64,000 nucleotides of DNA from contig JBAYVO010000001.1 of assembly GCA_041674545.1 (NCBI GenBank), positions 89,057-153,056 on the forward strand. Direction: 5' to 3'. Below are positions 1-64,000 of this stretch, in pieces. Source of the stretch: Candidatus Nanopelagicales bacterium (GTDB taxonomy: Bacteria; Actinomycetota; Actinomycetes; S36-B12; UBA10799). The position numbers and the translations under genes were made by a program. A model generated the notes under the pieces. The model made no database searches. It was not told the DNA's origin and saw only the letters and a program-made list of their open reading frames with translations. How positions within the stretch are numbered: the stretch's first letter is position 1; each line of letters starts with the position of its first letter.

Positions 1-2628
1 CGGAGCCTCCAAAGAGAACCCGGCTGTGCGAGGGAGACGCTGCTCTGCAGGGGTGTGAGCGACTGGCTCGGTCTCCACGGACTCGGCCACCGGCTCCAGA
101 GCAGCTGCACGCTCAGACATGGAAAGCACACCCAGCGCTTCCCTCTGATCGCGAGAAAGGTAGTCAACTGCAAGGCGCTTGAAGACATAGTCGAGCACAG
201 AACTGGAAAGTCGGATATCGGGGTCCGACGTCATTCCACGCGGCTCGAACTGCATGCCTGTGAACTTATCTACGAACGATTCCAGCGGAATTCCGTACTG
301 CAATCCGATAGAAACGGCGATGGAGAATGCATCCATCACGCCAGCCAGCGTCGATCCCTGCTTACCAAGCTTCAGGAAGATCTCGCCAAGCTGACCATCT
401 TCGGTATCCGACGACGTCAGATACCCGCTCGCGCCTCCGACCTCAAACGATGTCGTGAGACCATTACGACGTGCAGGAAGACGGCGGCGCTGAGGCACGA
501 CCACCGGAGCGTCTTCCGCCTTCTTGTCCGCGCTGGTCGCCAGCGGCTGCGTGGCCTTGCAGCCATCGCGATAGACCGCAAGAGCCTTCAGGCCCAGCGA
601 CCACCCGGACATGTAGACGTTGGCGATGTCCTCGACTGAAGCGTCAGCGGGGAGGTTCACCGTCTTGGAGATCGCGCCAGACAGGAACGGCTGCACCGCA
701 GCCATCATGTTGACGTGCCCCATCGGAGAAATGAACCGCTCACCCGTAGCGCAATCGAACACTTCGTAATGCTTCTCGTCCAGACCGGGAGCGCCGACAA
801 CAGAGTTGTTGTCCTTGACGAACGCGACAATACCCTCGATCTGCGCAGATGAGTAGCCCAGGTTCCGCAGCGCCGACGGGACCGTCTGGTTGACGATCAC
901 CATAGAACCGCCACCGTGCATCTTCTTGTGCTTGACCAGGCTGAAGTCCGGCTCCACACCAGTGGTGTCACAGTCCATCATAAAGCTGATCGTGCCCGTC
1001 GGAGCGAGCAACGAAATCTGCGCGTTACGGAAACCGGTGACCGCGCCGATGTCCAGCGCGTCCGCCCACTCCTGCGTCGCGAAATCCCGGATACCGACGT
1101 CAGTACCCGGAGCCAGCCGCAGGTGCTCGTTGGCCGCAGCGTGCATCCCCACGACCTTGAGGTGCGCCTTGGCGTTGCGCGCGTGCCCCTGGTACGCGCC
1201 CTTGGCCCGAGCGATGACCGCCGACTGCCGGTAGCTCGTCGCGCTCATCAGCGAGGTGATCGACGCCGCGATTGCCCGGCCACCCTCAGAGTCGTACGCC
1301 AAGCCCATGGCCATGAGCAGCGCACCCAGGTTGCTGTAGCCGATGCCCAGCTGCCGGTACTCGCGGGTGACCTTCCCGATCTTCTCGGTCGGGAAGTCCG
1401 CAAACGACACCGAGATGTCCATCGACGAGATGACGATTTCAACGGCCTGCGAGAACTTCAGGTAATCGAAGCGCAGGTCCGGGGTCAGGAACTTGAGCAG
1501 GTTCAGCGATGCCAGATTACAGCTGGAGTTATCCAGATGCATGTACTCCGAGCACGGATTCGAAGTCGTGATCCGGCCCGACTCCGGACAGGTGTGCCAC
1601 TTGTTAATCGTGTCACCGTACTGAATGCCCGGGTCCGCACATTCCCACGCAGCCTTGGACAGCGCCTCGAAGATCCTGCGCGCGGGCAGCGTCTCCGCTA
1701 CCGAGCCGTCGGTGCGGTTGTGCAACGAAAACATCTTGTCATCACGCACCGCCGCCATGAACTCATCGGAGACACGAATCGAGTTGTTCGCATTCTGATA
1801 CTGAACCGAGTTGTAGTTCTCAGACGCCATGCCCATGTCGAACCCGGCGGCGGAGAGGGCGCGGATCTTGTCCTCTTCGCGAGCCTTGATCTCGATGAAC
1901 TTCATGACATCGGGATGGTCCACATCCAGGCAAACGAGCTTCGCCGCCCGACGATTCGCTCCGCCCGACTGGATCGTCCCAGCGGACGAATCCGCGCCCC
2001 GCATGAACGACACCGGACCGGACGCCTGACCACCCGATGAGAGCAACTCCTTGGAGCCCCGAAGACGAGACAGGTTCACACCCGCGCCGGAGCCGCCCTT
2101 GAAGATCATCCCCTCTTCTTTATACCAATCGAGAATCGCCTCCATGTCGTCCTCGACGGCCAGAAGGAAACACGCGCTGACCTGCTGCGGAGCCTTGGTG
2201 CCGACGTTGAACCACACCGGCGAGTTGTAAGCAAAGATCTGGTGCAGCAGCATGTAGGTCAGCTCAGCGCGGAACGCATCCGCCGACTCGGTGTCTGCAA
2301 AGTAGTTGTTGCGAATACCTTCATCAGCGTACTTATTCGCAACACGACCAATAACCTGCTTGAGCGACCACTCCCGATCGGGGGTGCCCATCTTGCCTCG
2401 AAAATACTTCGAAGCAACGATCTGGCGCGCATTCATCGACCACTCAGCGGGGAACTCGGTGCCCAGCTGCTCGAAGTTGATCTCGCCAGTGCGGTAGTCC
2501 TTCAAAACGATGTCGGTGCTCTCCCACGCCACCTCAGAGAACGGATCCACGCCTGGCTTTGTGTAGACCCGGGTTACGACGATTCCCGTCGGCCGAGTCG
2601 AAACTTCATCAGTGGTCTGCACAGACAC
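1..2628 (-). CDS. nrdJ: Class II (adenosylcobalamin-dependent) ribonucleotide reductase NrdJ; C-terminus runs off the window
   Basis: Minus-strand frame is open from GTG 2628 (GGAAAGG 8 nt upstream) to position 1. It is absent from the ORF track because no stop lies in the window. My own translation contains YNSPVWFNVG, FKGGSGAGVNLSRLRGS, TSNPCSEYMHLDNSSCNLASLNL, PTGTISFMMDCDTTGVEPDFSLVK and AISKTVNLP, which are RNR class II hallmarks. No intein-like insertion seen. Confidence 0.9.
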   Translation of the reverse strand, partial: MSVQTTDEVSTRPTGIVVTRVYTKPGVDPFSEVAWESTDIVLKDYRTGEINFEQLGTEFPAEWSMNARQIVASKYFRGKMGTPDREWSLKQVIGRVANKYADEGIRNNYFADTESADAFRAELTYMLLHQIFAYNSPVWFNVGTKAPQQVSACFLLAVEDDMEAILDWYKEEGMIFKGGSGAGVNLSRLRGSKELLSSGGQASGPVSFMRGADSSAGTIQSGGANRRAAKLVCLDVDHPDVMKFIEIKAREEDKIRALSAAGFDMGMASENYNSVQYQNANNSIRVSDEFMAAVRDDKMFSLHNRTDGSVAETLPARRIFEALSKAAWECADPGIQYGDTINKWHTCPESGRITTSNPCSEYMHLDNSSCNLASLNLLKFLTPDLRFDYLKFSQAVEIVISSMDISVSFADFPTEKIGKVTREYRQLGIGYSNLGALLMAMGLAYDSEGGRAIAASITSLMSATSYRQSAVIARAKGAYQGHARNAKAHLKVVGMHAAANEHLRLAPGTDVGIRDFATQEWADALDIGAVTGFRNAQISLLAPTGTISFMMDCDTTGVEPDFSLVKHKKMHGGGSMVIVNQTVPSALRNLGYSSAQIEGIVAFVKDNNSVVGAPGLDEKHYEVFDCATGERFISPMGHVNMMAAVQPFLSGAISKTVNLPADASVEDIANVYMSGWSLGLKALAVYRDGCKATQPLATSADKKAEDAPVVVPQRRRLPARRNGLTTSFEVGGASGYLTSSDTEDGQLGEIFLKLGKQGSTLAGVMDAFSIAVSIGLQYGIPLESFVDKFTGMQFEPRGMTSDPDIRLSSSVLDYVFKRLAVDYLSRDQREALGVLSMSERAAALEPVAESVETEPVAHTPAEQRLPRTAGFSLEAP

Positions 2629-2688
2629 GAGCAAGCCTTTCCTGCAGGTAATGCGCTCAAAGCGTCTTGATGTAAAGCGCCAGATACG

Positions 2689-4374
2689 TCACGCCACGCG
2701 GCGGTTGAGCGCCTGCGGTGCGATCAGCGCGGAGATTTCTGCCGGAGACAGCGTGCGGAACAGATCGGACTCCTCTTCCCACACGGCCGACGCCAATGCG
2801 GCCTCGGTCTCCAACATCGCCAACGCCCGCTCCTCGTGGGTATCTGTCGTAAGTAGATTGTGTACGTACACAGCCTGGAAACGAGAGCCCTGACGACGAA
2901 CCCGACCAGCAAGCTGCTGCATACGTGCTGGGTTCGGCAGCTGATCCACGTTCACCAGATGCCGAGCCACCTGCAAGTTCAGCGACTTCTCGATGGCCGA
3001 GGTCCCCAACAACACTCGACAGGACGGATCCTCACGAAACCGCTCCAGGGCGGCGTCACGAACAGCGCCACGGCGTTCCTCGCCCCAGATGACCTCGTAC
3101 CCAAGCCCTTCGGATTCCATCCGATGTGCGAGCGAACGAAGACCGTTCTTGTACTGGATGAAAACGACAACCTTCTCGCCCGCGTCGTCTTCAGATTCAC
3201 CAGCCCAGTCCCCGGTCAGACGGTCGAGCAGCCAATCGAACTTCACGGACTTACCCGGACCGTCGGGATCCCCGATTACCGACAGTCCTTCGCAAATCTG
3301 CTTCCCGTAGAGCAGCTTGTTCAACGCATTGATCCGCTGGTTCTCACCGTTGCGCACCATTTCGAGAACACCCTGCTGCAACTCGCGATACTTCTCGCGC
3401 TGCAACGGGTGCAACTCCAGAAAAATGTTCGAGGGCACGATCTCGGGAAGCTCGACATCATCGATTTGCGCCAGCGAACGGCGCAGCACCATCGGCGCGA
3501 TCTTCTCCCGAAACTCCGGAAGCCGACGAATACCGGTGGTCTCCATCTTCGTGCGCTTGACCGGACGTCCGCGCGGACCGTTGACCCAGTAGTCCACCGG
3601 CTCCTTGCGAATGTGTCGGCGCTCGAACTCGGTACGCGGACCGAGCCGGTGCAGCGCTGAACCACCGATCTGGCTCAGCGAGTCATACAGCTCCAGCAGC
3701 TTCTTATGCAAAGGCGTGGCGTTGAGCAGGATGATGCGGTCGCACGAATTGTTCTCGATGCCCAGCTTCTTGAGCGCGTGCGCCGTCTTCGTCTCGGAGT
3801 GCCGCAACGGATCCACGTCATCCATCACCAACGTGGAGATCCCCAGCTCCTGCAGCTGGTAGTAGTCCTGACGCGCCATCTGGTGACCGATGATCAGAAC
3901 ATCCCACGGCTCGGCATAGCGGTCCGCGCGCTTACGCTGCGAGCCCTCGGCCAACTCCGTGATCAGACCCGGGACCGCGCGGCGAATCTCGCGCTGCCAC
4001 TGCCTCATAGCCGTTGGCTCGCACACCACCAGAGCGCGGCCACCGCCCCGAGGTCGACTCAGCTCGCCGGTCTCGAACAACAGCGCGAACAAACCCGTGA
4101 TCACGTGAGTCTTGCCGGACCCGACAGGATCAGCGATCAGACCACGCTTGACCAGCCAAAGCCACATGACCGCAACCCGCTGGTGACGACGCAGCTTGAT
4201 GCCGCACGCCCGGCAATACGGGTTCGGATCTGGGTTTTCGGGGGCGTGCTCTGAGCACGGAGATGAGTTGAACAACGACATCTCTGGCATGCCAGGAATG
4301 TCGTAGGAATTGCGGACAATTTCGGCTGCCTCCGCCAGCGCAGCCGGATTGACCCTATCCAGAACTGAGGGCAC
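2689..4374 (-). CDS. SNF2-family DNA helicase/ATPase
   Basis: 561-aa ORF. Walker A DPVGSGKTH, motif II VMDDVD, SNF2-type LLNATPLHKKLLELY, motif VI QLAGRVRRQGS. GTG start with GAAGGA upstream. Confidence 0.8.
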   Translation of the reverse strand: MPSVLDRVNPAALAEAAEIVRNSYDIPGMPEMSLFNSSPCSEHAPENPDPNPYCRACGIKLRRHQRVAVMWLWLVKRGLIADPVGSGKTHVITGLFALLFETGELSRPRGGGRALVVCEPTAMRQWQREIRRAVPGLITELAEGSQRKRADRYAEPWDVLIIGHQMARQDYYQLQELGISTLVMDDVDPLRHSETKTAHALKKLGIENNSCDRIILLNATPLHKKLLELYDSLSQIGGSALHRLGPRTEFERRHIRKEPVDYWVNGPRGRPVKRTKMETTGIRRLPEFREKIAPMVLRRSLAQIDDVELPEIVPSNIFLELHPLQREKYRELQQGVLEMVRNGENQRINALNKLLYGKQICEGLSVIGDPDGPGKSVKFDWLLDRLTGDWAGESEDDAGEKVVVFIQYKNGLRSLAHRMESEGLGYEVIWGEERRGAVRDAALERFREDPSCRVLLGTSAIEKSLNLQVARHLVNVDQLPNPARMQQLAGRVRRQGSRFQAVYVHNLLTTDTHEERALAMLETEAALASAVWEEESDLFRTLSPAEISALIAPQALNRRVA

Positions 4375-4400
4375 GAAACGCGTCCTTCACTTGCGAGTGG

Positions 4401-4691
4401 TTACTGAATCGCTTGATCAGTCCTACCCGCCGAAGGCAGATCCCGGACGAACCGAGGGGGCGACCCCCACGTCACGAGAGGCGGTTGAGCTGCAGGTTTG
4501 CGGGGTGTCACCACCGCGACCGCATAATTCAAATCCCTAGAGAACGCCTGAATTGCCTCAGCAATCAAAGACGTGCGCCAGTCAGCCTTCATGGACATCT
4601 CCCCAGTGATGTCTGCCGACAGATCTACCAAGATAGGTGACCTGATGAAGGCGGTTAAGGCGACGTGCTCGGTGGCATCCCTGCACCACAC
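4401..4691 (-). CDS. Hypothetical protein (true start may be the internal MSMKADW...)
   Basis: ORF on the coding strand filling the gap between the nuclease and helicase genes. No recognisable motif. Confidence 0.35.
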   Translation of the reverse strand: MWCRDATEHVALTAFIRSPILVDLSADITGEMSMKADWRTSLIAEAIQAFSRDLNYAVAVVTPRKPAAQPPLVTWGSPPRFVRDLPSAGRTDQAIQ

Positions 4692-4728
4692 CGCTGCGGG
4701 ACAGATTAACCCCTCGGCACGCGAACTC

Positions 4729-5163
4729 CTACCTCAACCTCCGTTCCGGCCAAGGAACCGCGTGACCAGCAGAGATCATGAGCTGAGACATGTCTTCGCC
4801 GTCAATCCACACCTTTGACAGACGCTTATCGAAATTCCAGCCTCCAATGTCGACAACGAAATCTCCGCATCTATGCAGGCAGTCCACCGTCCACTGTTGA
4901 GCCACCGCGCCCTTGGGCGTCGACAGACCCGGAGCATCACAACCGGACAACCGCAACCACGGCCAGAAACCCACACCCTGCTCGTCATCGGCAATGAGCA
5001 CCACGCGGAACGTGTCCGCATCATGCACGTCGACCAGCGACAGCACTCCGCCGACGAACAGACCGTGGTAGCGAGAGATCTGCGGTGTCTCCGGATGCCG
5101 AGAGTTCCTGCGAAACGCGGGAAACCGGCGCGTGACATCTACAGCGGGAAGCGGCCAGGTCAC
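4729..5163 (-). CDS. Staphylococcal-nuclease-like (SNase/thermonuclease fold) protein
   Basis: VHDADTFRV and LRLSGCDAPGL resemble the SNase DGDT and RLxGIDAPE motifs, but the catalytic Glu position reads Gly. Start reassigned to GTG 5163, which overlaps the upstream TGA (GTGA). The track's longer version overlaps the NlpC/P60 gene. Confidence 0.5.
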   Translation of the reverse strand: MTWPLPAVDVTRRFPAFRRNSRHPETPQISRYHGLFVGGVLSLVDVHDADTFRVVLIADDEQGVGFWPWLRLSGCDAPGLSTPKGAVAQQWTVDCLHRCGDFVVDIGGWNFDKRLSKVWIDGEDMSQLMISAGHAVPWPERRLR

Positions 5164-5858
5164 GTCGGGATCCGACCGTACTCTGTCATTGTTGAATACA
5201 CCTTGTGAATCCCCACCGTTGTACCCGGCTGGGGGGCATCGATCATCACGCCGCCCCCCAGATAAATGCCGACGTGCCCAGGCCCGTACACCAGGTCTCC
5301 GGCACGAGCCGCCGAGCGCGAGATCGGTGTTGTCCAACTACGGAGGGTCAAAGATGTTCGGTATGTGTTTGTCAACCCCGCCTGCTTGAGCACGAGATAC
5401 ACCAGACCAGAGCAATCAACACCGGAACGCGCCTTGCCGCCCCAGCGGTACGGCACACCGATGTAGGTCTTCGCGATGGCAACAATCCCCGCCACGCCTG
5501 CAACCTGCTCGACCAGCCCACCCACCAGACCCGGATCAGCGGCTGTAGGCGGCGCTGTGGAGGTTCGCGGGGGAGCAGACGACGTAGCAGAAGCCGTCGG
5601 CGTGACGAACTTCTGAGGGATCTCAGCGGGCTCCGCTGGAATGACCACAGGAGTCAAAGATGTGGTGTCCGCCAACGATTGCGACGGCACGGCAGCAAGC
5701 CCGATCGGCACCGTGGTCGAAGTGTCAGCGGGAGAAGTGACAGCTCGAAATGCGCCGGAATCGGACACGACCAAGCCGCCAGCTGCAGCGATGGCAGCAG
5801 CGGTGGTCAAAAGCTTCTTGTTGGAGTGCGCGGGCGGTTTGCGGTGACGTCCAGCCAT
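5160..5858 (-). CDS. Secreted or membrane-anchored NlpC/P60 peptidoglycan endopeptidase
   Basis: N-terminal GRHRKP + KKLLTTAAAIAAAGGLVV signal/anchor, a Pro/Thr/Ala linker, and a C-terminal NlpC/P60 core (VPYRWGGKARSGVDCSGLV ... GDLVYGPGHVGIYLGGGVMIDAP). Confidence 0.85.
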   Translation of the reverse strand: MAGRHRKPPAHSNKKLLTTAAAIAAAGGLVVSDSGAFRAVTSPADTSTTVPIGLAAVPSQSLADTTSLTPVVIPAEPAEIPQKFVTPTASATSSAPPRTSTAPPTAADPGLVGGLVEQVAGVAGIVAIAKTYIGVPYRWGGKARSGVDCSGLVYLVLKQAGLTNTYRTSLTLRSWTTPISRSAARAGDLVYGPGHVGIYLGGGVMIDAPQPGTTVGIHKVYSTMTEYGRIPT

Positions 5859-5895
5859 GCGTGACTACCTCTAGTCATGGCCCGACGTCCAGCGC

Positions 5896-6624
5896 TCAGT
5901 TCGGCCTGTGGTCCTTCAAGCGGCGGGTGCGCGCCGCTTCACGGTCTTTCATCTTCATCAACCACTCTGGAGGGGGAGTAGCTCCAAAGTACGTGTTGAT
6001 CTTTCCGCCCTCATAGTTGAGGACGTAACCGCCCTTGGCGATCTGGAAAGGCTTCCGCAACTTTCCCATGTAGTCGAACTTGTCGCCTCGCGAAACAACC
6101 GGGGAGAAAAAGTCTGGCAGGACGAAGTTCGAGACCGACACACCATCAATTGTGTAAAAGTCGCTCTGCACGGGGTCACAGACCTCAGTAGCGACCAGCC
6201 ACCCCTTGCCTGAATCCGACCAGCCCGAGCAGGACGGATTCACCAGCATCTCGCACACCTCATGCGAGACGATCGTCGACACCGACAGCTTCCCTGTCAG
6301 AATCTTTGACCCGGCATCGAGCACCGTGCCGACACCTACAATACCAGTAATTACGTCGCCTTCAAGCTCCGTGTGATATCCCAGAGCATTAGACTCGTCA
6401 CTCACCGATACCAGACGGAGAACCCAGTCTCCCTTGCCCGGCTTCTGACCCGGGTTAAGCACCATGACTGGACTGGGCAGCAGACGGTATGCGGGCGCCA
6501 GATGAGCCTGCACCTGCGTATGACAGGCGCGGGCCATCCGAGCTACATCATTGTCCGTCACAAGATCTGTCTCACGAGACAGATACAGGACCGGACCTAC
6601 AGTCTGGTAGGAAAGGTTGCCCAC
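5896..6624 (-). CDS. Hypothetical protein (242 aa)
   Basis: Long ORF on the coding strand. GTG 6624 overlaps the upstream TAG (TAGTG). Contains SHEVCEML but no second His, so no protease call. Confidence 0.6.
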   Translation of the reverse strand: MGNLSYQTVGPVLYLSRETDLVTDNDVARMARACHTQVQAHLAPAYRLLPSPVMVLNPGQKPGKGDWVLRLVSVSDESNALGYHTELEGDVITGIVGVGTVLDAGSKILTGKLSVSTIVSHEVCEMLVNPSCSGWSDSGKGWLVATEVCDPVQSDFYTIDGVSVSNFVLPDFFSPVVSRGDKFDYMGKLRKPFQIAKGGYVLNYEGGKINTYFGATPPPEWLMKMKDREAARTRRLKDHRPN

Positions 6625-6878
6625 TACCCAGTCTTCGCCGGAACCTTGCCGTTGGTCTCCGGCTTGGCCTCAGCAACCTCGGCGGCCAACTCAGGTGCGA
6701 CTGCAGACTCCGCCTCATCAGTGCTCAGACCAAGCACGTCAGCCTTGGACTCCAGGTAAGCCACGAGCTGCTGGTATTGCGCTCGAACGATAGACAGGTT
6801 TTTAGCAGACTCAGCCAGCTGGTGCGCCAGGTCAGCAAGAGCAACATCAGCAATACTGGGCGCTTCATTCTCGGCCAC
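6624..6878 (-). CDS. Small acidic coiled-coil protein downstream of the tail fibre
   Basis: 84-aa Ala/Glu/Leu-rich ORF directly after the fibre gene. Function unknown. Confidence 0.5.
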   Translation of the reverse strand: MAENEAPSIADVALADLAHQLAESAKNLSIVRAQYQQLVAYLESKADVLGLSTDEAESAVAPELAAEVAEAKPETNGKVPAKTG

Positions 6879-6925
6879 GAAAGCTCCTCCAGGGAATCAG
6901 AACAACACGGCAATGTTCGGCAAGG

Positions 6926-9900
6926 CTACGCAGCAGGCTTCAAATCATTGACATCCCTGCGGAGCTTTCGAAGCTCCTGTTCCTGCTCTCGACACACCTG
7001 CCACAAAAATCCCACAAAGTCCCGGATGTCGATGCCGAGACCACCCTCAATAGCAGGAGCATCCCTCACCAACTCAGGAAGAACAGCCTGCACATCCTCG
7101 GCAATCGGGAAAAAGTGCGGCTTGTGAATTGGCTCATCTAAAGCGTCAGATTCTACAATTTCATATACAGGAGCCTTGGTCTCCACATCCAAGACAGGCA
7201 TTCCCTTTTGATCCCGCTTGGCAATACGCTGACGAACTTTACGTTTTGCGGGAACAGCTTCACCGGGAACACGCTCGTTCTTGTAATTCCACTGCTTAGA
7301 CTCAACCGCCATAAGACCCTCGCGGGCGCTGGCAACATTTTCAAAAGAAATCTTCTTCTCGTTCTTCTTGGAACCACGACCCGAAGGCGCATTCCAATAT
7401 GCAGCATATCCACCGCGCAAAACCGAGTAGTTTTCGTTTCCGTACAAAAACATCTCAGTGTTGGTAGAAAGAAGAATACCAACGTTACCCGAAATACCAT
7501 GTAAGAACGGGCCTGAAGTGGAAGGACGAACAATCAATGTTCCCTGGCTGACAACAGCACCGCCAGAGGTGCGTCGAGAAAAACCGATAGTGCCGTTACC
7601 CGACACCTGCTGGCCTTCGAGGTTAACCTCACCACCCCAAATGTTCATGTCATCACCGAACGCAGAACACGCAGTACGCGTAACACCGTTCAACTGATTA
7701 GCAATAAACGCCTCACCCGGGTAGCAACCCACAGCTCCCAGTCGACCACTAATGGTCTGCGAACGAATGATGCAAGACGCCCCGCTACCAATACCAGCAG
7801 GCTCAGCAGAAATAGTGCAGTAGTTTGTATTGTCCTGGTAAAAACGAATAGCGTCAGGAGCAGAGCTGCCAGGGTTAATAACAATACGAGTTCCTGTAGA
7901 AGCTGTTGTCAGCTCTCCCATAAAGAACGCGCTACCGTTAGTGGAGTTCAAAAAGAATGTACGAACACCAGCCGCAGTAAACGCCTGCAAGCCAGTACCC
8001 GCCGTCATTTCCACCCGAGCGCCGGTGGCAGCAGCACCCGCGATGATTCGAGACGACAACACCAGGTCAGCCTGAAGCTTGTCCGCCGTGATCAGACGAG
8101 CCGTAAGGTTTGTAGTAGTAATTGTATCAGCGGCAATATTTGTACCAGTAATAGTAGCAGCGGCGATTTCAGTAGCAGTCAGAGTCGCTGTCGCAATCTT
8201 ATCCGCAAGAATAGATCGCGCAGTAATTGCATTACCATTAATGGTGTTCGCCAGAATCTGATCACCATTGATTTGATTACCCTCAATGATGTTACCGACG
8301 ATCCGGCCACCTTGGATATACGTACCGAAGATGCGGCCTGCAAAGAACGATGCTGACGTCAGCGAACCGCCCACGATGGCACCCGACACCGCCGTACCTA
8401 ACGTGGGCGAGATGCGCGTGACGATGGTGTCCTGCGCACGCACAGACGCCGATTTGGCCTCCAGGCCCTCCCAAGAGCAGCCCGGCTCACCGCCCGCACA
8501 GAACGGCGTGGCGATCTCACGATCCGCCTCCACCTGCACACCGGACCACCAGATAGGTGACACCGTGATGCGATTCTGCCGAGCCTGATCTTTGGACGGG
8601 TTATGCAAGCGGACCTTGTCCATCACGCCGGTGCACTGCACCTGCACGCGGGTCCACTGATTCGGCACCACAGGCGTAGCCGACGATGTGCCGCGTCCGA
8701 GATTGAGCGTGGAGTCCCGGCCCTCGATCTGCACCCAGCACGCGACATCCGACCACACGTAGATCGACAGCAGGTTGTCGAGGGTGTCCGGGATCGGAAC
8801 CGGGATCAGCGACGACGTCGAGATGCCAGGAGAGCCATCCCACTGGTAGCCCTCGGAGTCGCCGTCGAAGAATGCGCGGATCGCGGATGTCTGCTCATAC
8901 AGCACATCCGAAACCTGCAACGTGTCAGTATTGTTGAGCGTCGGAGCATAAATCTCCAGCTTGGCCGTCACCGCATTCGAGGGTGCGACCTTCACCAGTC
9001 CGATCTGCATGACACGGTTGGCGAACAGCGAGAACAGCGACGACGAATCTGTCTGAATCACCTCGCTGGTGACGTCGAACCACACGATGCGCGCCTGAAC
9101 GTACTGCGCCACCGACGCGCGGACCGAACACGAGAACGCCCACTGCGACAGCCCTGACACCGCGAGCGACGTCGCACGCATCGCAGCCGGGCCGGTGCTG
9201 GTCGCCTGCAGCTGCGCGGCGTGAGACTTCACAAAGCCGAGAACGGACTCACGAGTGAAGTTCTGGTACGCCACGGGGGACTGCGGAGTGCTAATAGTAA
9301 ACGTGACATTGTCAATCCAGACAGTGTCAGATCCACCAGTAGTCGCAGCGTTCTTGATGTAAGTAAATGTAATGTTCTGACCCGGGACCACGGCGTACGC
9401 AGCGGACTGGGTCCACACCGCCGATGTACCGGACGCCTGCATCTGCTGTACACCATTGACGGCAAAACGGAAGAAGTCGTTGACCTCGGACGAGACGCGA
9501 TACCAGAACTGCACCTGCGTGGCGTTGGCGGGCACCACGAACGTCGCCACCGAGGACGCGCTGTTACCGATGGTCGACGCCTTGAAACACCACGACCCGG
9601 ACTGCGGAGTGGTGTTCACCCGCGTCCACGGACCGCTGATCGTGGTCACATATGTGGTGTCTTCAAAGTCCTCGGTCAGCGACGTGATAACCGGCGGAAC
9701 AGGGTACAGCGGGGACGACTGCTCCCACCCCGACAGCGTGGTGTCGAGACCTGGGTTCGTGCTCTTGTTGTAGCGAGTGGCCGCAGGAGAGGTGCCCGTG
9801 CCGACCGTGTTCTTGAACGGCACATCGACATACGACGGAGCCGCAGGGTTCGGGTTGGTGCCACGGAATTTGACCGCGTACTCACCCGCAAAAACATGGC

Positions 9901-11644
9901 GCTGATCGTCGTATGCCTCACCCGCAACCGCCGTCTCACACTCGGAGCTTCCGATGAAGCCCGGGTTGAACGCGAGGTTGCGGGTGGCGCCAGCGATGAA
10001 CTGAATGCCGTCCTGGGAATTCAAGCTCATGCGAGCGCCGTCGATGAGCGAGTCCAGCTGGAACTCACCGAGCGGGGACAAATAGCCGGTGCGCTCTCCG
10101 GTCAGTCCGAACAGCTCAATACCGTTCGCGGCATCGAACTCCAGGCGCTCACCCGTGTCACCGGTACGAAGGGTGAAGCCGCCAGGAGTGAACTCCGCCA
10201 ACGGCGTGTTGAACGCGTTGTAGGAACGGATACCCGACGAGTCGATCTGGATGCGCTCATCGAGAATCTCAGAGACGTCGGTCGGGCCGAGGTAGATGTG
10301 TCCAGACGGGCCCATGAAGACCTCGTCCGCATTGAGCGTGCCCGAGACCAGCTTGCCGACACCCAGCGATGCGACCACCCGGTCGATGACCGAGCCGTCG
10401 GCCAGCGCGACCTCACCGACCGCTCCCGCAGCGATAGCCGCAGCCACCACAGCACCCGGGCTCAGCTCGGTCGAGGTGATCGACGCGTTCTTGATGTTGT
10501 AGCCGTAGACGGTCTCCGCCGCGATGTTGCCCACGCCAGGACCGTTCCCGCCGGTGATCGTGTCATACGCGATCTGGGTGCCGATGAGACCGGACGCCGC
10601 CGAGGTCACCACGCGATCGGTGCCAATGTACATCCGGTCCGACTCTGCCAACGAGCCGCGCAACACCGGACCACCGGTACCGAGCTGCAGCTCCGCCTTG
10701 TTGACGTCGGAGACGCCCTCCAGGATCACCCGGTTGGGGTGCGCCGGAAGGTCGGTGCGGATGTGGGCGGCGCCGCCGAGCTTTGCTGTGTAGCTCGACG
10801 GGAACACCGGCTCCGCCGCGAACGTGGCGATACCCGAGACACCCAGCGCCGAGAGCAGGAACGAATCTCCGGCGACCTGAACGCCCGCCAGGAAGTTGCC
10901 CTGGTTCGTAACCGTGAGCGCACCCTGGATGGCCAGAGAGCCCGCTGTGCCAGAGTTACCAGCCAGGGACGAGATCGATCCGCCGAACGTAGCGTTGCCA
11001 GAGCCGTCGACGGAGAACAGCAGCTGACCGTTGGTCTTCTCCGCGAGGATCGCTCCACCGCCACCACGCAGACGCAGCACCGTGTCATTGCCAGCGGTCT
11101 GCATAGACACAGCGGAAGCCGCAAGATCCGTACCGATAGACACATGCGTGCTGTCCACCCGGAACCGCTGCACGCCGTCTCGGAGAACGCGGAAAACATC
11201 GCCCGCATGATCGAAATCGACATCAAGCGTCAGAGCGGGAGATGCGGGAGAAGCTCCGTAAAGCTTCATCGACGTGATGGCATCGATGAAGTCCGCGAAC
11301 TTCGACCCCGTCACCGCGCCAGCCGCCAGCTCCAGCTCGGTCACCGAATTCGACGCCAGCTCATCGGTGGTGACGGTGTTGAGCATGAGCTTCTCGCCGG
11401 GGATGGAGCGATCATCGATCGACCCGCCATCACCGCCACCGGTGGGCTCCGCCGACGCGACGAGCAGCGTGGTCTCTTCGTCGACCTTGATGTACGCCTT
11501 CTTCTCATCCGTGCGAATCCACAGCAGACCGAGATCCGGAGCTGCAGGGTCGGATGAGAACCGAGGATTCAACGGCGTGCGCTGCGCGCCGGACTTCGCC
11601 AGCGACATGAGCCGCTTGATGGACTCAGCCTGCGGATCAATCAT
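6926..11644 (-). CDS. Tail fibre/tail spike protein (1572 aa) with C-terminal intramolecular chaperone (peptidase S74-type) domain
   Basis: Last structural gene of the tail block. Contains Gly/Ala/Thr-rich beta-helix-like stretches and a jelly-roll-like segment (GSWCFKAS...VQFWYRVSSEVNDFFRFAVNG...DTVWIDNVTF). Also has ITxxxI fibre repeats and a C-terminus SGRGSKKNEKKISFENV...KQWNYK...FFPIAEDVQAVLPELV...coiled coil, typical of S74 auto-cleaving chaperones. Confidence 0.85.
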   Translation of the reverse strand: MIDPQAESIKRLMSLAKSGAQRTPLNPRFSSDPAAPDLGLLWIRTDEKKAYIKVDEETTLLVASAEPTGGGDGGSIDDRSIPGEKLMLNTVTTDELASNSVTELELAAGAVTGSKFADFIDAITSMKLYGASPASPALTLDVDFDHAGDVFRVLRDGVQRFRVDSTHVSIGTDLAASAVSMQTAGNDTVLRLRGGGGAILAEKTNGQLLFSVDGSGNATFGGSISSLAGNSGTAGSLAIQGALTVTNQGNFLAGVQVAGDSFLLSALGVSGIATFAAEPVFPSSYTAKLGGAAHIRTDLPAHPNRVILEGVSDVNKAELQLGTGGPVLRGSLAESDRMYIGTDRVVTSAASGLIGTQIAYDTITGGNGPGVGNIAAETVYGYNIKNASITSTELSPGAVVAAAIAAGAVGEVALADGSVIDRVVASLGVGKLVSGTLNADEVFMGPSGHIYLGPTDVSEILDERIQIDSSGIRSYNAFNTPLAEFTPGGFTLRTGDTGERLEFDAANGIELFGLTGERTGYLSPLGEFQLDSLIDGARMSLNSQDGIQFIAGATRNLAFNPGFIGSSECETAVAGEAYDDQRHVFAGEYAVKFRGTNPNPAAPSYVDVPFKNTVGTGTSPAATRYNKSTNPGLDTTLSGWEQSSPLYPVPPVITSLTEDFEDTTYVTTISGPWTRVNTTPQSGSWCFKASTIGNSASSVATFVVPANATQVQFWYRVSSEVNDFFRFAVNGVQQMQASGTSAVWTQSAAYAVVPGQNITFTYIKNAATTGGSDTVWIDNVTFTISTPQSPVAYQNFTRESVLGFVKSHAAQLQATSTGPAAMRATSLAVSGLSQWAFSCSVRASVAQYVQARIVWFDVTSEVIQTDSSSLFSLFANRVMQIGLVKVAPSNAVTAKLEIYAPTLNNTDTLQVSDVLYEQTSAIRAFFDGDSEGYQWDGSPGISTSSLIPVPIPDTLDNLLSIYVWSDVACWVQIEGRDSTLNLGRGTSSATPVVPNQWTRVQVQCTGVMDKVRLHNPSKDQARQNRITVSPIWWSGVQVEADREIATPFCAGGEPGCSWEGLEAKSASVRAQDTIVTRISPTLGTAVSGAIVGGSLTSASFFAGRIFGTYIQGGRIVGNIIEGNQINGDQILANTINGNAITARSILADKIATATLTATEIAAATITGTNIAADTITTTNLTARLITADKLQADLVLSSRIIAGAAATGARVEMTAGTGLQAFTAAGVRTFFLNSTNGSAFFMGELTTASTGTRIVINPGSSAPDAIRFYQDNTNYCTISAEPAGIGSGASCIIRSQTISGRLGAVGCYPGEAFIANQLNGVTRTACSAFGDDMNIWGGEVNLEGQQVSGNGTIGFSRRTSGGAVVSQGTLIVRPSTSGPFLHGISGNVGILLSTNTEMFLYGNENYSVLRGGYAAYWNAPSGRGSKKNEKKISFENVASAREGLMAVESKQWNYKNERVPGEAVPAKRKVRQRIAKRDQKGMPVLDVETKAPVYEIVESDALDEPIHKPHFFPIAEDVQAVLPELVRDAPAIEGGLGIDIRDFVGFLWQVCREQEQELRKLRRDVNDLKPAA

Positions 11645-12771
11645 GTTGTACTCACTGACGTGTCATCCAGCTTGGACTCGAAGTCAATCTTGACGGTCTC
11701 CGCGCCCGGCGAATCCGCCGAACCGTTGGGAACCGACACGGTGATCTTTTCAACGCTGAAGTCACCATCTACGTGCACATAGCCGTCGTCGATCGAAACG
11801 TGACACTGATGCCCGGGGCGGAGCACACCGAGCACGGGATCGCTTCCCGCCTGCATGGTCACCGACGGCTGCGACGGCGAACCCGACAGCCGCTTGAGCT
11901 GGTTCACCGCCAGGTTGAGCACTCCCTCGTCACCGAGCAGCTCGCGGTTCTCGATGGACGACTCGATGCGCGGCTGTCGGGCCAGTGCGTCATCATTTTG
12001 AGCGGTGCGGCGCAGCATGGCCTCGTTGTCGAAGCCGCCGAAACCATCGACGAAGTTCGGGGACGGAGACAGCGGAGTCCAGTCGTAGTCATCGACGTTG
12101 CCTCCATAAATGAGCCGATGCGGTGTCGGAATCGGGTGCACCGCGTCGATGACCAGCCGGAAGCCGAGAACGTTGCCCGGCTGCCACTCACCCTCGATGC
12201 GGAAAGAGAACGCCGGGTTCATCTTCAGCAGCGTCTCGGCGGTCTCCACCACGCCCTTGTTCTCCCACCACGGGACCTTGTAGGACTGTGGCGGGCCGCC
12301 GACGGTCTCAGAGCCGATGGACACGCCCAGATCCCCCGCCGGACCCATCTGCGCGTATGTCAAAAGATTGCGGAGCATGAAACCGCGATCCTGGTTGATC
12401 CAGTCGAGAGTCTGTCGCACCCGGCGATGCCCGAAGATCGACCAGACCTCCTGCGCTACGACATTCAGATTCTTGCCCGAACGCGTGGGCTGCCACAGGA
12501 ACCCGCACCAGAACGGCTTGCCCAGCCGCTCAACCACCAGGTAGGTCTCCTGCGCCTTGAGGTAGCGCGTATTCGGATCATAAAGATCTAAAGTAGCACC
12601 GAACTCGCCTGCGACATTGTTCTGAAACGTGTACCCAACGTCAGCAAACTTGAACTCATGTGTGATACGACGAGACGCAAAATCGACCGCGAGATACCGC
12701 GTTCCCCGGCTGCGGTTCTGCGCAGCCACACGTACGGCATACGGATCGTCAATAATCGTAGAATCTGGCAT
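11641..12771 (-). CDS. Minor tail protein (tail tip/hub, Tal-like by position)
   Basis: 376-aa ORF with a 4-nt overlap onto the fibre gene. Sits in the tail-tip block downstream of the TMP and Dit. Confidence 0.65.
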   Translation of the reverse strand: MPDSTIIDDPYAVRVAAQNRSRGTRYLAVDFASRRITHEFKFADVGYTFQNNVAGEFGATLDLYDPNTRYLKAQETYLVVERLGKPFWCGFLWQPTRSGKNLNVVAQEVWSIFGHRRVRQTLDWINQDRGFMLRNLLTYAQMGPAGDLGVSIGSETVGGPPQSYKVPWWENKGVVETAETLLKMNPAFSFRIEGEWQPGNVLGFRLVIDAVHPIPTPHRLIYGGNVDDYDWTPLSPSPNFVDGFGGFDNEAMLRRTAQNDDALARQPRIESSIENRELLGDEGVLNLAVNQLKRLSGSPSQPSVTMQAGSDPVLGVLRPGHQCHVSIDDGYVHVDGDFSVEKITVSVPNGSADSPGAETVKIDFESKLDDTSVSTT

Positions 12772-12790
12772 TAGATGCTCTCTACTCAGC

Positions 12791-13714
12791 TCAGGTGGGC
12801 TGCTCGTAAACTCGAATTTCGTGAGTCACTACACTCTGCTGGGTCTCAAAAGTCATTGCAGTAGTCTGAGAACCCACACGCTGCACCTGCAGCTGAGAGA
12901 ATGGCGTAGTCAATGCAGGAAGAACGTATTCTCCGCTGACCAAGTAGTTGAACATTCCTGCGCTGTAAAGCTTCTGCGGAAACGGAACAGTCTTGCACTG
13001 ATCGTCTCCCGACGAGTTGCCCAGAATGGCCCGCATCAACGCTTCACCGGCTGCGAGAATGCGCGCGGTCGAACTGATCTTGTGGTGGCAACGGTGACCA
13101 CCGTGACGCGCCCAGAACGGCCAGTTGGGAAGAAAGAACCCATTAATGTTGATGTAAGTGTTCTGATTTACAACAACAGTGGTGTTCTGAACAATAGTAA
13201 TCTGATTGACATACTCCCGAGGCTTTACCATCTCCCGACGATCCGTGATCTTCGAAGGAGAGGACGCGTTCGGATTGATCACAATGTCCGAGAGCAGCAT
13301 CGAGCGATCCGGAAGGGCGGGCAACGGTGGGTTGTTGCTGGCCGAGTTCGCTCCAGGGACAACCTCGATGTTGAAAGAATTATCGCCGTCGCCGGATACC
13401 AGGGACGCATCGCGAACCCGGGCGATGATTGCGTCACGTCGGTACTGAGTAGAAGACGCGGTACCGAGGTTGAGAACAGTGTCTTCATCCTGCGTACAGT
13501 GATAGCTGCCGTTGAAAGACACGTCCGAGTAGATGACGCCGCGACCAGGACCGATCGTCACACTCATCGGCGTAGCACCGCCGCCAGTAGTGGTCCGGAA
13601 CGAATCAGGCGTGACGATTCCGGTGGCCCCGGCGCCCCACTGATCCTCGATCTGCAGGCGATCGGTGACCGCGTCGACGCCCACGGCCTGGGCGTATGCA
13701 AAACGCGCAGTCAT
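12791..13714 (-). CDS. Minor tail protein
   Basis: 307-aa ORF inside the tail-tip block. Assigned by synteny only. Confidence 0.6.
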   Translation of the reverse strand: MTARFAYAQAVGVDAVTDRLQIEDQWGAGATGIVTPDSFRTTTGGGATPMSVTIGPGRGVIYSDVSFNGSYHCTQDEDTVLNLGTASSTQYRRDAIIARVRDASLVSGDGDNSFNIEVVPGANSASNNPPLPALPDRSMLLSDIVINPNASSPSKITDRREMVKPREYVNQITIVQNTTVVVNQNTYININGFFLPNWPFWARHGGHRCHHKISSTARILAAGEALMRAILGNSSGDDQCKTVPFPQKLYSAGMFNYLVSGEYVLPALTTPFSQLQVQRVGSQTTAMTFETQQSVVTHEIRVYEQPT

Positions 13715-13729
13715 GTCAAATCCTTCCGA

Positions 13730-16240
13730 TCACAGGTACGCAGGCTCCCAGCGCCACACGACATAGCCCGACTCCGAATAGCCTTCGTGCGAGAACTGCA
13801 GTCGCTGGTAACCCGGGCGGGCATGCAGCCAGTCCGTAGTGCGGTCCAACCACCAGTACCGAGAACCCGTGCCGACCAGCTCAACTGTTCGCTCAGTGAA
13901 ATCAATGCGGATAACGTCATCAGCAGACAAGTCAATATCGTTAATGAGACGGAAACGCTCATTGGTGTCCATGTTGAAAAGAACTGGATTCACCAGATCT
14001 CCATGAAGCTCCGCTACCAGCCGAGCCTCATGTGTTCCGTCATTGAAAAGCGTGAAGATTCCGGTCGAGCCGAAGTTTCCGTACTCCAGCCGATACGTAC
14101 GCGGGTAGCGCCGAAGCCCACCGGGGGTCCGCACGATCACCGGATCCGAATGCTGCTCTTCAGCACGCCAGAACGGATCGTTCATCATCAGATCGACGGT
14201 GAACGTCGCGCGCATAGGACCCGTAGGGTTCAGGTCCATCTGCGACATGGGCTCGACCCACGTCCGCATCTTCATGATTCCGTAGCGCGTCGGAACACGG
14301 CGGATCAACATGATCTGCCTGTCCCACACCGCAAAAAGCTGCTTCAGCTTGTTGTAGTGCTCCCAGAACTGAGTGCGCAAGTAAATGTCCTCGGGAATGT
14401 CTCCATTCACCGTGGTGCCCTGCACCCACATCGCCAGCGACAGCTGCTTCTGGTCCGGAGTCTTAGGGATCCAACGCCGACCCGGGCGCGACGAGATACG
14501 GATGTTCTCGGTGTCAGCCACCGGGATGCCCTCGCGACCTGCCAGCGTGGAGATGTTGAACGCCAGCGTGGCAAGCGAGACCGGAGAGTCGTAGACCCAC
14601 TCTCCACGGACCAGGCGGCCGGGATCGACTTCCCAATACTCCTTAGTGGTGTAAAGGAGATGGCCGTCATCGTCGTAGCCGAACTGCTCCGAGTCCTCGG
14701 AGTAGACCTGACGGTCCGAACCCGGAAGGGGCTCGGCAGGCAGCACAGACACGCCCGTGAACGCCGTGAGGCCCAGATCCGGCATGGTCGCGGTGATCGC
14801 CGCCGATCCCTCGCCCACGGCCGTCACGAGACCCGAGGAATTGACCGTCGCGACCGACGGATCCGAGGTCGACCAGATCACGCTCACCGGAGATGCCGTA
14901 GCACCGCTGGAGTACTGGATCGTCGCGTACATCTGCTGCGTGACGAGCGCGTGCTGGACCAGAGTCAGAACACCCTGGCGAGGCTCAACGTAGGTCGATG
15001 TGATGACCTCGCCGAACTCTTCATCCAGCGACATCCAGTGCTGATGAATCCGGCCGTCATCGAGGTCGCGCGGGTAGACCGCGACCTCATCGAGGGTGGC
15101 TGCTACGTCATTGTTGGGAGCGAATACCAGAGCGCCGGACCCGACACCATCATAGTTCGTGTCCGCAAAAGCAAGAATGTCCTCACCATCAACGTAAATG
15201 GTAAGAAGGCCATCGTTGTACGTAAAAGCGTAGTGATGCCACTGGTTATCCTGCCACGGCGCATTGACCTGAGCACCCGTGGAAGAACCGACCGGCATAA
15301 ACCCGATCTGCGTCGTCCCGACCGTCGCGATCTTCCACTTATCCGTGGCGAACAGCGTGCCGCCAGTATCGGTGTCAAAACGCGCGAGGAACTCAAAGGT
15401 CCACTGGCCGAGCCCTACGGTGCCCAAATCCCAGGCGCCGTTGCCACCAACCACCGTGGCCGACCCGGCGGCAGCGAACTGCGACGCACCATCCCCGTCT
15501 TCCGGCCGAGACGTCACATTGTAAGTAACACCCGACGCGGAATAGTCGCCTCGGTAGATACCGTTTTCATCGACCATGTAACGGCGAGTGAATGTAGTAT
15601 CCATACGAGACTGCGACTTGCCTACAGTTCCCAACCACACACAGTTGGCCGAGCCACCATCGAAATACGTCCCCAGCGTCGACGTCGCCTCGTAATGGAC
15701 TCCGTCAACCTCCAGGCGATCAGTATTGGTAAGTGACTCCACCACCGCGAGCGCGCGCAGCTTCACGCCGTTCGCCGGAACCGTGTGCACCTGCGAGACC
15801 CGGGTCCAGGTATTCGCGGGGATAGAGATCGGTGTGCCGACCACCAGGCCGACCACGGAATCGTTGGAGCGCAGCGACTCCACGTTCACCGAGACGGTCT
15901 GCGCGCGGTTGACCCGAACCCAGTAGGACACCACGTACGACGTGCCCGCTGTAGCAGCGGTTGTCGGCATCGTGATCCACGACTTGAAAGACCAGTTCGC
16001 AGTTGCTGTCGCACGGTAATACGACGAGCCCTGCTGACCGCCGCTGGTCTGCCTGGATCCAGCGAAAGCCGCGTTATTGAGCGAGCTGCCATACCGCTGC
16101 GTGCTGTAACCCGTGGTGTCAACCTCGACCGACGGGTTGGGACACAGGTTGAACCGCGAAATGACTTCGTCGAACGGTGCATCCGACATGCGCCAGTACG
16201 CCAGCGGGCCGTCCAGCAGGATCTCGGTGTAGAGGCTCAC
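13730..16240 (-). CDS. Distal tail protein (Dit)-like minor tail protein with CBM-like, LamG-like and Big_2-like insertions
   Basis: Immediately follows the TMP with a 4-nt overlap. N-terminal LDGPLAYWRMSD and QWHHYAFTYNDGLLTIYVDGEDI...LDEVAVYPRDL are LamG-type. NPSVEVDTTGY is CBM-like. VATVNSSGLVTAVGEGSAAITAT is Ig-like group 2. The C-terminal third is siphovirus-tail-like. Confidence 0.7.
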   Translation of the reverse strand: MSLYTEILLDGPLAYWRMSDAPFDEVISRFNLCPNPSVEVDTTGYSTQRYGSSLNNAAFAGSRQTSGGQQGSSYYRATATANWSFKSWITMPTTAATAGTSYVVSYWVRVNRAQTVSVNVESLRSNDSVVGLVVGTPISIPANTWTRVSQVHTVPANGVKLRALAVVESLTNTDRLEVDGVHYEATSTLGTYFDGGSANCVWLGTVGKSQSRMDTTFTRRYMVDENGIYRGDYSASGVTYNVTSRPEDGDGASQFAAAGSATVVGGNGAWDLGTVGLGQWTFEFLARFDTDTGGTLFATDKWKIATVGTTQIGFMPVGSSTGAQVNAPWQDNQWHHYAFTYNDGLLTIYVDGEDILAFADTNYDGVGSGALVFAPNNDVAATLDEVAVYPRDLDDGRIHQHWMSLDEEFGEVITSTYVEPRQGVLTLVQHALVTQQMYATIQYSSGATASPVSVIWSTSDPSVATVNSSGLVTAVGEGSAAITATMPDLGLTAFTGVSVLPAEPLPGSDRQVYSEDSEQFGYDDDGHLLYTTKEYWEVDPGRLVRGEWVYDSPVSLATLAFNISTLAGREGIPVADTENIRISSRPGRRWIPKTPDQKQLSLAMWVQGTTVNGDIPEDIYLRTQFWEHYNKLKQLFAVWDRQIMLIRRVPTRYGIMKMRTWVEPMSQMDLNPTGPMRATFTVDLMMNDPFWRAEEQHSDPVIVRTPGGLRRYPRTYRLEYGNFGSTGIFTLFNDGTHEARLVAELHGDLVNPVLFNMDTNERFRLINDIDLSADDVIRIDFTERTVELVGTGSRYWWLDRTTDWLHARPGYQRLQFSHEGYSESGYVVWRWEPAYL

Positions 16241-19200
16241 GAGAACACCCCTGCGAAGTTCAGCTTCTGCATTGTGCCCTCGAACGAATCAGTAGAACGT
16301 TGCGGGGCTGGGTTCGTGATCTGAACAGCGCCCTCGGAGAACACCACAGACTTACTATTCGTGTCGCCCGACGATGCCGAAGAAATAGCCTTGGCAAGCT
16401 TCTCCTGAACCGCACGCCCGATACGCGGACGCGACAGCGACGGAGAGCCGACAAAGCTGAACAGATCCGCTGCATCCAGCACCGGCCCGCCGTTGGCGAA
16501 GTGCTGCATCGGATTGTCGTTCAGCTCATGCAGAGCCTGCACGCCGATCTTGCGGACTGCGTCTTTGCGCAGCACAAACTCGCCCGGAGTAAGCATTGCC
16601 GGGACAGTGTCACCCACCCCGGTACCCGGGACACGGCCACCGCGAGCGAACGGAAGACCGCGCTTGTAGGCGTCCATGTTGGAGAGGAACTTGTCCTTGT
16701 TCGGCGACGGAAGCTGCGCGATCTGCGCCGCCACCTGAGCGTTCTCCATCATGGTGAAGATGTCCTTGGTATCGATCTTTGTCGCCGTCGATACCTCACG
16801 CACACCGAGCCCTGCAGTCTTGCGCAGCGCACCGATGACGGTCAGCGCGTTCTCCAAATTCGCGCCGATGACGTTCTTGGACTCTTCCAGGATCTTCTCG
16901 ACCTTGGCCGCGTTCCCCGGAGACTTGACCGCCTCGCGAGACAGCGCCAGGCCGCCACCGTCGGTGGTGCCCGTGCCGAGCCCCATCTTCGCGAGCGCGA
17001 TAGCCAGATCGTCGTAGCCCCAACCCGAAAGCTTCAGGAGGTTGGACTCGAACTCCTTGGTCTGCGCGGTGCTCTCAGCGATGCCCTTGGACCAGCTGTC
17101 CAGCGTCATCGGGGTGGTCGTGCCATCGCCGGTAGCCGGGGCGGTGGGATCCGGAGTCGGCGCAGGTGTGGTGGTGTCCGGTGTAGCACCCTTCTTCGGG
17201 TACGACAGCCAGGCGCCCGTGAAGATCTTGCCGGGGTCCTTGATGTTGTTGATTCGAGCCAGCTCCGAGACCGTGGTCTCAAACCGCCGCGCGAGCGACC
17301 AGAGCGTGTCTCCGCGCTGAATCTGATAACGACCCATGTCGCCGGTGGTCGACTTCGCAGCCGCAGCAGGCGTAGGCGTGCGCGGCATGTTCAACCACTG
17401 ACCGGTCAGAACCTTGTTGACGTTGGCGATCTTGTTAAGACGCTTCAGCTCATCAACAGTGGTTCCATACGCGCGAGCAATGCCCGACAGCGAGTCGCCG
17501 CGCTTGATCTGGTAGGCCAGGCCGTTGTTACGCTGCACGACGCCGCCGAGCGCCATGTACTGCGCCGCGTTGTCGGAGAACGCACCCGGGCGCATGGCGT
17601 TGAGGGCCGCGAGGTTCTGCGGGCCAAGCGACTCCGCCGCCGGGCGCGAGAGCACATACTCGCCAGGGGTGAGCATGGCAGGCTCGGTGTCGCCGTTGCC
17701 ACGTCCAGGGACGTAACCGCCCTTGGCATACCAGTGCGGGGAACGACTCGACCACATGCGGTACGCGGTGATCGGGTCGCCGTACTTGCCCTTGATGTAG
17801 TTCAGACCCCACTCGGCCTGACCCGCAGCTGTCGGCTCAACAGGTCCGTGGGTTCCGGTCAGCTTCTGGAACAGACCGCGCGCCGAGGACGTCGGGTTCG
17901 CCGCGTTCGGATTCCAGCTCGACTCACCCTGGACCAGAGCAGCCAGCGCATCCCACTGCGGGCCCTCGCCCCAGCCGTAGCGAGCCGCTACCGCCTTGAC
18001 CGCAGCGATGACATCCGGAGACCCGGAGACGGCGCCCGCCAGCGGTCCGGCCATAGCGGTGGCCGCCATGACCTTGGCGAGGGCGGCCTCCTTGACCTTG
18101 TCCGCGCCCTGCTGAGCGATATCCGCCAACTGCTGTCCGTGCGGGCTCGGGTTACCCGCACGGAAGTCAGAAATCATCTTGTTGGCTTTGTCAAACTCTG
18201 CATTGACAATTGGTGTCGGATCGAACGCTACGCCGCCAACACCGCCAGAAACGAACGTACCGCCCACCTGCGGCAGTGAGTACTGCGCGGAGAACATGCC
18301 ATCATTCGCGCCACGAGCACCTGGACCCATGATTACCGCAGGCGGCGTGGACTCAACATTGATTCCACCGAGCGTGCCCGCCATGTGCGAGCCCGGCAGA
18401 ACACCGATTGAGAACGCCGACGACAGTCCAGGAACAAATCCTGCCGTAGCTCCACCCGCGAACGATGACGTGGTGTAGCGACGAACGTAAGGGTTACCCG
18501 TGGTCAAAGCACCATGGATAGCGCTCATGAAGCCCGAACAGTCGTAGCTGCCCGGTCCGGTAGCACCCCAGACGTACGGCTTGCCTACCTGAGAACGTGC
18601 AAACGCCAGACCGGCCTCGACCGGGCCACCCTCGGCCATGTGTGCCCAGCCCGGACCACCCGGATCCCCGCCCTGATCCATCTCTTGCATCGAACGGGTG
18701 TCGCCGCGACGCACTGCCTTGTGCCACGCATCAACGGCGCCCTGGCCGCCGAGCCGGTTAACAGCACGCTTGGAGAGCATGTACTCACCAGGCATACCCA
18801 TAATCGGAATGCTGTCCTTGTTTGCTTCTCCGCCCTTCAGCGGACCACCCTTGGCAAACCCAGGAACAACATCCGGAACATGCTTGTTCAGCGTAAACTG
18901 CGTGTCAAGCGCATTCCACGCAGCAATAATACCCTTGTTGAATGGGCCCTCAATAACAGCCCTGACAGGAACCGAAGCCGATTCCTGCATAGTAGCCATC
19001 TGAGTCTTAAACCACGCAGCAGTGTTACCCACCGACGTGTCAGTTGCGGTCAATCCAGCGCGCACCGCAGTCAACGCGGTATCAGCGCGAGTCTTGAAGT
19101 CTTCCGTCGACACCGACATTGCGGTTGTCGATGCCGCAGTGTGGGTCTGCGTCGTAGTCAGGTCCGTACGCAGCGGGAGCAACCCGGCGGTACGCACAGC

Positions 19201-22200
19201 CAACGTGGCCGCGTTCGACAGATCGCGATGCAGATTCATCGCGTTGGTCATTGCGGTCGTAGTGGTCTGCTCATGCACCTGAGTGGTGGTCAGGTCCGTA
19301 CGAAGCGGGAGCAGCCCGGCAGTACGGATATTGAGCAGCGAAGTGTTCGCGGCAAGATCGTGCGTCTGCATCGCCAGCGTCATTGCCTGCGTCACAGCGT
19401 CTGTAGTGGTCTGCGTTGTAGTCAGGTCCGTACGCAGCGGGAGCAACCCGGTTGCCCGGAGATCCGCGAGCGCAGCGTTACCAGCGACGTGCGTCGCCTC
19501 GATCGCGGCAGAGATTGCCGTGCCCACCGTCTGCGACGTGAGCGAAGTCAGATCGAGGTCGGTACGCAGCGGCGCCAGGCCGCCGGTGGAGATCTGCTGC
19601 AGCGCCGGGAACGCCTTGGCTGTCAGCTCCGTAGCCATGGCGGTAGCCGCCACGGTGAAGGTGTTCAGCGCAGCGGCCGACTCCGCGATGGCAGCAGCAT
19701 CGATCGGGGCAGGAGCCTCTGGTGCGTTGGTAGCGCCTACACCTGTCGATGCAGAAGCCTGTGCGACCGGACGCCTGCGGCCAACGATGCCTCCGCCTGC
19801 GTAAGCACCCGCACCGGTGGAACTGTTCCGGTTGGGCGAACGTCCAGAAGCTTCTCGGTTGGCCCGGAGAATGTTCTTGGCGCCGATCTTCTTGACCAAC
19901 TCAGGAACGAGAACAGCTTCACCCGGAGAGAGAGTCGCCGGAACAGTATCCTTGCCTGGAGCGTATCCAGGGACAATACCTCCACCCGCAAAATCATTCT
20001 TCAGGCGCGAATAATCCTCGCTAGTTGCCTGACCTGCGTCGAACCGCATGCGAATCTCAGCAAGATCCTGAATCTTCTTAAGCTGAGACTCAACTTCACG
20101 AAGACGTGCGATTGTTTCTGGAGCGTTGTCAGAAAGCTTGATCTCTTTGCCACCAGGCAAAGTGATGACAGCGTGACCTGTCTCGTCAATACGGACCTTG
20201 GCGCCAGCAGCGGCGAACGCCGTACCGTCCATGCCCGTAATGATCTTCTGCAGAGCTTCCGGCAACGGACCCTTATACGTCCCCGCAAGCTCCAGCGCAG
20301 CCGTAGACTGACCACGCAGCGCAGCAGTGTCAAGATCTGTCTCACCGCGCAGCTTAGCCGCAGCAACTTCGGCGGTGCCAGCAGTTGTAATGTAGTTAAG
20401 AATGTCTTGCTGAAGTGCATTGCTGGCAGCTTGTGCTTCAGCACTTGCCGCACCATTAGCAGCTACAGCATCATTATACGCCTTTTGCGACTCTTTAACA
20501 CTGTCCAAAGACTGCTTTTTAGCAAGATCTCCGTTGAGAGAAGCCAAAAGCATATCATTATGATTGCGAGAAGCTTCAGTAGCCTTCTGCTGCTCAATAG
20601 TTACACCATTAAGAGCAGCTCGAACACCAAGCGCTTCGTACTGCTCACGAACGAATCCCTCACGAAGCTTATCAATCTCCGCAAGCAACTCACGAGCACC
20701 CTGCCCAGTAGCGTTATATTCTTTATTCCATGTCTCAATGTAGGTGCCTCCCTGAGCACCTCCCGAAACGTACCCACTCCTCGCCATGTAAGAGTTAGCT
20801 TCAGCGACATCGAGCAATCGCTGACGCAACGTATCCAGAGACTGCCCACCACTAGTGATAGCAGTAGTAACCTGCTCCTGACCAATCTTAAAGTCTTTAA
20901 GACCGTCAGTTACCAGTCGTCCAGAACGCGCCATAGTCTGATCAGAAACAGACTTAGCTACAGACTTACGAATTGATTCGTCAATGACGCCATTAGAAGA
21001 ATCAATAGCAGAACGATAATTAGCAATTGCTTGATTGTTCTGCTCAATAGCATTGCGAGAATTAGCCGTCGCCGACCGAAACAGCGCAAAAAGCCCAATA
21101 GCACCGAGCATGGCAACCATGAACGGGCCACCAAGAGCACCCGACAAGCCGCCTAACACCTTGCTGAAACCACCCGCAGCTGCACCAGCCGTGCCAGCAG
21201 CTCCCGCGAGCGCGCCTGCTCCACGAGCACCATTCGTTGCAGCCGTGGCGTACGACGTCATTCCGCCAGCCGCACCAGCCGCCAGCGTTCCCGAGCTACG
21301 CACCGCAGAACCCGCGCCAGTTGCTGCGGTGGCGTACGACGTCATACGACGCTCAGAATCCGCAGCCGCAGTCCCAACAGCACGAATGTTGGTAGCCGCT
21401 GCCGTAGCAGCAGCGCCCACCCCACCAGTCATTGCGCGACCGGTGTTGTTTGCCGCAGTAGTAGCGTTGTTCAGCGAACTCGACGCAGAAGCGGCACTTG
21501 TCTCAACCGGCTTGAATACGCCGGTGAGCTTCGATGTCATCGAGCCAAACGCCGAGGACACCTTGCCCGCTGCGTTCGATGCAGCTGTAGCCGCTCCACC
21601 GAACGCAGTAGTAGCAGTCTTGGCAACAGGCGCAAACGCGCCCGAGACCGCCGCTCCCACCTTCGAGAACGCGGAACCGATCTTCGAGCCGGACGACGTC
21701 GCGGTCGATGCTGCACTGCTTGTTGCTGCAGCGGCTGCCGATGCCGCAGAACCGACTCCACGCAGCCCGGCAGACGCCGAATTGGCTCCAGCGCCGATCT
21801 TAGAAGATGCGGAGGCGACACCTGCAGCAGACTGCGAGAGCCCGGATGCAGACTTCCCAGCGGCTTGCGCGGCCGAACTCAGGCCGGAGACCGACTTCGT
21901 GGAACCCGCAGCAGACGTTCCCACACGCGAGAGCGAACTGGACGCTCCCGTAGCGGTCTGTCCGAACGCGCCGGTAGCCCTCGCAGCCGCCTGCGTGGCC
22001 GCGCTGTAGCCCGCCATCGCCTTGGTGGCAGCCGACAGGTTCGACGTGTTGATCGGCTTCGGAGCAGCAGGAGCGGGAGCCGCCGTCGAACCGACACCGC
22101 GCGAGCCAGGAACATTGCCCGCTGGGCGTGTCTGGGCACCGCTCTGGTTGGTCACCTGACCGGCGTTGCGGCCCGTCAGAGCAACAGACTCGCCAGCCTT

Positions 22201-25200
22201 GAGGCGAATCGGAGCTGGCTTGGCGCCCGGTGCAGGGAGAGTCTGCGCGGGACGGCTTGGGTGGTTGAGATTGGTCTTGGCCGGGGTCGACGCCGACGGA
22301 GTGGCCGATCCGACCACCCGGACAGGCAAAGGCTTCGCCGGTGTAGCCAGCGGACGGGCACCAGCGGACGGACCCGGAGGCAAGGCCAACGGAGCACGAC
22401 GCGCCGCTGAAGCACCCGCTGCAGTCTGACGCGCGCCAGTCGTTCCCGGAGTGATCGGAGGAACCCGACCGCCCGGAGGCGTCGCCACCGGAGATGGGAC
22501 ACGAGAAACAACCCCACCAGGCCCCGCTACAAACGAAGCTCGCGTAGGCGGCACAACATTGCCCGCACCAGGACCAGCGGTGAACTTGTACGGGTTACCC
22601 GCAGGAAGGGCGCGCGTGGTGCCCGGAGGCAGGGCACGGACCGTGCTCGGCTGTGTAACCGTGGGGGAGAATCGAGAAGTAGGAACAGCGCTGCCCGCGC
22701 GGTTGACCACCGGTGTGCCGACCGCCGACGCGCCCGCACGGAACAGACCGCCCACAGCCTGACCAGCACGAGCGGTACCGGTCACCGGCTTGGTGTCCGC
22801 CGCCTTGCGTCCCGCCGTGAAACCACTGCCGAACGTCGATGCCGTCCTGGGCTGGTTGGCAGCAGCAGCCGCGCGGGCCGCCGATCCGCCCAGCGCCGCG
22901 TTGAGCTTGGAGGCACCCGGCAGGAACGCCATGACCTTGCCAAGCGCAGCGAACGCGATCGTCGCACCCTTGGCAGCCAGCATCATGCTGACCAGGAACG
23001 ACACGATCGGAATCGACGTCAGGAAGTCGAGCAGCTCGACTGCCTTGCCGATGATCGAGACAAACGCGCTCAGGCCACCGCCAGACCCATTCTCGGAGAG
23101 GTTCGAGAAGAAGTCCATGAGGTTCGAGAGCAGCTCGATGATCTGCGGACCGAGCTTGTCGAACGCCGCACCGATGGCTTTGAACATGCGCTCCAGCGCA
23201 GGCCCCATGGTGTCGCGAATGGACAGCAACATCTTCGTTACTGTCTCACTAGCGCCCATATCAATGAACGCCTTGGCAATATCGCCAAGAATGCCCATTG
23301 TCAACTCAAGGTTGGGCTTAACCTTCTTGAAGTACTCCGCCATGGCATTTTTGCCCTCGGCGGTGCCCATCCATTTCCGCGTCTCAGCGGTGAGCTTCTC
23401 GAAGTCCTCCAGGATCCCGGTACCCGTCGGATCACCGGCCTTGAAGACCTCCTTGATGATGCCGCCGACGTTGAAAATGATCTTGCCGAGAAGCTCCAGG
23501 CGCGCGCGGACCTTCTCGAAGTACTTGACCAGCGACTCATCGCCACGGCCGATCTCAGCTTCCTTCTTGTAATACTCAGAAAGCTGCAGTACAAGGTCGC
23601 CAATCCACTGCGCGAGCGGCTCGGCGGCAACACCGACGTCTTCCAGCGCGGAAGCAAAGTTGATGAACGCCTGACCGAACTTGTCGATCAGCGCCGGGCC
23701 GCCGCCGGTACCGAAGCGCTTAAGATCCTCTTCCCAGCTCTTGACCTCTTCAGCCAGCTTGAAGCCGAGGTTGCCGAGCACCTCGCCGAACGCCTTGACC
23801 GCCGGTGTGGCGACCGTGTCCAGCATCGGGATGAGAAGCTGCAGACCCTTGATCAGGCCCGGGAACATCGCGGTCTGCGCGGTGCGGCTCAGCTCGTCGA
23901 ACTTCGGGGTCAGATTGCGGAGGATCTCCACCATCTGACGGCCCTCAGGTGAGAGCTTCGCAAGCGCAGCCGCAAGCTTGTTCGCCGCAGCCGACGCTCC
24001 ACCCGACGACTTCGTCGCCTGATCTTGGGCCTCGGCGAGGCGCTGCATGGCGTCGGAGACACGCTCAGCCGCATCACGCTGACGCTTGGCCGAGTCTGTC
24101 TTCGCTTCCGCGAGATTGCGCTCCGCATCCGCAACCGACTGCGCAGAATCGCGCTGCTGCTTGGCCTGGGCCTGCTGGGCATCTCCGAGCGAGCGCGCCG
24201 CGCTCTGCTGGGCCTCCATCGCGGACTTGAGGGAATCCTGCGCCGAGACAACGCCCGGCATCCCCTCGACGCCGCCCTGCTGGGCCTCGTTGAGATCCGC
24301 CTGATCACGCGCAGCCTGGCGCGCTACATCGTTGATCCGGTCCTGGGCCTCAGCGACCCGCAACGCCGCTTCACGACGATCCAGCGACGACGCCGTGGCA
24401 TCAGCGTTGACCTCAGCCAAACGCTCCTGAGCCCGGAGCAGGCTGATCTCCGCGCCCTCCTGGGTGAGCGCGCTGTCGTGAACCCGATCGGAGAGATCCT
24501 CCAAGTCGCGAATCGCCTGACGGCGCGCGTCGTGAAGATCCTCTTCCGCCCGGAGAACGTCTTCGTTGGCCCGGATCAGATCGCGGTTGGCGTCCTCGAC
24601 ACGGCGCGCCGCCTGCACAGCACCCTCGGCTGCGTCCTCGCGCGCACGCTCCACCGCACGTTGGGCATCAGCGACCTGTCGAGCGCCAGCAACCTCAGCG
24701 TCCTGCTGACCCTGAACGGCATCACGGACACCACGCTGGGCCGCGCCGATCGCCTTCGCTGCCGCCACCCGCTGCGCCGCAGCAGACGTAGCACCCGAAG
24801 CAGCCTGCTGATCCACAGCCTTGTACGCCGCGAGCGCATCACCGACACCACGGAACGCCGATGCGATCGTGCCGACCGCTCCCGCCGCAGCGACGGCCAT
24901 GGGGCCCAGAGCGGCGATGGCGTTCACCGCAGGACCAGCAGCCCCGACGATCGCCACAAGCCCGGAGACAAGCGATGAGAGCGCTCCTACGAGCAGCTGC
25001 ACACCGGGGACCACGGCGGCGAAACCGAGCCCGAGCAGGATCGTCCGCAGACCGGCACCCGCAACACCCGTGCCGTTGAGCGTGGCCCGCAGCGGACTCA
25101 TCACGCTGGCGAGCTGGCGGGCTCCGTTGGAGGAATCCCGCGACGACGATCCGACACCGCGCAGCGACGAGGACAGCCGGTTCGCCGAGCTGTCACCCTC

Positions 25201-26115
25201 GCGCATCGCAGAGTTGCTGTCGCGCACCGAGCTGGCGTTTGACCGGTTGGCCGACGCCGCGCTCGATGCCGCCGGGCCGACCCGGAGCAGCGACGCGATC
25301 AACCCATCCTGATCGCTAGCTGCCGAGCGCGCCGCCGTGCCCGACTCACGGTAAGACGACGAAGACGCCGACACCGAGTTGCGCGCGTTCGCCGCAGACG
25401 GTGTCAGACGGTCGAGCGCAGCTTTGAGCGCGTCATGGTCTACCGCCGACTGCTTGGCAGCGGTTCCCGACTCGCCGTGCGCGGTCGCCAAGTTTCGATG
25501 CGAGCTGACAGATTGATCCGCCGCGTCGCGCGACCTGTCAAGGGAATCCGCGTGATCTTTGGCTGAAGCCGCAGCCTTGTCGTCGGCTTCAGCGACCTTG
25601 CGGATCGACTCGGTGAGCTTGTCGATGACCGACGACTTGTCGCGAGCCGCGTTGCGCTCATCCGAGAGCGACTTCGCATGCTGCTGCGCCGACTTGGTCG
25701 CGCGCTCTTCCTGATCGGCCAACCCGCGCATCGATGTCGCCAGCGAGCCGACCTCGCCCTTGGCCGCAGACGCGCGATCCCGGAGGCGATCCTGCTCCGT
25801 CGCCAGCGACCCGGCGGACTTGCGGGCCCGCTCCTGGGTATCCGCCAGCCGAGCCATGGACTTCTCCAGCTGCGACGTAGCAGCTGTGCCCTTACCCAGC
25901 TTGGACTGCGCCGCAGCCAGCGAGTTGGTCTCGGTACGAAGATTCTTCTGCGCGGTTGTTGTCTTTTCCAGCGCAGAATTAAACTTATCAAAATCGCCGG
26001 TCTTACCAGACTGACGCTGAAGCTTCTCAATCTCCGCGCGAGTCTTCTTGACCTCGCGGTTAAGGGAGGCGAAATCGGCGACCGCCCGGAATACCGCAGT
26101 ACTCGTAGGAGCCAC
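16237..26115 (-). CDS. Tape measure protein, 3292 aa, with embedded NlpC/P60, lytic transglycosylase (SLT) and two LysM domains
   Basis: Sits between the tail chaperones and Dit. Has an N-terminal coiled coil and hydrophobic segments. NlpC/P60 motif GKPYVWGATGPGSYDCSGF; SLT motif GESSWNPNAANPTSSARGLFQ. LysM motifs YQIKRGDSLSGIARAYG...LNMP and YQIQRGDTLWSLARRF...LSYP. Confidence 0.95.
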   Translation of the reverse strand: MAPTSTAVFRAVADFASLNREVKKTRAEIEKLQRQSGKTGDFDKFNSALEKTTTAQKNLRTETNSLAAAQSKLGKGTAATSQLEKSMARLADTQERARKSAGSLATEQDRLRDRASAAKGEVGSLATSMRGLADQEERATKSAQQHAKSLSDERNAARDKSSVIDKLTESIRKVAEADDKAAASAKDHADSLDRSRDAADQSVSSHRNLATAHGESGTAAKQSAVDHDALKAALDRLTPSAANARNSVSASSSSYRESGTAARSAASDQDGLIASLLRVGPAASSAASANRSNASSVRDSNSAMREGDSSANRLSSSLRGVGSSSRDSSNGARQLASVMSPLRATLNGTGVAGAGLRTILLGLGFAAVVPGVQLLVGALSSLVSGLVAIVGAAGPAVNAIAALGPMAVAAAGAVGTIASAFRGVGDALAAYKAVDQQAASGATSAAAQRVAAAKAIGAAQRGVRDAVQGQQDAEVAGARQVADAQRAVERAREDAAEGAVQAARRVEDANRDLIRANEDVLRAEEDLHDARRQAIRDLEDLSDRVHDSALTQEGAEISLLRAQERLAEVNADATASSLDRREAALRVAEAQDRINDVARQAARDQADLNEAQQGGVEGMPGVVSAQDSLKSAMEAQQSAARSLGDAQQAQAKQQRDSAQSVADAERNLAEAKTDSAKRQRDAAERVSDAMQRLAEAQDQATKSSGGASAAANKLAAALAKLSPEGRQMVEILRNLTPKFDELSRTAQTAMFPGLIKGLQLLIPMLDTVATPAVKAFGEVLGNLGFKLAEEVKSWEEDLKRFGTGGGPALIDKFGQAFINFASALEDVGVAAEPLAQWIGDLVLQLSEYYKKEAEIGRGDESLVKYFEKVRARLELLGKIIFNVGGIIKEVFKAGDPTGTGILEDFEKLTAETRKWMGTAEGKNAMAEYFKKVKPNLELTMGILGDIAKAFIDMGASETVTKMLLSIRDTMGPALERMFKAIGAAFDKLGPQIIELLSNLMDFFSNLSENGSGGGLSAFVSIIGKAVELLDFLTSIPIVSFLVSMMLAAKGATIAFAALGKVMAFLPGASKLNAALGGSAARAAAAANQPRTASTFGSGFTAGRKAADTKPVTGTARAGQAVGGLFRAGASAVGTPVVNRAGSAVPTSRFSPTVTQPSTVRALPPGTTRALPAGNPYKFTAGPGAGNVVPPTRASFVAGPGGVVSRVPSPVATPPGGRVPPITPGTTGARQTAAGASAARRAPLALPPGPSAGARPLATPAKPLPVRVVGSATPSASTPAKTNLNHPSRPAQTLPAPGAKPAPIRLKAGESVALTGRNAGQVTNQSGAQTRPAGNVPGSRGVGSTAAPAPAAPKPINTSNLSAATKAMAGYSAATQAAARATGAFGQTATGASSSLSRVGTSAAGSTKSVSGLSSAAQAAGKSASGLSQSAAGVASASSKIGAGANSASAGLRGVGSAASAAAAATSSAASTATSSGSKIGSAFSKVGAAVSGAFAPVAKTATTAFGGAATAASNAAGKVSSAFGSMTSKLTGVFKPVETSAASASSSLNNATTAANNTGRAMTGGVGAAATAAATNIRAVGTAAADSERRMTSYATAATGAGSAVRSSGTLAAGAAGGMTSYATAATNGARGAGALAGAAGTAGAAAGGFSKVLGGLSGALGGPFMVAMLGAIGLFALFRSATANSRNAIEQNNQAIANYRSAIDSSNGVIDESIRKSVAKSVSDQTMARSGRLVTDGLKDFKIGQEQVTTAITSGGQSLDTLRQRLLDVAEANSYMARSGYVSGGAQGGTYIETWNKEYNATGQGARELLAEIDKLREGFVREQYEALGVRAALNGVTIEQQKATEASRNHNDMLLASLNGDLAKKQSLDSVKESQKAYNDAVAANGAASAEAQAASNALQQDILNYITTAGTAEVAAAKLRGETDLDTAALRGQSTAALELAGTYKGPLPEALQKIITGMDGTAFAAAGAKVRIDETGHAVITLPGGKEIKLSDNAPETIARLREVESQLKKIQDLAEIRMRFDAGQATSEDYSRLKNDFAGGGIVPGYAPGKDTVPATLSPGEAVLVPELVKKIGAKNILRANREASGRSPNRNSSTGAGAYAGGGIVGRRRPVAQASASTGVGATNAPEAPAPIDAAAIAESAAALNTFTVAATAMATELTAKAFPALQQISTGGLAPLRTDLDLTSLTSQTVGTAISAAIEATHVAGNAALADLRATGLLPLRTDLTTTQTTTDAVTQAMTLAMQTHDLAANTSLLNIRTAGLLPLRTDLTTTQVHEQTTTTAMTNAMNLHRDLSNAATLAVRTAGLLPLRTDLTTTQTHTAASTTAMSVSTEDFKTRADTALTAVRAGLTATDTSVGNTAAWFKTQMATMQESASVPVRAVIEGPFNKGIIAAWNALDTQFTLNKHVPDVVPGFAKGGPLKGGEANKDSIPIMGMPGEYMLSKRAVNRLGGQGAVDAWHKAVRRGDTRSMQEMDQGGDPGGPGWAHMAEGGPVEAGLAFARSQVGKPYVWGATGPGSYDCSGFMSAIHGALTTGNPYVRRYTTSSFAGGATAGFVPGLSSAFSIGVLPGSHMAGTLGGINVESTPPAVIMGPGARGANDGMFSAQYSLPQVGGTFVSGGVGGVAFDPTPIVNAEFDKANKMISDFRAGNPSPHGQQLADIAQQGADKVKEAALAKVMAATAMAGPLAGAVSGSPDVIAAVKAVAARYGWGEGPQWDALAALVQGESSWNPNAANPTSSARGLFQKLTGTHGPVEPTAAGQAEWGLNYIKGKYGDPITAYRMWSSRSPHWYAKGGYVPGRGNGDTEPAMLTPGEYVLSRPAAESLGPQNLAALNAMRPGAFSDNAAQYMALGGVVQRNNGLAYQIKRGDSLSGIARAYGTTVDELKRLNKIANVNKVLTGQWLNMPRTPTPAAAAKSTTGDMGRYQIQRGDTLWSLARRFETTVSELARINNIKDPGKIFTGAWLSYPKKGATPDTTTPAPTPDPTAPATGDGTTTPMTLDSWSKGIAESTAQTKEFESNLLKLSGWGYDDLAIALAKMGLGTGTTDGGGLALSREAVKSPGNAAKVEKILEESKNVIGANLENALTVIGALRKTAGLGVREVSTATKIDTKDIFTMMENAQVAAQIAQLPSPNKDKFLSNMDAYKRGLPFARGGRVPGTGVGDTVPAMLTPGEFVLRKDAVRKIGVQALHELNDNPMQHFANGGPVLDAADLFSFVGSPSLSRPRIGRAVQEKLAKAISSASSGDTNSKSVVFSEGAVQITNPAPQRSTDSFEGTMQKLNFAGVFS
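19040..19590 (-). repeat. Four in-frame tandem repeats (~129-132 bp, ~43 aa) inside the tape measure gene
   Basis: The DNA string gtcaggtccgtacgcagcgggagcaacccgg recurs near 19157, 19288, 19420 and 19549. Protein repeat: GLLPLRTDLTTTQ(T/V)... Confidence 0.85.
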
Positions 26116-26130
26116 CGATTTCCCCGTTCC

Positions 26131-26685
26131 TTACTCTTTTGGCTTAGGAGGAAGAATCATCCGTCCACCAAAGATTGCAGTGAGCTTCTCGAAGCTCCCC
26201 GCCTTGGGATCCGCCGAACTACCGACAGATTCCTCGTACGGGGCGTTGCCATTCTGTTTTGCTTTCTCCTCGGCAATGAGGTGATCAGCAGTGGGCTCTT
26301 TCGATTTACGCTTGTTAGACATAATCGAAAGCTCTGCTGCCGCCTTGCTCAGCTCCTTAGCTCCATCACTAGACATCGAAAGATTCGCTAAAAAGAATGC
26401 CAGCATCTTGGTCTGCCACTCGATGTAGGTACGTTCTCGATAATCTGTAAGTGACTTTCGCTCGTTGATCGTCTCTACAATCTGCCTCAGTCGGCAGATT
26501 CGGAGGTCGAGGACTTCTTCGTCTTTCCAGCCGTACTCCGACGAGACGAGGTCTGCGGCTCGGGCGTAACTACCGACAATTCTGGGGTCGGCGAACCGGA
26601 CTCCGGCTGGGAGTTCGAAGTCTGCGAGTTTGTCAATTGGCCGGTCTTCGTCATCATCGTGAAGGCCGCGCTCAGTCGTTTTCCC
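26131..26685 (-). CDS. Tail assembly chaperone, -1 frameshift extension (T part of the G/GT pair)
   Basis: The -1 frame relative to 26487..27137 has a stop at 26698-26700, then stays open through 26134. The 91-aa ATG ORF in the track (26131..26406) is only the tail of this frame. Predicted fusion product is about 335 aa. Confidence 0.75.
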   Translation of the reverse strand, partial: GKTTERGLHDDDEDRPIDKLADFELPAGVRFADPRIVGSYARAADLVSSEYGWKDEEVLDLRICRLRQIVETINERKSLTDYRERTYIEWQTKMLAFFLANLSMSSDGAKELSKAAAELSIMSNKRKSKEPTADHLIAEEKAKQNGNAPYEESVGSSADPKAGSFEKLTAIFGGRMILPPKPKE

Positions 26686-27137
26686 AGGGCCGCCAGGTCA
26701 TTCTTCTCGCGCATGATGACGGCCTCGATGATCGAGATCGCGTCCTCAGGCTCGGGGTTGAACAGCTCCTCGGACAGCTTGCGACGCAGATCGTCGTTCG
26801 TCTCACGCTGCTTCTTGTCCGCACCCGGGGTCAGGCCATCGGGCTCGACCACCGACATGATGAACTCGACGGCCTCATCCTCTGCCTCGGGCAGCGCGAT
26901 GAGCGCGATGGCGAGCAGCTGCGTACCGAACGCCTCCGCCCGCTCCTCATCACCGGAGATCGACATGGCCTCGCGCAACATCGGGATGTACGCGGCACCA
27001 CCACGGGTGATGATGCGCAGCAGCCGGAACAGCTGGCGCAGCTTCAGCCGCTGAATCTCCACCTTGGAACCGGAGACAAGCTCAATCAGCTTGCCCTCCG
27101 GGTCCAGACGGTCGGTCTCAGAGTTCGGTAACGACAC
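26487..27137 (-). CDS. Tail assembly chaperone (G-like, 0-frame product)
   Basis: 216-aa ORF between the major tail protein and the TMP. AAGGAG RBS before GTG 27137. Contains the slippery site. Confidence 0.75.
   Translation of the reverse strand: MSLPNSETDRLDPEGKLIELVSGSKVEIQRLKLRQLFRLLRIITRGGAAYIPMLREAMSISGDEERAEAFGTQLLAIALIALPEAEDEAVEFIMSVVEPDGLTPGADKKQRETNDDLRRKLSEELFNPEPEDAISIIEAVIMREKNDLAALGKRLSAAFTMMTKTGQLTNSQTSNSQPESGSPTPELSVVTPEPQTSSRRSTAGKTKKSSTSESAD
26679..26685 (-). promoter_or_regulatory. Programmed -1 ribosomal frameshift slippery heptamer G_GGA_AAA
   Basis: Plus strand ttttccc equals minus strand GGGAAAA. In the 0 frame it reads CTG GGA AAA (codons 151-153 of the chaperone gene). 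The -1 frame opens 13 nt upstream. Confidence 0.75.
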
Positions 27138-27173
27138 AGGTGCTCCTTGGCATCAGAAAACGACTAACAGGGA

Positions 27174-27719
27174 TCAGGTGACCGGCGAGTTCACCAGACG
27201 ACCGATGGCCTTCTCGGGCAGAGGGTCGCCCTGCTCATCGACCGGGGACACAACCGCACGACCGGAGTAGTTCAGGACGAGACCGTCCTTGTAGGTCGGA
27301 CCGTCGAAGCTGATCGGCATGAACTGCACGCGGAACAGCACGATGTCCATCGTCCGCACCGCACCGGCCGAGTCCTTCGACGGAATGCGGATCAGAACCG
27401 GGCGCGGGGCCTGGTTCAGCGAGGACTGGGTCCACAGCGGCATGCTCCACTCGTCACCGGTGGAGGTGACAGGGGCTCCGGTCAGCAGCGAAATCACGTT
27501 GAACGGGACGTAGCCCGAGCTGATCGTGACCTCGGCGTAGTTGAACCAGAACCAGTTCGACAGCACCGCGTCATCACCGGTGTTGTCGTAGCTGTCAGAG
27601 TCAACCGACACAGAGCCTTCACGAACACCGTAGATGTCCGCAAGCTCCGCACCAGTCTGACCATTCAAAATTGCTGCATGGCTGACCGAAAATGCTTCAA
27701 AGATCCCGGTTGCGGGCAT
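27174..27719 (-). CDS. Major tail (tube) protein
   Basis: About 181 aa, directly upstream of the chaperone pair. ATG 27719 lies 9 nt after GAAGGGA; the track starts 3 nt earlier at TTG 27722. Assigned by position. Confidence 0.65.
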   Translation of the reverse strand: MPATGIFEAFSVSHAAILNGQTGAELADIYGVREGSVSVDSDSYDNTGDDAVLSNWFWFNYAEVTISSGYVPFNVISLLTGAPVTSTGDEWSMPLWTQSSLNQAPRPVLIRIPSKDSAGAVRTMDIVLFRVQFMPISFDGPTYKDGLVLNYSGRAVVSPVDEQGDPLPEKAIGRLVNSPVT

Positions 27720-27801
27720 CAAAGATTCCCTTCATAAAATCCCGGGGCATCTCCGTGCTTCGTGGGATCGCTTCACTGGCTACGGGAATCTTCGGCTGCC
27801 T

Positions 27802-28626
27802 CTACTCGGCAGAACCGCGCGCAGCCTTCCGGCGAGAAGCCGCGTAAAGACGGTTACACTCTCTGCAAGTGCCATTCTTAGACAAAGAGTTCTCTAAATC
27901 CAAAAAATGTCCGTCTTCGCATACAATTCTGTCCAAGCCCTGCTGATAGCAAATTTCAGCACGACGAACAAAAAAAGTATCACGAGACTTAATTACCTTG
28001 TCTCGCTCACACTGCTTGCACACAGCAGTGCCATTCTCATTAATTCGAATACCAACTTCCGCAAGCACGTGTCCATGATTACAAGTCTCACGCTTGGTCA
28101 GCGACAACTTCACCCGGCCACGCCGAGCACTCTCTTCAGACGTGGTCCCATCCAGGTGCGCGGGATTCACGCACCGACGAATACCGCAAATGTCATTGAG
28201 ATGGTCCACCACCTCACCCTCCTCAAGAGGGCGGTTGTAGAACTCGAAACTCCAGCGGTGCGCGCCGACCGTCTTGTACTTGCCGTCGACCTTGACCGAA
28301 AACCTGCCGTAACCCTGATGCGTCAGGTGACCGGTCCAATACCAATGGCCGTCGCGGTCCTTCTCCACCCGGCGAAGGAACTTGGTCTCCAGGTCTTCAT
28401 TACGCGGCCCGTACTCACGGCGGGGAACATGCTCGTACGCCACGGGCACCGCGTAGATGATCACCGAACCACGGGGAGTGCGGGCGACCTCCAGACGCGG
28501 AGACTTCAAGCCCGGCTCGGTGATCTGCTTGCGGCGCCCGTCCTCGTAGAAACGACGCGGCCTGGTCGGGATCCCCATCTGACGAATCAGAACGTCGCGC
28601 AGCGGGACGCCAGCGATCTCAATCAA
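27802..28626 (-). CDS. Free-standing HNH homing endonuclease
   Basis: HQGYGRFSV...VGAHRWSFE...VVDHLNDICGIRRCVNPAHLDGTT (HNH_3-type) plus C-terminal CxxC pairs. Locally low GC. Inserted next to the major tail gene. Confidence 0.85.
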   Translation of the reverse strand: MIEIAGVPLRDVLIRQMGIPTRPRRFYEDGRRKQITEPGLKSPRLEVARTPRGSVIIYAVPVAYEHVPRREYGPRNEDLETKFLRRVEKDRDGHWYWTGHLTHQGYGRFSVKVDGKYKTVGAHRWSFEFYNRPLEEGEVVDHLNDICGIRRCVNPAHLDGTTSEESARRGRVKLSLTKRETCNHGHVLAEVGIRINENGTAVCKQCERDKVIKSRDTFFVRRAEICYQQGLDRIVCEDGHFLDLENSLSKNGTCRECNRLYAASRRKAARGSAE

Positions 28627-28669
28627 CTTACACTCCTCTAGGTATGACTACTTTGTCGTACCCAAAAGA

Positions 28670-28939
28670 TCAGCTGTCGCGGTCGACTACCACAGATTCA
28701 ATGAGGTCACCGGAGATGTCGAAACGGTGCAACACGAGGGCAACGTCCTTGCCCTCGGAACGCATCCGGCGGCGGCAATCCTGGCACGCAAGCTCAATAA
28801 GATTGTCTGTGGTGACAGGAGCAGTCTGACCAGCAAGTCGGAGTTTGGCGAAAAGCTTCCGGGGGCCGGTGGGACACCGAAGCTCGACCTCGCGTGCGCT
28901 ATCCACCGACATGCCCCAGACTTCGACCGAAGCCGTCAT
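28670..28939 (-). CDS. Hypothetical protein (89 aa)
   Basis: ORF with a 4-nt overlap onto the glycosyltransferase gene. Only 3 Cys, so no firm Zn-finger call. Confidence 0.5.
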   Translation of the reverse strand: MTASVEVWGMSVDSAREVELRCPTGPRKLFAKLRLAGQTAPVTTDNLIELACQDCRRRMRSEGKDVALVLHRFDISGDLIESVVVDRDS

Positions 28940-30132
28940 GATGACAATCCGTCTAAGGCGCCGCGACGCAGCATATCCTGGAACTGCGCTGACTCAGGCT
29001 TCTCCGGTTTGCGGCACATCCGCATACGTGTAGCGACCTCGACTCCTCGACTGCCCGCAACAGTTTCCAAGCGATCACAGAACCGCTCCAGGACCCGGGT
29101 CCAGCTCACCATGTTCGGGAGCGTGCGAGCGGCAACCTCGCCGCGACGCGCCGCCTCAGAACGATTGTTGTAGATACCGAGCATGATCTCCGCGAGATGG
29201 TCCTCATCCGCGATAGCCGCTCGCGCCTTGAGACCGGAGAACGTTTCCTTCATCTCGAACCGCAGCGGATAGGCGTACTGATCGCTCATCCACTGCGCGT
29301 GCCCGCCCACGTTGGTCGCCACGACCGCACCACCGGTGGAGGCGAACTCGATGGCCGGTCGGTTCTTTCCCTCGCCCCAGGACGGCGCCAGCAGCACGTG
29401 CGACTCACGGTAGAGCGCGTGAACGGCCTCGACCGACCACATCTCCCCGATGATCTTCAGACCCGAACACCAGGACTCCATGGCCGGATGCAGACCGGGA
29501 TACGTGGTCTTGAGGACCAGCTGCGCATCTTGCAACTCGCCCGCGTCGCGCAGCTTCTTGAACGAATTGATCGACACCCACGGGTTCTTGCGTGACGACA
29601 GAGCGCCCAACATGAGAAAACGGAACGGGGACGCATTCCAGTCACGCTGATGCGGAGGAAGTGTCGTCACCCCACCCTGAAGTACAGAAACTTTGTCGTG
29701 GTACGGGCTCAGAGCTGACTTGGACACTTCGTCGTAGGCGAACACCGCGTCGAAGTGTGTCAAAGCCTTGCCCAGGTGATCGGTCACCCGAAACGCGTGC
29801 TCGCAGTTCGCCTGATTGACCTCATCGACGTTGTCGAGAGAATCCCACTCCCACATCGACCACGCCACCGACACCGTCGACACCGAGTACAACCCCGCCG
29901 ACTCAGGAGAGCGCGCCAGCTCCTGGGGGCAGCGATGCGAAATCAACAAATCCACATGCTCGGGAATGGGCTTGGTGATTAGGGCCGCGACATCCGCCGG
30001 GAGCGGGGGATGAACACCGGAAGGGTGCAGATACACATCCGCGCCCCACGCCATCAGCGCCTGAGCAAGTTCAATACCATCTGTGCCGTAACCTGTTTGA
30101 CTGTTCACCGGGCACGACAAAAGTACCTTCAA
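28936..30132 (-). CDS. GT-B fold (GT4-like) glycosyltransferase
   Basis: HVLLAPSWGEGKNRPAIEFASTGGAVVATNVGGHAQWM matches the GT4 EX7E region. Start moved to TTG 30132, which has AAGGAG 6 nt upstream and follows the upstream stop at 30146. The track's ATG 30210 would overlap the upstream gene by 65 nt. Confidence 0.8.
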   Translation of the reverse strand: MKVLLSCPVNSQTGYGTDGIELAQALMAWGADVYLHPSGVHPPLPADVAALITKPIPEHVDLLISHRCPQELARSPESAGLYSVSTVSVAWSMWEWDSLDNVDEVNQANCEHAFRVTDHLGKALTHFDAVFAYDEVSKSALSPYHDKVSVLQGGVTTLPPHQRDWNASPFRFLMLGALSSRKNPWVSINSFKKLRDAGELQDAQLVLKTTYPGLHPAMESWCSGLKIIGEMWSVEAVHALYRESHVLLAPSWGEGKNRPAIEFASTGGAVVATNVGGHAQWMSDQYAYPLRFEMKETFSGLKARAAIADEDHLAEIMLGIYNNRSEAARRGEVAARTLPNMVSWTRVLERFCDRLETVAGSRGVEVATRMRMCRKPEKPESAQFQDMLRRGALDGLSS

Positions 30133-30145
30133 GGTATCTCCTTGC

Positions 30146-30670
30146 TCAACCTGTATTAAGCCCGTAATGGCATTGAAGACGTACGCCTTCCGGCCAGTCC
30201 GAGACCTCATAGACGTCGGGGAGCGACATCAGTTGCGAGCCCCATACTCGCAATCCCGGATCTCCCGAAGCGCTGCCCCACACTTCGGAGAAACCATCAA
30301 CCCGATGCAACACTGTCTGGAAATGCTCCCAGACCATACGAGCCCTAGATTCCGCATCATCTCGCAGCGGGGGCCCATTCAAGGACTCGCGCGAGCAATC
30401 CGCGTAAATCTCCAGCGACAGCCGTGGAAACCGAGCTGTGTTGTGCTGATTAGGACGTGTCCACGCGCCCTCTTCACGTAAAACTGCAGCGGCTTTCCCC
30501 GTTCCCTCCACCACTGCCTGAAGCTTGCGAACGAACAGCCAGACTCCAACAGGCGCAGACCCCACGGGGGAGGCGAGCGCACTCACCACACCGGGAACGG
30601 TCGACAATTTGCGATGAGCGGCGACTGCGAGATCATTGCGCGCCAACAGAGGAAACAGCGAACTTGTCAC
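30146..30670 (-). CDS. Neck/tail terminator-like protein (by position)
   Basis: 174-aa ORF, last of four consecutive coupled neck genes (GTGA overlap at 30667-30670). Function from synteny only. Confidence 0.45.
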   Translation of the reverse strand: MTSSLFPLLARNDLAVAAHRKLSTVPGVVSALASPVGSAPVGVWLFVRKLQAVVEGTGKAAAVLREEGAWTRPNQHNTARFPRLSLEIYADCSRESLNGPPLRDDAESRARMVWEHFQTVLHRVDGFSEVWGSASGDPGLRVWGSQLMSLPDVYEVSDWPEGVRLQCHYGLNTG

Positions 30671-31041
30671 TGCAACCTCGCACGGACTGTCGCACCCATA
30701 GCGTGCAAAAAATCATCGCGGAGCAGATCGAGGTTGCTCATCGCGTCGTGCTCCTCGCCGCGCCCGAACTCCTCTTTGGCGTACCTGACGATGGGGTGCG
30801 CGTAACCCGGGGCAGGCCCGCCATACGAGATCTCTCCCGACCAGCTGCTCTCATCTCGACGGTTCGAGACGCGACCTGAGCCCTTCAACGAGCCGGTGAT
30901 GACGTGGACACGGGCCTGAGTCTCCTCAAAGCCCTTTGCCAGCACCTGCGACAGCTCCGCCAGCGTCTCCACGCCGGGACCTTCGTGGGCGTCGAGAGCG
31001 TCGAGCCACTCCGACACATCGACATAGAGATAGACCGACAT
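30667..31041 (-). CDS. HK97 gp10-like neck/tail completion protein
   Basis: 124 aa. VHVITGSLKGSGRV resembles the gp10-family TGxLrxS motif. TGATG coupling on both sides. Confidence 0.55.
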   Translation of the reverse strand: MSVYLYVDVSEWLDALDAHEGPGVETLAELSQVLAKGFEETQARVHVITGSLKGSGRVSNRRDESSWSGEISYGGPAPGYAHPIVRYAKEEFGRGEEHDAMSNLDLLRDDFLHAMGATVRARLQ

Positions 31042-31439
31042 CAGAGATTCACCGCCACAGCACCCTGGGCCACAGAAGGGGCCACCTCGATCGCTTGTCC
31101 CTCAAGGTGATGGAAATTCCGCATGTTGATAGCGCGATCGGGAGCGGTGCGGACCTCCCAGGTGCCCACCACCGGACCCGCCACGCACTCCATGCGATCA
31201 CCGGGACGCAGCTCGGTGCCCGGGGCACACCAGTATGTCGCCACCCGATCGGGGGCACGACCGGCTTGCGCGGGCATGGGGACGTCCTTGCCGGGACGGT
31301 AGAAGCCGACCTCGATCCGGCACTGCACCCGCTCCATGCCCGCCACCACGACCCAGCTGGTCGCGAGCACACCGTCGGTGAACACGCCCTGAGAACGTGT
31401 CACTCGCACGTATGTCGGCATAAGTCGATACGGGATCAC
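31041..31439 (-). CDS. Head closure/head-tail stopper-like protein
   Basis: 132-aa ORF in the neck block with overlaps to both neighbours. Assigned by synteny. Confidence 0.5.
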   Translation of the reverse strand: MIPYRLMPTYVRVTRSQGVFTDGVLATSWVVVAGMERVQCRIEVGFYRPGKDVPMPAQAGRAPDRVATYWCAPGTELRPGDRMECVAGPVVGTWEVRTAPDRAINMRNFHHLEGQAIEVAPSVAQGAVAVNL

Positions 31440-31975
31440 CGGTACATGCCTCCACCGGACTCCAGCGGAGGACCCTGCCGGAAGTTCTCCGTATCCGCCG
31501 GACCCGTCAAGATCGGACGGCCACCGGCCCAGCCGATGTCACCAGGACGATCGAAGGCCGAGATGGACGCGTTGGAGATCGTCGACGTGAACGCGTCCGC
31601 CGCTGCATCGAGCAGCTTGGACACCGCGACGTCGAACCACGACACACCCGACGGGATCCCGGCCAGCACATTCTGCTCAGCCAGGGTGTAGGAATACGAA
31701 CCGATGTTCTCCGTCTTGAACGGAGAGAACCTCATGTCGCGATGGTTGTTGCCTTCAAAGATGGCCTCCGCCATCGCCAACACGCCGCGACGAGCAGTGC
31801 GCCCGAGCAGCGTGTTGGCCGGTGGCAGCTCCGTGATGGAGACAGACGACAGCGCAAGCTCCAGCAGATCACCAGCCTGCGCCAGAGCCTCCATCACGAA
31901 CGGACGGTCGTAGTGCTCCGGGCTTTGACCGGTGAAGTTGGAAAGATCAATTTCCGTAAGCCCGGTATCCACCAC
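31436..31975 (-). CDS. Head-to-tail adaptor-like protein
   Basis: 179-aa ORF, first of the neck block, with a GGAGG RBS. Assigned by synteny. Confidence 0.5.
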   Translation of the reverse strand: MVDTGLTEIDLSNFTGQSPEHYDRPFVMEALAQAGDLLELALSSVSITELPPANTLLGRTARRGVLAMAEAIFEGNNHRDMRFSPFKTENIGSYSYTLAEQNVLAGIPSGVSWFDVAVSKLLDAAADAFTSTISNASISAFDRPGDIGWAGGRPILTGPADTENFRQGPPLESGGGMYR

Positions 31976-31984
31976 AACCTCCGA

Positions 31985-32743
31985 TTAGGTCAGCTTGGTC
32001 TTCAAGGTCGCCAGCTGCTGAATCGGACGTGCAACGCGGTTGCGATTACGCTCGCGATCCGCTGCAGCGCCGTCCTTCCACGGCAAACCCGGCCATGGTC
32101 CATGTCCGAACTTGACCTGACCCCAACGGCGAAGCTGCTCACCATCGGTCAGCAGCACCCACGACTTACCGGTGCGATCACAGGTGTCGCGCCACGCTGG
32201 AGTGCCCACCTCGAACTCGATCTCCTGGCCGACATACCAGACCTGACCGTTGGAAGTGAACCCGTCCTCGCGGACGTGAATGATCACCGTGTCGCCGGGA
32301 GCCGGGTCGATCGGAGGCGGGCCCACAGCCCACGACGCGACCTCCGCACCAGAGCCGGACAGAGCGGCCCGTGCTGCCGCCAGTTCGGCTTCCAGACGCA
32401 GCACCAGCTCGGTCTGGGCGGTGTTAGGGACCGGACCCGCCGGGAGGTTGTCCGAGCCAACGGTGTCGTTCGCCAAATTCTCCACATTGGTGTTGGAGAT
32501 GACCACAGACTCCGACACATTCGAAGTAGTGACCGGCGGGACGTTGATGCCCGGGGTCGCATCGATCACCGGCTCGGGGTCCGGCGGAACGATGTAGGCG
32601 GACAGATCATCATCGGGCTCAGCCGACGCCACCTCATCGGGGGCATCCGCAGGAGGGATCGCTCCCTTGGTCTTAGGAGTGCGCCCCGATGGGGGTGGCG
32701 GGCTGGACCGACGGATAGCAGGCTTCTCGTCTTCAGATGGCAT
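31985..32743 (-). CDS. Hypothetical protein with a Pro-rich N-terminus (252 aa)
   Basis: ORF on the coding strand with an AAGGAG RBS. No recognisable motif. Confidence 0.55.
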   Translation of the reverse strand: MPSEDEKPAIRRSSPPPPSGRTPKTKGAIPPADAPDEVASAEPDDDLSAYIVPPDPEPVIDATPGINVPPVTTSNVSESVVISNTNVENLANDTVGSDNLPAGPVPNTAQTELVLRLEAELAAARAALSGSGAEVASWAVGPPPIDPAPGDTVIIHVREDGFTSNGQVWYVGQEIEFEVGTPAWRDTCDRTGKSWVLLTDGEQLRRWGQVKFGHGPWPGLPWKDGAAADRERNRNRVARPIQQLATLKTKLT

Positions 32744-32763
32744 TGAATGCTCCTTGAGCTAAC

Positions 32764-33120
32764 TCAGACCTCAGCGATGTTGGTGTCGTCGTACGACACC
32801 GTCTGGCCACGGTTGGGGATGGCGTAGACGCCGACAGCACCGGCTGCAGCGATGAGCATCTGAATCAGCTCGACCGTCTGGATGCCGCCGACGATGGCCG
32901 ACGCCAGCACGGTCAAAATCGCCGCGAGTGCCGACACGATGAACTTGGTGTACTTCGCTCCCGGGATGTTCGGTGCGGTGAACACGGCAGCGGCACCGAC
33001 GCCGATGATGGCGACGTTGACCCACTCCACAGAGTCCACAACGTTGTCACCCGCAAGCGCCGCCACCAGAGCAGCGGCGATCGTGACAACCACCTGCATG
33101 ACGAGCTTTGCGTACTTCAT
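32764..33120 (-). CDS. Integral membrane protein (3-4 TM), holin-like
   Basis: 118 aa, almost entirely hydrophobic Ala/Val/Ile/Gly helices. GAGGAGGG RBS. Confidence 0.6.
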   Translation of the reverse strand: MKYAKLVMQVVVTIAAALVAALAGDNVVDSVEWVNVAIIGVGAAAVFTAPNIPGAKYTKFIVSALAAILTVLASAIVGGIQTVELIQMLIAAAGAVGVYAIPNRGQTVSYDDTNIAEV

Positions 33121-33186
33121 GACAACCCTCCTCAGGAAGCGCAGCAGGAAAGCCGTGCTTCTCCGAGGTCTTCGACCTGGTGTCGG

Positions 33187-33369
33187 TTAAACTCCTCGAC
33201 CCCGTACAAGTCCCAGGATCGCCAGAATGAACAGGACCACGGCGGCGATGTAGCCGATGATCATGACAATGGAGCCGCCCGGGGCAGGGATGTAGGGCGG
33301 AACGAAGATGGCGATGAGCAGGCAGATGACTGCGCCGATGAGGCAGCCGATCCAATTTGTACGCACCAT
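33187..33369 (-). CDS. Small membrane protein (2 TM)
   Basis: 60 aa: WIGCLIGAVICLLIAIFV...IVMIIGYIAAVVLFILAILGLV. First gene after the terminator at 33394-33421. Confidence 0.55.
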   Translation of the reverse strand: MVRTNWIGCLIGAVICLLIAIFVPPYIPAPGGSIVMIIGYIAAVVLFILAILGLVRGRGV

Positions 33370-33393
33370 GTAAGTGTCTTCGACCTAGAACGC

Positions 33394-33421
33394 AAAAAAG
33401 GGACCGGATTCGTCCGGTCCC
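33394..33421 (-). terminator. Rho-independent terminator
   Basis: Minus strand reads GGGACCGGA-CGAA-TCCGGTCCC followed by TTTTTTG: a perfect 9-bp GC-rich stem, a tetraloop and a T6 tract. Confidence 0.85.
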
Positions 33422-33424
33422 TTC

Positions 33425-33661
33425 TCAGCTGGCCTCCGCATCCGGGACCAACCCCGTCGCCTGCCAGTGCGCCAACTGACCCTCGGTCCAGCCGAGCCAC
33501 ACGTGCAGCGGCTCACCGATGGTCTTCTTACAACGACGCCATTCTCGTTCTAGAAGTCTGACTTCCTCCGCGTTCAACTGACGAACCGGATAATTCTTCT
33601 CATGAACGGAATTGAGTCTACGTGCTACTTCCTGCGGAGTTTCCGGGGGAAGAAAACTCAT
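33425..33661 (-). CDS. Hypothetical protein (78 aa)
   Basis: Last gene of the small-gene island. ATG 33661 forms an ATGA overlap with the upstream micro-ORF stop. Confidence 0.5.
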   Translation of the reverse strand: MSFLPPETPQEVARRLNSVHEKNYPVRQLNAEEVRLLEREWRRCKKTIGEPLHVWLGWTEGQLAHWQATGLVPDAEAS

Positions 33662-33741
33662 CCGCACTTACAAAAAAGGTAAGGACGTCCACACTTTGTG
33701 CAGTTACCGCGCTGAGGCGGACGGTAGAAATACCAGAACAT
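33658..33741 (-). CDS. 27-aa Cys-rich micro-protein MFWYFYRPPQRGNCTKCGRPYLFCKCG
   Basis: Below the track cutoff. AAGGAG lies 4 nt (AGTC) before ATG 33741, and its stop overlaps the next ATG (ATGA). Contains a CxxC...CxC pattern. Confidence 0.45.
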   Translation of the reverse strand: MFWYFYRPPQRGNCTKCGRPYLFCKCG

Positions 33742-33750
33742 GACTCTCCT

Positions 33751-34005
33751 TTAGTAGGGAGGATAGTAGCCACAATTCATACCAATGTTAAACATGCACT
33801 TACAGCAAAGATACCGCGTCAGTTCGTGAAAATGCCGAGGGCCTGATTGATCACCAATCTTGTGTGTAGCCGGGCCTCCGCACACGCAGATTTCTTCTAC
33901 CGCCGAGATCGAGATGGAATGGGGAGCGTAGTCCACATTGACCCGATCCGGTTCCGCCCACGGCTGGCCCAACGAAGCCAACAAATCATCCATCTCACCC
34001 GGCAC
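33751..34005 (-). CDS. Cys-rich hypothetical protein (84 aa)
   Basis: TAAAGGAG junction upstream of GTG 34005. Cys pattern CVCGG...CCKC...C. Confidence 0.5.
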   Translation of the reverse strand: MPGEMDDLLASLGQPWAEPDRVNVDYAPHSISISAVEEICVCGGPATHKIGDQSGPRHFHELTRYLCCKCMFNIGMNCGYYPPY

Positions 34006-34016
34006 GATGCGCTCCT

Positions 34017-34202
34017 TTAGTCTGTCCGACCATCAAGAGGCTGATGCACTTCCTGCCACTCGATGGATCCGTCAGGACTGACTTCGCCTTCAGAAACCGG
34101 ACCACACTGACAGTCATTCACAGGATCAACATCATGCTCTACAAGATCGTCCAACGGCACGATATGCACCCCGTGGATGGGATCATCTACTCGCGCCCAC
34201 AT
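34017..34202 (-). CDS. Hypothetical protein (61 aa)
   Basis: Start moved to ATG 34202, giving a TGATG overlap with the upstream stop. Confidence 0.45.
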   Translation of the reverse strand: MWARVDDPIHGVHIVPLDDLVEHDVDPVNDCQCGPVSEGEVSPDGSIEWQEVHQPLDGRTD

Positions 34203-34579
34203 CAGGACGGTCCCAGCAGAAGCGAGATCGCATCTCGAAGCTCCGGGCACCCGGTCATCTCAGAAGACGCGCTCAACTTCTTGCCGTCCGTGACCTCGAT
34301 ACCCCGACCATACTTGCAGTCGCAGGTACGGTTCCCGAACGACCGGTACGCGCACACCTCCCGACGTACCGCCTCCAGCGACGCCGCCAGTTCCACGCGC
34401 CTATCGTATTCCGGCGCGAGCACATGCTGGGCCATCAACGGAGCCCATTCGGGATGTCCAGCACGCTGCATCTCGTAGAGAGCGACGTTCAGCGCCCGCT
34501 TCGCGTCATCGACCTCAACGTTGGTCTTCAGATAGACCCGCTGCAGGTTGGCCCGCGCTTCCTCAACCGACATCGACAT
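34202..34579 (-). CDS. Hypothetical protein (125 aa)
   Basis: GGGAGGA RBS before ATG 34579. No motif recognised. Confidence 0.55.
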   Translation of the reverse strand: MSMSVEEARANLQRVYLKTNVEVDDAKRALNVALYEMQRAGHPEWAPLMAQHVLAPEYDRRVELAASLEAVRREVCAYRSFGNRTCDCKYGRGIEVTDGKKLSASSEMTGCPELRDAISLLLGPS

Positions 34580-34943
34580 TCGAATCCTCCCAACCCGGAG
34601 ACATGCACGTCGTCCACGACGCCTTGGTCAACGACCCGTCCTTAGAACGCCGGACCAGAGAATCCCGGCCGTTCCACGTCACGCACGGCTCGACTACCAC
34701 GCACCGATCACCAGAGCAGATGGTCACCACCTCGTTGCGCACCGGCATCCAGTACTCAGACTCGACGTCGCCCCGATGCAGCAACCACTGCAGGCGCCAC
34801 CAGTACTCCAACAGCGGGAGAACGATGCCTCGGCGCCAGAACAGATACACCAGCATGAACGGAACGCGAACGGCCCAGAACCGCGTCGACACCGAGCCGT
34901 CCGTAGGCTTCTTGATGTACAAACGAATCGTCGAAAGTTCCAT
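34563..34943 (-). CDS. Hypothetical protein with an N-terminal hydrophobic segment (126 aa)
   Basis: TGATG coupling with the DUF397 gene. Contains RFWAVRVPFMLVYLFW. Confidence 0.5.
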   Translation of the reverse strand: MELSTIRLYIKKPTDGSVSTRFWAVRVPFMLVYLFWRRGIVLPLLEYWWRLQWLLHRGDVESEYWMPVRNEVVTICSGDRCVVVEPCVTWNGRDSLVRRSKDGSLTKASWTTCMSPGWEDSNVDVG

Positions 34944-35140
34944 CAGATGACCGGATCAAACTCTTCCGGATCGAACTCACCCAGCTTCACGCCACGAATG
35001 AATGCGCTCCACTCGCTCCGGGTAAATCGCAACTTCGGGCCGTCCGACTCCTTGGTGTCGCTGATGAGGAACACAGCGTCCTCGCGCGAGAACTCGACGT
35101 CGACACAGTCACCGGACGGGTTCGAAAAGGACGACTTCAC
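34943..35140 (-). CDS. DUF397 (BldB-like) domain protein
   Basis: VKSSFSNPSGDCVDVEF...VFLISDTKESDGPKLRFTRSEWSAFIRGVKLGEFD matches the actinomycete DUF397 pattern W/xKSSxS..G.CVEV...RDSK.P.GP.L.F....W..F...VK.GEFD. Start is GTG 35140 with a GTGA overlap. Confidence 0.85.
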   Translation of the reverse strand: MKSSFSNPSGDCVDVEFSREDAVFLISDTKESDGPKLRFTRSEWSAFIRGVKLGEFDPEEFDPVI

Positions 35141-35349
35141 GGCTTGGTGCGCTCCTTCCATGCCTTCTTGAACAGATCCCAGTTCACCCGCTGCCGATCG
35201 ATCCATGGCGCCGCGTCCCAGGCGTCCACGATCTGCTCGTACAACTCTTCACACGAGTTCAGATCTTCAGCTCGCTCTGCGGCGTCGTACTTCTCATTCA
35301 ACTCCAGCCACTCCTGCAGAGACGGCGGGACTGCCAAATCAGCGCTCAT
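35137..35349 (-). CDS. Hypothetical protein (70 aa)
   Basis: Start is preceded by a junction motif copy (35347-35364). Confidence 0.55.
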   Translation of the reverse strand: MSADLAVPPSLQEWLELNEKYDAAERAEDLNSCEELYEQIVDAWDAAPWIDRQRVNWDLFKKAWKERTKP

Positions 35350-35364
35350 GCAGGTGTTCTACCC
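35347..35364 (-). repeat. Start-associated junction motif copy
   Basis: Minus strand GGGTAGAACACCTGCATG. The TAG is the stop of 35359..35565 and the ATG is the start of 35137..35349. Confidence 0.8.
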
Positions 35365-35565
35365 GCTAGTGAGCTGCCAGAGCCCCCACAAAGACAGGCC
35401 AAAGGCCACCACCGTGATCACCGGCAGCAAAACCCACGCCCACTGCCCCGCCTCATCCGAGATGCAGAACAGAATCACCCACAACATCCACACGAGGAAC
35501 GCCGCAGCGACCGCACCAAAAAAGACTCCGAGCAACTCCAAAAACGGAGGAAGCGTGATCGTCAC
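35359..35565 (-). CDS. Small membrane protein (2 TM)
   Basis: 68 aa: LGVFFGAVAAAFLVWMLWVILF...WAWVLLPVITVVAFGLSLWGLW. GTGA overlap at the start. Confidence 0.55.
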   Translation of the reverse strand: MTITLPPFLELLGVFFGAVAAAFLVWMLWVILFCISDEAGQWAWVLLPVITVVAFGLSLWGLWQLTSG

Positions 35566-36224
35566 GTCCGGATCACCACGGTATTGCGCACCTCAACACT
35601 GTTAGTGCGGCCACGTTGCGCGCGAGAATCCGCCTTGACCGACGACGACTGTGTCTGAGTCTCCGAAGGGAAACGACCGGACAGCAGATCCATCATTTTC
35701 TCGACATTGTTCTCAACAATGTGAGTGTAATCCACACCATCCAAAACCAGCAGAATGGCAAGCTTGCCGTCACGAAGTGCGTAGATCAGCTCTACAGAGT
35801 CGGTGAACAGACTCAGAGCCCAATAGCCGCGCTCGTGACCCACTTCAAGAGACTCGCCAAACCCGGCCGACAGATGCTCATACGCCTTCTGAATGAGCTT
35901 GGGGGCATCTTCGATATTTGCGCCAGTCGGAAAGTCGCGAGGAAGACTTTGACGGTAAGTAGGGTCGCGCCACAACTTACCGAAATCGTCATCCAGCCAC
36001 ACAGTAGGACGCTGCTTACCATCAACAGACAGCTTCACGTTCTTGAGGAACGTGCGTCCGCTCGGACTGACCTTGAAAAACGCCTCGTTGCGGACCCGGC
36101 CGTTATTGGCGATCAGCGTCCAGCCGCGCGTCACCTTAATGACCTCGGGGACCTCCCCCGTCTGTGCAACAACACGTTCGATGTATTCCTGCACAGACGG
36201 GGGATAGATCGAAACATCAGCCAC
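35562..36224 (-). CDS. Hypothetical protein (220 aa), abuts the nucleotidyltransferase gene
   Basis: GTG 36224 follows directly after the upstream TGA. No motif recognised. Confidence 0.6.
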   Translation of the reverse strand: MADVSIYPPSVQEYIERVVAQTGEVPEVIKVTRGWTLIANNGRVRNEAFFKVSPSGRTFLKNVKLSVDGKQRPTVWLDDDFGKLWRDPTYRQSLPRDFPTGANIEDAPKLIQKAYEHLSAGFGESLEVGHERGYWALSLFTDSVELIYALRDGKLAILLVLDGVDYTHIVENNVEKMMDLLSGRFPSETQTQSSSVKADSRAQRGRTNSVEVRNTVVIRT

Positions 36225-37037
36225 TCAGCACCAGCCCCAGTACTTCTTCAGCGTGTCGATGACCCACGCATCGATCTTCTGGTAGTCCGGCTTCTCCGGG
36301 AGCGGACCGGCACCGGACTTCATCAGATCAAAGATCTCCGCTTCCAGCGCTTCCGCGCGACCCAGAGCTTCCTGCTTGGTGTACTTACCCACACGAAGGT
36401 CCCGGATCCAGGTGAGATCCGGTTCCGGGATCGGAAGCGTGATCGAACCGGTCTTGAGCAGCTCCACGCCCTGCACGCCGAGACGCACCATGTGCCCCGC
36501 GAACTTCGTATCGAAACCGTACTGCTCCCTGATATCCGCACGGCCCTGGTTGCGAGTACCGCCCGAGCGCAGGCCCAGCAGACCCTCACGCTGCGAACGC
36601 AGATATCCCGCGTACTTGAACCCGTTGCTCCGCGAAAGAAAAAGATGCCGGTTCTCTCGCAGCGAGCGGCCCCACTGATTTGCAAACAGCACATGCTCCT
36701 GGGGGACAAACAGCGGAAGCTGCATTGTCGGATTCCCCTGTGCCACCAGATCGACATAATGCCGAAGATTGTAAGCAACAAAGTCCAGGTCACCCGGACC
36801 GGAGCACACACCCTCGGGCTTGGTGCGCCAGGTGTACGTCTTGGTGTTCACCGACCCCAGAACCTGACGAGGGTGCTCCAGCCACACACCCATCTCATCG
36901 CGGTCGTCGGTTCCCTCGATCGACGTGCCATGCACACCCGAGCCCGCCAGCACGCGCAGGATCATGCCCTCGCGTGCGACCTTCTGGCGCGGGCTGTCCG
37001 GAAGGATCGGAATAACTTCGTTGAATTTAGCGCTCAC
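36225..37037 (-). CDS. Pol-beta-superfamily nucleotidyltransferase (predicted)
   Basis: LAGSGVHGTSIEGTDDRDEMGV fits the G-S-x9-13-D-x-D NTase motif. 270 aa. Confidence 0.6.
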   Translation of the reverse strand: MSAKFNEVIPILPDSPRQKVAREGMILRVLAGSGVHGTSIEGTDDRDEMGVWLEHPRQVLGSVNTKTYTWRTKPEGVCSGPGDLDFVAYNLRHYVDLVAQGNPTMQLPLFVPQEHVLFANQWGRSLRENRHLFLSRSNGFKYAGYLRSQREGLLGLRSGGTRNQGRADIREQYGFDTKFAGHMVRLGVQGVELLKTGSITLPIPEPDLTWIRDLRVGKYTKQEALGRAEALEAEIFDLMKSGAGPLPEKPDYQKIDAWVIDTLKKYWGWC

Positions 37038-37052
37038 GTAAATCTTCTACTC
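37035..37052 (-). repeat. Start-associated junction motif copy (degenerate)
   Basis: Minus strand GAGTAGAAGATTTACGTG, with the same 9-nt TAG-to-start spacing. Precedes the nucleotidyltransferase gene. Confidence 0.5.
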
Positions 37053-37515
37053 ATTCCTTAGGAGGATCGCAGAACTCCGGAGGCGGGTCCGTCACCCACG
37101 CCGGAGTGATATCCCGGTCCTCGAACTGAGGATTGCGCGTCCACACGCCGCCGGGCTTACGCTCCCACGCCTGCTCGATGTAGCACCCGACCGACGACAT
37201 CGACTCGCCCGCACCACGACACTCATGCCACGGCGGATCACCGTAGCGGAAGTTCTCCGTCAGGTAATCGAGGTTCCACTCCGGCGGAAGCTCATCGCCT
37301 TCACGGAAGCTCCGGTACCGGTCATAGCGTGTCCAGCCCTCACCGACCGACATGCGCAGAGCACACGCCTGACACTCGATGCGAGCCAGCACGGCCCACG
37401 TGTCGTAGACGCCCAGCATCCGAGGATGGAAAGCCGCGTAACGCGGAACCCCGTAGCCATCGTGCCACAACGGGGTTCCGGCAATCTCGCGAATATCCTG
37501 ATAGTCAGGAAGCAT
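37051..37515 (-). CDS. Hypothetical protein (154 aa)
   Basis: Start is preceded by a junction motif copy (37513-37530). Confidence 0.6.
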   Translation of the reverse strand: MLPDYQDIREIAGTPLWHDGYGVPRYAAFHPRMLGVYDTWAVLARIECQACALRMSVGEGWTRYDRYRSFREGDELPPEWNLDYLTENFRYGDPPWHECRGAGESMSSVGCYIEQAWERKPGGVWTRNPQFEDRDITPAWVTDPPPEFCDPPKE

Positions 37516-37530
37516 GTCAGAGTCCTACCC
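37513..37530 (-). repeat. Start-associated junction motif copy
   Basis: Minus strand GGGTAGGACTCTGACATG. Confidence 0.8.
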
Positions 37531-37965
37531 CGGGAGAAGACGCCTTGAGAACAAGTCCTTCAGCTCAAGGCGCGCCTGCGCTTTCCACTGCTCCTCGGTG
37601 CACGGGGAATACTCACCCCACACCTTCTGACCGAGCAGCCGACAATCGTAGTCCGCCTCGGTGGGATCGTTGTCGATCGAATAGCCCTCCCGCTCCTGAT
37701 AGCTCGGAGCGGGATCCCGGAACGGGCAGTCAGGACAGAACGAACCCGGACCGTAGTCCGGGGACATCGTCGAACCGTTGAGCAGCCACTGCAAAGCCGG
37801 ATAGAAATGCTCGTCAGCAGAGTCCGCCATCTCAGCGAGAGTATCGCCGTAGAGAGACAGCGTGCACTCAGAGCACGACAGTCCCCAAAACACCTGACCG
37901 GTGTAACGGCGGTAGGAACGCAGCTTCGAGCGGTGCACCAACGGCATCGCCCCGCGCTCAGACAT
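37525..37965 (-). CDS. Cys-rich hypothetical protein (146 aa)
   Basis: ORF on the coding strand. Its TAG stop lies inside a junction motif. Confidence 0.55.
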   Translation of the reverse strand: MSERGAMPLVHRSKLRSYRRYTGQVFWGLSCSECTLSLYGDTLAEMADSADEHFYPALQWLLNGSTMSPDYGPGSFCPDCPFRDPAPSYQEREGYSIDNDPTEADYDCRLLGQKVWGEYSPCTEEQWKAQARLELKDLFSRRLLPG

Positions 37966-38158
37966 CAGAAAGTCCCGGAACCTTTACGCCCCAGCACCTA
38001 GCTACCTTGCGAAGCACCGTCGTCGCATAAATGACGGACTCCTGCGTGTTGTACCCCGCCTGCGAGTAAATACGAATCAGATGATGAACTGCCTCGTGGA
38101 GAGCGTCTTCATCCACCGAAACCGGCAGACACACCATGACATCCTCGACGTTCTCCAC
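37958..38158 (-). CDS. Hypothetical protein (66 aa)
   Basis: Start moved to GTG 38158, with GGAGG 8 nt upstream, just after the upstream TAG. Confidence 0.45.
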   Translation of the reverse strand: MENVEDVMVCLPVSVDEDALHEAVHHLIRIYSQAGYNTQESVIYATTVLRKVARCWGVKVPGLSDV

Positions 38159-38160
38159 GA

Positions 38161-38364
38161 CTACACCTCCGGAGGGAACGCCACGTCCCAACACGACGGG
38201 CAGATACCTGACATCAGCTGCTCACGACGGTCCACACTCAGATCACTCAGAGCTTCCTGAATATGTGCACCGTGCTTCCACCGGTTGTACCCGATCTGAT
38301 CGACCTCGAACTCGTCGACCTTGTGACACGTCGGGCACTCGGAACTTACCAACAATACGGACAT
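38161..38364 (-). CDS. Zn-ribbon protein (CPTC...CPSC)
   Basis: 67 aa with two CxxC pairs. TGACATG junction. Confidence 0.55.
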   Translation of the reverse strand: MSVLLVSSECPTCHKVDEFEVDQIGYNRWKHGAHIQEALSDLSVDRREQLMSGICPSCWDVAFPPEV

Positions 38365-38365
38365 G

Positions 38366-38695
38366 TCACTTACCCACCGGACGCTTGCCTCCGCAAAACT
38401 GATCCCACTCGGTCATCCGCAGCAGCGGCGTCGCGCCACCACCGCTGTCGCTACGGCCCGACGACGGCGTGGCGAAACCCAGGCCATCGACACACACCTT
38501 GGCGATGTTCGGGTACAGGTCTGCGTTGCGATACACCTCGATGTAGTCCACGTCGCTAACCACATCGACCGGAGAGCCCTCGTGGCCGCCCCGGTCACCG
38601 AGCTGCTCCGCACACCCGGTCAGCAGCGCGAGCGACAGCCCAGCGCCGACCAGAACACCCACAACACGCTTAGTCCTCACGGGGATCCCTTTCAC
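38366..38695 (-). CDS. Lipoprotein
   Basis: Signal peptide with lipobox: VLVGAGLSLALLTGC. GTG 38695 is preceded by a variant junction motif. Confidence 0.7.
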   Translation of the reverse strand: MKGIPVRTKRVVGVLVGAGLSLALLTGCAEQLGDRGGHEGSPVDVVSDVDYIEVYRNADLYPNIAKVCVDGLGFATPSSGRSDSGGGATPLLRMTEWDQFCGGKRPVGK

Positions 38696-38710
38696 AACGA
38701 AGTTCTACCG
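38693..38710 (-). repeat. Start-associated junction motif copy (variant, GTG start)
   Basis: Minus strand CGGTAGAACTTCGTTGTG. Precedes the lipoprotein gene. Confidence 0.6.
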
Positions 38711-38860
38711 GGGACGACGCTTCTTGCGGTCGACCACAACAGGCTTAGCAATGCTCAAAATATGCTCAGAAAACTCGCACCCGGGACGGGCGCAGTACCG
38801 CATGCTGCGCTGGGTCAGAAACTTGCCGTGACCACACTCAGGGCATTTCCATGCGCTCAC
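38705..38860 (-). CDS. Zn-ribbon mini-protein (51 aa)
   Basis: GAGGAG RBS, then GTG 38860. Contains KCPECGHGKF...YCARPGCEF. The track's 139-aa version overlaps the exonuclease gene. Confidence 0.5.
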   Translation of the reverse strand: MSAWKCPECGHGKFLTQRSMRYCARPGCEFSEHILSIAKPVVVDRKKRRPR

Positions 38861-38870
38861 GGCACACTCC

Positions 38871-39374
38871 TCAGCGGTCGCCTTCGAGCAGCCGCTCGAA
38901 CGCCTCGACGTTGCCCTTCGCATCGTTGACCGGGTTATGGTCATGCGGGGTCCGACGGTACTTCTTCCATCCCTGCGTGTTCGGGAAGTTGTCCTTGAGC
39001 CCGGCGTAGTAGTCCGAGATCCGACGGCCCGAGTGCCCGAACGGGTTGTCCCGATCAGCACGGTCGAACATGCCCGCGATCCACATGAAGTCGTAGGCAG
39101 GGTTGTCCGACACCAGCACCGCACGCGAACCCTCGGGAAGCACGTTCAGCAGCCACAAGCCGAGATCGATCGACACCTCCTCGTCGGAGGCGACGCGCTC
39201 ACCCACCACGGGAATCGCCGGATTCTCCGGATCCGGGTACGACTCGAACAGCCGACCGTGGAAAGTCTCTCGCGAGGTGAAGTGCACACACCCGAACTCG
39301 GTCAGCGTGCCGTTCACCGGAGACCGGCCCCGCGCTTCGCAGTCTACGAAAATCAGCTTGTCCAGGTATGCCAT
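38871..39374 (-). CDS. DEDDh (DnaQ-like) 3'-5' exonuclease
   Basis: Exo I FVDCEA, Exo II LVSDNPAYDFMW, Exo III HDHNPVNDAKG (H-x4-D). Confidence 0.7.
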   Translation of the reverse strand: MAYLDKLIFVDCEARGRSPVNGTLTEFGCVHFTSRETFHGRLFESYPDPENPAIPVVGERVASDEEVSIDLGLWLLNVLPEGSRAVLVSDNPAYDFMWIAGMFDRADRDNPFGHSGRRISDYYAGLKDNFPNTQGWKKYRRTPHDHNPVNDAKGNVEAFERLLEGDR

Positions 39375-39389
39375 GTCAGTGTTCTACCC
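39372..39389 (-). repeat. Start-associated junction motif copy
   Basis: Minus strand GGGTAGAACACTGACATG. The upstream gene stops at TGA 39391-39393, so this TAG is not a used stop. Confidence 0.8.
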
Positions 39390-39390
39390 G

Positions 39391-39663
39391 TCAGAAAAGA
39401 ACTTTGATGATCCGGGCCAGACACACACCCGGAGGCGGCGAGGGGTTCAGCACGACCACGCGGGCCTCAGACGGGTTGTGCCGGAACGAATTCGCGGGCA
39501 CCAGCACCCAATTGCCCACTCGCGTCGACGTGGGCGCCAGGTAGGTGTAAACCCGGCCCAGCGGGTCGAACTGCACACCGACGGTGAAGTCTTCCTCCGC
39601 CGACGCCATGAACGACACGATCTCCGTATCAGAGATCGTCAGCTCTTCAACGTTGGTAACCAT
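39391..39663 (-). CDS. Hypothetical protein (90 aa)
   Basis: Start is preceded by a junction motif copy (39661-39678). Confidence 0.55.
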   Translation of the reverse strand: MVTNVEELTISDTEIVSFMASAEEDFTVGVQFDPLGRVYTYLAPTSTRVGNWVLVPANSFRHNPSEARVVVLNPSPPPGVCLARIIKVLF

Positions 39664-39678
39664 GTAGGTGTCCTACCC
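39661..39678 (-). repeat. Start-associated junction motif copy
   Basis: Minus strand GGGTAGGACACCTACATG. The upstream gene stops at TGA 39681-39683. Confidence 0.8.
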
Positions 39679-39680
39679 GG

Positions 39681-39914
39681 TCAGTACGCAGTGCCCTGGA
39701 TGTCCAGCCGATGGTCCTCCAGCAGCCGCACACGCTCGCGGAACGAATCGATCGCCGCCTCCACGGTCAGCTCCACCTCGTCAGCGACCAGGGCGTCCGC
39801 AATCTCCTGCAGCTCCCAGCACTCGACGATGATGTCCCACCCATCCTCGTGGTAGCGATGCTCGGCGTAGGCGTAGACAAACTTCGCCAGCTCCATGGGG
39901 GTGTGCTCAGCCAC
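39681..39914 (-). CDS. Hypothetical acidic protein (77 aa)
   Basis: ORF on the coding strand with an 8-nt overlap onto the upstream gene. Confidence 0.5.
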   Translation of the reverse strand: MAEHTPMELAKFVYAYAEHRYHEDGWDIIVECWELQEIADALVADEVELTVEAAIDSFRERVRLLEDHRLDIQGTAY

Positions 39915-40161
39915 GATTCCTCTTCACCCTGTGCGAATCCAACATTTCGCGGTGCTGCTCAGTCCACCAAGCGCGGAACTCACGTGACACCCGCAGAGTC
40001 TCGCCGGTAAAGGCGAAATACCTAGCCTGCTCCCACGTCGGAAAAGCCCAGCCCCGAGACGAACCAACCGGCCGCACGTGCCAAGGCCACGCAGCCGCCT
40101 CCGGAGTGCCGTAACCCTTCTGACCCGGGCGAATCTTGAAAACCTCACACCGCCTAGTCAC
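39907..40161 (-). CDS. Hypothetical basic Trp-rich protein (84 aa)
   Basis: ORF on the coding strand with 8-nt overlaps on both sides. Confidence 0.5.
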   Translation of the reverse strand: MTRRCEVFKIRPGQKGYGTPEAAAWPWHVRPVGSSRGWAFPTWEQARYFAFTGETLRVSREFRAWWTEQHREMLDSHRVKRNRG

Positions 40162-40630
40162 GACGATCCACCTTGTACGTGAAACGCTGCGTCGTACGGA
40201 AATACGCCACAGCCTTCATCATCTCCAGCGCCTGATCCAGATCAACGTGAGCACCCTCCCAGAACGGAGTGCCCATCTGCTCCAGGAGCATCTCGTCCTC
40301 CCCCTCGGGCAGCGGCCACACCCGGAACCGGCCCTCGCGGTCCACGAGCATCATTGCCGCCGCAGGAACAGGAAACGACTGCTCCGCCATCACGCACTCT
40401 CCCGAGAGGTGCGCACCAGATCCCGCGTCGCCAACTTGCCCACGCCCAGCGCCAGCAACAGCCCACCCAGAAACACCGAAACCACCCAGAACGTCAGCCC
40501 GAAGTCCAGCAACGCCCCCGATGAGCGCCACCGCGAACAGCCCCACCCGGATCACCAGACGCAGCACCAGCGTGACCAGCTCATCGAGCGAACGCAGCAG
40601 CGCCTCTTCGCCACTCACCTCAGGCATCAT
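40154..40630 (-). CDS. Hypothetical protein with an N-terminal TM segment (158 aa)
   Basis: Start moved to ATG 40630 (ATGA overlap). Contains LVTLVLRLVIRVGLFAVALIGGVAGL. Confidence 0.5.
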   Translation of the reverse strand: MMPEVSGEEALLRSLDELVTLVLRLVIRVGLFAVALIGGVAGLRADVLGGFGVSGWAVAGAGRGQVGDAGSGAHLSGECVMAEQSFPVPAAAMMLVDREGRFRVWPLPEGEDEMLLEQMGTPFWEGAHVDLDQALEMMKAVAYFRTTQRFTYKVDRRD

Positions 40631-40833
40631 GCACTCCCGAACTGGAACGAAATGAAGCACTCGTCCTCACCGGGAATGAATCCCAGCTCATCGAGCCGAG
40701 CCAACTCCTCAGAAGAGAACAGGCCCGGATCCACGCACACGGTCAGCACGTCATGCTCGCAATGCGTAGGCGACGAAGGGTTAGCGCGCGTACGCATCAG
40801 CAGCAGGATCCCAAGAAGCGCAAGATCGATCAT
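40627..40833 (-). CDS. Hypothetical protein (68 aa)
   Basis: ORF on the coding strand. No motif recognised. Confidence 0.45.
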   Translation of the reverse strand: MIDLALLGILLLMRTRANPSSPTHCEHDVLTVCVDPGLFSSEELARLDELGFIPGEDECFISFQFGSA

Positions 40834-40839
40834 CCATCA

Positions 40840-41055
40840 CTACACCCCAAAGATCATGGTCGTCGCCGGAACACCGGTCAGACCCGTCACGACCAGCGCA
40901 ACCGCGACCGAGCCGATCAACAGCAGCCCGACCGCAGGAAGACACCCGATCTCGCCACCGGAGTCGCGGCGGGCCAGCAGGAAAATCACCGCCACTTCGG
41001 CCAGCGCGAGCACTACACCGCAGATCAGCGCGGTCAACTGGATAGCAGGACTCAT
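40840..41055 (-). CDS. Small membrane protein (3 TM)
   Basis: 71 aa, hydrophobic throughout. Start is preceded by a junction motif copy (41053-41070). Confidence 0.55.
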   Translation of the reverse strand: MSPAIQLTALICGVVLALAEVAVIFLLARRDSGGEIGCLPAVGLLLIGSVAVALVVTGLTGVPATTMIFGV

Positions 41056-41070
41056 GTAGCACTCCTACCC
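41053..41070 (-). repeat. Start-associated junction motif copy
   Basis: Minus strand GGGTAGGAGTGCTACATG. Confidence 0.75.
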
Positions 41071-41223
41071 GAGCAACTTGATCAGTCCCTGCTCAATCAA
41101 CTCATCGAGCAGTGCATCCGCAGACTGCAGGCGCAGATCCGCAGTCAGGTAATCCGGCGGGAAGTAGCTCTCGATCAACGCCACCGCGCATTCACGAACC
41201 GTAAAACCCGAGTAATCAGACAT
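41065..41223 (-). CDS. Hypothetical protein (52 aa) MSDYSGFTVRECAVALIESYF...
   Basis: Below the track cutoff. Bracketed by two junction motif copies; its TAG stop lies inside the downstream copy. Confidence 0.5.
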   Translation of the reverse strand: MSDYSGFTVRECAVALIESYFPPDYLTADLRLQSADALLDELIEQGLIKLLG

Positions 41224-41404
41224 GTCGGTGTCCTACCCGGTAAAGGTCGGGAACGGCCTGATGGAACCCGCGCCACTTCCGGCACCGCGCCGGGAGATGC
41301 TCCACCCAGATACCCGGACCAAAAAACTCCCAAAGAACTCCATCCAGCACGAACACCAGACGGGTGCAGTTCTCGCACGGATCGCAATCATCGAAGTTGC
41401 TCAC
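41216..41404 (-). CDS. Hypothetical Cys-containing protein (62 aa)
   Basis: GTGA overlap at its start. Its 3' end reads through a motif copy. Confidence 0.45.
   Translation of the reverse strand: MSNFDDCDPCENCTRLVFVLDGVLWEFFGPGIWVEHLPARCRKWRGFHQAVPDLYRVGHRHV
41221..41238 (-). repeat. Start-associated junction motif copy
   Basis: Minus strand GGGTAGGACACCGACATG. Confidence 0.8.
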
Positions 41405-41601
41405 TTGCCGAACACCTTTCGATACAACCGCGCCGCCATGTCAGAGACATTGACGTAAATCAACGCCTGGGCGTAGTCGGTATTCTGCGACGCCGGGCGG
41501 GTGAGCAGATCCTCCGGGATGGGCTGATCCGACAGCTCCTGCGCGTACACCTCGTGGATGTCAGACTCATCGACCAGCTGCAGCAGCCACTTGTATCCCA
41601 T
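41401..41601 (-). CDS. Hypothetical protein (66 aa)
   Basis: Start is preceded by a junction motif copy (41599-41616). Confidence 0.5.
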   Translation of the reverse strand: MGYKWLLQLVDESDIHEVYAQELSDQPIPEDLLTRPASQNTDYAQALIYVNVSDMAARLYRKVFGK

Positions 41602-41616
41602 GTCAGGGTTCTACCC
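41599..41616 (-). repeat. Start-associated junction motif copy
   Basis: Minus strand GGGTAGAACCCTGACATG. Confidence 0.8.
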
Positions 41617-41793
41617 CTCCGACGCCTCTTCCCACTCTGCGTAGGAATCGAACAGCGACGGACCCTCACCCGGGAAATCCAGGCCGATGACCGGACCCTC
41701 CACCGAACCATCCGGGCGGATGATGCGCACAATCGTGTACCAGCGATGCACGTCGAACTCGACACGGTCAATCGGACCCTCAATAATCTTCAT
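41611..41793 (-). CDS. Hypothetical protein (60 aa)
   Basis: Start is preceded by a junction motif copy (41791-41808). Confidence 0.5.
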   Translation of the reverse strand: MKIIEGPIDRVEFDVHRWYTIVRIIRPDGSVEGPVIGLDFPGEGPSLFDSYAEWEEASEG

Positions 41794-41808
41794 GTCAGAG
41801 TTCTACCC
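41791..41808 (-). repeat. Start-associated junction motif copy
   Basis: Minus strand GGGTAGAACTCTGACATG. The upstream gene stops at TGA 41795-41797 in another frame. Confidence 0.8.
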
Positions 41809-42130
41809 TAGAGGTGTAGCGATACGCCTGACGCATACGAACTTCCACATTCAGTCGAATGTCAATACGCTGCTGCATAGACGGATAAGAATACTTACCG
41901 CTCATGCCTCTAAAAGTAGTCATCGCAACAGACTGCACCGGAGAGGGGCCCGGAGTAGCGGCCTCCAAATAATTTCCCTTGCGGCTCACGACAGCGTCGA
42001 GCTTCTTACTCCTAGTGACGGCCCAGTCCAAGGCGTCCGCAGCCTCATCAACGCTGACCTGCCACAACACCGCAGCCGCGACCAGTAGGTCACAGGTGCG
42101 GGCAACACGCTCATCTCCCCAACGAGTCAT
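41795..42130 (-). CDS. Hypothetical protein (111 aa)
   Basis: Start is preceded by a junction motif copy (42128-42145). Confidence 0.55.
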   Translation of the reverse strand: MTRWGDERVARTCDLLVAAAVLWQVSVDEAADALDWAVTRSKKLDAVVSRKGNYLEAATPGPSPVQSVAMTTFRGMSGKYSYPSMQQRIDIRLNVEVRMRQAYRYTSRVEL

Positions 42131-42145
42131 GTCAGGGTCCTACCC
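42128..42145 (-). repeat. Start-associated junction motif copy
   Basis: Minus strand GGGTAGGACCCTGACATG. The TAG is the stop of the EndoVII gene. Confidence 0.8.
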
Positions 42146-42973
42146 GTCCAGCGAGGACCGCGCGTGGCGGAGGATGTACTCGTCGAACGCCGCTCCGGAA
42201 ATGTTCATAGTCTCCAACCGACCTAATGTGGTGTTACAGCTGAAACACAGCAGCTGACGAAGACACAAACCGCAGGACTGCCGACCCGGACAACACGCGT
42301 GGTCGTGATCCACAGCCAACCGACGATCACCCGGCGAAGCCCCACAAATGGCACAAACCCACCCCTGAGCATCCGCCATACGTTCATAATCTTCAACAGT
42401 AAGTTTATACAAAAACCAAATTCTACTTACCCAAACCTGATCTAAATAAAGCTCACGCTGATCGTCAGTCATAGAGTCATAACGAACTTTACGTTCAATT
42501 TTACGACAAACTCGGCATACGACCTGATATCCAGATTCGACCGTCTGGTCTTCATAAAAACTAAGCACAGGCTTGCTCTCACCACAGGTAAGACACACCC
42601 GGACGCCATCGACAACCGGGTTTTCCTGATCCTTGATCGAAGGAAGTACATAGTCCGGACCACGCCACTTCTCCGCCTGCTTGGCGTTGGCCTTGCGCTG
42701 CAGCGCGCGGGCACACGGGAGACAGCGTCCGGTAAGACGCCTACCCTCACCGCGATTCTTCTTCACCAGCTGCGCCAGCTCCATCGGAAGCTTCTCCCGG
42801 CACTGCGTGCAGGTGAACTCCGGATCCTCAGGCGTGAGGCCACGGTTGGGCTGACGCTCAGACGGCGTCTGCTTCATGCCAGGGCGGGGGATACCCGGGC
42901 GCCCGGACCCGGGACGAGGAACTCCCTTCCCACCCTTAGACGGCGGACTGCCAACAAAAACTGCGTCTTCCAC
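42140..42973 (-). CDS. Recombination endonuclease VII-family homing-type endonuclease with N-terminal Zn ribbons
   Basis: LAVDHDHACCPGRQSCGLCLRQLLCFSCNTTLG is the EndoVII signature. Several upstream CxxC pairs. First gene after the capsid terminator, with a low-GC patch. Confidence 0.8.
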   Translation of the reverse strand: MEDAVFVGSPPSKGGKGVPRPGSGRPGIPRPGMKQTPSERQPNRGLTPEDPEFTCTQCREKLPMELAQLVKKNRGEGRRLTGRCLPCARALQRKANAKQAEKWRGPDYVLPSIKDQENPVVDGVRVCLTCGESKPVLSFYEDQTVESGYQVVCRVCRKIERKVRYDSMTDDQRELYLDQVWVSRIWFLYKLTVEDYERMADAQGWVCAICGASPGDRRLAVDHDHACCPGRQSCGLCLRQLLCFSCNTTLGRLETMNISGAAFDEYILRHARSSLDG

Positions 42974-42984
42974 AAAACCTCCAG

Positions 42985-43033
42985 AAACGACTGAGAGGGC
43001 AGAACCCCTTTCACAGGAGTCCTACCCTCTCAG
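42985..43033 (-). terminator. Stem-loop terminator downstream of the major capsid gene
   Basis: Minus strand reads CTGAGAGGGTAGGAC-(13 nt loop)-GTTCTGCCCTCTCAG, a 15-bp stem with two G-U pairs, followed by TCGTTTCTGG. The 5' arm contains a GGGTAGGAC motif copy. Confidence 0.7.
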
Positions 43034-43102
43034 AGGCTAGAAGATTTTGCCAGTGTTTTATTTTGGCCTTCTAGATGACCTTCAGATCAACGTTTCCGCA
43101 GG

Positions 43103-44125
43103 TCAGTTGGCGACGCGGGCGACGAGCACCTGCTCGGGGCGATAGATCACCGGGAGGAAGTGTTGTTCGATGAGATACTGGCGACTGGAAGGGTCTTTCT
43201 CCTTCCAGGTCTTAGCAAATCGACCTGTAAAGCCACGAGGGGCCTCATCGTCGGCAGTCGGGCCAAGCATGAACTCCATGGGACGGTTGTCCGAGAGGTT
43301 GGCAAAAATAATCTTGCCGTCACCCAGGAACATCGTCTCATTACCAGCCGCGTCCTCGTAGACCGACTCGGTGGTCGTCCAGTTGAGGCCCATGAAGCCC
43401 GGCATGGTGCCCGACGAGTAGTACTCGTCCTTCATGCGGTCCGACATCAGGCCAGCGGCGTTACCGTCGGTGGCGAAGGCGTCGAAGATCAGCGACAGCG
43501 TCTGCTCGGTGCAGAACGCCTCGCGGACCGGGACCTGACCATCACGCTGGATCAGGCGCTTCCACGCCCGGATGTCAGCGATGATCTGCGAAGCCGATGC
43601 GCTGGCCCAGAGGGTCGACGCGGTGGGCTTGTGCGAAGCCGAGAACTTGTAGTCGATCGACGCCTGAACGTCGTCGTAGTCGAACACCAGCTGACCCTGG
43701 AGAGCCTGCCACGCGCAGTACTCCATGAAGTTGTCAAAGCGGGTGTTCAGGTCGTTGATCTCACGGAGAACAGCGGCCTCGGCGTTCTTGGCGGCAAGCG
43801 ACCCTGGCTCACGGATCCAGTGGATCGTGGTCGGCTCGAATACCTTCTTCTCGCGAAGGTAGACGAACGCGGCGCTTTCCTGGCTCCGACCGAGCCGAGG
43901 CACGATGTGCGCCTCGGAGTTCGGAACGTTGGGCTTCGCCACGCTCCGGGAACCCTTGATCACGTCCCACTTCGCCACCGGGTAAGGCCACGGCTGCTTG
44001 GAGAGACGGTTGACCAGGATCAGGTTCTCCGGAGCCTTCATCTTCTCGACCACGCCCATAAGCACGGTCGGCTCCAGCAAACTGATGTCCGGCAACTCTG
44101 TCACCTTTCTCGCTGACGCAGTCAC
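43103..44125 (-). CDS. Major capsid protein, lambda gpE-like
   Basis: 340 aa. C-terminus GRFAKTWKEKDPSSRQYLIEQHFLPVIYRPEQVLVARV parallels lambda gpE RYPKNWVTTGDPAREFTMIQSAPLMLLADPDEFVSVQL. Paired with a gpD-like gene upstream. Confidence 0.85.
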   Translation of the reverse strand: MTASARKVTELPDISLLEPTVLMGVVEKMKAPENLILVNRLSKQPWPYPVAKWDVIKGSRSVAKPNVPNSEAHIVPRLGRSQESAAFVYLREKKVFEPTTIHWIREPGSLAAKNAEAAVLREINDLNTRFDNFMEYCAWQALQGQLVFDYDDVQASIDYKFSASHKPTASTLWASASASQIIADIRAWKRLIQRDGQVPVREAFCTEQTLSLIFDAFATDGNAAGLMSDRMKDEYYSSGTMPGFMGLNWTTTESVYEDAAGNETMFLGDGKIIFANLSDNRPMEFMLGPTADDEAPRGFTGRFAKTWKEKDPSSRQYLIEQHFLPVIYRPEQVLVARVAN

Positions 44126-44247
44126 CGGAATTATGCTGGGACTGCTATGTACATCTGATTCGTCAGCGAGTCCGATATTTAAATCGAACCCCGGCCTGCG
44201 CCACGCTGGTTAAAGCGTCATCCGGCTGGCCTACGTGCTAATGCTTA

Positions 44248-44652
44248 TCAGAAGGTAAGCGTGTCGAAACTGTCATCGAGACGAGCGTTGAGGTCAGCGA
44301 TGGCGGCGGAGTCGAGTCCGACGACCAGCTGGCTCTTCAAGATGCCCGAGATGACGATGTTGCCCTGGTAGGTGTGACCCTGGGCGTCCGTACCGGTGTC
44401 AACGCCACGACGCAGGACACCGCGAGCAACACCCGCGCCATCCGAGCCGCCGTTGTCGTACTTGACCCACTTCTTATCCGTGGTGCGCTGCGCAAGCACA
44501 GTGCCCAGCGGGAGAATGCCCTGGCCAGCCGCGAGGGTGACACCCTTCTGGGTGAACCGCGCGTAGCTGTAGAGCAGCTCGGGGTCGTAAGAGGTGTTGC
44601 CCTTCCAAAAGCCCGGGGAAGGGATGATGTTGCCGACGTACTCCACTGCCAT
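44248..44652 (-). CDS. Head decoration protein, lambda gpD-like
   Basis: 134 aa. KKWVKYDNGGSDGAGVARGVLRRGVD...GNIVISGILK resembles the gpD core. Lies immediately upstream of the gpE-like capsid gene. Confidence 0.65.
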   Translation of the reverse strand: MAVEYVGNIIPSPGFWKGNTSYDPELLYSYARFTQKGVTLAAGQGILPLGTVLAQRTTDKKWVKYDNGGSDGAGVARGVLRRGVDTGTDAQGHTYQGNIVISGILKSQLVVGLDSAAIADLNARLDDSFDTLTF

Positions 44653-44698
44653 GTCTAATGCTCCTCAGGAAAAGTCGCTGCCGCCGCGATCAGCCGAA

Positions 44699-45898
44699 TC
44701 AGGAAGTCAGGTACTGCGCGGCAGGACCGTCAGACGCGGTGAGACGAGCAAGCTCGGCCTCGACGTCGATCTCCTGCTTCTGGTGAGCCTCAGCGTCAGG
44801 AGCGACACCCTTCTCGACCGACAGAGCCACGATCGGCTCCTCGGGGAGCAGGGCGTCGAAGGTCTCCCGGTTCGACAGGGCCAGGTTCAGGTACGTCTCA
44901 CGCTTGGCCGGGACGATGAAGCCCCGGTCGATGAGACCGTCGATCTCGGTCTCGACGTTGCGCTTCTCCAGAGCGAGAATCCGCTCACCGGCAGCGTCGA
45001 AGTTGCTCGACAACTTGACGTTCTGCTGAGCAAGCTCAGACACAGCGTCAACGAGCGTGTCGGTGTCGATTTCGCCATCCTTGTTCGAGAGAGCGACCTC
45101 GGCGTCGGTACCGGTCAGAGCAGCCTTGACCTTGGCGGCCAGCTCCTCGACGTCCGGCTTCGCGGCCAGCTCCTCCTGGGCGGCAGACAGCGCAGTCTCG
45201 GCAGTCTCCGTCTTGGTCTTGAAGGTCGCCAGCTGCTCCTGCAGCGCGGTGACATCCAGCTCGTGCTCGGCCTTCAACTCGGCCAGAATCTCATCCAGCG
45301 TGCGGGGCACCGCAGCCTCCCTCTGATCGCTTGTCGCACTCATCTCAAGGAGCGCGGGGCTGCCTTCGTATTCGGACGACGCCGCAACGATCTCCTCATA
45401 GGGATCCAGCTGGGTCACGTATGGACGGTTCGTGACAGCTACGTGTAAAAGCGTCGGACCAACCTTCTGGTTGGTAGTTGTGTCGGTGTAGTTCAAATGC
45501 ATGAACGCCGACGCACCCAAAAGGGTCTTACCGAAATCATCGGCACTCTTACGCGCATCTACGTGTGCGTAGATCTTGCCGTTCTTATCATCGACCTCGA
45601 TGTCGAGAACTTCACCGAGATTTGCACCAGGATTCTCGACATGCTCATTCTGGTCATTGGCAAGAGGGACCTGAACAATGGGACAGACATTGGCGTCAAA
45701 GTTGCCCTTAAGAGCATCGCCAAATGCCTTGTCAATCTTAATCTTGGTCTTGGTGACCGGATGAATCAACTCTCCATAGGAGAGGATGTGCTTCCGGAAC
45801 ACCCGTCCCTGCTTCTGGCGGGACAGAGCGACAGAGTCGTTCATCTCTGTCCAGTCCGCATCCGGTGACGGCGCAATTACCGTATACAGATCGCCCAT
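44699..45898 (-). CDS. Capsid scaffolding protein (possible protease-scaffold fusion, Mu gpI-like layout)
   Basis: 399 aa: an ~190-aa globular N-terminus followed by a long Glu/Ala/Leu coiled coil. Positioned between MuF and the decoration/capsid genes. Confidence 0.6.
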   Translation of the reverse strand: MGDLYTVIAPSPDADWTEMNDSVALSRQKQGRVFRKHILSYGELIHPVTKTKIKIDKAFGDALKGNFDANVCPIVQVPLANDQNEHVENPGANLGEVLDIEVDDKNGKIYAHVDARKSADDFGKTLLGASAFMHLNYTDTTTNQKVGPTLLHVAVTNRPYVTQLDPYEEIVAASSEYEGSPALLEMSATSDQREAAVPRTLDEILAELKAEHELDVTALQEQLATFKTKTETAETALSAAQEELAAKPDVEELAAKVKAALTGTDAEVALSNKDGEIDTDTLVDAVSELAQQNVKLSSNFDAAGERILALEKRNVETEIDGLIDRGFIVPAKRETYLNLALSNRETFDALLPEEPIVALSVEKGVAPDAEAHQKQEIDVEAELARLTASDGPAAQYLTS

Positions 45899-45934
45899 GT
45901 CCGAGGTCTTCGGCAGCTACCAGATTCCAAACAT

Positions 45935-45972
45935 GAAAAAGCGCCCGGGATCGTCATGAACCCGGGCGCTTT
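45935..45972 (-). terminator. Rho-independent terminator
   Basis: Minus strand reads AAAGCGCCCGGG-TTCATGACGAT-CCCGGGCGCTTT followed by TTC: a 12-bp perfect stem running into a T-rich tract. Confidence 0.85.
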
Positions 45973-45984
45973 GACAACGCTGCA

Positions 45985-46293
45985 CTACTGAGGTGACCGC
46001 TTGCGGTTCTCCACCGCCTCCAGCGCTACCGCGCGGGCGAGAACGTGCCGTGGCTCTTCACCTGTCTTACGTGGGATGGCTCGCCACAACGCCACCGTGG
46101 GAGTGCGCTGGGCAAGATGGCGCGCCCACTCGTCCCATGTCGGAGCTGAACCTCGGGACTCCATGATGGACGCCCCGAGTGTCCGAGCCTCGCCTCCGTC
46201 CTTGGTGCGAAGGTATGCCGACGATGTCGGGGACAGCCACACACCGAGAACCTTGTTCGAATCTGGGTGCACATGCACCAGCGCTAGAGGCAT
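45985..46293 (-). CDS. Hypothetical protein (102 aa)
   Basis: AAGGAG RBS. Last gene before the terminator at 45935-45972. Confidence 0.55.
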   Translation of the reverse strand: MPLALVHVHPDSNKVLGVWLSPTSSAYLRTKDGGEARTLGASIMESRGSAPTWDEWARHLAQRTPTVALWRAIPRKTGEEPRHVLARAVALEAVENRKRSPQ

Positions 46294-46303
46294 CCCGAAC
46301 TCC

Positions 46304-46873
46304 TTACGAAGACCGGGTCAAGGATACAACCTCGGGCACCGTTCCCGACGGCGCACTCAAGGCCACACCGCCCACATGCGGATTAACGTATGCCAGCTCC
46401 ATCGACTCGGTATCGATGTCCGAAGAACTCTGCACGACCAGCTCACCAGCCGGGCCCGCAAACTGCGCCTGATCCATGAGAACCCGACGCAGCTTTTCCC
46501 TGTGCGGGGCCAGGAACTCCGCCAAACCCTCGGAGAACCACGAGTTCAGCTCCCACAACCCGGAGCGAGCACTGTCCAAGGGCAACAGCTGCGTGCGAAC
46601 CACGTAGTGCCCGTCTCGGTCGATTTCCTCCCAGGAGTTGATGTACATCAGCACATCCTGGTCGCCATCGAACGACATCAGCACCGGCCACTCGCCGCGC
46701 ATCTGCATCACGACCAGCACCGGGAAGTTGAACCGGCCATCCGGGTCGAGACGGCCGTCCGCCATCACCTGCGAGAACGTGGCCCCCTGAGGGAAGCTCT
46801 CATCGAGAAACACCTGCCACGCTGCCGCCGCTTCGACAGCAGAACTGAACTGCTGCTCCGTCGGGTTGTTCAC
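46304..46873 (-). CDS. Hypothetical acidic protein (189 aa) directly after the MuF giant
   Basis: GTG 46873 lies 2 nt after the giant's TGA. No motif recognised. Confidence 0.6.
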   Translation of the reverse strand: MNNPTEQQFSSAVEAAAAWQVFLDESFPQGATFSQVMADGRLDPDGRFNFPVLVVMQMRGEWPVLMSFDGDQDVLMYINSWEEIDRDGHYVVRTQLLPLDSARSGLWELNSWFSEGLAEFLAPHREKLRRVLMDQAQFAGPAGELVVQSSSDIDTESMELAYVNPHVGGVALSAPSGTVPEVVSLTRSS

Positions 46874-46875
46874 GA

Positions 46876-49800
46876 TCAGTCATCCTCCTCATCAGGGTTC
46901 CACGCGAGCGCTGCCGCCTTGACCTTAGCCAAAGCTTCCGCCTTGCCCGCAGCTACCACGAACCTATCTTCAATCGTCAAACCACGGATGTTTGTTACAC
47001 CCTTGCTCTTCAGGTAGTCGATGAACGCCTGACGTTCCGACTGACTGTTAAACACAGCAAGTTCGATGTCATCCAACACCGAGATTCCATGCTTAATCAT
47101 GGTCTCGTTATGGTCTTGAATGCTGGTAGCTTTCTCTAAGCTAAAATCAGACTTAATTTTACGATTGTCAATTTTACCCCAACCATCGCCCTTAAAGGAA
47201 TAGTTGGTAGTTTTTGCCAACACACGCGGGTTTACATAAATTTGAGAGTAATCAAAGTTATTGCCGGTCTGATTAGTGCGAACAAAGTTAAAATGTCCAG
47301 CGCCGTTAGTAATGTCCGGCGGAGAAGACTGACCTTCAATAACCTTGCCCATCATACGAGGACGCGCTTCGTTCGACCACAGACCGCCCGTACGAAGAAT
47401 CGTACGCATATCACCCATACCGATGGAGTGCGTAGCAAAAGGCTTGTTCTTGAGGTACTCCCAGTCCGCATCAAAACGATCCCAGTACGGGTTGCCGCCG
47501 ACTACCTCAGGACGCGCCACGTTCGGATGCGAGAACTTCGGCATGTACTTCTGCTTATCTACAAACTCTTTAACTTGCTCTTTGCTGGTCAATCGAGACC
47601 ACGCCTCGCGCCAACGCTCCAGCTCTTCTTTAGCCTGAAGCGCAGGAGTGCCCTCCGTGCCGCCCGGCAAATTGTCCCGGACGTAATCCACCACGTCTTT
47701 GTGCTTACCCTGCCCCTGGTCCCTGCGATCCGTGAGCACGCCGTACAGGTGGCGCCAGTAGAACAGCTCCATGTCGGTATCCTCCGCAGCAGACAGGTCC
47801 AATCCCATCTGCTGCAGCGCAGTCATAGCTGCCTCGGTTCCCGTATGCGTGCCGTCGTAGTTGCGCACCTTGATCTTCAGACCGCCCTGCTGAGACCGCC
47901 GCACGCCATCTTCGTCGTGCCACGACCGGTACTCGATTTCTGTACCGTCAGGGAGTTCCACAACATACGTTGTACCCGACTGAAGAATTTGGCTATTCCA
48001 GCCCGATGGCTTAGATCCATTCAGAACCATATTGCCGTCATCGTCGATCGAGCCCTGCTCGTAGTAGGACACAACCTTCTTGACCTTGAAACCGTCCGAC
48101 GGAGCTGCAATCTCCGGCGTGATAGCTGGCCTCTTCGGAGGCTCGAACGGGAACGGGTCAAAATCACCGTGCTTAGACTGACCGCCAAAATCGATTAAAC
48201 GCTGTACGTCTTTGATTTTGCCATCGTAGTACGACAGCAAATTCTTGTACGTTTCCTTGGCTTCTGTCCAGTCAGCAAACTGTGATGGATAAATACCCGA
48301 TTCGACCTCAGCAAGCTTCTTCTCAACATCCGCTTTCATGGTATTAAAATTAGCCATGTGCGACGAGTTGAAGTTTTGATCTCCTAACCCGTTGTGATGA
48401 GAAACAGTCTTAGCAGCAGCAAGCGAGAACTGCGAATAGCTAGTAGCTCCCGCGTTACTCAAAAACTCAGTCTTTTGATAACTGTCTGAAACATCTCCTA
48501 CTGTAACCGTATTGCCAGCGCGAGCCACAAGCCACTTGCGCAACTCCTTGTCCGCCTGCTTACGGACCAGCGCAGTCATATGCAGCTCGGTACCACCCTG
48601 CGACGTCTTCACCTCTTGCGCCAGAACGTAGTTCTCCTCCAGCGCATTGCCGCCAAAGAAAGTAGAAGCTCCCGCATGTCCGGCTTCCTTCACCCGGGTG
48701 AGATGGTCCTCCGAAAACCCGGAGAACACATGCTTGCCGAGGCTCTGGCTCTTGGCTGGCTTCTCGCGACCCAGCTGCGAGTAAATACCGTCCCAGAACT
48801 TCTCAAAATCCTCGGACAATGCGTTCTTACGCGCCAGCGCCTGCGACACCAGGTCAGGCAGATCCTTGGCAGACGTCCATCCAAAGTTGGTGCGGTTCTG
48901 TAATCCCTCAGTGATTGTCGAACCCCAGGACGCATCCGATACCGACGACGTCTTCCGTGCCTGCGCCATAGATGCGAGGTACAACGAGTCCACATCCGCG
49001 TCGGAATACTTTCCTGACAACGCAGCCTTGTAGACCTTGTCGTAGTAAGGGGTGGTCCAGTCGGACAACTGCCCGACCTTCAGCTGCATAGAGCCCGGCT
49101 TGCCGAAACGCACGAAGGAACGGGCGATGTCGATCGGCATCACGCGCTTGCCATCGGGCATCAACAGGAAGTTGTTGCCGTGAGCGTCATCGTTTGCTGT
49201 GGCCCAGTCCTGCACGTGCGCGGCCATCAGATCCTTGAGTGCCGAGATGGGCAGGTCAACAGGATCAGTGTTCATCAAGGTTCCCTGGCTGGGGACCTTG
49301 GCCTGGAACTGGCCGAACTTGCCATTAAACGTTCCCAGCTCCGACGCGGCAACCCGGAATCCCGCAAGCTCCGCCAACTTGTGGCTGGCGTGCTCGATCT
49401 CAGCGCGGAACTTCTCAGGAGCGACCTTGAACAGGAACGGGTTGCCCTGCTCATCGGTCAGCTGCCAGATCTCCGAAGACGAGCCACCACCGAGCGGAGG
49501 CTGCTCCGCATTCATGGTGTAAGTCTTCTTCTCAAGCTTCAACGCATCATGCACAAAGCCCAGCAGTGCAGGAACGTTGTAGTGTGAATCCTCGTAAATC
49601 TTGCCCAGCAAATCCTGCATCTGCTGCTTGGCAAAAGCCGGGCTCTTGAACGTGGCAGAACCTTCAGGGGCCGCAGCTACCGCGTGCAGCGCGACCAGCT
49701 GTGCCTTTACCTCGGGCGTCTGACTAGTCAAGAACTCAACAGACTTGTCACTGACACCAACATGGTTCAAATAAGTATCAAGCTGACTGTTGTTCCATCC

Positions 49801-52800
49801 CTGCACCGCAACCTTGGAATAATCCATTTCAGGAAAACCTTCGGGCAACGGGACTGCATAGCCGGGAGCGTACTTCTCCACTGACGGAAGAATAGGCGAA
49901 GAATGAATGTCGCCCTCGTTGACATTTTTCTGTCCAAGATACGAGAGAGAATCAGTTCCCAGCTTGTTCCCTGAAGCGTGTGCGATTGCCCAAGAACGCT
50001 TTTGGCTACTGCTTAACCCTGTAGGATGCTGCATGTTTGCGGCAAGCAAATACGCATCTACAGTCTCACTCTGCCAAAGATGCCAAGAGTCAGTGTTGGG
50101 CCACGATCCGTCAACTTTGATTCCAGCAGGAATCTCGCCTGAGACTAACGGCGGCATCTTCTTCTTGACGAAGCCGGACGCGTTCACCGGGTTTTCAGGA
50201 GAACCCGGGTGCACCTTGCGCTTACCGTGCTGCTGAACCTTCTTGGACTCGATCTCGTAAGCCTTGTCCCACTCACCGTTGGCCCACGCGTACATCCACG
50301 CGACCAAGTCTTCCTTCTTGGTCGAGCTGTTCAGATGCTTGGCTGCAATGTTCTCGAACCCGGAATCCTTGGCCCACTTCTTCGCAGACGCCAACAGCAC
50401 CGGCTTCTCGACCCAGTCCGGCCTGATGTGCCCCGCCACCATGAACGGCTGCAACACCGGGGCGTCCGCATCGAACATGTGCGACGGCGTAGACGCGACC
50501 GGAGAGTTCTGCGGTGGCACCCAGAACATGTCACCGGACTCCACGGCGTTCATGAACTCATCGATGTCCATGTTTGGGCCACTGGCGTCCAGCGTGACGT
50601 GCATTCCCTCGCCGTCGGTCCAGGTGCCCAGCTGCACCCCATTCCAATAACCGTCCGGCGAGACCTCATCGGGCGCGTCCGGGGTGTTGGGGACCGGGTC
50701 GACCGCAGGAGCCACCGATGGGCCGTCGTAGACGCTGTCGAGCTTGGAGACCAGCTCTTCCGGGCTGTAGACCTTCAGCACCGAGCCATCGGCATCGATC
50801 TTCTGGACGAGACCGTCAGGATCGAACTTGTAGTGCGCCACCTGCGGGGCAGCACCCGTAGACAGCAGGTTCCCCTGGCCCAGGCCAGTCAGATACACAA
50901 ATTGGTTATTCTTCGCAGCAGTCTGGAAAGCCTGCGAGAACGGCGTGGTAGTCGGCGCCCACGCGTCCTGCATAGAAGCGTTGCCTGCTTTGGCTACCAG
51001 GTCGCCCAGGTACGGAGACTGCAACGCAGCGCCCGCCTGATCCTCCAAAGACGGGGGCCCGGAATCCTCCAGATCTCCCTGGAACACCGCCGTATGCGTC
51101 TGGAATGACAGAGTGTCATCCATCAGGTTCATGGCAAAAAACGATGGTGAAATGCCCTCAGGCCCGTTCTCGCCTACCTTGAAAACGTTTCCGTTGTACT
51201 GATGCTTGTAATCGCCGATCAGGAACCCGTTAGGGTCCTTGAGCGCCTCGGTCATCCAAGAGTCCGGACTCACCTGCAACGCCGTGGGAGCAATACCCTC
51301 GCTGGTGAGATAGGGCTTCACCACATCAATATGCGCCATTGACTCACCGGATGGCGTCGCAATGAGCACCGAGCCGTCCGGGTACACGCTGTAAGTAGAA
51401 GTCCCTGAAGCGTAGTGACCGACCTGCACTCGATTCACGTAGACAGCATTAGGATCCGTCGGAAGATCCGACAGCTTATCCCAAGTACCTAACTCAAGCA
51501 TACTCTTGACAAGATCAGAATCTGTCATATGAACAGTCTGACCAGAAGACGTGTTAATGCTGTGCGCTGTTCCGTCCGGGTAGACCTTGAGCGCCATACC
51601 ACCCGGAGAGGTGTAGAACCCGACCTCAGGCAACTCCGAACCCGCAAGATCCGTGCCTAATCCGGAGGTCTGGAACTTGTCACCAATCTTGTCGGCGATC
51701 TGTGCAGAACTCAAATTCTTGAAATCTCCATCGTTGATTTCAACAACAGAGTTCTCTTCAGGATTGATCTCGAAGTAAGTTCCGCCCTCGAAATAACCAT
51801 CATCGGTGTCGATGTACCCGGAAGAACTCCAGAAATGGGTTTCACCAGTCTTGTGCGCCTGCTGGAACGCGTCCGCAAAAGAATTGTCAAAAATGCCATC
51901 CGTGTCCTTGGCATTTTTGACCAATTCCTGCAGCGAAAGAGAACCGCCCGACACGTTGGTGGTCGGCGGACCACTGAAGAAATCTTCCACCGGGTCCGGC
52001 GCGCCCACATCTACAGGAGTGACATCCGGATCCGAATCAGGTCCAGTCACAGGCGTCGGGTTGGACGCCATGTTGTCGGCCTTGCCCTGCAGGACAGCGA
52101 TAACCGCTTCCTTGAGCTTGCCGTAGTGAACCTTGCCGTTACCGCCCTTAAACGGAGCAGACAGCGGGTCCGCCTCGATGAAGGTCTTGAGATCCGCCTT
52201 GGCGAGCGGAGAGTCAATCGCCTTGAGCGGCGCCTTCACGCTAGTAGAGCTGGAATTCTTCACCGCATCGATAGCGTCGAGAATTTCCTGCTTGGTAACG
52301 CTCTTCCCTGCAACGGACACCGTAGACGGAGCAGTCGGCGCTTCCGGCGGATTGTTGAGCTGCAGAACAGCATCGTCCATGTGCTTCTGCAGCGCATCCG
52401 ACACGGCCTGCTTCCACGGCGCCGAGTCCAAATGCGAATCGACACCGAGGCTTGCTCCGAACCCGTTCTGGCCCATTCCCTTGAACGGATGTCCCGCAGG
52501 GAGATGGCCCATCAACGTGTAGAACTGACCATCCGGGTCCAATCCCAGCGGCGGGCCATCCCACAAGCTCTTGAGCAACTGCAGCTCGTTGACGCTGGCC
52601 TCGACAGTACCCAGCTGCACCTTGGGAGAATCATCCGGACCGGGCGTCTCGACAGGACCATTCTGACCTGGACGTGTCTTCACATTCAGATAGTCATTCA
52701 ACCCATCGAACAGCACCTTGTTCATCTCATGAGCCGGAGTACGGCCCACGAACTCGCTCCAGTCCACGCCATACGCGAGCGGGTTATGCCCTACTTGCGC

Positions 52801-55800
52801 CAGCTTGCCGGACATCGTTTCACCCTGATCAAAATCGATGTCGGCAAAAAAGTCCTGCATCTCCTTGATCTGCGCCTGCGACGCCAGCACACCCTGGATA
52901 CCCGGGCTGGCGTGCGGAACCTCGGGCAGATCCGCAGCCGGGTTCGGAACAGGAGGGTGATCTGTCTGGTGCTTATCCAGAGCATCCTGCAGCAGCGCGA
53001 TCACAGCAGGCTTGAGCTTGCCGTAATGAACCTTGCCGTTGCCTCCCTTGAAAGAATCAGTCAACGGAGACGTGTTGGCGTGTCCCTGCAGGTCGACACC
53101 CGACAGCGGGGAACCAATAGCCTTGAGCGGCTTCTTCACACCGGTCTCAGACTTAGGCGACTTCTGCAGCGCGTCAAGCGCTTCCGCCACCGCCTGCGGG
53201 GTGACCGGAACACCGCCGAACGAAATGAAACCCGGAGACGCAGGCGCGTGCGTGTGTCCAGAGCCCTGCGGATCCACCGCGTGCAGCGCAGCGTGGATCG
53301 CTTCATGATCAGAAAGCCCGAGCGAGGACTGATGCTCTTCGAGACCGTGCGACTCCTGCAGGTGCGCCACGGCGGGAGCGGCATCCAACGGCGTAGCACC
53401 GGTCTGCTGATGCGCCTTCTGCAACGCGGCAATCAGAGCAGGCTTGGTCTTGTTGTTGTAGTACGCCTTGTACGGCGCGGCTACCTCGTGGAACTTGCCT
53501 GCCGCCAGCGGGGATCCCACGCGCTTGAGGTCCGCCGCGACGTTGCCCGACGGGTTCGCAGACAGAGCGTTGATCGCCTGCTCCAGCTGCGTCGACGTCA
53601 TCTCGAACCCACCGACCAACGCCTTCCCCGAACCCGGGAGAGGCTGGGTGTTCTGGATCGACACGCCCTCGTCAGTGACGTTGTTGAGGCCCGAAAGCAG
53701 CTGCGCGCGAGCAGCCGGATTGTCCGCGCCGCCGACCTTCTTCGCCTGCACACCCGCGCCCTGCGGGTTGTACTTGATCAGATCACCATCGGGCTGCAGG
53801 ACGTAGAGCGTGTCCTTGGACTTGCCCGACTTGTAGACCTGCGAGCCCTCCTCCATCTGCACGGAGTGCGCGCCGACCGAAAACAACGACGGACCGTTCT
53901 TGACCACACCGCCAGGACCGCCCTCGGGCGCTTCAGGCTGGCTGAACTTCGGACGCACCGGAGCGGACATATCCTCGACGACATCACCGGTCTCAGGGTC
54001 CGTCACCGGCTCGGCATCCGCCGGGACAGCAGGCGCGCGACCGTCGAGACCGAACTCCTTGATGTCTTTTAGAATTCGCTTGTCACGGTTGACATTCAGG
54101 AGACTCTCGGCTTCCTCCACAGAGACCTTCTTGACCGAAGCAGTCTCCGAGCCTCCCGGCTCGTACGGAGAAGCGTCATCGGGCAGCGGCTGACCGCCGG
54201 TCCGCTTTCCGACGTACATGCGGACCTTGCCGCCGCCGGAGCGCTTGAAGTCGCCAAGATATCCGGTGATGTCTCCTTCGAGACCGGTCTCTTCCCACAG
54301 CTCCTTATGTGCGTTCTGCTGCGGAGAAAGATTGGCTTCGATACCGCCCTTGGGAAACGTGTGCTCGTAACCTGCGTAGTGATCCTTGGGCTCGTAAATC
54401 CAGATGTAACCGTCAGGCTCGATCAGCGCGATGCCCGTAGCCATCCGGCCCTCGGTGTCCGGCAACGCAGGCTCACCCGGGATCGCGACATCCGGCTTGG
54501 CCGTGAAGTCCGGCATCTTCTGACCGTTGGCGTTCTTCTTGGACTGCGGACGATCGCCAGGCTCGGAAGTGTTCTGCGATCCCGAGGATCCCGAAGCGTT
54601 CTGCTGTCCAAGGACATTCTGCTGCTCTGGGGCCGGGATTCCCTTGGGGACAGCCTTGCCACGATCGCCGGGCTCGGCCTGATTTGGAATCGACGGAGCT
54701 TCAGGAGCAGAGCCCCCGCCCGCCTTAGACGCGTTGAACTTGCGCTGCCAATCCTCATTGAAATCGTCGTCTTCAACTTCGTCGACATCACCGAGGCTGC
54801 CGTTTGCAATCTGCTTTACCGCCACCTGTTGCAGCGGAAAACTCTTCTTAAAGTCAGACTTGTAAATTTCACCAGTTCCGTCTGGATTAACCTTTACTCC
54901 ACCCCAGTTGGAATTATCAGTGAAAACGTAAGAACCCTCTGGGAGCGTTCCATTCTTCTTCAGATCCTCATTCATTTCCATGAGCGGACCCGGACCATCG
55001 GGATCCGGAACATCAGGATCGTCAGAAATTTTTGTTACTGTTCCGTACTGCTTGTGCAGAGAAAGGAACTGAGCTGTCTTAGCTTTATCGCTATCGACAG
55101 TCTCACCCTTGTGAATAGAAGTAGAAGAACCATCCTGGTGAACAATAACCTGAGTATCTTCATCACCAGGCATGTCAACTTTATAAGTGCCTGGCTTCCA
55201 GTTCAGGTCGATAGAACCGCCCTTGGGCGTGGCCTTATCCGCCGCCTTCTGAGCCTTGTTGATGGCCTTAGCCTGCTTAGCAGAAACCTGCTTCACATTT
55301 GGCGAAGGCAGTGCTCCACCAACATCCGGAATCTTCATTCCAGTCTTAGTGTCGTAGTAATAGCCCGACACGTGCTGAAGATGACCGTTGACCATTCGCG
55401 TGTACGCCTTCACGTGCACGATCGTGGCCGCAATATAGTCGTCTCGATCTTCAGGAGACACAGTCATCGCCCACTTGGCGTACGCCTGCATTCCCTGCGC
55501 GGTCAGTCCGACCGTCGGCGCGCTAGCCGGGAAGTAGATCACCAGCGAGCAGCGACAGTTTGGGTGACGCGGAGGCGTACTCAACACCTTGGTGTAGGGA
55601 ACCGGCTCAGAATCAGGAACCTCGAACGGCTCTCCGAGCGGCACGTGCTGACCGTGCAAACGAGTACACATGGGGCACGGAGGGTTCACCAAATCGAAGC
55701 GAGCCACCCACAGCTTGTGTGCTGTCTCAGAAAGCAGCTCCGCCAACGCTTGCAGGAACTGCTCGGTAGCCGCACCACGACCCGCCTGCACCGCCGAGAC

Positions 55801-56241
55801 AACCGCCAGCTCCGCGCGGCGCAGCATCTCCGCGAGCGCCTTAGCCTTGTCCTTGGCACCCTTGGCTACCGCAACCTGGCCAGCCAGGAAATCCGTGACC
55901 AGCTGCGTGCCCAGCTCCTCGCTGGAGAACACCACCGTGTCCATGAGCGCGGTCGGCAGATCCAACGCCTCCGCCTGCGCCCGGCCGAACCGAGCACCCT
56001 CATCGACACCCGCCGACAGCGCACGACGGATGAGCGCCACCGAACCCGCGAGCAACGCAGTGGTGACCAGCGGAGAGCCATCTTCCTCTGACTGCGCGTC
56101 GGTCAACCGCTGGCCGTAGAGCACCCGCATGTCCGCCACAAACTGCTGCTCCGCCGCAGCCGCGAACGTGCGCGAGGTATCCACCAGACCCAGCAGCTCT
56201 ACGAGATCCTGCTCGATCGGCGTCAAAGCCGGGGTGGTCAC
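46876..56241 (-). CDS. Giant MuF-like minor head protein fusion (3121 aa) with Nudix-like, kinase-like and PARP-like ART-like modules
   Basis: Uninterrupted 9366-nt ORF coupled to the portal gene (TAGTG). MuF/SPP1 gp7 motif PPCPMCTRLHG...PPRHPNCRC at aa 187-231. Nudix-like FPKGGIE...KELWEETGL at aa 629-654. Kinase-like GGGSS...FKV...DDAHGNNFLL...IDIARSF at aa 2250-2376. H-Y-E ART-like motifs at aa 2935-3050. Confidence 0.9.
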   Translation of the reverse strand: MTTPALTPIEQDLVELLGLVDTSRTFAAAAEQQFVADMRVLYGQRLTDAQSEEDGSPLVTTALLAGSVALIRRALSAGVDEGARFGRAQAEALDLPTALMDTVVFSSEELGTQLVTDFLAGQVAVAKGAKDKAKALAEMLRRAELAVVSAVQAGRGAATEQFLQALAELLSETAHKLWVARFDLVNPPCPMCTRLHGQHVPLGEPFEVPDSEPVPYTKVLSTPPRHPNCRCSLVIYFPASAPTVGLTAQGMQAYAKWAMTVSPEDRDDYIAATIVHVKAYTRMVNGHLQHVSGYYYDTKTGMKIPDVGGALPSPNVKQVSAKQAKAINKAQKAADKATPKGGSIDLNWKPGTYKVDMPGDEDTQVIVHQDGSSTSIHKGETVDSDKAKTAQFLSLHKQYGTVTKISDDPDVPDPDGPGPLMEMNEDLKKNGTLPEGSYVFTDNSNWGGVKVNPDGTGEIYKSDFKKSFPLQQVAVKQIANGSLGDVDEVEDDDFNEDWQRKFNASKAGGGSAPEAPSIPNQAEPGDRGKAVPKGIPAPEQQNVLGQQNASGSSGSQNTSEPGDRPQSKKNANGQKMPDFTAKPDVAIPGEPALPDTEGRMATGIALIEPDGYIWIYEPKDHYAGYEHTFPKGGIEANLSPQQNAHKELWEETGLEGDITGYLGDFKRSGGGKVRMYVGKRTGGQPLPDDASPYEPGGSETASVKKVSVEEAESLLNVNRDKRILKDIKEFGLDGRAPAVPADAEPVTDPETGDVVEDMSAPVRPKFSQPEAPEGGPGGVVKNGPSLFSVGAHSVQMEEGSQVYKSGKSKDTLYVLQPDGDLIKYNPQGAGVQAKKVGGADNPAARAQLLSGLNNVTDEGVSIQNTQPLPGSGKALVGGFEMTSTQLEQAINALSANPSGNVAADLKRVGSPLAAGKFHEVAAPYKAYYNNKTKPALIAALQKAHQQTGATPLDAAPAVAHLQESHGLEEHQSSLGLSDHEAIHAALHAVDPQGSGHTHAPASPGFISFGGVPVTPQAVAEALDALQKSPKSETGVKKPLKAIGSPLSGVDLQGHANTSPLTDSFKGGNGKVHYGKLKPAVIALLQDALDKHQTDHPPVPNPAADLPEVPHASPGIQGVLASQAQIKEMQDFFADIDFDQGETMSGKLAQVGHNPLAYGVDWSEFVGRTPAHEMNKVLFDGLNDYLNVKTRPGQNGPVETPGPDDSPKVQLGTVEASVNELQLLKSLWDGPPLGLDPDGQFYTLMGHLPAGHPFKGMGQNGFGASLGVDSHLDSAPWKQAVSDALQKHMDDAVLQLNNPPEAPTAPSTVSVAGKSVTKQEILDAIDAVKNSSSTSVKAPLKAIDSPLAKADLKTFIEADPLSAPFKGGNGKVHYGKLKEAVIAVLQGKADNMASNPTPVTGPDSDPDVTPVDVGAPDPVEDFFSGPPTTNVSGGSLSLQELVKNAKDTDGIFDNSFADAFQQAHKTGETHFWSSSGYIDTDDGYFEGGTYFEINPEENSVVEINDGDFKNLSSAQIADKIGDKFQTSGLGTDLAGSELPEVGFYTSPGGMALKVYPDGTAHSINTSSGQTVHMTDSDLVKSMLELGTWDKLSDLPTDPNAVYVNRVQVGHYASGTSTYSVYPDGSVLIATPSGESMAHIDVVKPYLTSEGIAPTALQVSPDSWMTEALKDPNGFLIGDYKHQYNGNVFKVGENGPEGISPSFFAMNLMDDTLSFQTHTAVFQGDLEDSGPPSLEDQAGAALQSPYLGDLVAKAGNASMQDAWAPTTTPFSQAFQTAAKNNQFVYLTGLGQGNLLSTGAAPQVAHYKFDPDGLVQKIDADGSVLKVYSPEELVSKLDSVYDGPSVAPAVDPVPNTPDAPDEVSPDGYWNGVQLGTWTDGEGMHVTLDASGPNMDIDEFMNAVESGDMFWVPPQNSPVASTPSHMFDADAPVLQPFMVAGHIRPDWVEKPVLLASAKKWAKDSGFENIAAKHLNSSTKKEDLVAWMYAWANGEWDKAYEIESKKVQQHGKRKVHPGSPENPVNASGFVKKKMPPLVSGEIPAGIKVDGSWPNTDSWHLWQSETVDAYLLAANMQHPTGLSSSQKRSWAIAHASGNKLGTDSLSYLGQKNVNEGDIHSSPILPSVEKYAPGYAVPLPEGFPEMDYSKVAVQGWNNSQLDTYLNHVGVSDKSVEFLTSQTPEVKAQLVALHAVAAAPEGSATFKSPAFAKQQMQDLLGKIYEDSHYNVPALLGFVHDALKLEKKTYTMNAEQPPLGGGSSSEIWQLTDEQGNPFLFKVAPEKFRAEIEHASHKLAELAGFRVAASELGTFNGKFGQFQAKVPSQGTLMNTDPVDLPISALKDLMAAHVQDWATANDDAHGNNFLLMPDGKRVMPIDIARSFVRFGKPGSMQLKVGQLSDWTTPYYDKVYKAALSGKYSDADVDSLYLASMAQARKTSSVSDASWGSTITEGLQNRTNFGWTSAKDLPDLVSQALARKNALSEDFEKFWDGIYSQLGREKPAKSQSLGKHVFSGFSEDHLTRVKEAGHAGASTFFGGNALEENYVLAQEVKTSQGGTELHMTALVRKQADKELRKWLVARAGNTVTVGDVSDSYQKTEFLSNAGATSYSQFSLAAAKTVSHHNGLGDQNFNSSHMANFNTMKADVEKKLAEVESGIYPSQFADWTEAKETYKNLLSYYDGKIKDVQRLIDFGGQSKHGDFDPFPFEPPKRPAITPEIAAPSDGFKVKKVVSYYEQGSIDDDGNMVLNGSKPSGWNSQILQSGTTYVVELPDGTEIEYRSWHDEDGVRRSQQGGLKIKVRNYDGTHTGTEAAMTALQQMGLDLSAAEDTDMELFYWRHLYGVLTDRRDQGQGKHKDVVDYVRDNLPGGTEGTPALQAKEELERWREAWSRLTSKEQVKEFVDKQKYMPKFSHPNVARPEVVGGNPYWDRFDADWEYLKNKPFATHSIGMGDMRTILRTGGLWSNEARPRMMGKVIEGQSSPPDITNGAGHFNFVRTNQTGNNFDYSQIYVNPRVLAKTTNYSFKGDGWGKIDNRKIKSDFSLEKATSIQDHNETMIKHGISVLDDIELAVFNSQSERQAFIDYLKSKGVTNIRGLTIEDRFVVAAGKAEALAKVKAAALAWNPDEEDD
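52072..53604 (-). repeat. Three diverged copies of a ~65-85 aa module inside the MuF giant
   Basis: Protein copies are (E/Q)xIxAL...(K/R)xxGSPLA...FKGGNGKVHYGKLK(P/E)AVIA(L/V)LQ at aa ~880-945, 1010-1092 and 1310-1390. DNA identity is visible between cttgagcttgccgtagtgaaccttgccgtt (~52111) and cttgagcttgccgtaatgaaccttgccgtt (~53011). Confidence 0.8.
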
Positions 56242-57866
56242 TACGCACCTGCCATCGCGCTCAAGGCGCTGTCGATCGCGTCACGGTCAGTGTTGTCGAG
56301 AGCGACGAACTCGGGAGCGAGATACGTCGAAGCCGACGGAAGGCCCTCAGAAGACAGCTGAGAGGGCAATGCGGGCAGCTGAGGCGTAGGCGCGGGAGCA
56401 CCCCCCGGAAGCGCAGCCTGACCCGGCATTCCCATGGGCTGGTTACCCGGGATGAACTGCTGCTGCGGGGCCACACCCGGCTGCTGATCTGCAGGCACCG
56501 TAGGGATGGGCTGGAACGGCGGCTCCATCGGAGGGGCTCCGACACCGGCCATGAAGTGCTTCACGGTCTCATCGGTCTGCTTCTTCAGCAGCTCATCGAG
56601 CTTCTCGTACTCGATGTCAAGGCCCATCTCACCCGCCATGTACTTCTCCAGCTCCAGCATGAACCGGCGAGTCACGTTGGCGCCCTGGCCAGCAGAAGAA
56701 AGCTTGTCAAACGTGTTCTTGATGGCCTCTTTTTGCTCTTCAGAAAACGGGCCAAACTTCAGCTTTGGATACTTGTCGTTCTTAAAGTTCCAGTCAATGA
56801 ATCGCGGAGTGAGCCAATCGTTAAAAATAGTTTCTAACTCGTTAATAATGACATTGACCAGCACCAAATACATCGAGTCGTTAGGGCCGCCGAACGACAC
56901 CAACGGAGAACCGCCACCCTGCTGATCGTCCAGGAACGGCGCCAACACCGACTTACTCATCTGGCTGTTGTGGTGATTGATGAAATCCATGAACGGGAAC
57001 TCACCCGGGGAACGGCCGAGATCCTCCACCGACCAGCCAATATCCGGAACCGTCACCGACTGCGCAAGGCCGAAGTCCTGCAACGCCATGCGGAACTGGC
57101 TGATCTCCTTGGGAGAGGCCGACGTCGGGTACTTGCCCAGACGCGACCCCACCGCACGGTGCTGCGCCGCGAGGTGCGCCAAGTAGTACAGCTTGATCTT
57201 CTTATCGTAGTGATAAAAAGCAGCGTTAAAGTAAGAAACTCCGTAGAACGGATTCTCTTCCTCGGAGCACGCGTAATAGATCGAGTTCTTGGCTTCGATC
57301 TTCTCGTCGATGACTCGGCCATTCGGAGTCACGGTGCGCTGACGGAACCCGTCGTACTCACCCTGCTCATCGACCGCGAACGACACAGTATCCGAAGGAC
57401 GATACGCGATCTTGTCGAGCGTGTACTTACCCTCCAGCGGACCCTTGCGCGGGCGCGTGTAGACCAGCTCGAAAGGCGCAAACCCGTCCACCGTCGCCAG
57501 CAGCATCTGCGAGACAACTCGATTGAACGGCGTACGCATACCGCCATTCACCGCAGGCAAGGTGTAGAGATTCGTGATGAACTCCGCCTCCTTGTCCCCG
57601 CCATCCGCCGGAACCCAGGACGCACGCTTCGCCGCCGCGCGGGCGGGCATGGTGAGCAGCCGGTACAGCGCACGCGCCTGGCCATCTTGGCGACGCATCT
57701 CTGTCAGCTGCTTCACCGTGGGAACGTCGTTGCGCCCCAGCAGGTACGAACCCTTGGAGTCGAAGCCCTCGGCGAACGGCATACCCGCCAGCCGAATACC
57801 CATCTCCTCATTAAGCTCAGAGTTTTTGGGCTTGACCATTTCGGTGACATTGTCGGGCTTTGCCAC
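56241..57866 (-). CDS. Portal protein
   Basis: 541 aa between the terminase large subunit and MuF. GGAGG RBS and a Pro/Gln-rich C-terminus. Assigned by synteny and size. Confidence 0.75.
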   Translation of the reverse strand: MAKPDNVTEMVKPKNSELNEEMGIRLAGMPFAEGFDSKGSYLLGRNDVPTVKQLTEMRRQDGQARALYRLLTMPARAAAKRASWVPADGGDKEAEFITNLYTLPAVNGGMRTPFNRVVSQMLLATVDGFAPFELVYTRPRKGPLEGKYTLDKIAYRPSDTVSFAVDEQGEYDGFRQRTVTPNGRVIDEKIEAKNSIYYACSEEENPFYGVSYFNAAFYHYDKKIKLYYLAHLAAQHRAVGSRLGKYPTSASPKEISQFRMALQDFGLAQSVTVPDIGWSVEDLGRSPGEFPFMDFINHHNSQMSKSVLAPFLDDQQGGGSPLVSFGGPNDSMYLVLVNVIINELETIFNDWLTPRFIDWNFKNDKYPKLKFGPFSEEQKEAIKNTFDKLSSAGQGANVTRRFMLELEKYMAGEMGLDIEYEKLDELLKKQTDETVKHFMAGVGAPPMEPPFQPIPTVPADQQPGVAPQQQFIPGNQPMGMPGQAALPGGAPAPTPQLPALPSQLSSEGLPSASTYLAPEFVALDNTDRDAIDSALSAMAGA

Positions 57867-57882
57867 CGACTACCTCCAAAGA

Positions 57883-59778
57883 TTACAGTCCGGGCAACTT
57901 AAAGCTGTTGCCTGTCTGCATGCCGCGCCACACATCCTCCGCTCCAACAGGAGCATCACCGGCCGCGCTCGACACCCAAAACAGGTCTTGGGGGTCTTCG
58001 TCTGGATCCGTCGTCTCCTCGGCCCCGCCCGTCGTCACGGCGGTGATGACCGCGCCGCAGACAGCATCGGATAAATCCTTAGACCCGCCCGGAGGATGAT
58101 CGATCTTGCGCTTCTTGGGATCCTGCTGAAGATGCAGCAGCTCATTGCGCAGCAGACGGCTGTAGGGAATCTCAACCCGACCCTCTTCGACCAGGCTGCG
58201 GAACTGCCGGTACGGCTCATCGGTGCGGTCCATCGACAACAGCGGAGCCTCAATGCCGCCGACCTGAAGGATCTGTCGGTTGTCGACGCTCTGCCATCCG
58301 TCCATCGACGCCGCGCGGATCGGGAAGCCTCGCTGCTGCAGCTCGAACACCAACTGTCGATAGAAGCGAAGCTGGATCTCGCGGGGAGGATCCGATTCCA
58401 GGTCCGCCTCCAGAGCAATTGCGGTGTCCACCTTCACCACCGGGCGCTCATCCCAGACGAGCTGACCGTTGTACTCCGGATCCTTGCGTGCGAACTTGTC
58501 CCAGCTCACGACGTGCGCCATGGCGAACCCGGCACGATCACCGTTAAGCGCAAGGTCGCAGTGAGTGGCATACGTAGCGCCGGGGATAGGCTTCAGCGAC
58601 TGCGGAATGACAAAGCGAGGGTGCCATCCACCCTGCGCGAACTCCCAGTGGACCTCGATCTCGGGAGTGTCGACCATCGCCGAGTCGACCGAATTCTCGG
58701 AACGGAAATACGGCGGGAGCATGGTGCGCTCGGGCATGCACAGATACGCCGCGCGAGCCCATTCCGGTTCCGCCTCGAAGTCCGCCACCAGCTCTTCAGG
58801 AACCGGGACCGGAGAGATCTCCTTCTCCAGCTCCACGAATGTCGTGCGCGCCAGCAGCGGATTGAACTCCCACGACGGCATAGGGCCGACGATGAAGTGC
58901 TTAGAATCCGCACCCTTGCGCTCGATGTCTTGCTTAGACTCAGCATGCAGCTGCAGAATCGGCGATCCGTGATACCGGGGATACGAAATGCGAACGTTCT
59001 TGAATGTTCGTGGAAAACGAGTCACCGCCGAGGAACGCAGCATCTTGATGATGCCCTCCGCAGAACGCATCGGGGTGCGGGTACCGCCGCTTCCCGTGCG
59101 GGCGATGTCATCAGCAGTGCGGAACGCATCGATCTCGTCCGCCACACCGAGAATCAGGTTCAGACCCTCCTGGGTCTCTGCATCCGAGGATCCAGACACC
59201 GACTCCAGGCCACGCGCCCACTCGATCGTATTCTTCTTAGGATCACACTTGTCCGCAAACCACCCCTTGCGGACAATTCGAGTCATAGGCTCGAAATACG
59301 CACGGCGTGCCTGATCCTTGGTAGAAGCCACGTTGAGCATGTGGATCGACTCCGAGGACGGCATGCCGAAGTAATCACGCGGGTCCTTGAGACACAGCAG
59401 CAGATACGAGATGCGCAACGCCATCAGGCGAGCAATCAAGTCCTTGCCGCCACCCTTGCCGACCAGCAACGTCAGGAAGTTCGCCATCGGAATCGGCGCC
59501 CAGTAATCACCGAACTCCGCCTGCATGTGCGGGTACAGCTCCGGGTAATAGACCCGTTCCGCAGCCCGGAGCGCCGTAGCCTGCGGGACAGACAACGGAG
59601 ACATGCCGATGTAATGCTTGTCCGAGATGAAGACGTCCAGCGGGACAGGCTCTTCCGCGAACAAATCATCGCAGACGCCCCGCGCCGTCGACAGACGCTC
59701 TTCCGAACCGAGCTGGCGCAGCCATTGAGCCGGAGTCAGAGCGTCATTCTGCTCAACGGCACGTAGACGAGGGGGCAT
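57883..59778 (-). CDS. Terminase large subunit
   Basis: 631 aa. Walker A LLVGKGGGKD, Walker B-like LILGVADEID, and a C-terminal nuclease-type region. Lies upstream of the portal gene. Confidence 0.85.
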   Translation of the reverse strand: MPPRLRAVEQNDALTPAQWLRQLGSEERLSTARGVCDDLFAEEPVPLDVFISDKHYIGMSPLSVPQATALRAAERVYYPELYPHMQAEFGDYWAPIPMANFLTLLVGKGGGKDLIARLMALRISYLLLCLKDPRDYFGMPSSESIHMLNVASTKDQARRAYFEPMTRIVRKGWFADKCDPKKNTIEWARGLESVSGSSDAETQEGLNLILGVADEIDAFRTADDIARTGSGGTRTPMRSAEGIIKMLRSSAVTRFPRTFKNVRISYPRYHGSPILQLHAESKQDIERKGADSKHFIVGPMPSWEFNPLLARTTFVELEKEISPVPVPEELVADFEAEPEWARAAYLCMPERTMLPPYFRSENSVDSAMVDTPEIEVHWEFAQGGWHPRFVIPQSLKPIPGATYATHCDLALNGDRAGFAMAHVVSWDKFARKDPEYNGQLVWDERPVVKVDTAIALEADLESDPPREIQLRFYRQLVFELQQRGFPIRAASMDGWQSVDNRQILQVGGIEAPLLSMDRTDEPYRQFRSLVEEGRVEIPYSRLLRNELLHLQQDPKKRKIDHPPGGSKDLSDAVCGAVITAVTTGGAEETTDPDEDPQDLFWVSSAAGDAPVGAEDVWRGMQTGNSFKLPGL

Positions 59779-59802
59779 ATCCCAGTCTTCGTGCAGTCCG
59801 TG

Positions 59803-60462
59803 CTAAGCGGTCATCGCGTAGTAGTCCAGAGGACCCGGAATCCACAGCTCCGATGCCAGCCGGTACAACTCACGGCTGAACGAATCCGACGCAGCTCCGT
59901 ACTTCTCGCAAAACACAAACCCCTCGGCCAACAGCTCCGGGATGCTCATCGAAGCACGCTGCGAGTACTTCCGAGCAGCCGCAGCGCCCGAGATCCCCGA
60001 CGCCTTCTCCAAGCGTCGCAACACCGCCTGATACCCCGCCTCCAGCGAACTCGGGTACCGACGATGGATGGGCACCTGGAACAGCAGGTGCCCCCACTCG
60101 TGCGTAAGAATGTCTTCCCAACAATCTCCTACGAGAGCGTTGGTTTCACGCAGTCCTAGAAGCTCGACCTCAGACAACGGGTTCAGCAGTTTGCGCTTGT
60201 TGATCTGCAAAACTCCCTCAACGGTAGTCATGCAGAAGGTAGAAGCATGCGCGTAGTCGTCGCCTAGATCTTTAGCGTGAACCTTCTTAATGCCTGCGGC
60301 CAAGTACGGCCACGCTTCACTCAAGTCGTACAGGTGCTGACGAAGCTGAGGAAGACGCGAGTACTTCCGCAACTGCCAGCTAAACGGGATGAGCAACTCA
60401 TGCCCGGGAGGACGCGCCGCGCTCGCAATCGGCTTCACCGACGGAAGCAACGACATAGACAT
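59803..60462 (-). CDS. Putative zinc metallopeptidase (HExxH)
   Basis: 219 aa with ILTHEWGHLLF. Occupies the slot where a small terminase subunit is usually found. Confidence 0.5.
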   Translation of the reverse strand: MSMSLLPSVKPIASAARPPGHELLIPFSWQLRKYSRLPQLRQHLYDLSEAWPYLAAGIKKVHAKDLGDDYAHASTFCMTTVEGVLQINKRKLLNPLSEVELLGLRETNALVGDCWEDILTHEWGHLLFQVPIHRRYPSSLEAGYQAVLRRLEKASGISGAAAARKYSQRASMSIPELLAEGFVFCEKYGAASDSFSRELYRLASELWIPGPLDYYAMTA

Positions 60463-60485
60463 GCGCCCGTTATACCGTACCTACC

Positions 60486-61079
60486 TCATTGTTGTGCAAG
60501 TTTCGCCCATACAATTACGTTCGAGAGGTAACGATGGGCTGCGCGATCCAGCGTTCCGCCGCACGTGATCAAGCGCAGCTCGGCACCAGAAGTGTTCTGG
60601 TACACATCAGCTGTGGGAAATTCATTCTTGTCAATAGTTGACGTTCGGTACACCTCGAACGCCGCGACAGTCCCATCCTCGCGCTGAACCTCAATGCGAT
60701 CACCCTCGACCACGCTCTTGAGGTTGGCGAAGATTCCCTGCTCACCGCCACCGTTGACGTGCCCCAAGATGACGGCCGGTCCCTTAGCGCCCGGACGAGG
60801 GCCAAGGTTGTACCAGGACGCCAGCATGGGCTGCTCGACCGGAGGCTCCAAATGTCCGCCCCGAGCATCGAGTCCCAGCCCGTCAACCATGACAGGACCA
60901 TCGATGTTGCGCGCGAACACCGATACATTCACCGGACGCGGCTGCACACCAGGCAGAACATCAGCAGGCGCAGACTGCGCGGGCGTGCTCGGCGCGTCCG
61001 GAGCCGCTGCAGTCCCACACCCAGCCAGGACTGCAGCGAACACCAGAACAGAGGCCAAAAGCCCCGCTACACGACTCAC
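60486..61079 (-). CDS. Class F-type sortase, lipoprotein
   Basis: Lipobox AAVLAGCG. ASWYNLGPRPGAKGPAVILGHVNGGG (His), FANLKSVVEGDRIEV, AELRLITCGG (Cys) and RYLSNVIVWAKL (Arg) give the actinobacterial class F sortase layout. Confidence 0.8.
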   Translation of the reverse strand: MSRVAGLLASVLVFAAVLAGCGTAAAPDAPSTPAQSAPADVLPGVQPRPVNVSVFARNIDGPVMVDGLGLDARGGHLEPPVEQPMLASWYNLGPRPGAKGPAVILGHVNGGGEQGIFANLKSVVEGDRIEVQREDGTVAAFEVYRTSTIDKNEFPTADVYQNTSGAELRLITCGGTLDRAAHRYLSNVIVWAKLAQQ

Positions 61080-61681
61080 TCCGTCGAACCGTCCCCGGTC
61101 TCAGGCGCATCGTTGGGAACCACGACAACATCCGAGCCGCCTGGAACCACCGTGACCGTAGTCAGAGGCGGAGCTGTGGTGGTCGGGGTGACAGTCACAG
61201 TGGTCGGCGGAGCCGGAGCGCACGCCTTCAACTTGTCATCGATCAGTAGATTGAGCTTGGCCTGCGCGTCTGCCAGAACCTTCTTCAGCTCCGTCAAAGG
61301 CGTGGTGCTTGCAGCATTGATAAACGCCGTCACCGCAGCAACGAAATCACCCTGAGCCTTGGTCAGCTTGGTCTGCAGGTCCAACAGAACCGCAACCGAC
61401 GCCTTCGCTGCAACCGCCGAAGCGTACGCATCTCCAGCCTTCGCAAGCACATCCTGCTTCAAAAGAACCTGCGTCTGCAAACCCGCGAGCGCGGTATCCG
61501 CGTCAGCCAACTTGTCGGAAGCGTCGACTACCACCTGAGCCTGAGCCACCACACGAACTGTCGCGGTCACACACCCAGCAGAGTCCGGGCCAACGGCAGG
61601 TGCTGCTGCCGCCAGCGGAGCAAACACTGACAGCGAAGCGGCTACCAAGCCGCTCACCACCAGCAAACGGAACTGCTTCAT
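61076..61681 (-). CDS. Secreted Ala-rich helical protein ending in a sortase-like APETG motif
   Basis: Signal peptide MKQFRLLVVSGLVAASLSVFAPLAAAAP, a helical Ala-rich middle, a Pro/Thr-rich tail and the C-terminus ...VVVPNDAPETGDGSTE. GTGA overlap with the sortase start. Confidence 0.7.
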   Translation of the reverse strand: MKQFRLLVVSGLVAASLSVFAPLAAAAPAVGPDSAGCVTATVRVVAQAQVVVDASDKLADADTALAGLQTQVLLKQDVLAKAGDAYASAVAAKASVAVLLDLQTKLTKAQGDFVAAVTAFINAASTTPLTELKKVLADAQAKLNLLIDDKLKACAPAPPTTVTVTPTTTAPPLTTVTVVPGGSDVVVVPNDAPETGDGSTE

Positions 61682-61729
61682 CTCACGGTCTCCTTGATCG
61701 GGGATGAGACCTTACGGGTAGCTATTCGG

Positions 61730-62413
61730 CTATGCAGTCTCACTTACACAAGTGTAAGTAGGAAAGCTGTCGTCCGCGTTTGATCGTGTGCAGCGGATGT
61801 TTTCCAACGGGCTAGAACTAGGAAAAATGAACTCCGCTGGCGGCTGACCCGGAGCACCCGCAGGTCCCTGCGCCCCAGGCGGACCCGTGTCGCCCTGCGC
61901 CCCCTGCACGCCCTGAGGACCCTGCACGCCCTGGATACCCTGCGCGCCAGCGGTGCCCGGCTCACCCGGAGTACCGGCCGTACCTGGCTCACCAGGCGTA
62001 CCCGCGATACCCGGCTCACCAGGAACACCCTGCGGGCCCGTAGCACCGGGGATGCCCGGAATGGGGGCGATCTTGACCCGCTCAGCCTGCGAACACAGAC
62101 CGGACGGCAGAGAACTCTTGGCATCGGAGTCCGCGCACGCTTCAGAGATTTGGCTCGCCAGCGTCTTAGCCTGCCCAGCGGTGGCATCGCGCTGCTGCAC
62201 CACCAAATCCTTCTGGGTGGTGACATTTTCGACCTGGCGGTTGCTGGTCTTCACGGACAACACCAACGCCGTAGCCGCAACGATGAGAGCAACCCCGACC
62301 AGCACCGGCCACAGACGCTTGAGCAGCGAAAGAAAATCCGGACGGTTATGTCGAGAACGATTTTTGGGACGGTTCGCGGGTACGCCCGCAGGCATCGGGA
62401 ACGCTCGGGTCAT
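61730..62413 (-). CDS. TM-anchored collagen-like protein
   Basis: Basic N-terminus, a TM segment ([20 protein letters not shown]), a short coiled coil, 24 uninterrupted G-X-Y triplets and a ~35-aa Cys-containing C-terminal knob. Confidence 0.8.
61842..62057 (-). repeat. Collagen-like G-X-Y repeat tract (24 triplets)
   Basis: [72 protein letters not shown]. Confidence 0.9.
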
Positions 62414-62859
62414 GTCAAGTCACCACAGTTCGGAGGCGGTGGCAGAGGTGCGGCTGCCCGAACCCTCTCCAATTCACGGATTGCAGAAATATACTTCTGA
62501 GTCTCACGAGCAGCCGCTTCACGATCACCAGCCAGCGTGGCGGTCAACAGCTCCACCTGAGCCTGCGTCTCCACGCGCTGAGCTTCACTGCGATCAGTCA
62601 GCGCCTGAGAAACAGCTTTATTGTATGTAATCTGGCAGGAAGTAGTTCGATAGTAACTAATTCCGGAAAGAACAACTAAGATGAGGATGGCTAATCCAAC
62701 AAACGAACGGAAAAGCTCAAACTTGGTAGCCCTCACCCTCTTACCTCCGGTCGTTGTTGCATCAGCCTGGGCAGACCGAATGGCCAGCCAACATGTAGCC
62801 CAACCCAGCACAAAGCCGCCACCAGACCACAGCAGTGCGGAGTACAGGGAAGGAGCCAT
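62410..62859 (-). CDS. Membrane protein (2 TM) with a C-terminal coiled coil
   Basis: 149 aa with 4-nt overlaps to its neighbours. Confidence 0.6.
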
Positions 62860-63095
62860 TAGTCGACCTTTGCCGGTTCCGGATCTTCCTCTTCTTTATC
62901 CTCTTCAGGATTGCCGTTCTTGTCCTTGTTGGACCTACGCGACAGGGCTAACGCTCCACCAACAATAGCCATAAAAATACCATTGATAGCAACGTCCGGA
63001 CTGTAGTCCTCAACAATGAACTGCGCCGCAAAATTAATGGCCCAGACCACAGTGACGACAACAATGATCGCCGTCGCCAGTGGCTTAGGGATCAC
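62859..63095 (-). CDS. Small 2-TM protein with a highly charged C-terminus (holin-like topology)
   Basis: 78 aa: two hydrophobic helices followed by SRRSNKDKNGNPEEDKEEEDPEPAKVD. Confidence 0.55.
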   Translation of the reverse strand: MIPKPLATAIIVVVTVVWAINFAAQFIVEDYSPDVAINGIFMAIVGGALALSRRSNKDKNGNPEEDKEEEDPEPAKVD

Positions 63096-63469
63096 TCTTT
63101 CGTCCTATGCTCAGGCCGATTAACCGGCGGAACCTCATACCGAAGTCGCCACGCTCCCCACAGCATCAGACTGACGCCGATCAAGCTGAGAGCAAGGCGA
63201 TAATGAGCATGATCGCCAATGTGGTCAACTTCAGTACCGATCACGATCATGGCAAACAAACACTGAGCAGTCAGTCGAGCCTGCTGTCCTGAAGCTCGGG
63301 CATTCAGCACTAACCGTGGTGTCCACACGATTAACGCAAGTCCCAACAACATCGTGATTACTCGTACAATGTCGACCCAAAAAACAAGAGGCCAGGCAAA
63401 CGGGGTGCCAGGTCCATCAGGAGCACAGAGTGCGTAGCAATCCCTTGCGTATAAGATTGTCGGTAACAC
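63092..63469 (-). CDS. Membrane protein (3-4 TM)
   Basis: 125-aa hydrophobic ORF with a 4-nt overlap downstream. Confidence 0.55.
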   Translation of the reverse strand: MLPTILYARDCYALCAPDGPGTPFAWPLVFWVDIVRVITMLLGLALIVWTPRLVLNARASGQQARLTAQCLFAMIVIGTEVDHIGDHAHYRLALSLIGVSLMLWGAWRLRYEVPPVNRPEHRTKE

Positions 63470-63501
63470 AGCTTGAACCCCCGCTCAAGCGGAAGCTCAA
63501 A

Positions 63502-63765
63502 TTAGGATTTATTGAGCTTCTTGGACATGCCAAACTGCTTTAAAGCTGCCTGAGGCGAATCAAACTTCTGCTTGTAATTGTCCCAGGATCCAGACCACTT
63601 GTCGCCAATACGCTTCACCACGGCCACCTTCGCGCCCTTGGCATCCACGATCTGGCGCTGGCCCGGAGGAAGCGTCGGGTTGGACGCAAACCGATAGCCA
63701 CTCGACGTTGTGGAATCCGCCGAGCTGTCCTTCTTCTTGTTCACCCACGGAGGTGCGGCGCCCAT
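63502..63765 (-). CDS. Hypothetical basic protein (87 aa)
   Basis: ORF on the coding strand with a TGATG overlap onto the upstream gene. Confidence 0.5.
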   Translation of the reverse strand: MGAAPPWVNKKKDSSADSTTSSGYRFASNPTLPPGQRQIVDAKGAKVAVVKRIGDKWSGSWDNYKQKFDSPQAALKQFGMSKKLNKS

Positions 63766-64000
63766 CAGCCGTTGCCCTTCGATTTGGGCGCCTTGGCCGG
63801 GTTCTTGATCGGCCCCTGCGCGATGTACTGCCGATAGAGACGCTTCACAGAGGCGGGAACCATCGCCGTAAGCCCGAGAGCCTGCGCCGCCTTCACCACC
63901 TCAGCTGCAGCAGCCCCACGCTTGCCATCCGGCAACCGCTCAATCTGTCCGAGAGCGCTTTTCAGCTTTCCCTCATTGCCGATGTCCCCAAAAACCTTGC
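63765..64000 (-). CDS. Hypothetical protein, N-terminus outside the window
   Basis: Open minus-strand frame from the window edge to TGA 63765-63767. My translation ends ...LPDGKRGAAAAEVVKAAQALGLTAMVPASVKRLYRQYIAQGPIKNPAKAPKSKGNG. Confidence 0.5.
   Translation of the reverse strand, partial: KVFGDIGNEGKLKSALGQIERLPDGKRGAAAAEVVKAAQALGLTAMVPASVKRLYRQYIAQGPIKNPAKAPKSKGNG

Follow-up and report, generated by a model that had tools for sequence, protein, structure and literature searches.

A translationally coupled four-gene block encoding a membrane-anchored collagen-like protein in a large actinobacterial phage, and a candidate link to phage lysis cassettes

Results

Organisation of the locus

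The window, by which we mean the whole 64,000-nucleotide stretch of DNA analysed here, comes from a large actinobacterial phage and carries on its minus strand a block of four genes, g125-g78-g149-g227, in which each stop codon overlaps the next start (Table 1). The four overlapping genes described in the earlier note were recovered at all three junctions, which read GTGA (g125/g78), TAATG and ATGA, and no terminator-like site above shuffle expectation was found inside the block. The block precedes the terminase gene. In the window phage the endolysin lies ~7.5 kb upstream of the block with tail-fibre genes between them; because these tail-fibre-like genes and the M15 endolysin (1.5–8 kb upstream of the module) lie just beyond the window end, the earlier placement of the module simply outside the structural block does not hold. 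The block is intact as a unit in the related locus L051 (related loci are given here as L numbers), and in L017 as far as the contig end, while L011 keeps g78, g149 and the counterpart of g227, with g125 reduced to a 51-aa g125-like fragment. The four-gene block therefore travels as a unit in this phage lineage although the endolysin is elsewhere.

Table 1. Genes and protein segments of the locus, in window coordinates
Feature	Position	Strand	Description
g125	63092-63469	minus	125 aa, GTG start; first gene of coupled block
g78	62859-63095	minus	78 aa, GTG start
g149	62410-62859	minus	149 aa, ATG start
g227	61730-62413	minus	227 aa, ATG start
g227 predicted TM helix	62252..62308	minus	residues 36-54, Kyte-Doolittle mean 2.56 over 19 residues
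g227 collagen tract	61841..62056	minus	residues 120-191, 24 uninterrupted G-X-Y triplets
g227 C-terminal knob	61733..61840	minus	36 aa, Cys208/Cys222, motif C.R....D..PTY.C
g201	61076..61681	minus	predicted secreted: signal peptide, Ala-rich helical part, Thr/Pro-rich linker, end ...VPNDAPETGDGSTE
g197	60486..61079	minus	class F-like sortase, lipoprotein-type signal (LAGC)
Separate holin-like gene	32764-33120		

Three small membrane proteins

The topology of the four products was derived from Kyte-Doolittle windows and the positive-inside rule rather than from a dedicated TM predictor, and the hydrophobic segments found in g125, g78 and g149 bear out the three membrane proteins claimed previously. 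The g125 product has one strong and two weaker segments, compatible with three TM helices, and a basic C-terminal tail, suggesting an N-out/C-in topology. Its start position is uncertain, one public call starting at Met40 as against the long form, which is backed by relatives of 120–122 aa. Homologues occupy the equivalent position in L051 (4.8e-49), L014 (99 aa, 4.8e-05), L028 and L038, and a 122-aa gene of L017 was assigned to the same slot by position only; searches of Pfam, PHROG, NCBIfam and PADLOC gave no match for g125.

The g78 product has TM segments at residues 10–28 and 34–52 followed by a charged tail (RRSNKDK...EEDKEEEDPEP), and is probably N-in/C-in, which by analogy is the topology of a class II holin or of LysF1a. 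It has 57 homologous clusters, none of them named, mostly at 66–83% identity (weakest ~44%) as against 44–57% for the neighbouring genes, and homologues lie upstream of the g227-type gene in L005, L006, L011, L017, L029 and L051. Both g78 (2 TM) and g125 (~3 TM, basic tail) resemble holins in size, in having at least one TM domain and in their charged C-terminal tails. An adjacent endolysin, a further mark of holins, is missing here for both, and in L005, L006 and L029 homologues of g78/g125 lie 2–3 kb from the endolysin. PHROG returned weak matches to g78, with no holin family among them, and neither protein matched a holin family in Pfam, PHROGs or NCBIfam. The earlier description of the 78-aa protein as holin-like is thus upheld by topology but not by sequence family.

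In g149, hydrophobic segments at residues 9–27 and 49–67 are followed by a helix. AlphaFold2 (pLDDT 77) predicts helices at 3–37, 47–110 and 113–136 and an unstructured Pro-rich end; the C-terminal domain is probably extracytoplasmic, and the modelled architecture in part resembles that of LysZ. Relatives occur in L005, L014 (164 aa), L026, L028, L029, L030, L038 and L051, and four close clusters have invariant Cys in common. The protein aligns with PHROG 10261, a ‘membrane protein’ (6.7e-4), and a fold search against BFVD gave nothing significant (best E 0.043).

A membrane-anchored collagen-like protein

The g227 product consists, in order, of a basic N-terminus, a TM segment, a juxtamembrane helix with two Cys, the collagen tract and a beta knob with two Cys, the Cys pairs falling at 93/107 and 208/222. 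About nine Arg, Lys or His residues precede the TM segment, and the type-II-anchored protein with 24 uninterrupted triplets and a small Cys knob reported from the first reading is confirmed. Shuffling its own residues 20,000 times produced no triplet run longer than 7, as compared with 24 in the protein; 14 Pro occupy X or Y positions; and the score against Pfam Collagen PF01391 (E 9.7e-16, 57.7 bits, cut-off 27.2) places g227 in that family. The tract would be ~20 nm long if a triple helix formed, and the protein is presumably trimeric. The AlphaFold2 monomer model has a helix at 27–94 that encloses the TM segment, a collagen tract devoid of secondary structure and a knob of three strands at 194–226 (pLDDT 84–94). 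Knobs of this type are also present in L007, L008, L009, L013 and ArV1 gp25, and differ in L011 and L051, two close relatives.

A public 186-kb contig encodes the identical protein, called from Met7. In a structure search with the g227 model KitKat gp40 was the sole match, and matches in the PDB were confined to collagen chains. Alignments with three PHROGs extend beyond the tract (phrog_6320, residues 46–190; phrog_1806, 37–189; phrog_18350, 120–224), and these PHROGs may include anchored family members annotated from their collagen tract.

Two roles for g227 were considered and rejected. The protein ends in no C-terminal LPXTG-like sorting motif, which excludes it as a sortase substrate, and the knob has no similarity to the tail-fibre proteins of the same loci in any locus, and so gives no evidence for a copied receptor-binding tip that would mimic the phage's own tail fibre.

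A family of anchored rods

We defined an anchored-rod family in which an N-terminal TM helix precedes the pattern L-A-x-Q-x-x-x-A-C ... C and the Cys pair is invariant. Across 18 aligned sequences A86, C93 and C107 are invariant, and g227, which has all of these features, is recovered by the anchor-domain profile at 1.3e-26. With clusters counted at 50% identity, the profile finds 598 at E≤1e-3 and 80 at ≤1e-10. All 146 of the top matches examined carry an N-terminal TM helix and 110 of them have at least eight G-X-Y triplets, while stalks and knobs are interchangeable between members. Every member examined has a basic N-terminus, a hydrophobic helix of 19–23 residues and Cys pairs only C-terminal of that helix.

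The family has not previously been described and is almost wholly metagenomic. Scanning viral contigs with family sub-alignments gave 4 loci, and ~45 loci were sampled overall. Among cultured phages, members occur only in the Arthrobacter phages ArV1, KitKat and presumably KellEzio, where they are labelled tail fibre (ArV1 gp25), ‘minor tail protein’ (KitKat gp40, UniProt) or hypothetical; the tail annotations seem to have been made from collagen similarity alone. In searches of cultured phages, megablast of the 57–64 kb region gave no match, tblastn of g227, P0029, the sortase and g149 gave nothing useful, and a query joining 13 anchor domains and 8 knobs into one chimera found ArV1 alone. 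By terminase the nearest cultured phage is Microbacterium phage Magritte (40.6%), where glycosyltransferases lie upstream of the terminase instead of the four-gene module. The sole match in species-representative bacterial genomes was a collagen match in a myxobacterial MAG, and there is therefore no sign of prophage copies.

Endolysin and holin genes around the rod gene

Each of the loci read has the rod gene overlapping a small TM-protein gene that lies upstream of it. In other loci than the window the small partners are of 81–106 aa, with a short N-terminus, a TM helix, a basic patch and a charged helix, and one of them weakly matches a PHROG ‘Rz-like spanin’ (0.004). A family member lies within ~5 kb of an endolysin in 16 of ~19 informative related loci. 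The endolysin directly follows the rod gene in L007 (Amidase_2), L008 (M15_3), L009 and L013 (both GH25), L015 (Amidase_2) and ArV1, and lies 1–5 kb downstream in L005, L006, L014 and six more loci with sortases. In L007 the protein after the endolysin is PHROG holin 9752 (2e-11), and in L016 the order is an amidase-like protein, a holin (PHROG 8269, 2e-17), a 1-TM charged-helix protein, the rod and a 2-TM protein. Multi-TM and single-TM proteins of LysY/LysZ-like appearance precede the rod gene in three cases; in L007 and L008 these are 4-TM and 1-TM charged-helix proteins, with the endolysin adjoining. In KitKat the rod (gp40) and its small partner (gp39) close the tail block, with no endolysin nearby.

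The window contains a separate holin-like gene (Table 1), a homologue (2e-14) of the protein encoded after the endolysin in L009, and the four genes therefore need not be ‘the’ holin.

A sortase and its candidate substrate

The next gene of the same operon, g201, has a strong RBS (AAGGAG) 48 nt past the g227 stop, and its APETG motif makes the product a candidate sortase substrate. The proteins in the g201 position end FPVGAPDTGEE in L006, IPVGAADTGAA in L005 and VPVGGVATGG in L014. The L051 protein has GAPETG, then a hydrophobic stretch and RK, an ending that by its sequence reads as a canonical wall-sorting signal with the APETG motif of the window. The g201 and L051 proteins gave no phmmer match to each other and have only motif and position in common, and we rejected their homology.

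The g197 product matches Pfam Sortase at 4.9e-20 and scores 162.3 bits against the NCBIfam model NF033748 (class_F_sortase), just below its cut-off of 166, and four phage homologues share its GHV and LITCGG motifs. Rod family and class F-like sortase occur together in the window and in L005, L006, L014, L051 and nine other viral contigs. Among 30 viral contigs with related sortases, the adjoining upstream ORF ends in ...P.GG[VA][DEAN]TG plus at most 8 residues in 21, and the anchored-rod family is present in 11. The pair is optional, because it is missing from L011, one of the closest relatives with the same terminase, portal and giant-protein lineage, and from most family loci (L007–L009, L013, L015, L016, ArV1 and KitKat). 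An obligate partnership was rejected on the same grounds, since 19 of the 30 sortase loci also have no detectable rod. The link to the sortase proposed by the earlier note hence survives as a recurrent but optional association. PADLOC gave no anti-phage defence or exclusion match for the seven operon proteins, and a literature search on phage-encoded sortases returned no relevant paper.

Discussion

The earlier note left a choice between an unusual lysis cassette and an envelope-remodelling or surface-display module. The first gains comparative support from the proximity of rod and endolysin genes and from the place of the rod between a holin and a 2-TM protein in L016, the second from the co-occurrence of rod and sortase. 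Our tentative preference, to which we would give a little less than an even chance, is that the four genes together make up a single coupled envelope module, expressed late and derived from a lysis cassette. What we observe directly is the gene structure, the architecture of the domains, the size of the family and the conserved endolysin, holin and sortase neighbourhood; this reading would add the membrane topology, the trimerisation, the late expression and a role of the module in lysis.

Under the preferred reading, g125 and g78 would supply holin/antiholin-like or LysY/LysF1a-like membrane components, a suggestion made on topology only, and g149 and g227 would be anchored in the cytoplasmic membrane with elongated bodies projecting into the cell-wall zone. 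The g149 body would be a long alpha-helix with a Pro-rich tail, as in the LysZ architecture, and that of g227 a juxtamembrane two-Cys helix, a presumably trimeric collagen tract of ~20 nm and a small disulfide-bonded beta knob. By analogy with LysZ, whose deletion gives rounded cells that are osmotically stable, the rods might act on wall-associated or membrane-anchored envelope polymers at about the time the endolysin works, and so help envelope rupture or progeny release. The secreted protein and its class F-like sortase would be a frequent yet optional addition to the cassette.

Several features of these loci count against a lysis role. The endolysin of the window phage is distant and the KitKat pair has none nearby; the slot between tail and lysis genes also houses the last tail-fibre genes; exchangeable stalks and knobs recall receptor-binding proteins; ArV1 gp25 and KitKat gp40 carry tail labels; a second holin-like gene is present in the window; and the proteins have neither sequence similarity to Corndog LysY/LysZ nor a holin-family match.

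A different role, which we regard as unlikely overall although it fares best among the rivals, is surface display or receptor masking. The operon would decorate the infected envelope with anchored rods and with sortase-linked cargo on peptidoglycan, and the decoration would block superinfection or stop progeny adsorbing to wall or membrane debris after lysis; that the lysis genes are close by would then be due only to late timing or to an insertion point common to accessory genes. Five loci, the window included, have a class F-like sortase after the rod gene, and among the 30 contigs with related sortases 21 have a TG motif near the end of the ORF just upstream and 11 have a rod-family member. 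The L051 protein is unrelated to g201 in sequence yet keeps the sorting signal, and a constant motif with variable cargo has the look of a display system, just as the variable knobs and stalks of the rods are compatible with binding variable surface structures. However, the sortase pair is absent from L011 and most family loci, the rod protein lacks a sorting motif, the knob is unlike the tail-fibre proteins of the same loci, and PADLOC gave zero matches. The known exclusion proteins of Gram-positive phages are, moreover, usually encoded in early or lysogeny modules, which also counts against display.

It is improbable that g227 is instead a collagen-like minor tail or tail-fibre protein of the virion, with its N-terminal hydrophobic helix serving virion attachment or membrane insertion during infection rather than residence in the host membrane. 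The PHROG tail-fibre and collagen-like minor-tail alignments reach partly past the G-X-Y tract, ArV1 gp25 is labelled a tail fibre, the rod gene follows tail genes in most loci, and the swapping of stalk and knob as modules is a usual trait of receptor-binding proteins. Yet the basic N-terminus, the hydrophobic helix and the restriction of Cys to the C-terminal side fit an exported ectodomain in all members examined, and the existing annotations appear to derive from collagen similarity alone. The rod gene is always coupled to genes for small integral membrane proteins and never to those for tail proteins; in L016 it sits downstream of a holin within a lysis cassette, and in the lineage of the window phage it is set off from the fibre genes by three genes that are not tail-like.

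That of the four genes g125 and g78 alone serve lysis, as a holin and an antiholin, with g149 and g227 as unrelated co-transcribed accessories, is least probable of all: their holin topologies (class I-like in g125, class II-like in g78) and the far better conservation of g78 would suit it, but it is the rod gene, not g78 or g125, that recurs in the broadest set of lysis cassettes, invariably with start-stop coupling to its upstream partner, and a recognisable additional holin is already present in other loci.

The preferred lysis-cassette module and the sortase pair can also be read jointly, as an unrecognised class of component in actinophage lysis cassettes, a type II trimeric rod made together with LysZ-like partners and, in a sizeable subset of phages, with wall cargo fixed by sortase. 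We hold this wider proposal to be rather doubtful, somewhat more so than surface display. The stalk would be collagen or alternative repeats and the tip an interchangeable Cys knob; the rods would span the wall and engage wall- or membrane-linked polymers, leading to envelope rupture or progeny release; and the class F sortase would covalently fix variable cargo to the host wall through a signal of the form xAPETG / GG-V-x-TG, often without the usual hydrophobic tail.

Significance

The finding bears on how Gram-positive, and specifically actinobacterial, phages complete lysis beyond holin and endolysin, a field in which LysZ and LysF1b were described only in 2025–2026 (bioRxiv 10.1101/2025.06.24.661397; PMC13056207). 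To it we add a family of ~600 clusters of membrane-anchored rods, at present mislabelled as tail fibres or nameless, whose genes are coupled to LysZ-like genes and associated with endolysins, together with phage class F-like sortases that recur at the same locus with dedicated candidate substrates. Since the rod gene appears to be present in ArV1, KitKat and presumably KellEzio, the hypotheses are directly testable in culture. Should wall polymers or lipoglycans be what the rods or cargo act on, they could bring to light new mechanical components of the actinobacterial envelope and yield a new sortase specificity for protein engineering, and if the joint reading of rod and sortase is true, it would be the first case of a sortase system in the service of a virus.

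Comparison with known systems

Collagens XIII, XVII, XXIII and XXV, MARCO and SR-A combine a cytoplasmic N-terminus, a single TM helix, a juxtamembrane trimerising helix, a collagen rod and a C-terminal head. The predicted domain order of g227 is the same, purely as an analogy: beyond the G-X-Y repeat the proteins have no homology, g227 is tiny and its head is different. The LPXTG-anchored adhesins Scl1/Scl2 and Legionella Lcl of bacteria are also collagen-like surface rods, and their NCBIfam models match the G-X-Y tract of g227, but at 45 bits against a cut-off of 325, and with a C-terminal sortase anchor in place of the N-terminal TM helix of g227. Collagen-like tail fibres (PHROGs 6320, 18350, 366 and 1806) share with g227 a G-X-Y tract, a small C-terminal domain and preceding tail genes, whereas g227 differs in its predicted membrane anchor, its coupling to membrane-protein genes and a family found near endolysin and holin genes. 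A literature search on collagen-like proteins in lysis cassettes found no relevant paper.

In phages of Gram-negative bacteria the lysis cassette encodes the i-spanin of the Rz/Rz1 pair, a type II membrane protein whose periplasmic domain is elongated and whose Cys are functionally important. Unlike in that system, there is here no outer-membrane lipoprotein partner, and the likely host is not expected to have an outer membrane; g125, g78, g149 and g227 contain no lipobox, such as a unimolecular spanin would combine with a C-terminal TM helix, and gave no significant match to spanins, the nearest lipobox (LAGC) being that of the sortase g197.

Closer parallels come from recently described cassettes. 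LysF1a of cluster F1 mycobacteriophages is a protein of 77–88 aa with two TM domains and an N-in/C-in topology, and LysF1b has a single N-terminal TM domain, a basic patch and a highly charged C-terminal domain (Pollenz et al., PMC13056207). With 78 aa, two TM segments, a predicted N-in/C-in orientation and charged ends, g78 resembles LysF1a by topology only; the hosts differ, and the F1 cassettes are described with no collagen-like partner (PMC13056207).

[quoted passage not shown] A phmmer search at E≤10 against Corndog gp71–75 (including gp74/gp75), the only phage so compared, gave no match. In its predicted architecture g149 resembles LysZ through its TM segment, long helix and Pro-rich tail, but differs in lacking a C-terminal helix and in having an additional hydrophobic helix at the N-terminus. 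The g227 model likewise has a disordered N-terminus, a TM segment, a 68-residue helix and then a Pro/Gly-rich rod, with the collagen tract and Cys knob replacing the alpha-helical body and C-terminal helix of LysZ. Although the block of the window lies apart from its endolysin, relatives in L005–L009, L013–L016 and ArV1 hold the lysis-cassette position of LysY/LysZ, and there the small rod partners and the 4-TM proteins of L007 and L008 match the published architectures of LysZ/LysF1b and LysY, respectively.

Gene organisation

The four genes, g125, g78, g149 and g227 (named by product length in amino acids), overlap, as the earlier note had described; they do so start to stop, through GTGA, TAATG and ATGA junctions. 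Transmembrane (TM) segments in all four products were assigned from hydropathy and AlphaFold alone. The supposed 3-4 TM protein, g125, shows a strong hydrophobic segment and two weaker ones, and its basic residues are consistent with three TM helices, N-out/C-in. The two-TM protein g78 combines its TM segments with an acidic loop and the charged tail RRSNKDK...EEDKEEEDPEP, consistent with N-in/C-in. The AlphaFold2 model of g149 (pLDDT 77) has helices at residues 3-37, 47-110 and 113-136 and then an unstructured tail, with Cys23, Cys75 and Cys145 invariant across its four close relatives. The protein described as type-II-anchored, with 24 G-X-Y triplets and a small Cys knob, is g227: about nine basic residues precede a TM segment (36-54), a helix runs on to residue 94 and into a short helical cap (Cys93, Cys107), residues 120-191 form 24 uninterrupted triplets, and the last 36 residues include three confident beta strands (AlphaFold2) and Cys208/Cys222. 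The collagen assignment is solid: Pfam scores it at 57.7 bits (cut-off 27.2), and no G-X-Y run longer than seven arose in 20,000 shuffles of its residues. The ORF overlaps, topology and collagen score with its shuffles therefore confirm the original observation. If triple-helical, the tract would extend about 20 nm (72 residues x 0.286 nm). Across metagenomes, g78 is represented by 57 clusters, mostly at 66-83% identity, with g149 at 49-56% and g227 at 44-46%, which suggests stronger sequence constraint on the small two-TM protein.

Downstream of g227, 48 nt that include a strong RBS lead to g201 (a candidate sortase substrate), followed by g197 (the sortase), g219 and the terminase. No terminator-like signal above shuffle expectation was found within the run from g125 to the terminase, a stretch that would form one late operon, and PADLOC matched this operon to no defence-system model.

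Coordinates of features in the window and in related loci
Feature	Position	Strand	Remark
g125	63092-63469	-	ORF
g78	62859-63095	-	ORF
g149	62410-62859	-	ORF
g227	61730-62413	-	ORF
g201	61076-61681	-	after g227
g197 sortase	60486-61079	-	overlaps g201
g219, 219 aa	59803-60462	-	HEWGH (HExxH) motif; directly upstream of terminase
Terminase	57883-59778	-	40.6% identity to Microbacterium phage Magritte terminase
3121-aa giant protein	46876-56241	-	post-portal; NUDIX match on record
Tiny TM ORF	35359-35565	-	near 118-aa gene
Tiny TM ORF	33187-33369	-	near 118-aa gene
118-aa multi-TM protein	32764-33120	-	PHROG 17055 (unknown function), 3e-31
3292-aa giant ORF	16237-26115	-	tape-measure candidate
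Endolysin/soluble collagen-like/tail-fibre cluster	L002 (window's contig past window end) 555-7307 = window-equivalent 65089-71841		upstream of terminase
Rod of viral contig L005	9980-10804
Rod of viral contig L006	9905-10750
ArV1 gp25	L012 5347-6279
KitKat gp40	L049 29230-30169

Phage backbone and related contigs

The source of the window is clearly a large tailed phage. Every gene in its 64 kb lies on the minus strand, and it belongs to a metagenomic contig of 186 kb (ENA ERZ27247358; k141_2474284) that NCBI includes in the MAG named Candidatus Nanopelagicales bacterium (locus tags WC054_01060/01065). Since the contig's proteins are filed under a bacterial MAG, a phage genome has been binned with it, and the name is an uncertain guide to the host. 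After the terminase come a Mu-type portal, the 3121-aa protein and the 3292-aa ORF, by size and position only presumably the tape-measure protein. No small terminase subunit was recognised, and g219, which lacks a family match, may be a metalloprotease-like protein or packaging accessory.

Past the window end the contig carries, in order, the gene of an M15_4 + PG_binding endolysin (PHROG endolysin, 4e-31), three genes for small soluble proteins, one for a soluble collagen-like protein of 188 aa, two for tail-fibre proteins (307 and 722 aa) that contain repeated GLGNVDNTSDANKP motifs, and three without annotation. The four-gene module therefore sits between this cluster and the terminase, about 7.5 kb from the endolysin. 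Its description as outside the structural block is too simple: tail-fibre-like genes and the endolysin lie 1.5-8 kb upstream, a little past the window end. The endolysin/fibre cluster is itself apart from the main tail block, which runs toward window position 1. The 118-aa multi-TM protein, homologous (2e-14) to the protein after the GH25 endolysin in the related locus L009, is a candidate holin far from both endolysin and four-gene block, so the four genes need not supply one.

The terminase/portal/giant-protein backbone is common to the window and three other contigs, L051, L017 and L011, with giant post-portal proteins in L011 (2925 aa) and L051 (2826 aa) and g219 counterparts in the same two (HEFGH and HEWGH, respectively). 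The complete window order recurs in L051 (JGI, 89.8 kb): g125-like, g78-like, g149-like, rod (the TM-anchored stalk-and-knob family that includes g227), a 203-aa protein, sortase, g219-like and terminase. L017 carries fibre genes, products of 128, 290, 91, 122, 79 and 149 aa and the rod before the contig ends; L011 carries a 51-aa g125-like fragment (5.8e-08), products of 81 and 147 aa, the rod, a g219-like gene and the terminase, with neither sortase nor g201. The membrane block moves as one unit, g125 being only a fragment in L011; the sortase pair is an insertion that can be absent.

The anchored-rod family

Proteins of 200-260 aa that share the g227 layout proved numerous in a word-indexed search. 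A profile of the N-terminal anchor only (TM + L-A-x-Q-x-x-x-A-C...C) matched 598 clusters at E<=1e-3, of which 80 reach <=1e-10, among 1.84 billion representatives, almost always N-terminally. All of the best 146 of these 598 matches have an N-terminal TM segment, and 110 have at least eight G-X-Y triplets (median 27.5); the rest have other stalk repeats, either AEIxxAVxxYLxxNPPxPGRxPT or the GRGI...TYTDG beta repeat of Arthrobacter phage ArV1 gp25. Members with non-collagen stalks or variant knobs include P0131, P0135, P0150, P0167, P0170, P0217 and the L005 and L006 rods. At least three knob types are swapped even among close relatives: L011 and L051 share the window lineage but not its knob (C.R...D..PTY.C). 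This pattern suggests that stalk and head are exchanged like cassettes while the membrane anchor stays constant.

In a BLAST search of 50,697 deposited phage genomes, ArV1 alone had a family member, gp25; structure search added Arthrobacter phage KitKat gp40, and the anchor HMM agrees (4.6e-10). Their annotations ('tail fiber protein' for gp25; for gp40, 'minor tail protein' in UniProt but 'hypothetical' in GenBank) probably need revision, because a TM helix is predicted at the N-terminus of each.

Every locus read has a small membrane-protein gene just upstream of the rod gene, which overlaps its stop. The small partners of the other loci (81-106 aa) have a short N-terminus and a TM segment, then a basic patch and a long helix rich in charge; in L007 and L008 a 4-TM protein (143-153 aa) accompanies an 81-83-aa 1-TM protein upstream of the rod. 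An endolysin lies directly downstream of the rod in L007 (Amidase_2 + PG_binding, then PHROG holin 9752, 2e-11), L008 (Peptidase_M15_3), L009, L010 and L013 (GH25), L015 (Amidase_2) and ArV1 (gp26, with holin gp27). In L016 an amidase-like protein is followed, after one intervening gene, by a holin (PHROG 8269, 2e-17) homologous to that of ArV1, then by an 88-aa 1-TM charged-helix protein, the rod and a 2-TM protein, an order that places the rod gene inside a lysis cassette, downstream of the holin.

The sortase pair

The sortase g197 is class F-like: it scores 162.3 bits, below the NCBIfam class F cut-off of 166, conserves the His and Cys motifs and has an LAGC lipobox. Class F sortases usually have a conserved Arg, in the segment H-Y-R-D-N; in an alignment of four phage sortases the corresponding C-terminal segment reads HRYLSN, HHSYLDN, HHNYLSS or ARSYESN. 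Among thirty IMG/VR contigs with g197 relatives, 21 show an ORF abutting the sortase gene on its upstream side, whose product has a signal peptide and a C-terminal ...P.GG[VA][DEAN]TG plus at most 8 residues, without a hydrophobic tail. The C-terminus of the window g201 is VPNDAPETGDGSTE. Its positional counterpart in L051, unrelated in sequence, ends in KGAPETGEGPANDQP-VWLLGGFGLIAAAGFAG-RK: APETG again, then a hydrophobic segment and a basic tail of canonical type. This lends credibility to APETG-type motifs as signals for the sortase, and to the slot as one that takes variable cargo. Across the window, L005, L006, L014, L018-L045 and L051, the class F-like sortase nearly always has before it a secreted protein with the P.GG[VA][DEAN]TG or APETG motif at its extreme C-terminus, the hydrophobic anchor and basic tail usually being missing and the full signal present in L051. 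The cargo proteins preceding phage sortases are mutually non-homologous.

The rod family occurs in 11 of the thirty contigs, ten times within about 2.5 kb, and a recognisable endolysin lies within about 2.5 kb downstream in 12. The high-GC viral contigs L005 and L006 encode a tail fibre, g78-like and g149-like proteins, an anchored rod with a non-collagen stalk, a g201-like protein, sortase, endolysin (GH25 or amidase) and a holin-like protein; L014 has a g125-like protein, 1-TM partner, collagen rod, g149-like protein, several genes, a secreted protein, sortase and M15_4 endolysin. The proposed link to the sortase thus survives as frequent proximity (window, L005, L006, L014, L051) but fails in L011, and the rod protein itself contains no sorting motif. 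In our reading the rod and the sortase pair often lie close together in one cassette region but are not obligate partners.

Interpretation

We tentatively favour, at somewhat less than even confidence, a late envelope module of lysis-cassette origin. Both g125 and g78, small and polytopic with a topology like that of holins or LysY, would be its membrane components, and the two anchored proteins would project elongated bodies into the wall zone, where, by analogy with the accessory lysis protein LysZ, they may act on wall-linked or membrane-linked polymers around endolysin action. The main rival, surface decoration or receptor masking in which the sortase fixes cargo to peptidoglycan, accounts well for the sortase and the variable knobs, but we consider it less likely: it leaves unexplained that most family members lack the sortase and are placed tightly between LysZ-like genes and endolysins. 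That g227 is a tail fibre is improbable, since an ambiguous position after tail genes is set against the family-wide basic N-terminus/TM signature, Cys residues on the C-terminal side alone, coupling to integral membrane proteins and the L016 gene order. ArV1, KitKat and presumably KellEzio, which we take to be a third cultured Arthrobacter phage with a rod gene, offer a direct route to functional testing of the family.

Comparison with known systems

The nearest described systems, dating from 2025-2026, are LysZ/LysY and LysF1a/LysF1b, accessory lysis-cassette genes of actinophages (bioRxiv 10.1101/2025.06.24.661397; PMC13056207). LysZ is needed for lysis and genetically linked to lipomannan/lipoarabinomannan (bioRxiv 10.1101/2025.06.24.661397). 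In architecture only, the published descriptions of LysF1b (PMC13056207) and LysZ fit the small upstream partners of the rod, and that of LysY (bioRxiv 10.1101/2025.06.24.661397) fits the 4-TM proteins of L007 and L008; phmmer matched no window protein to Corndog gp71-75 even at E<=10. Full-text searches turned up no paper linking a collagen-like protein with two or more of lysis cassettes, transmembrane proteins and actinobacteriophages, nor one on sortases encoded by phages. The module would join the accessory membrane proteins known from actinophage lysis cassettes, set apart by an unusual collagen-rod architecture and an unexpected, recurrent sortase companion.
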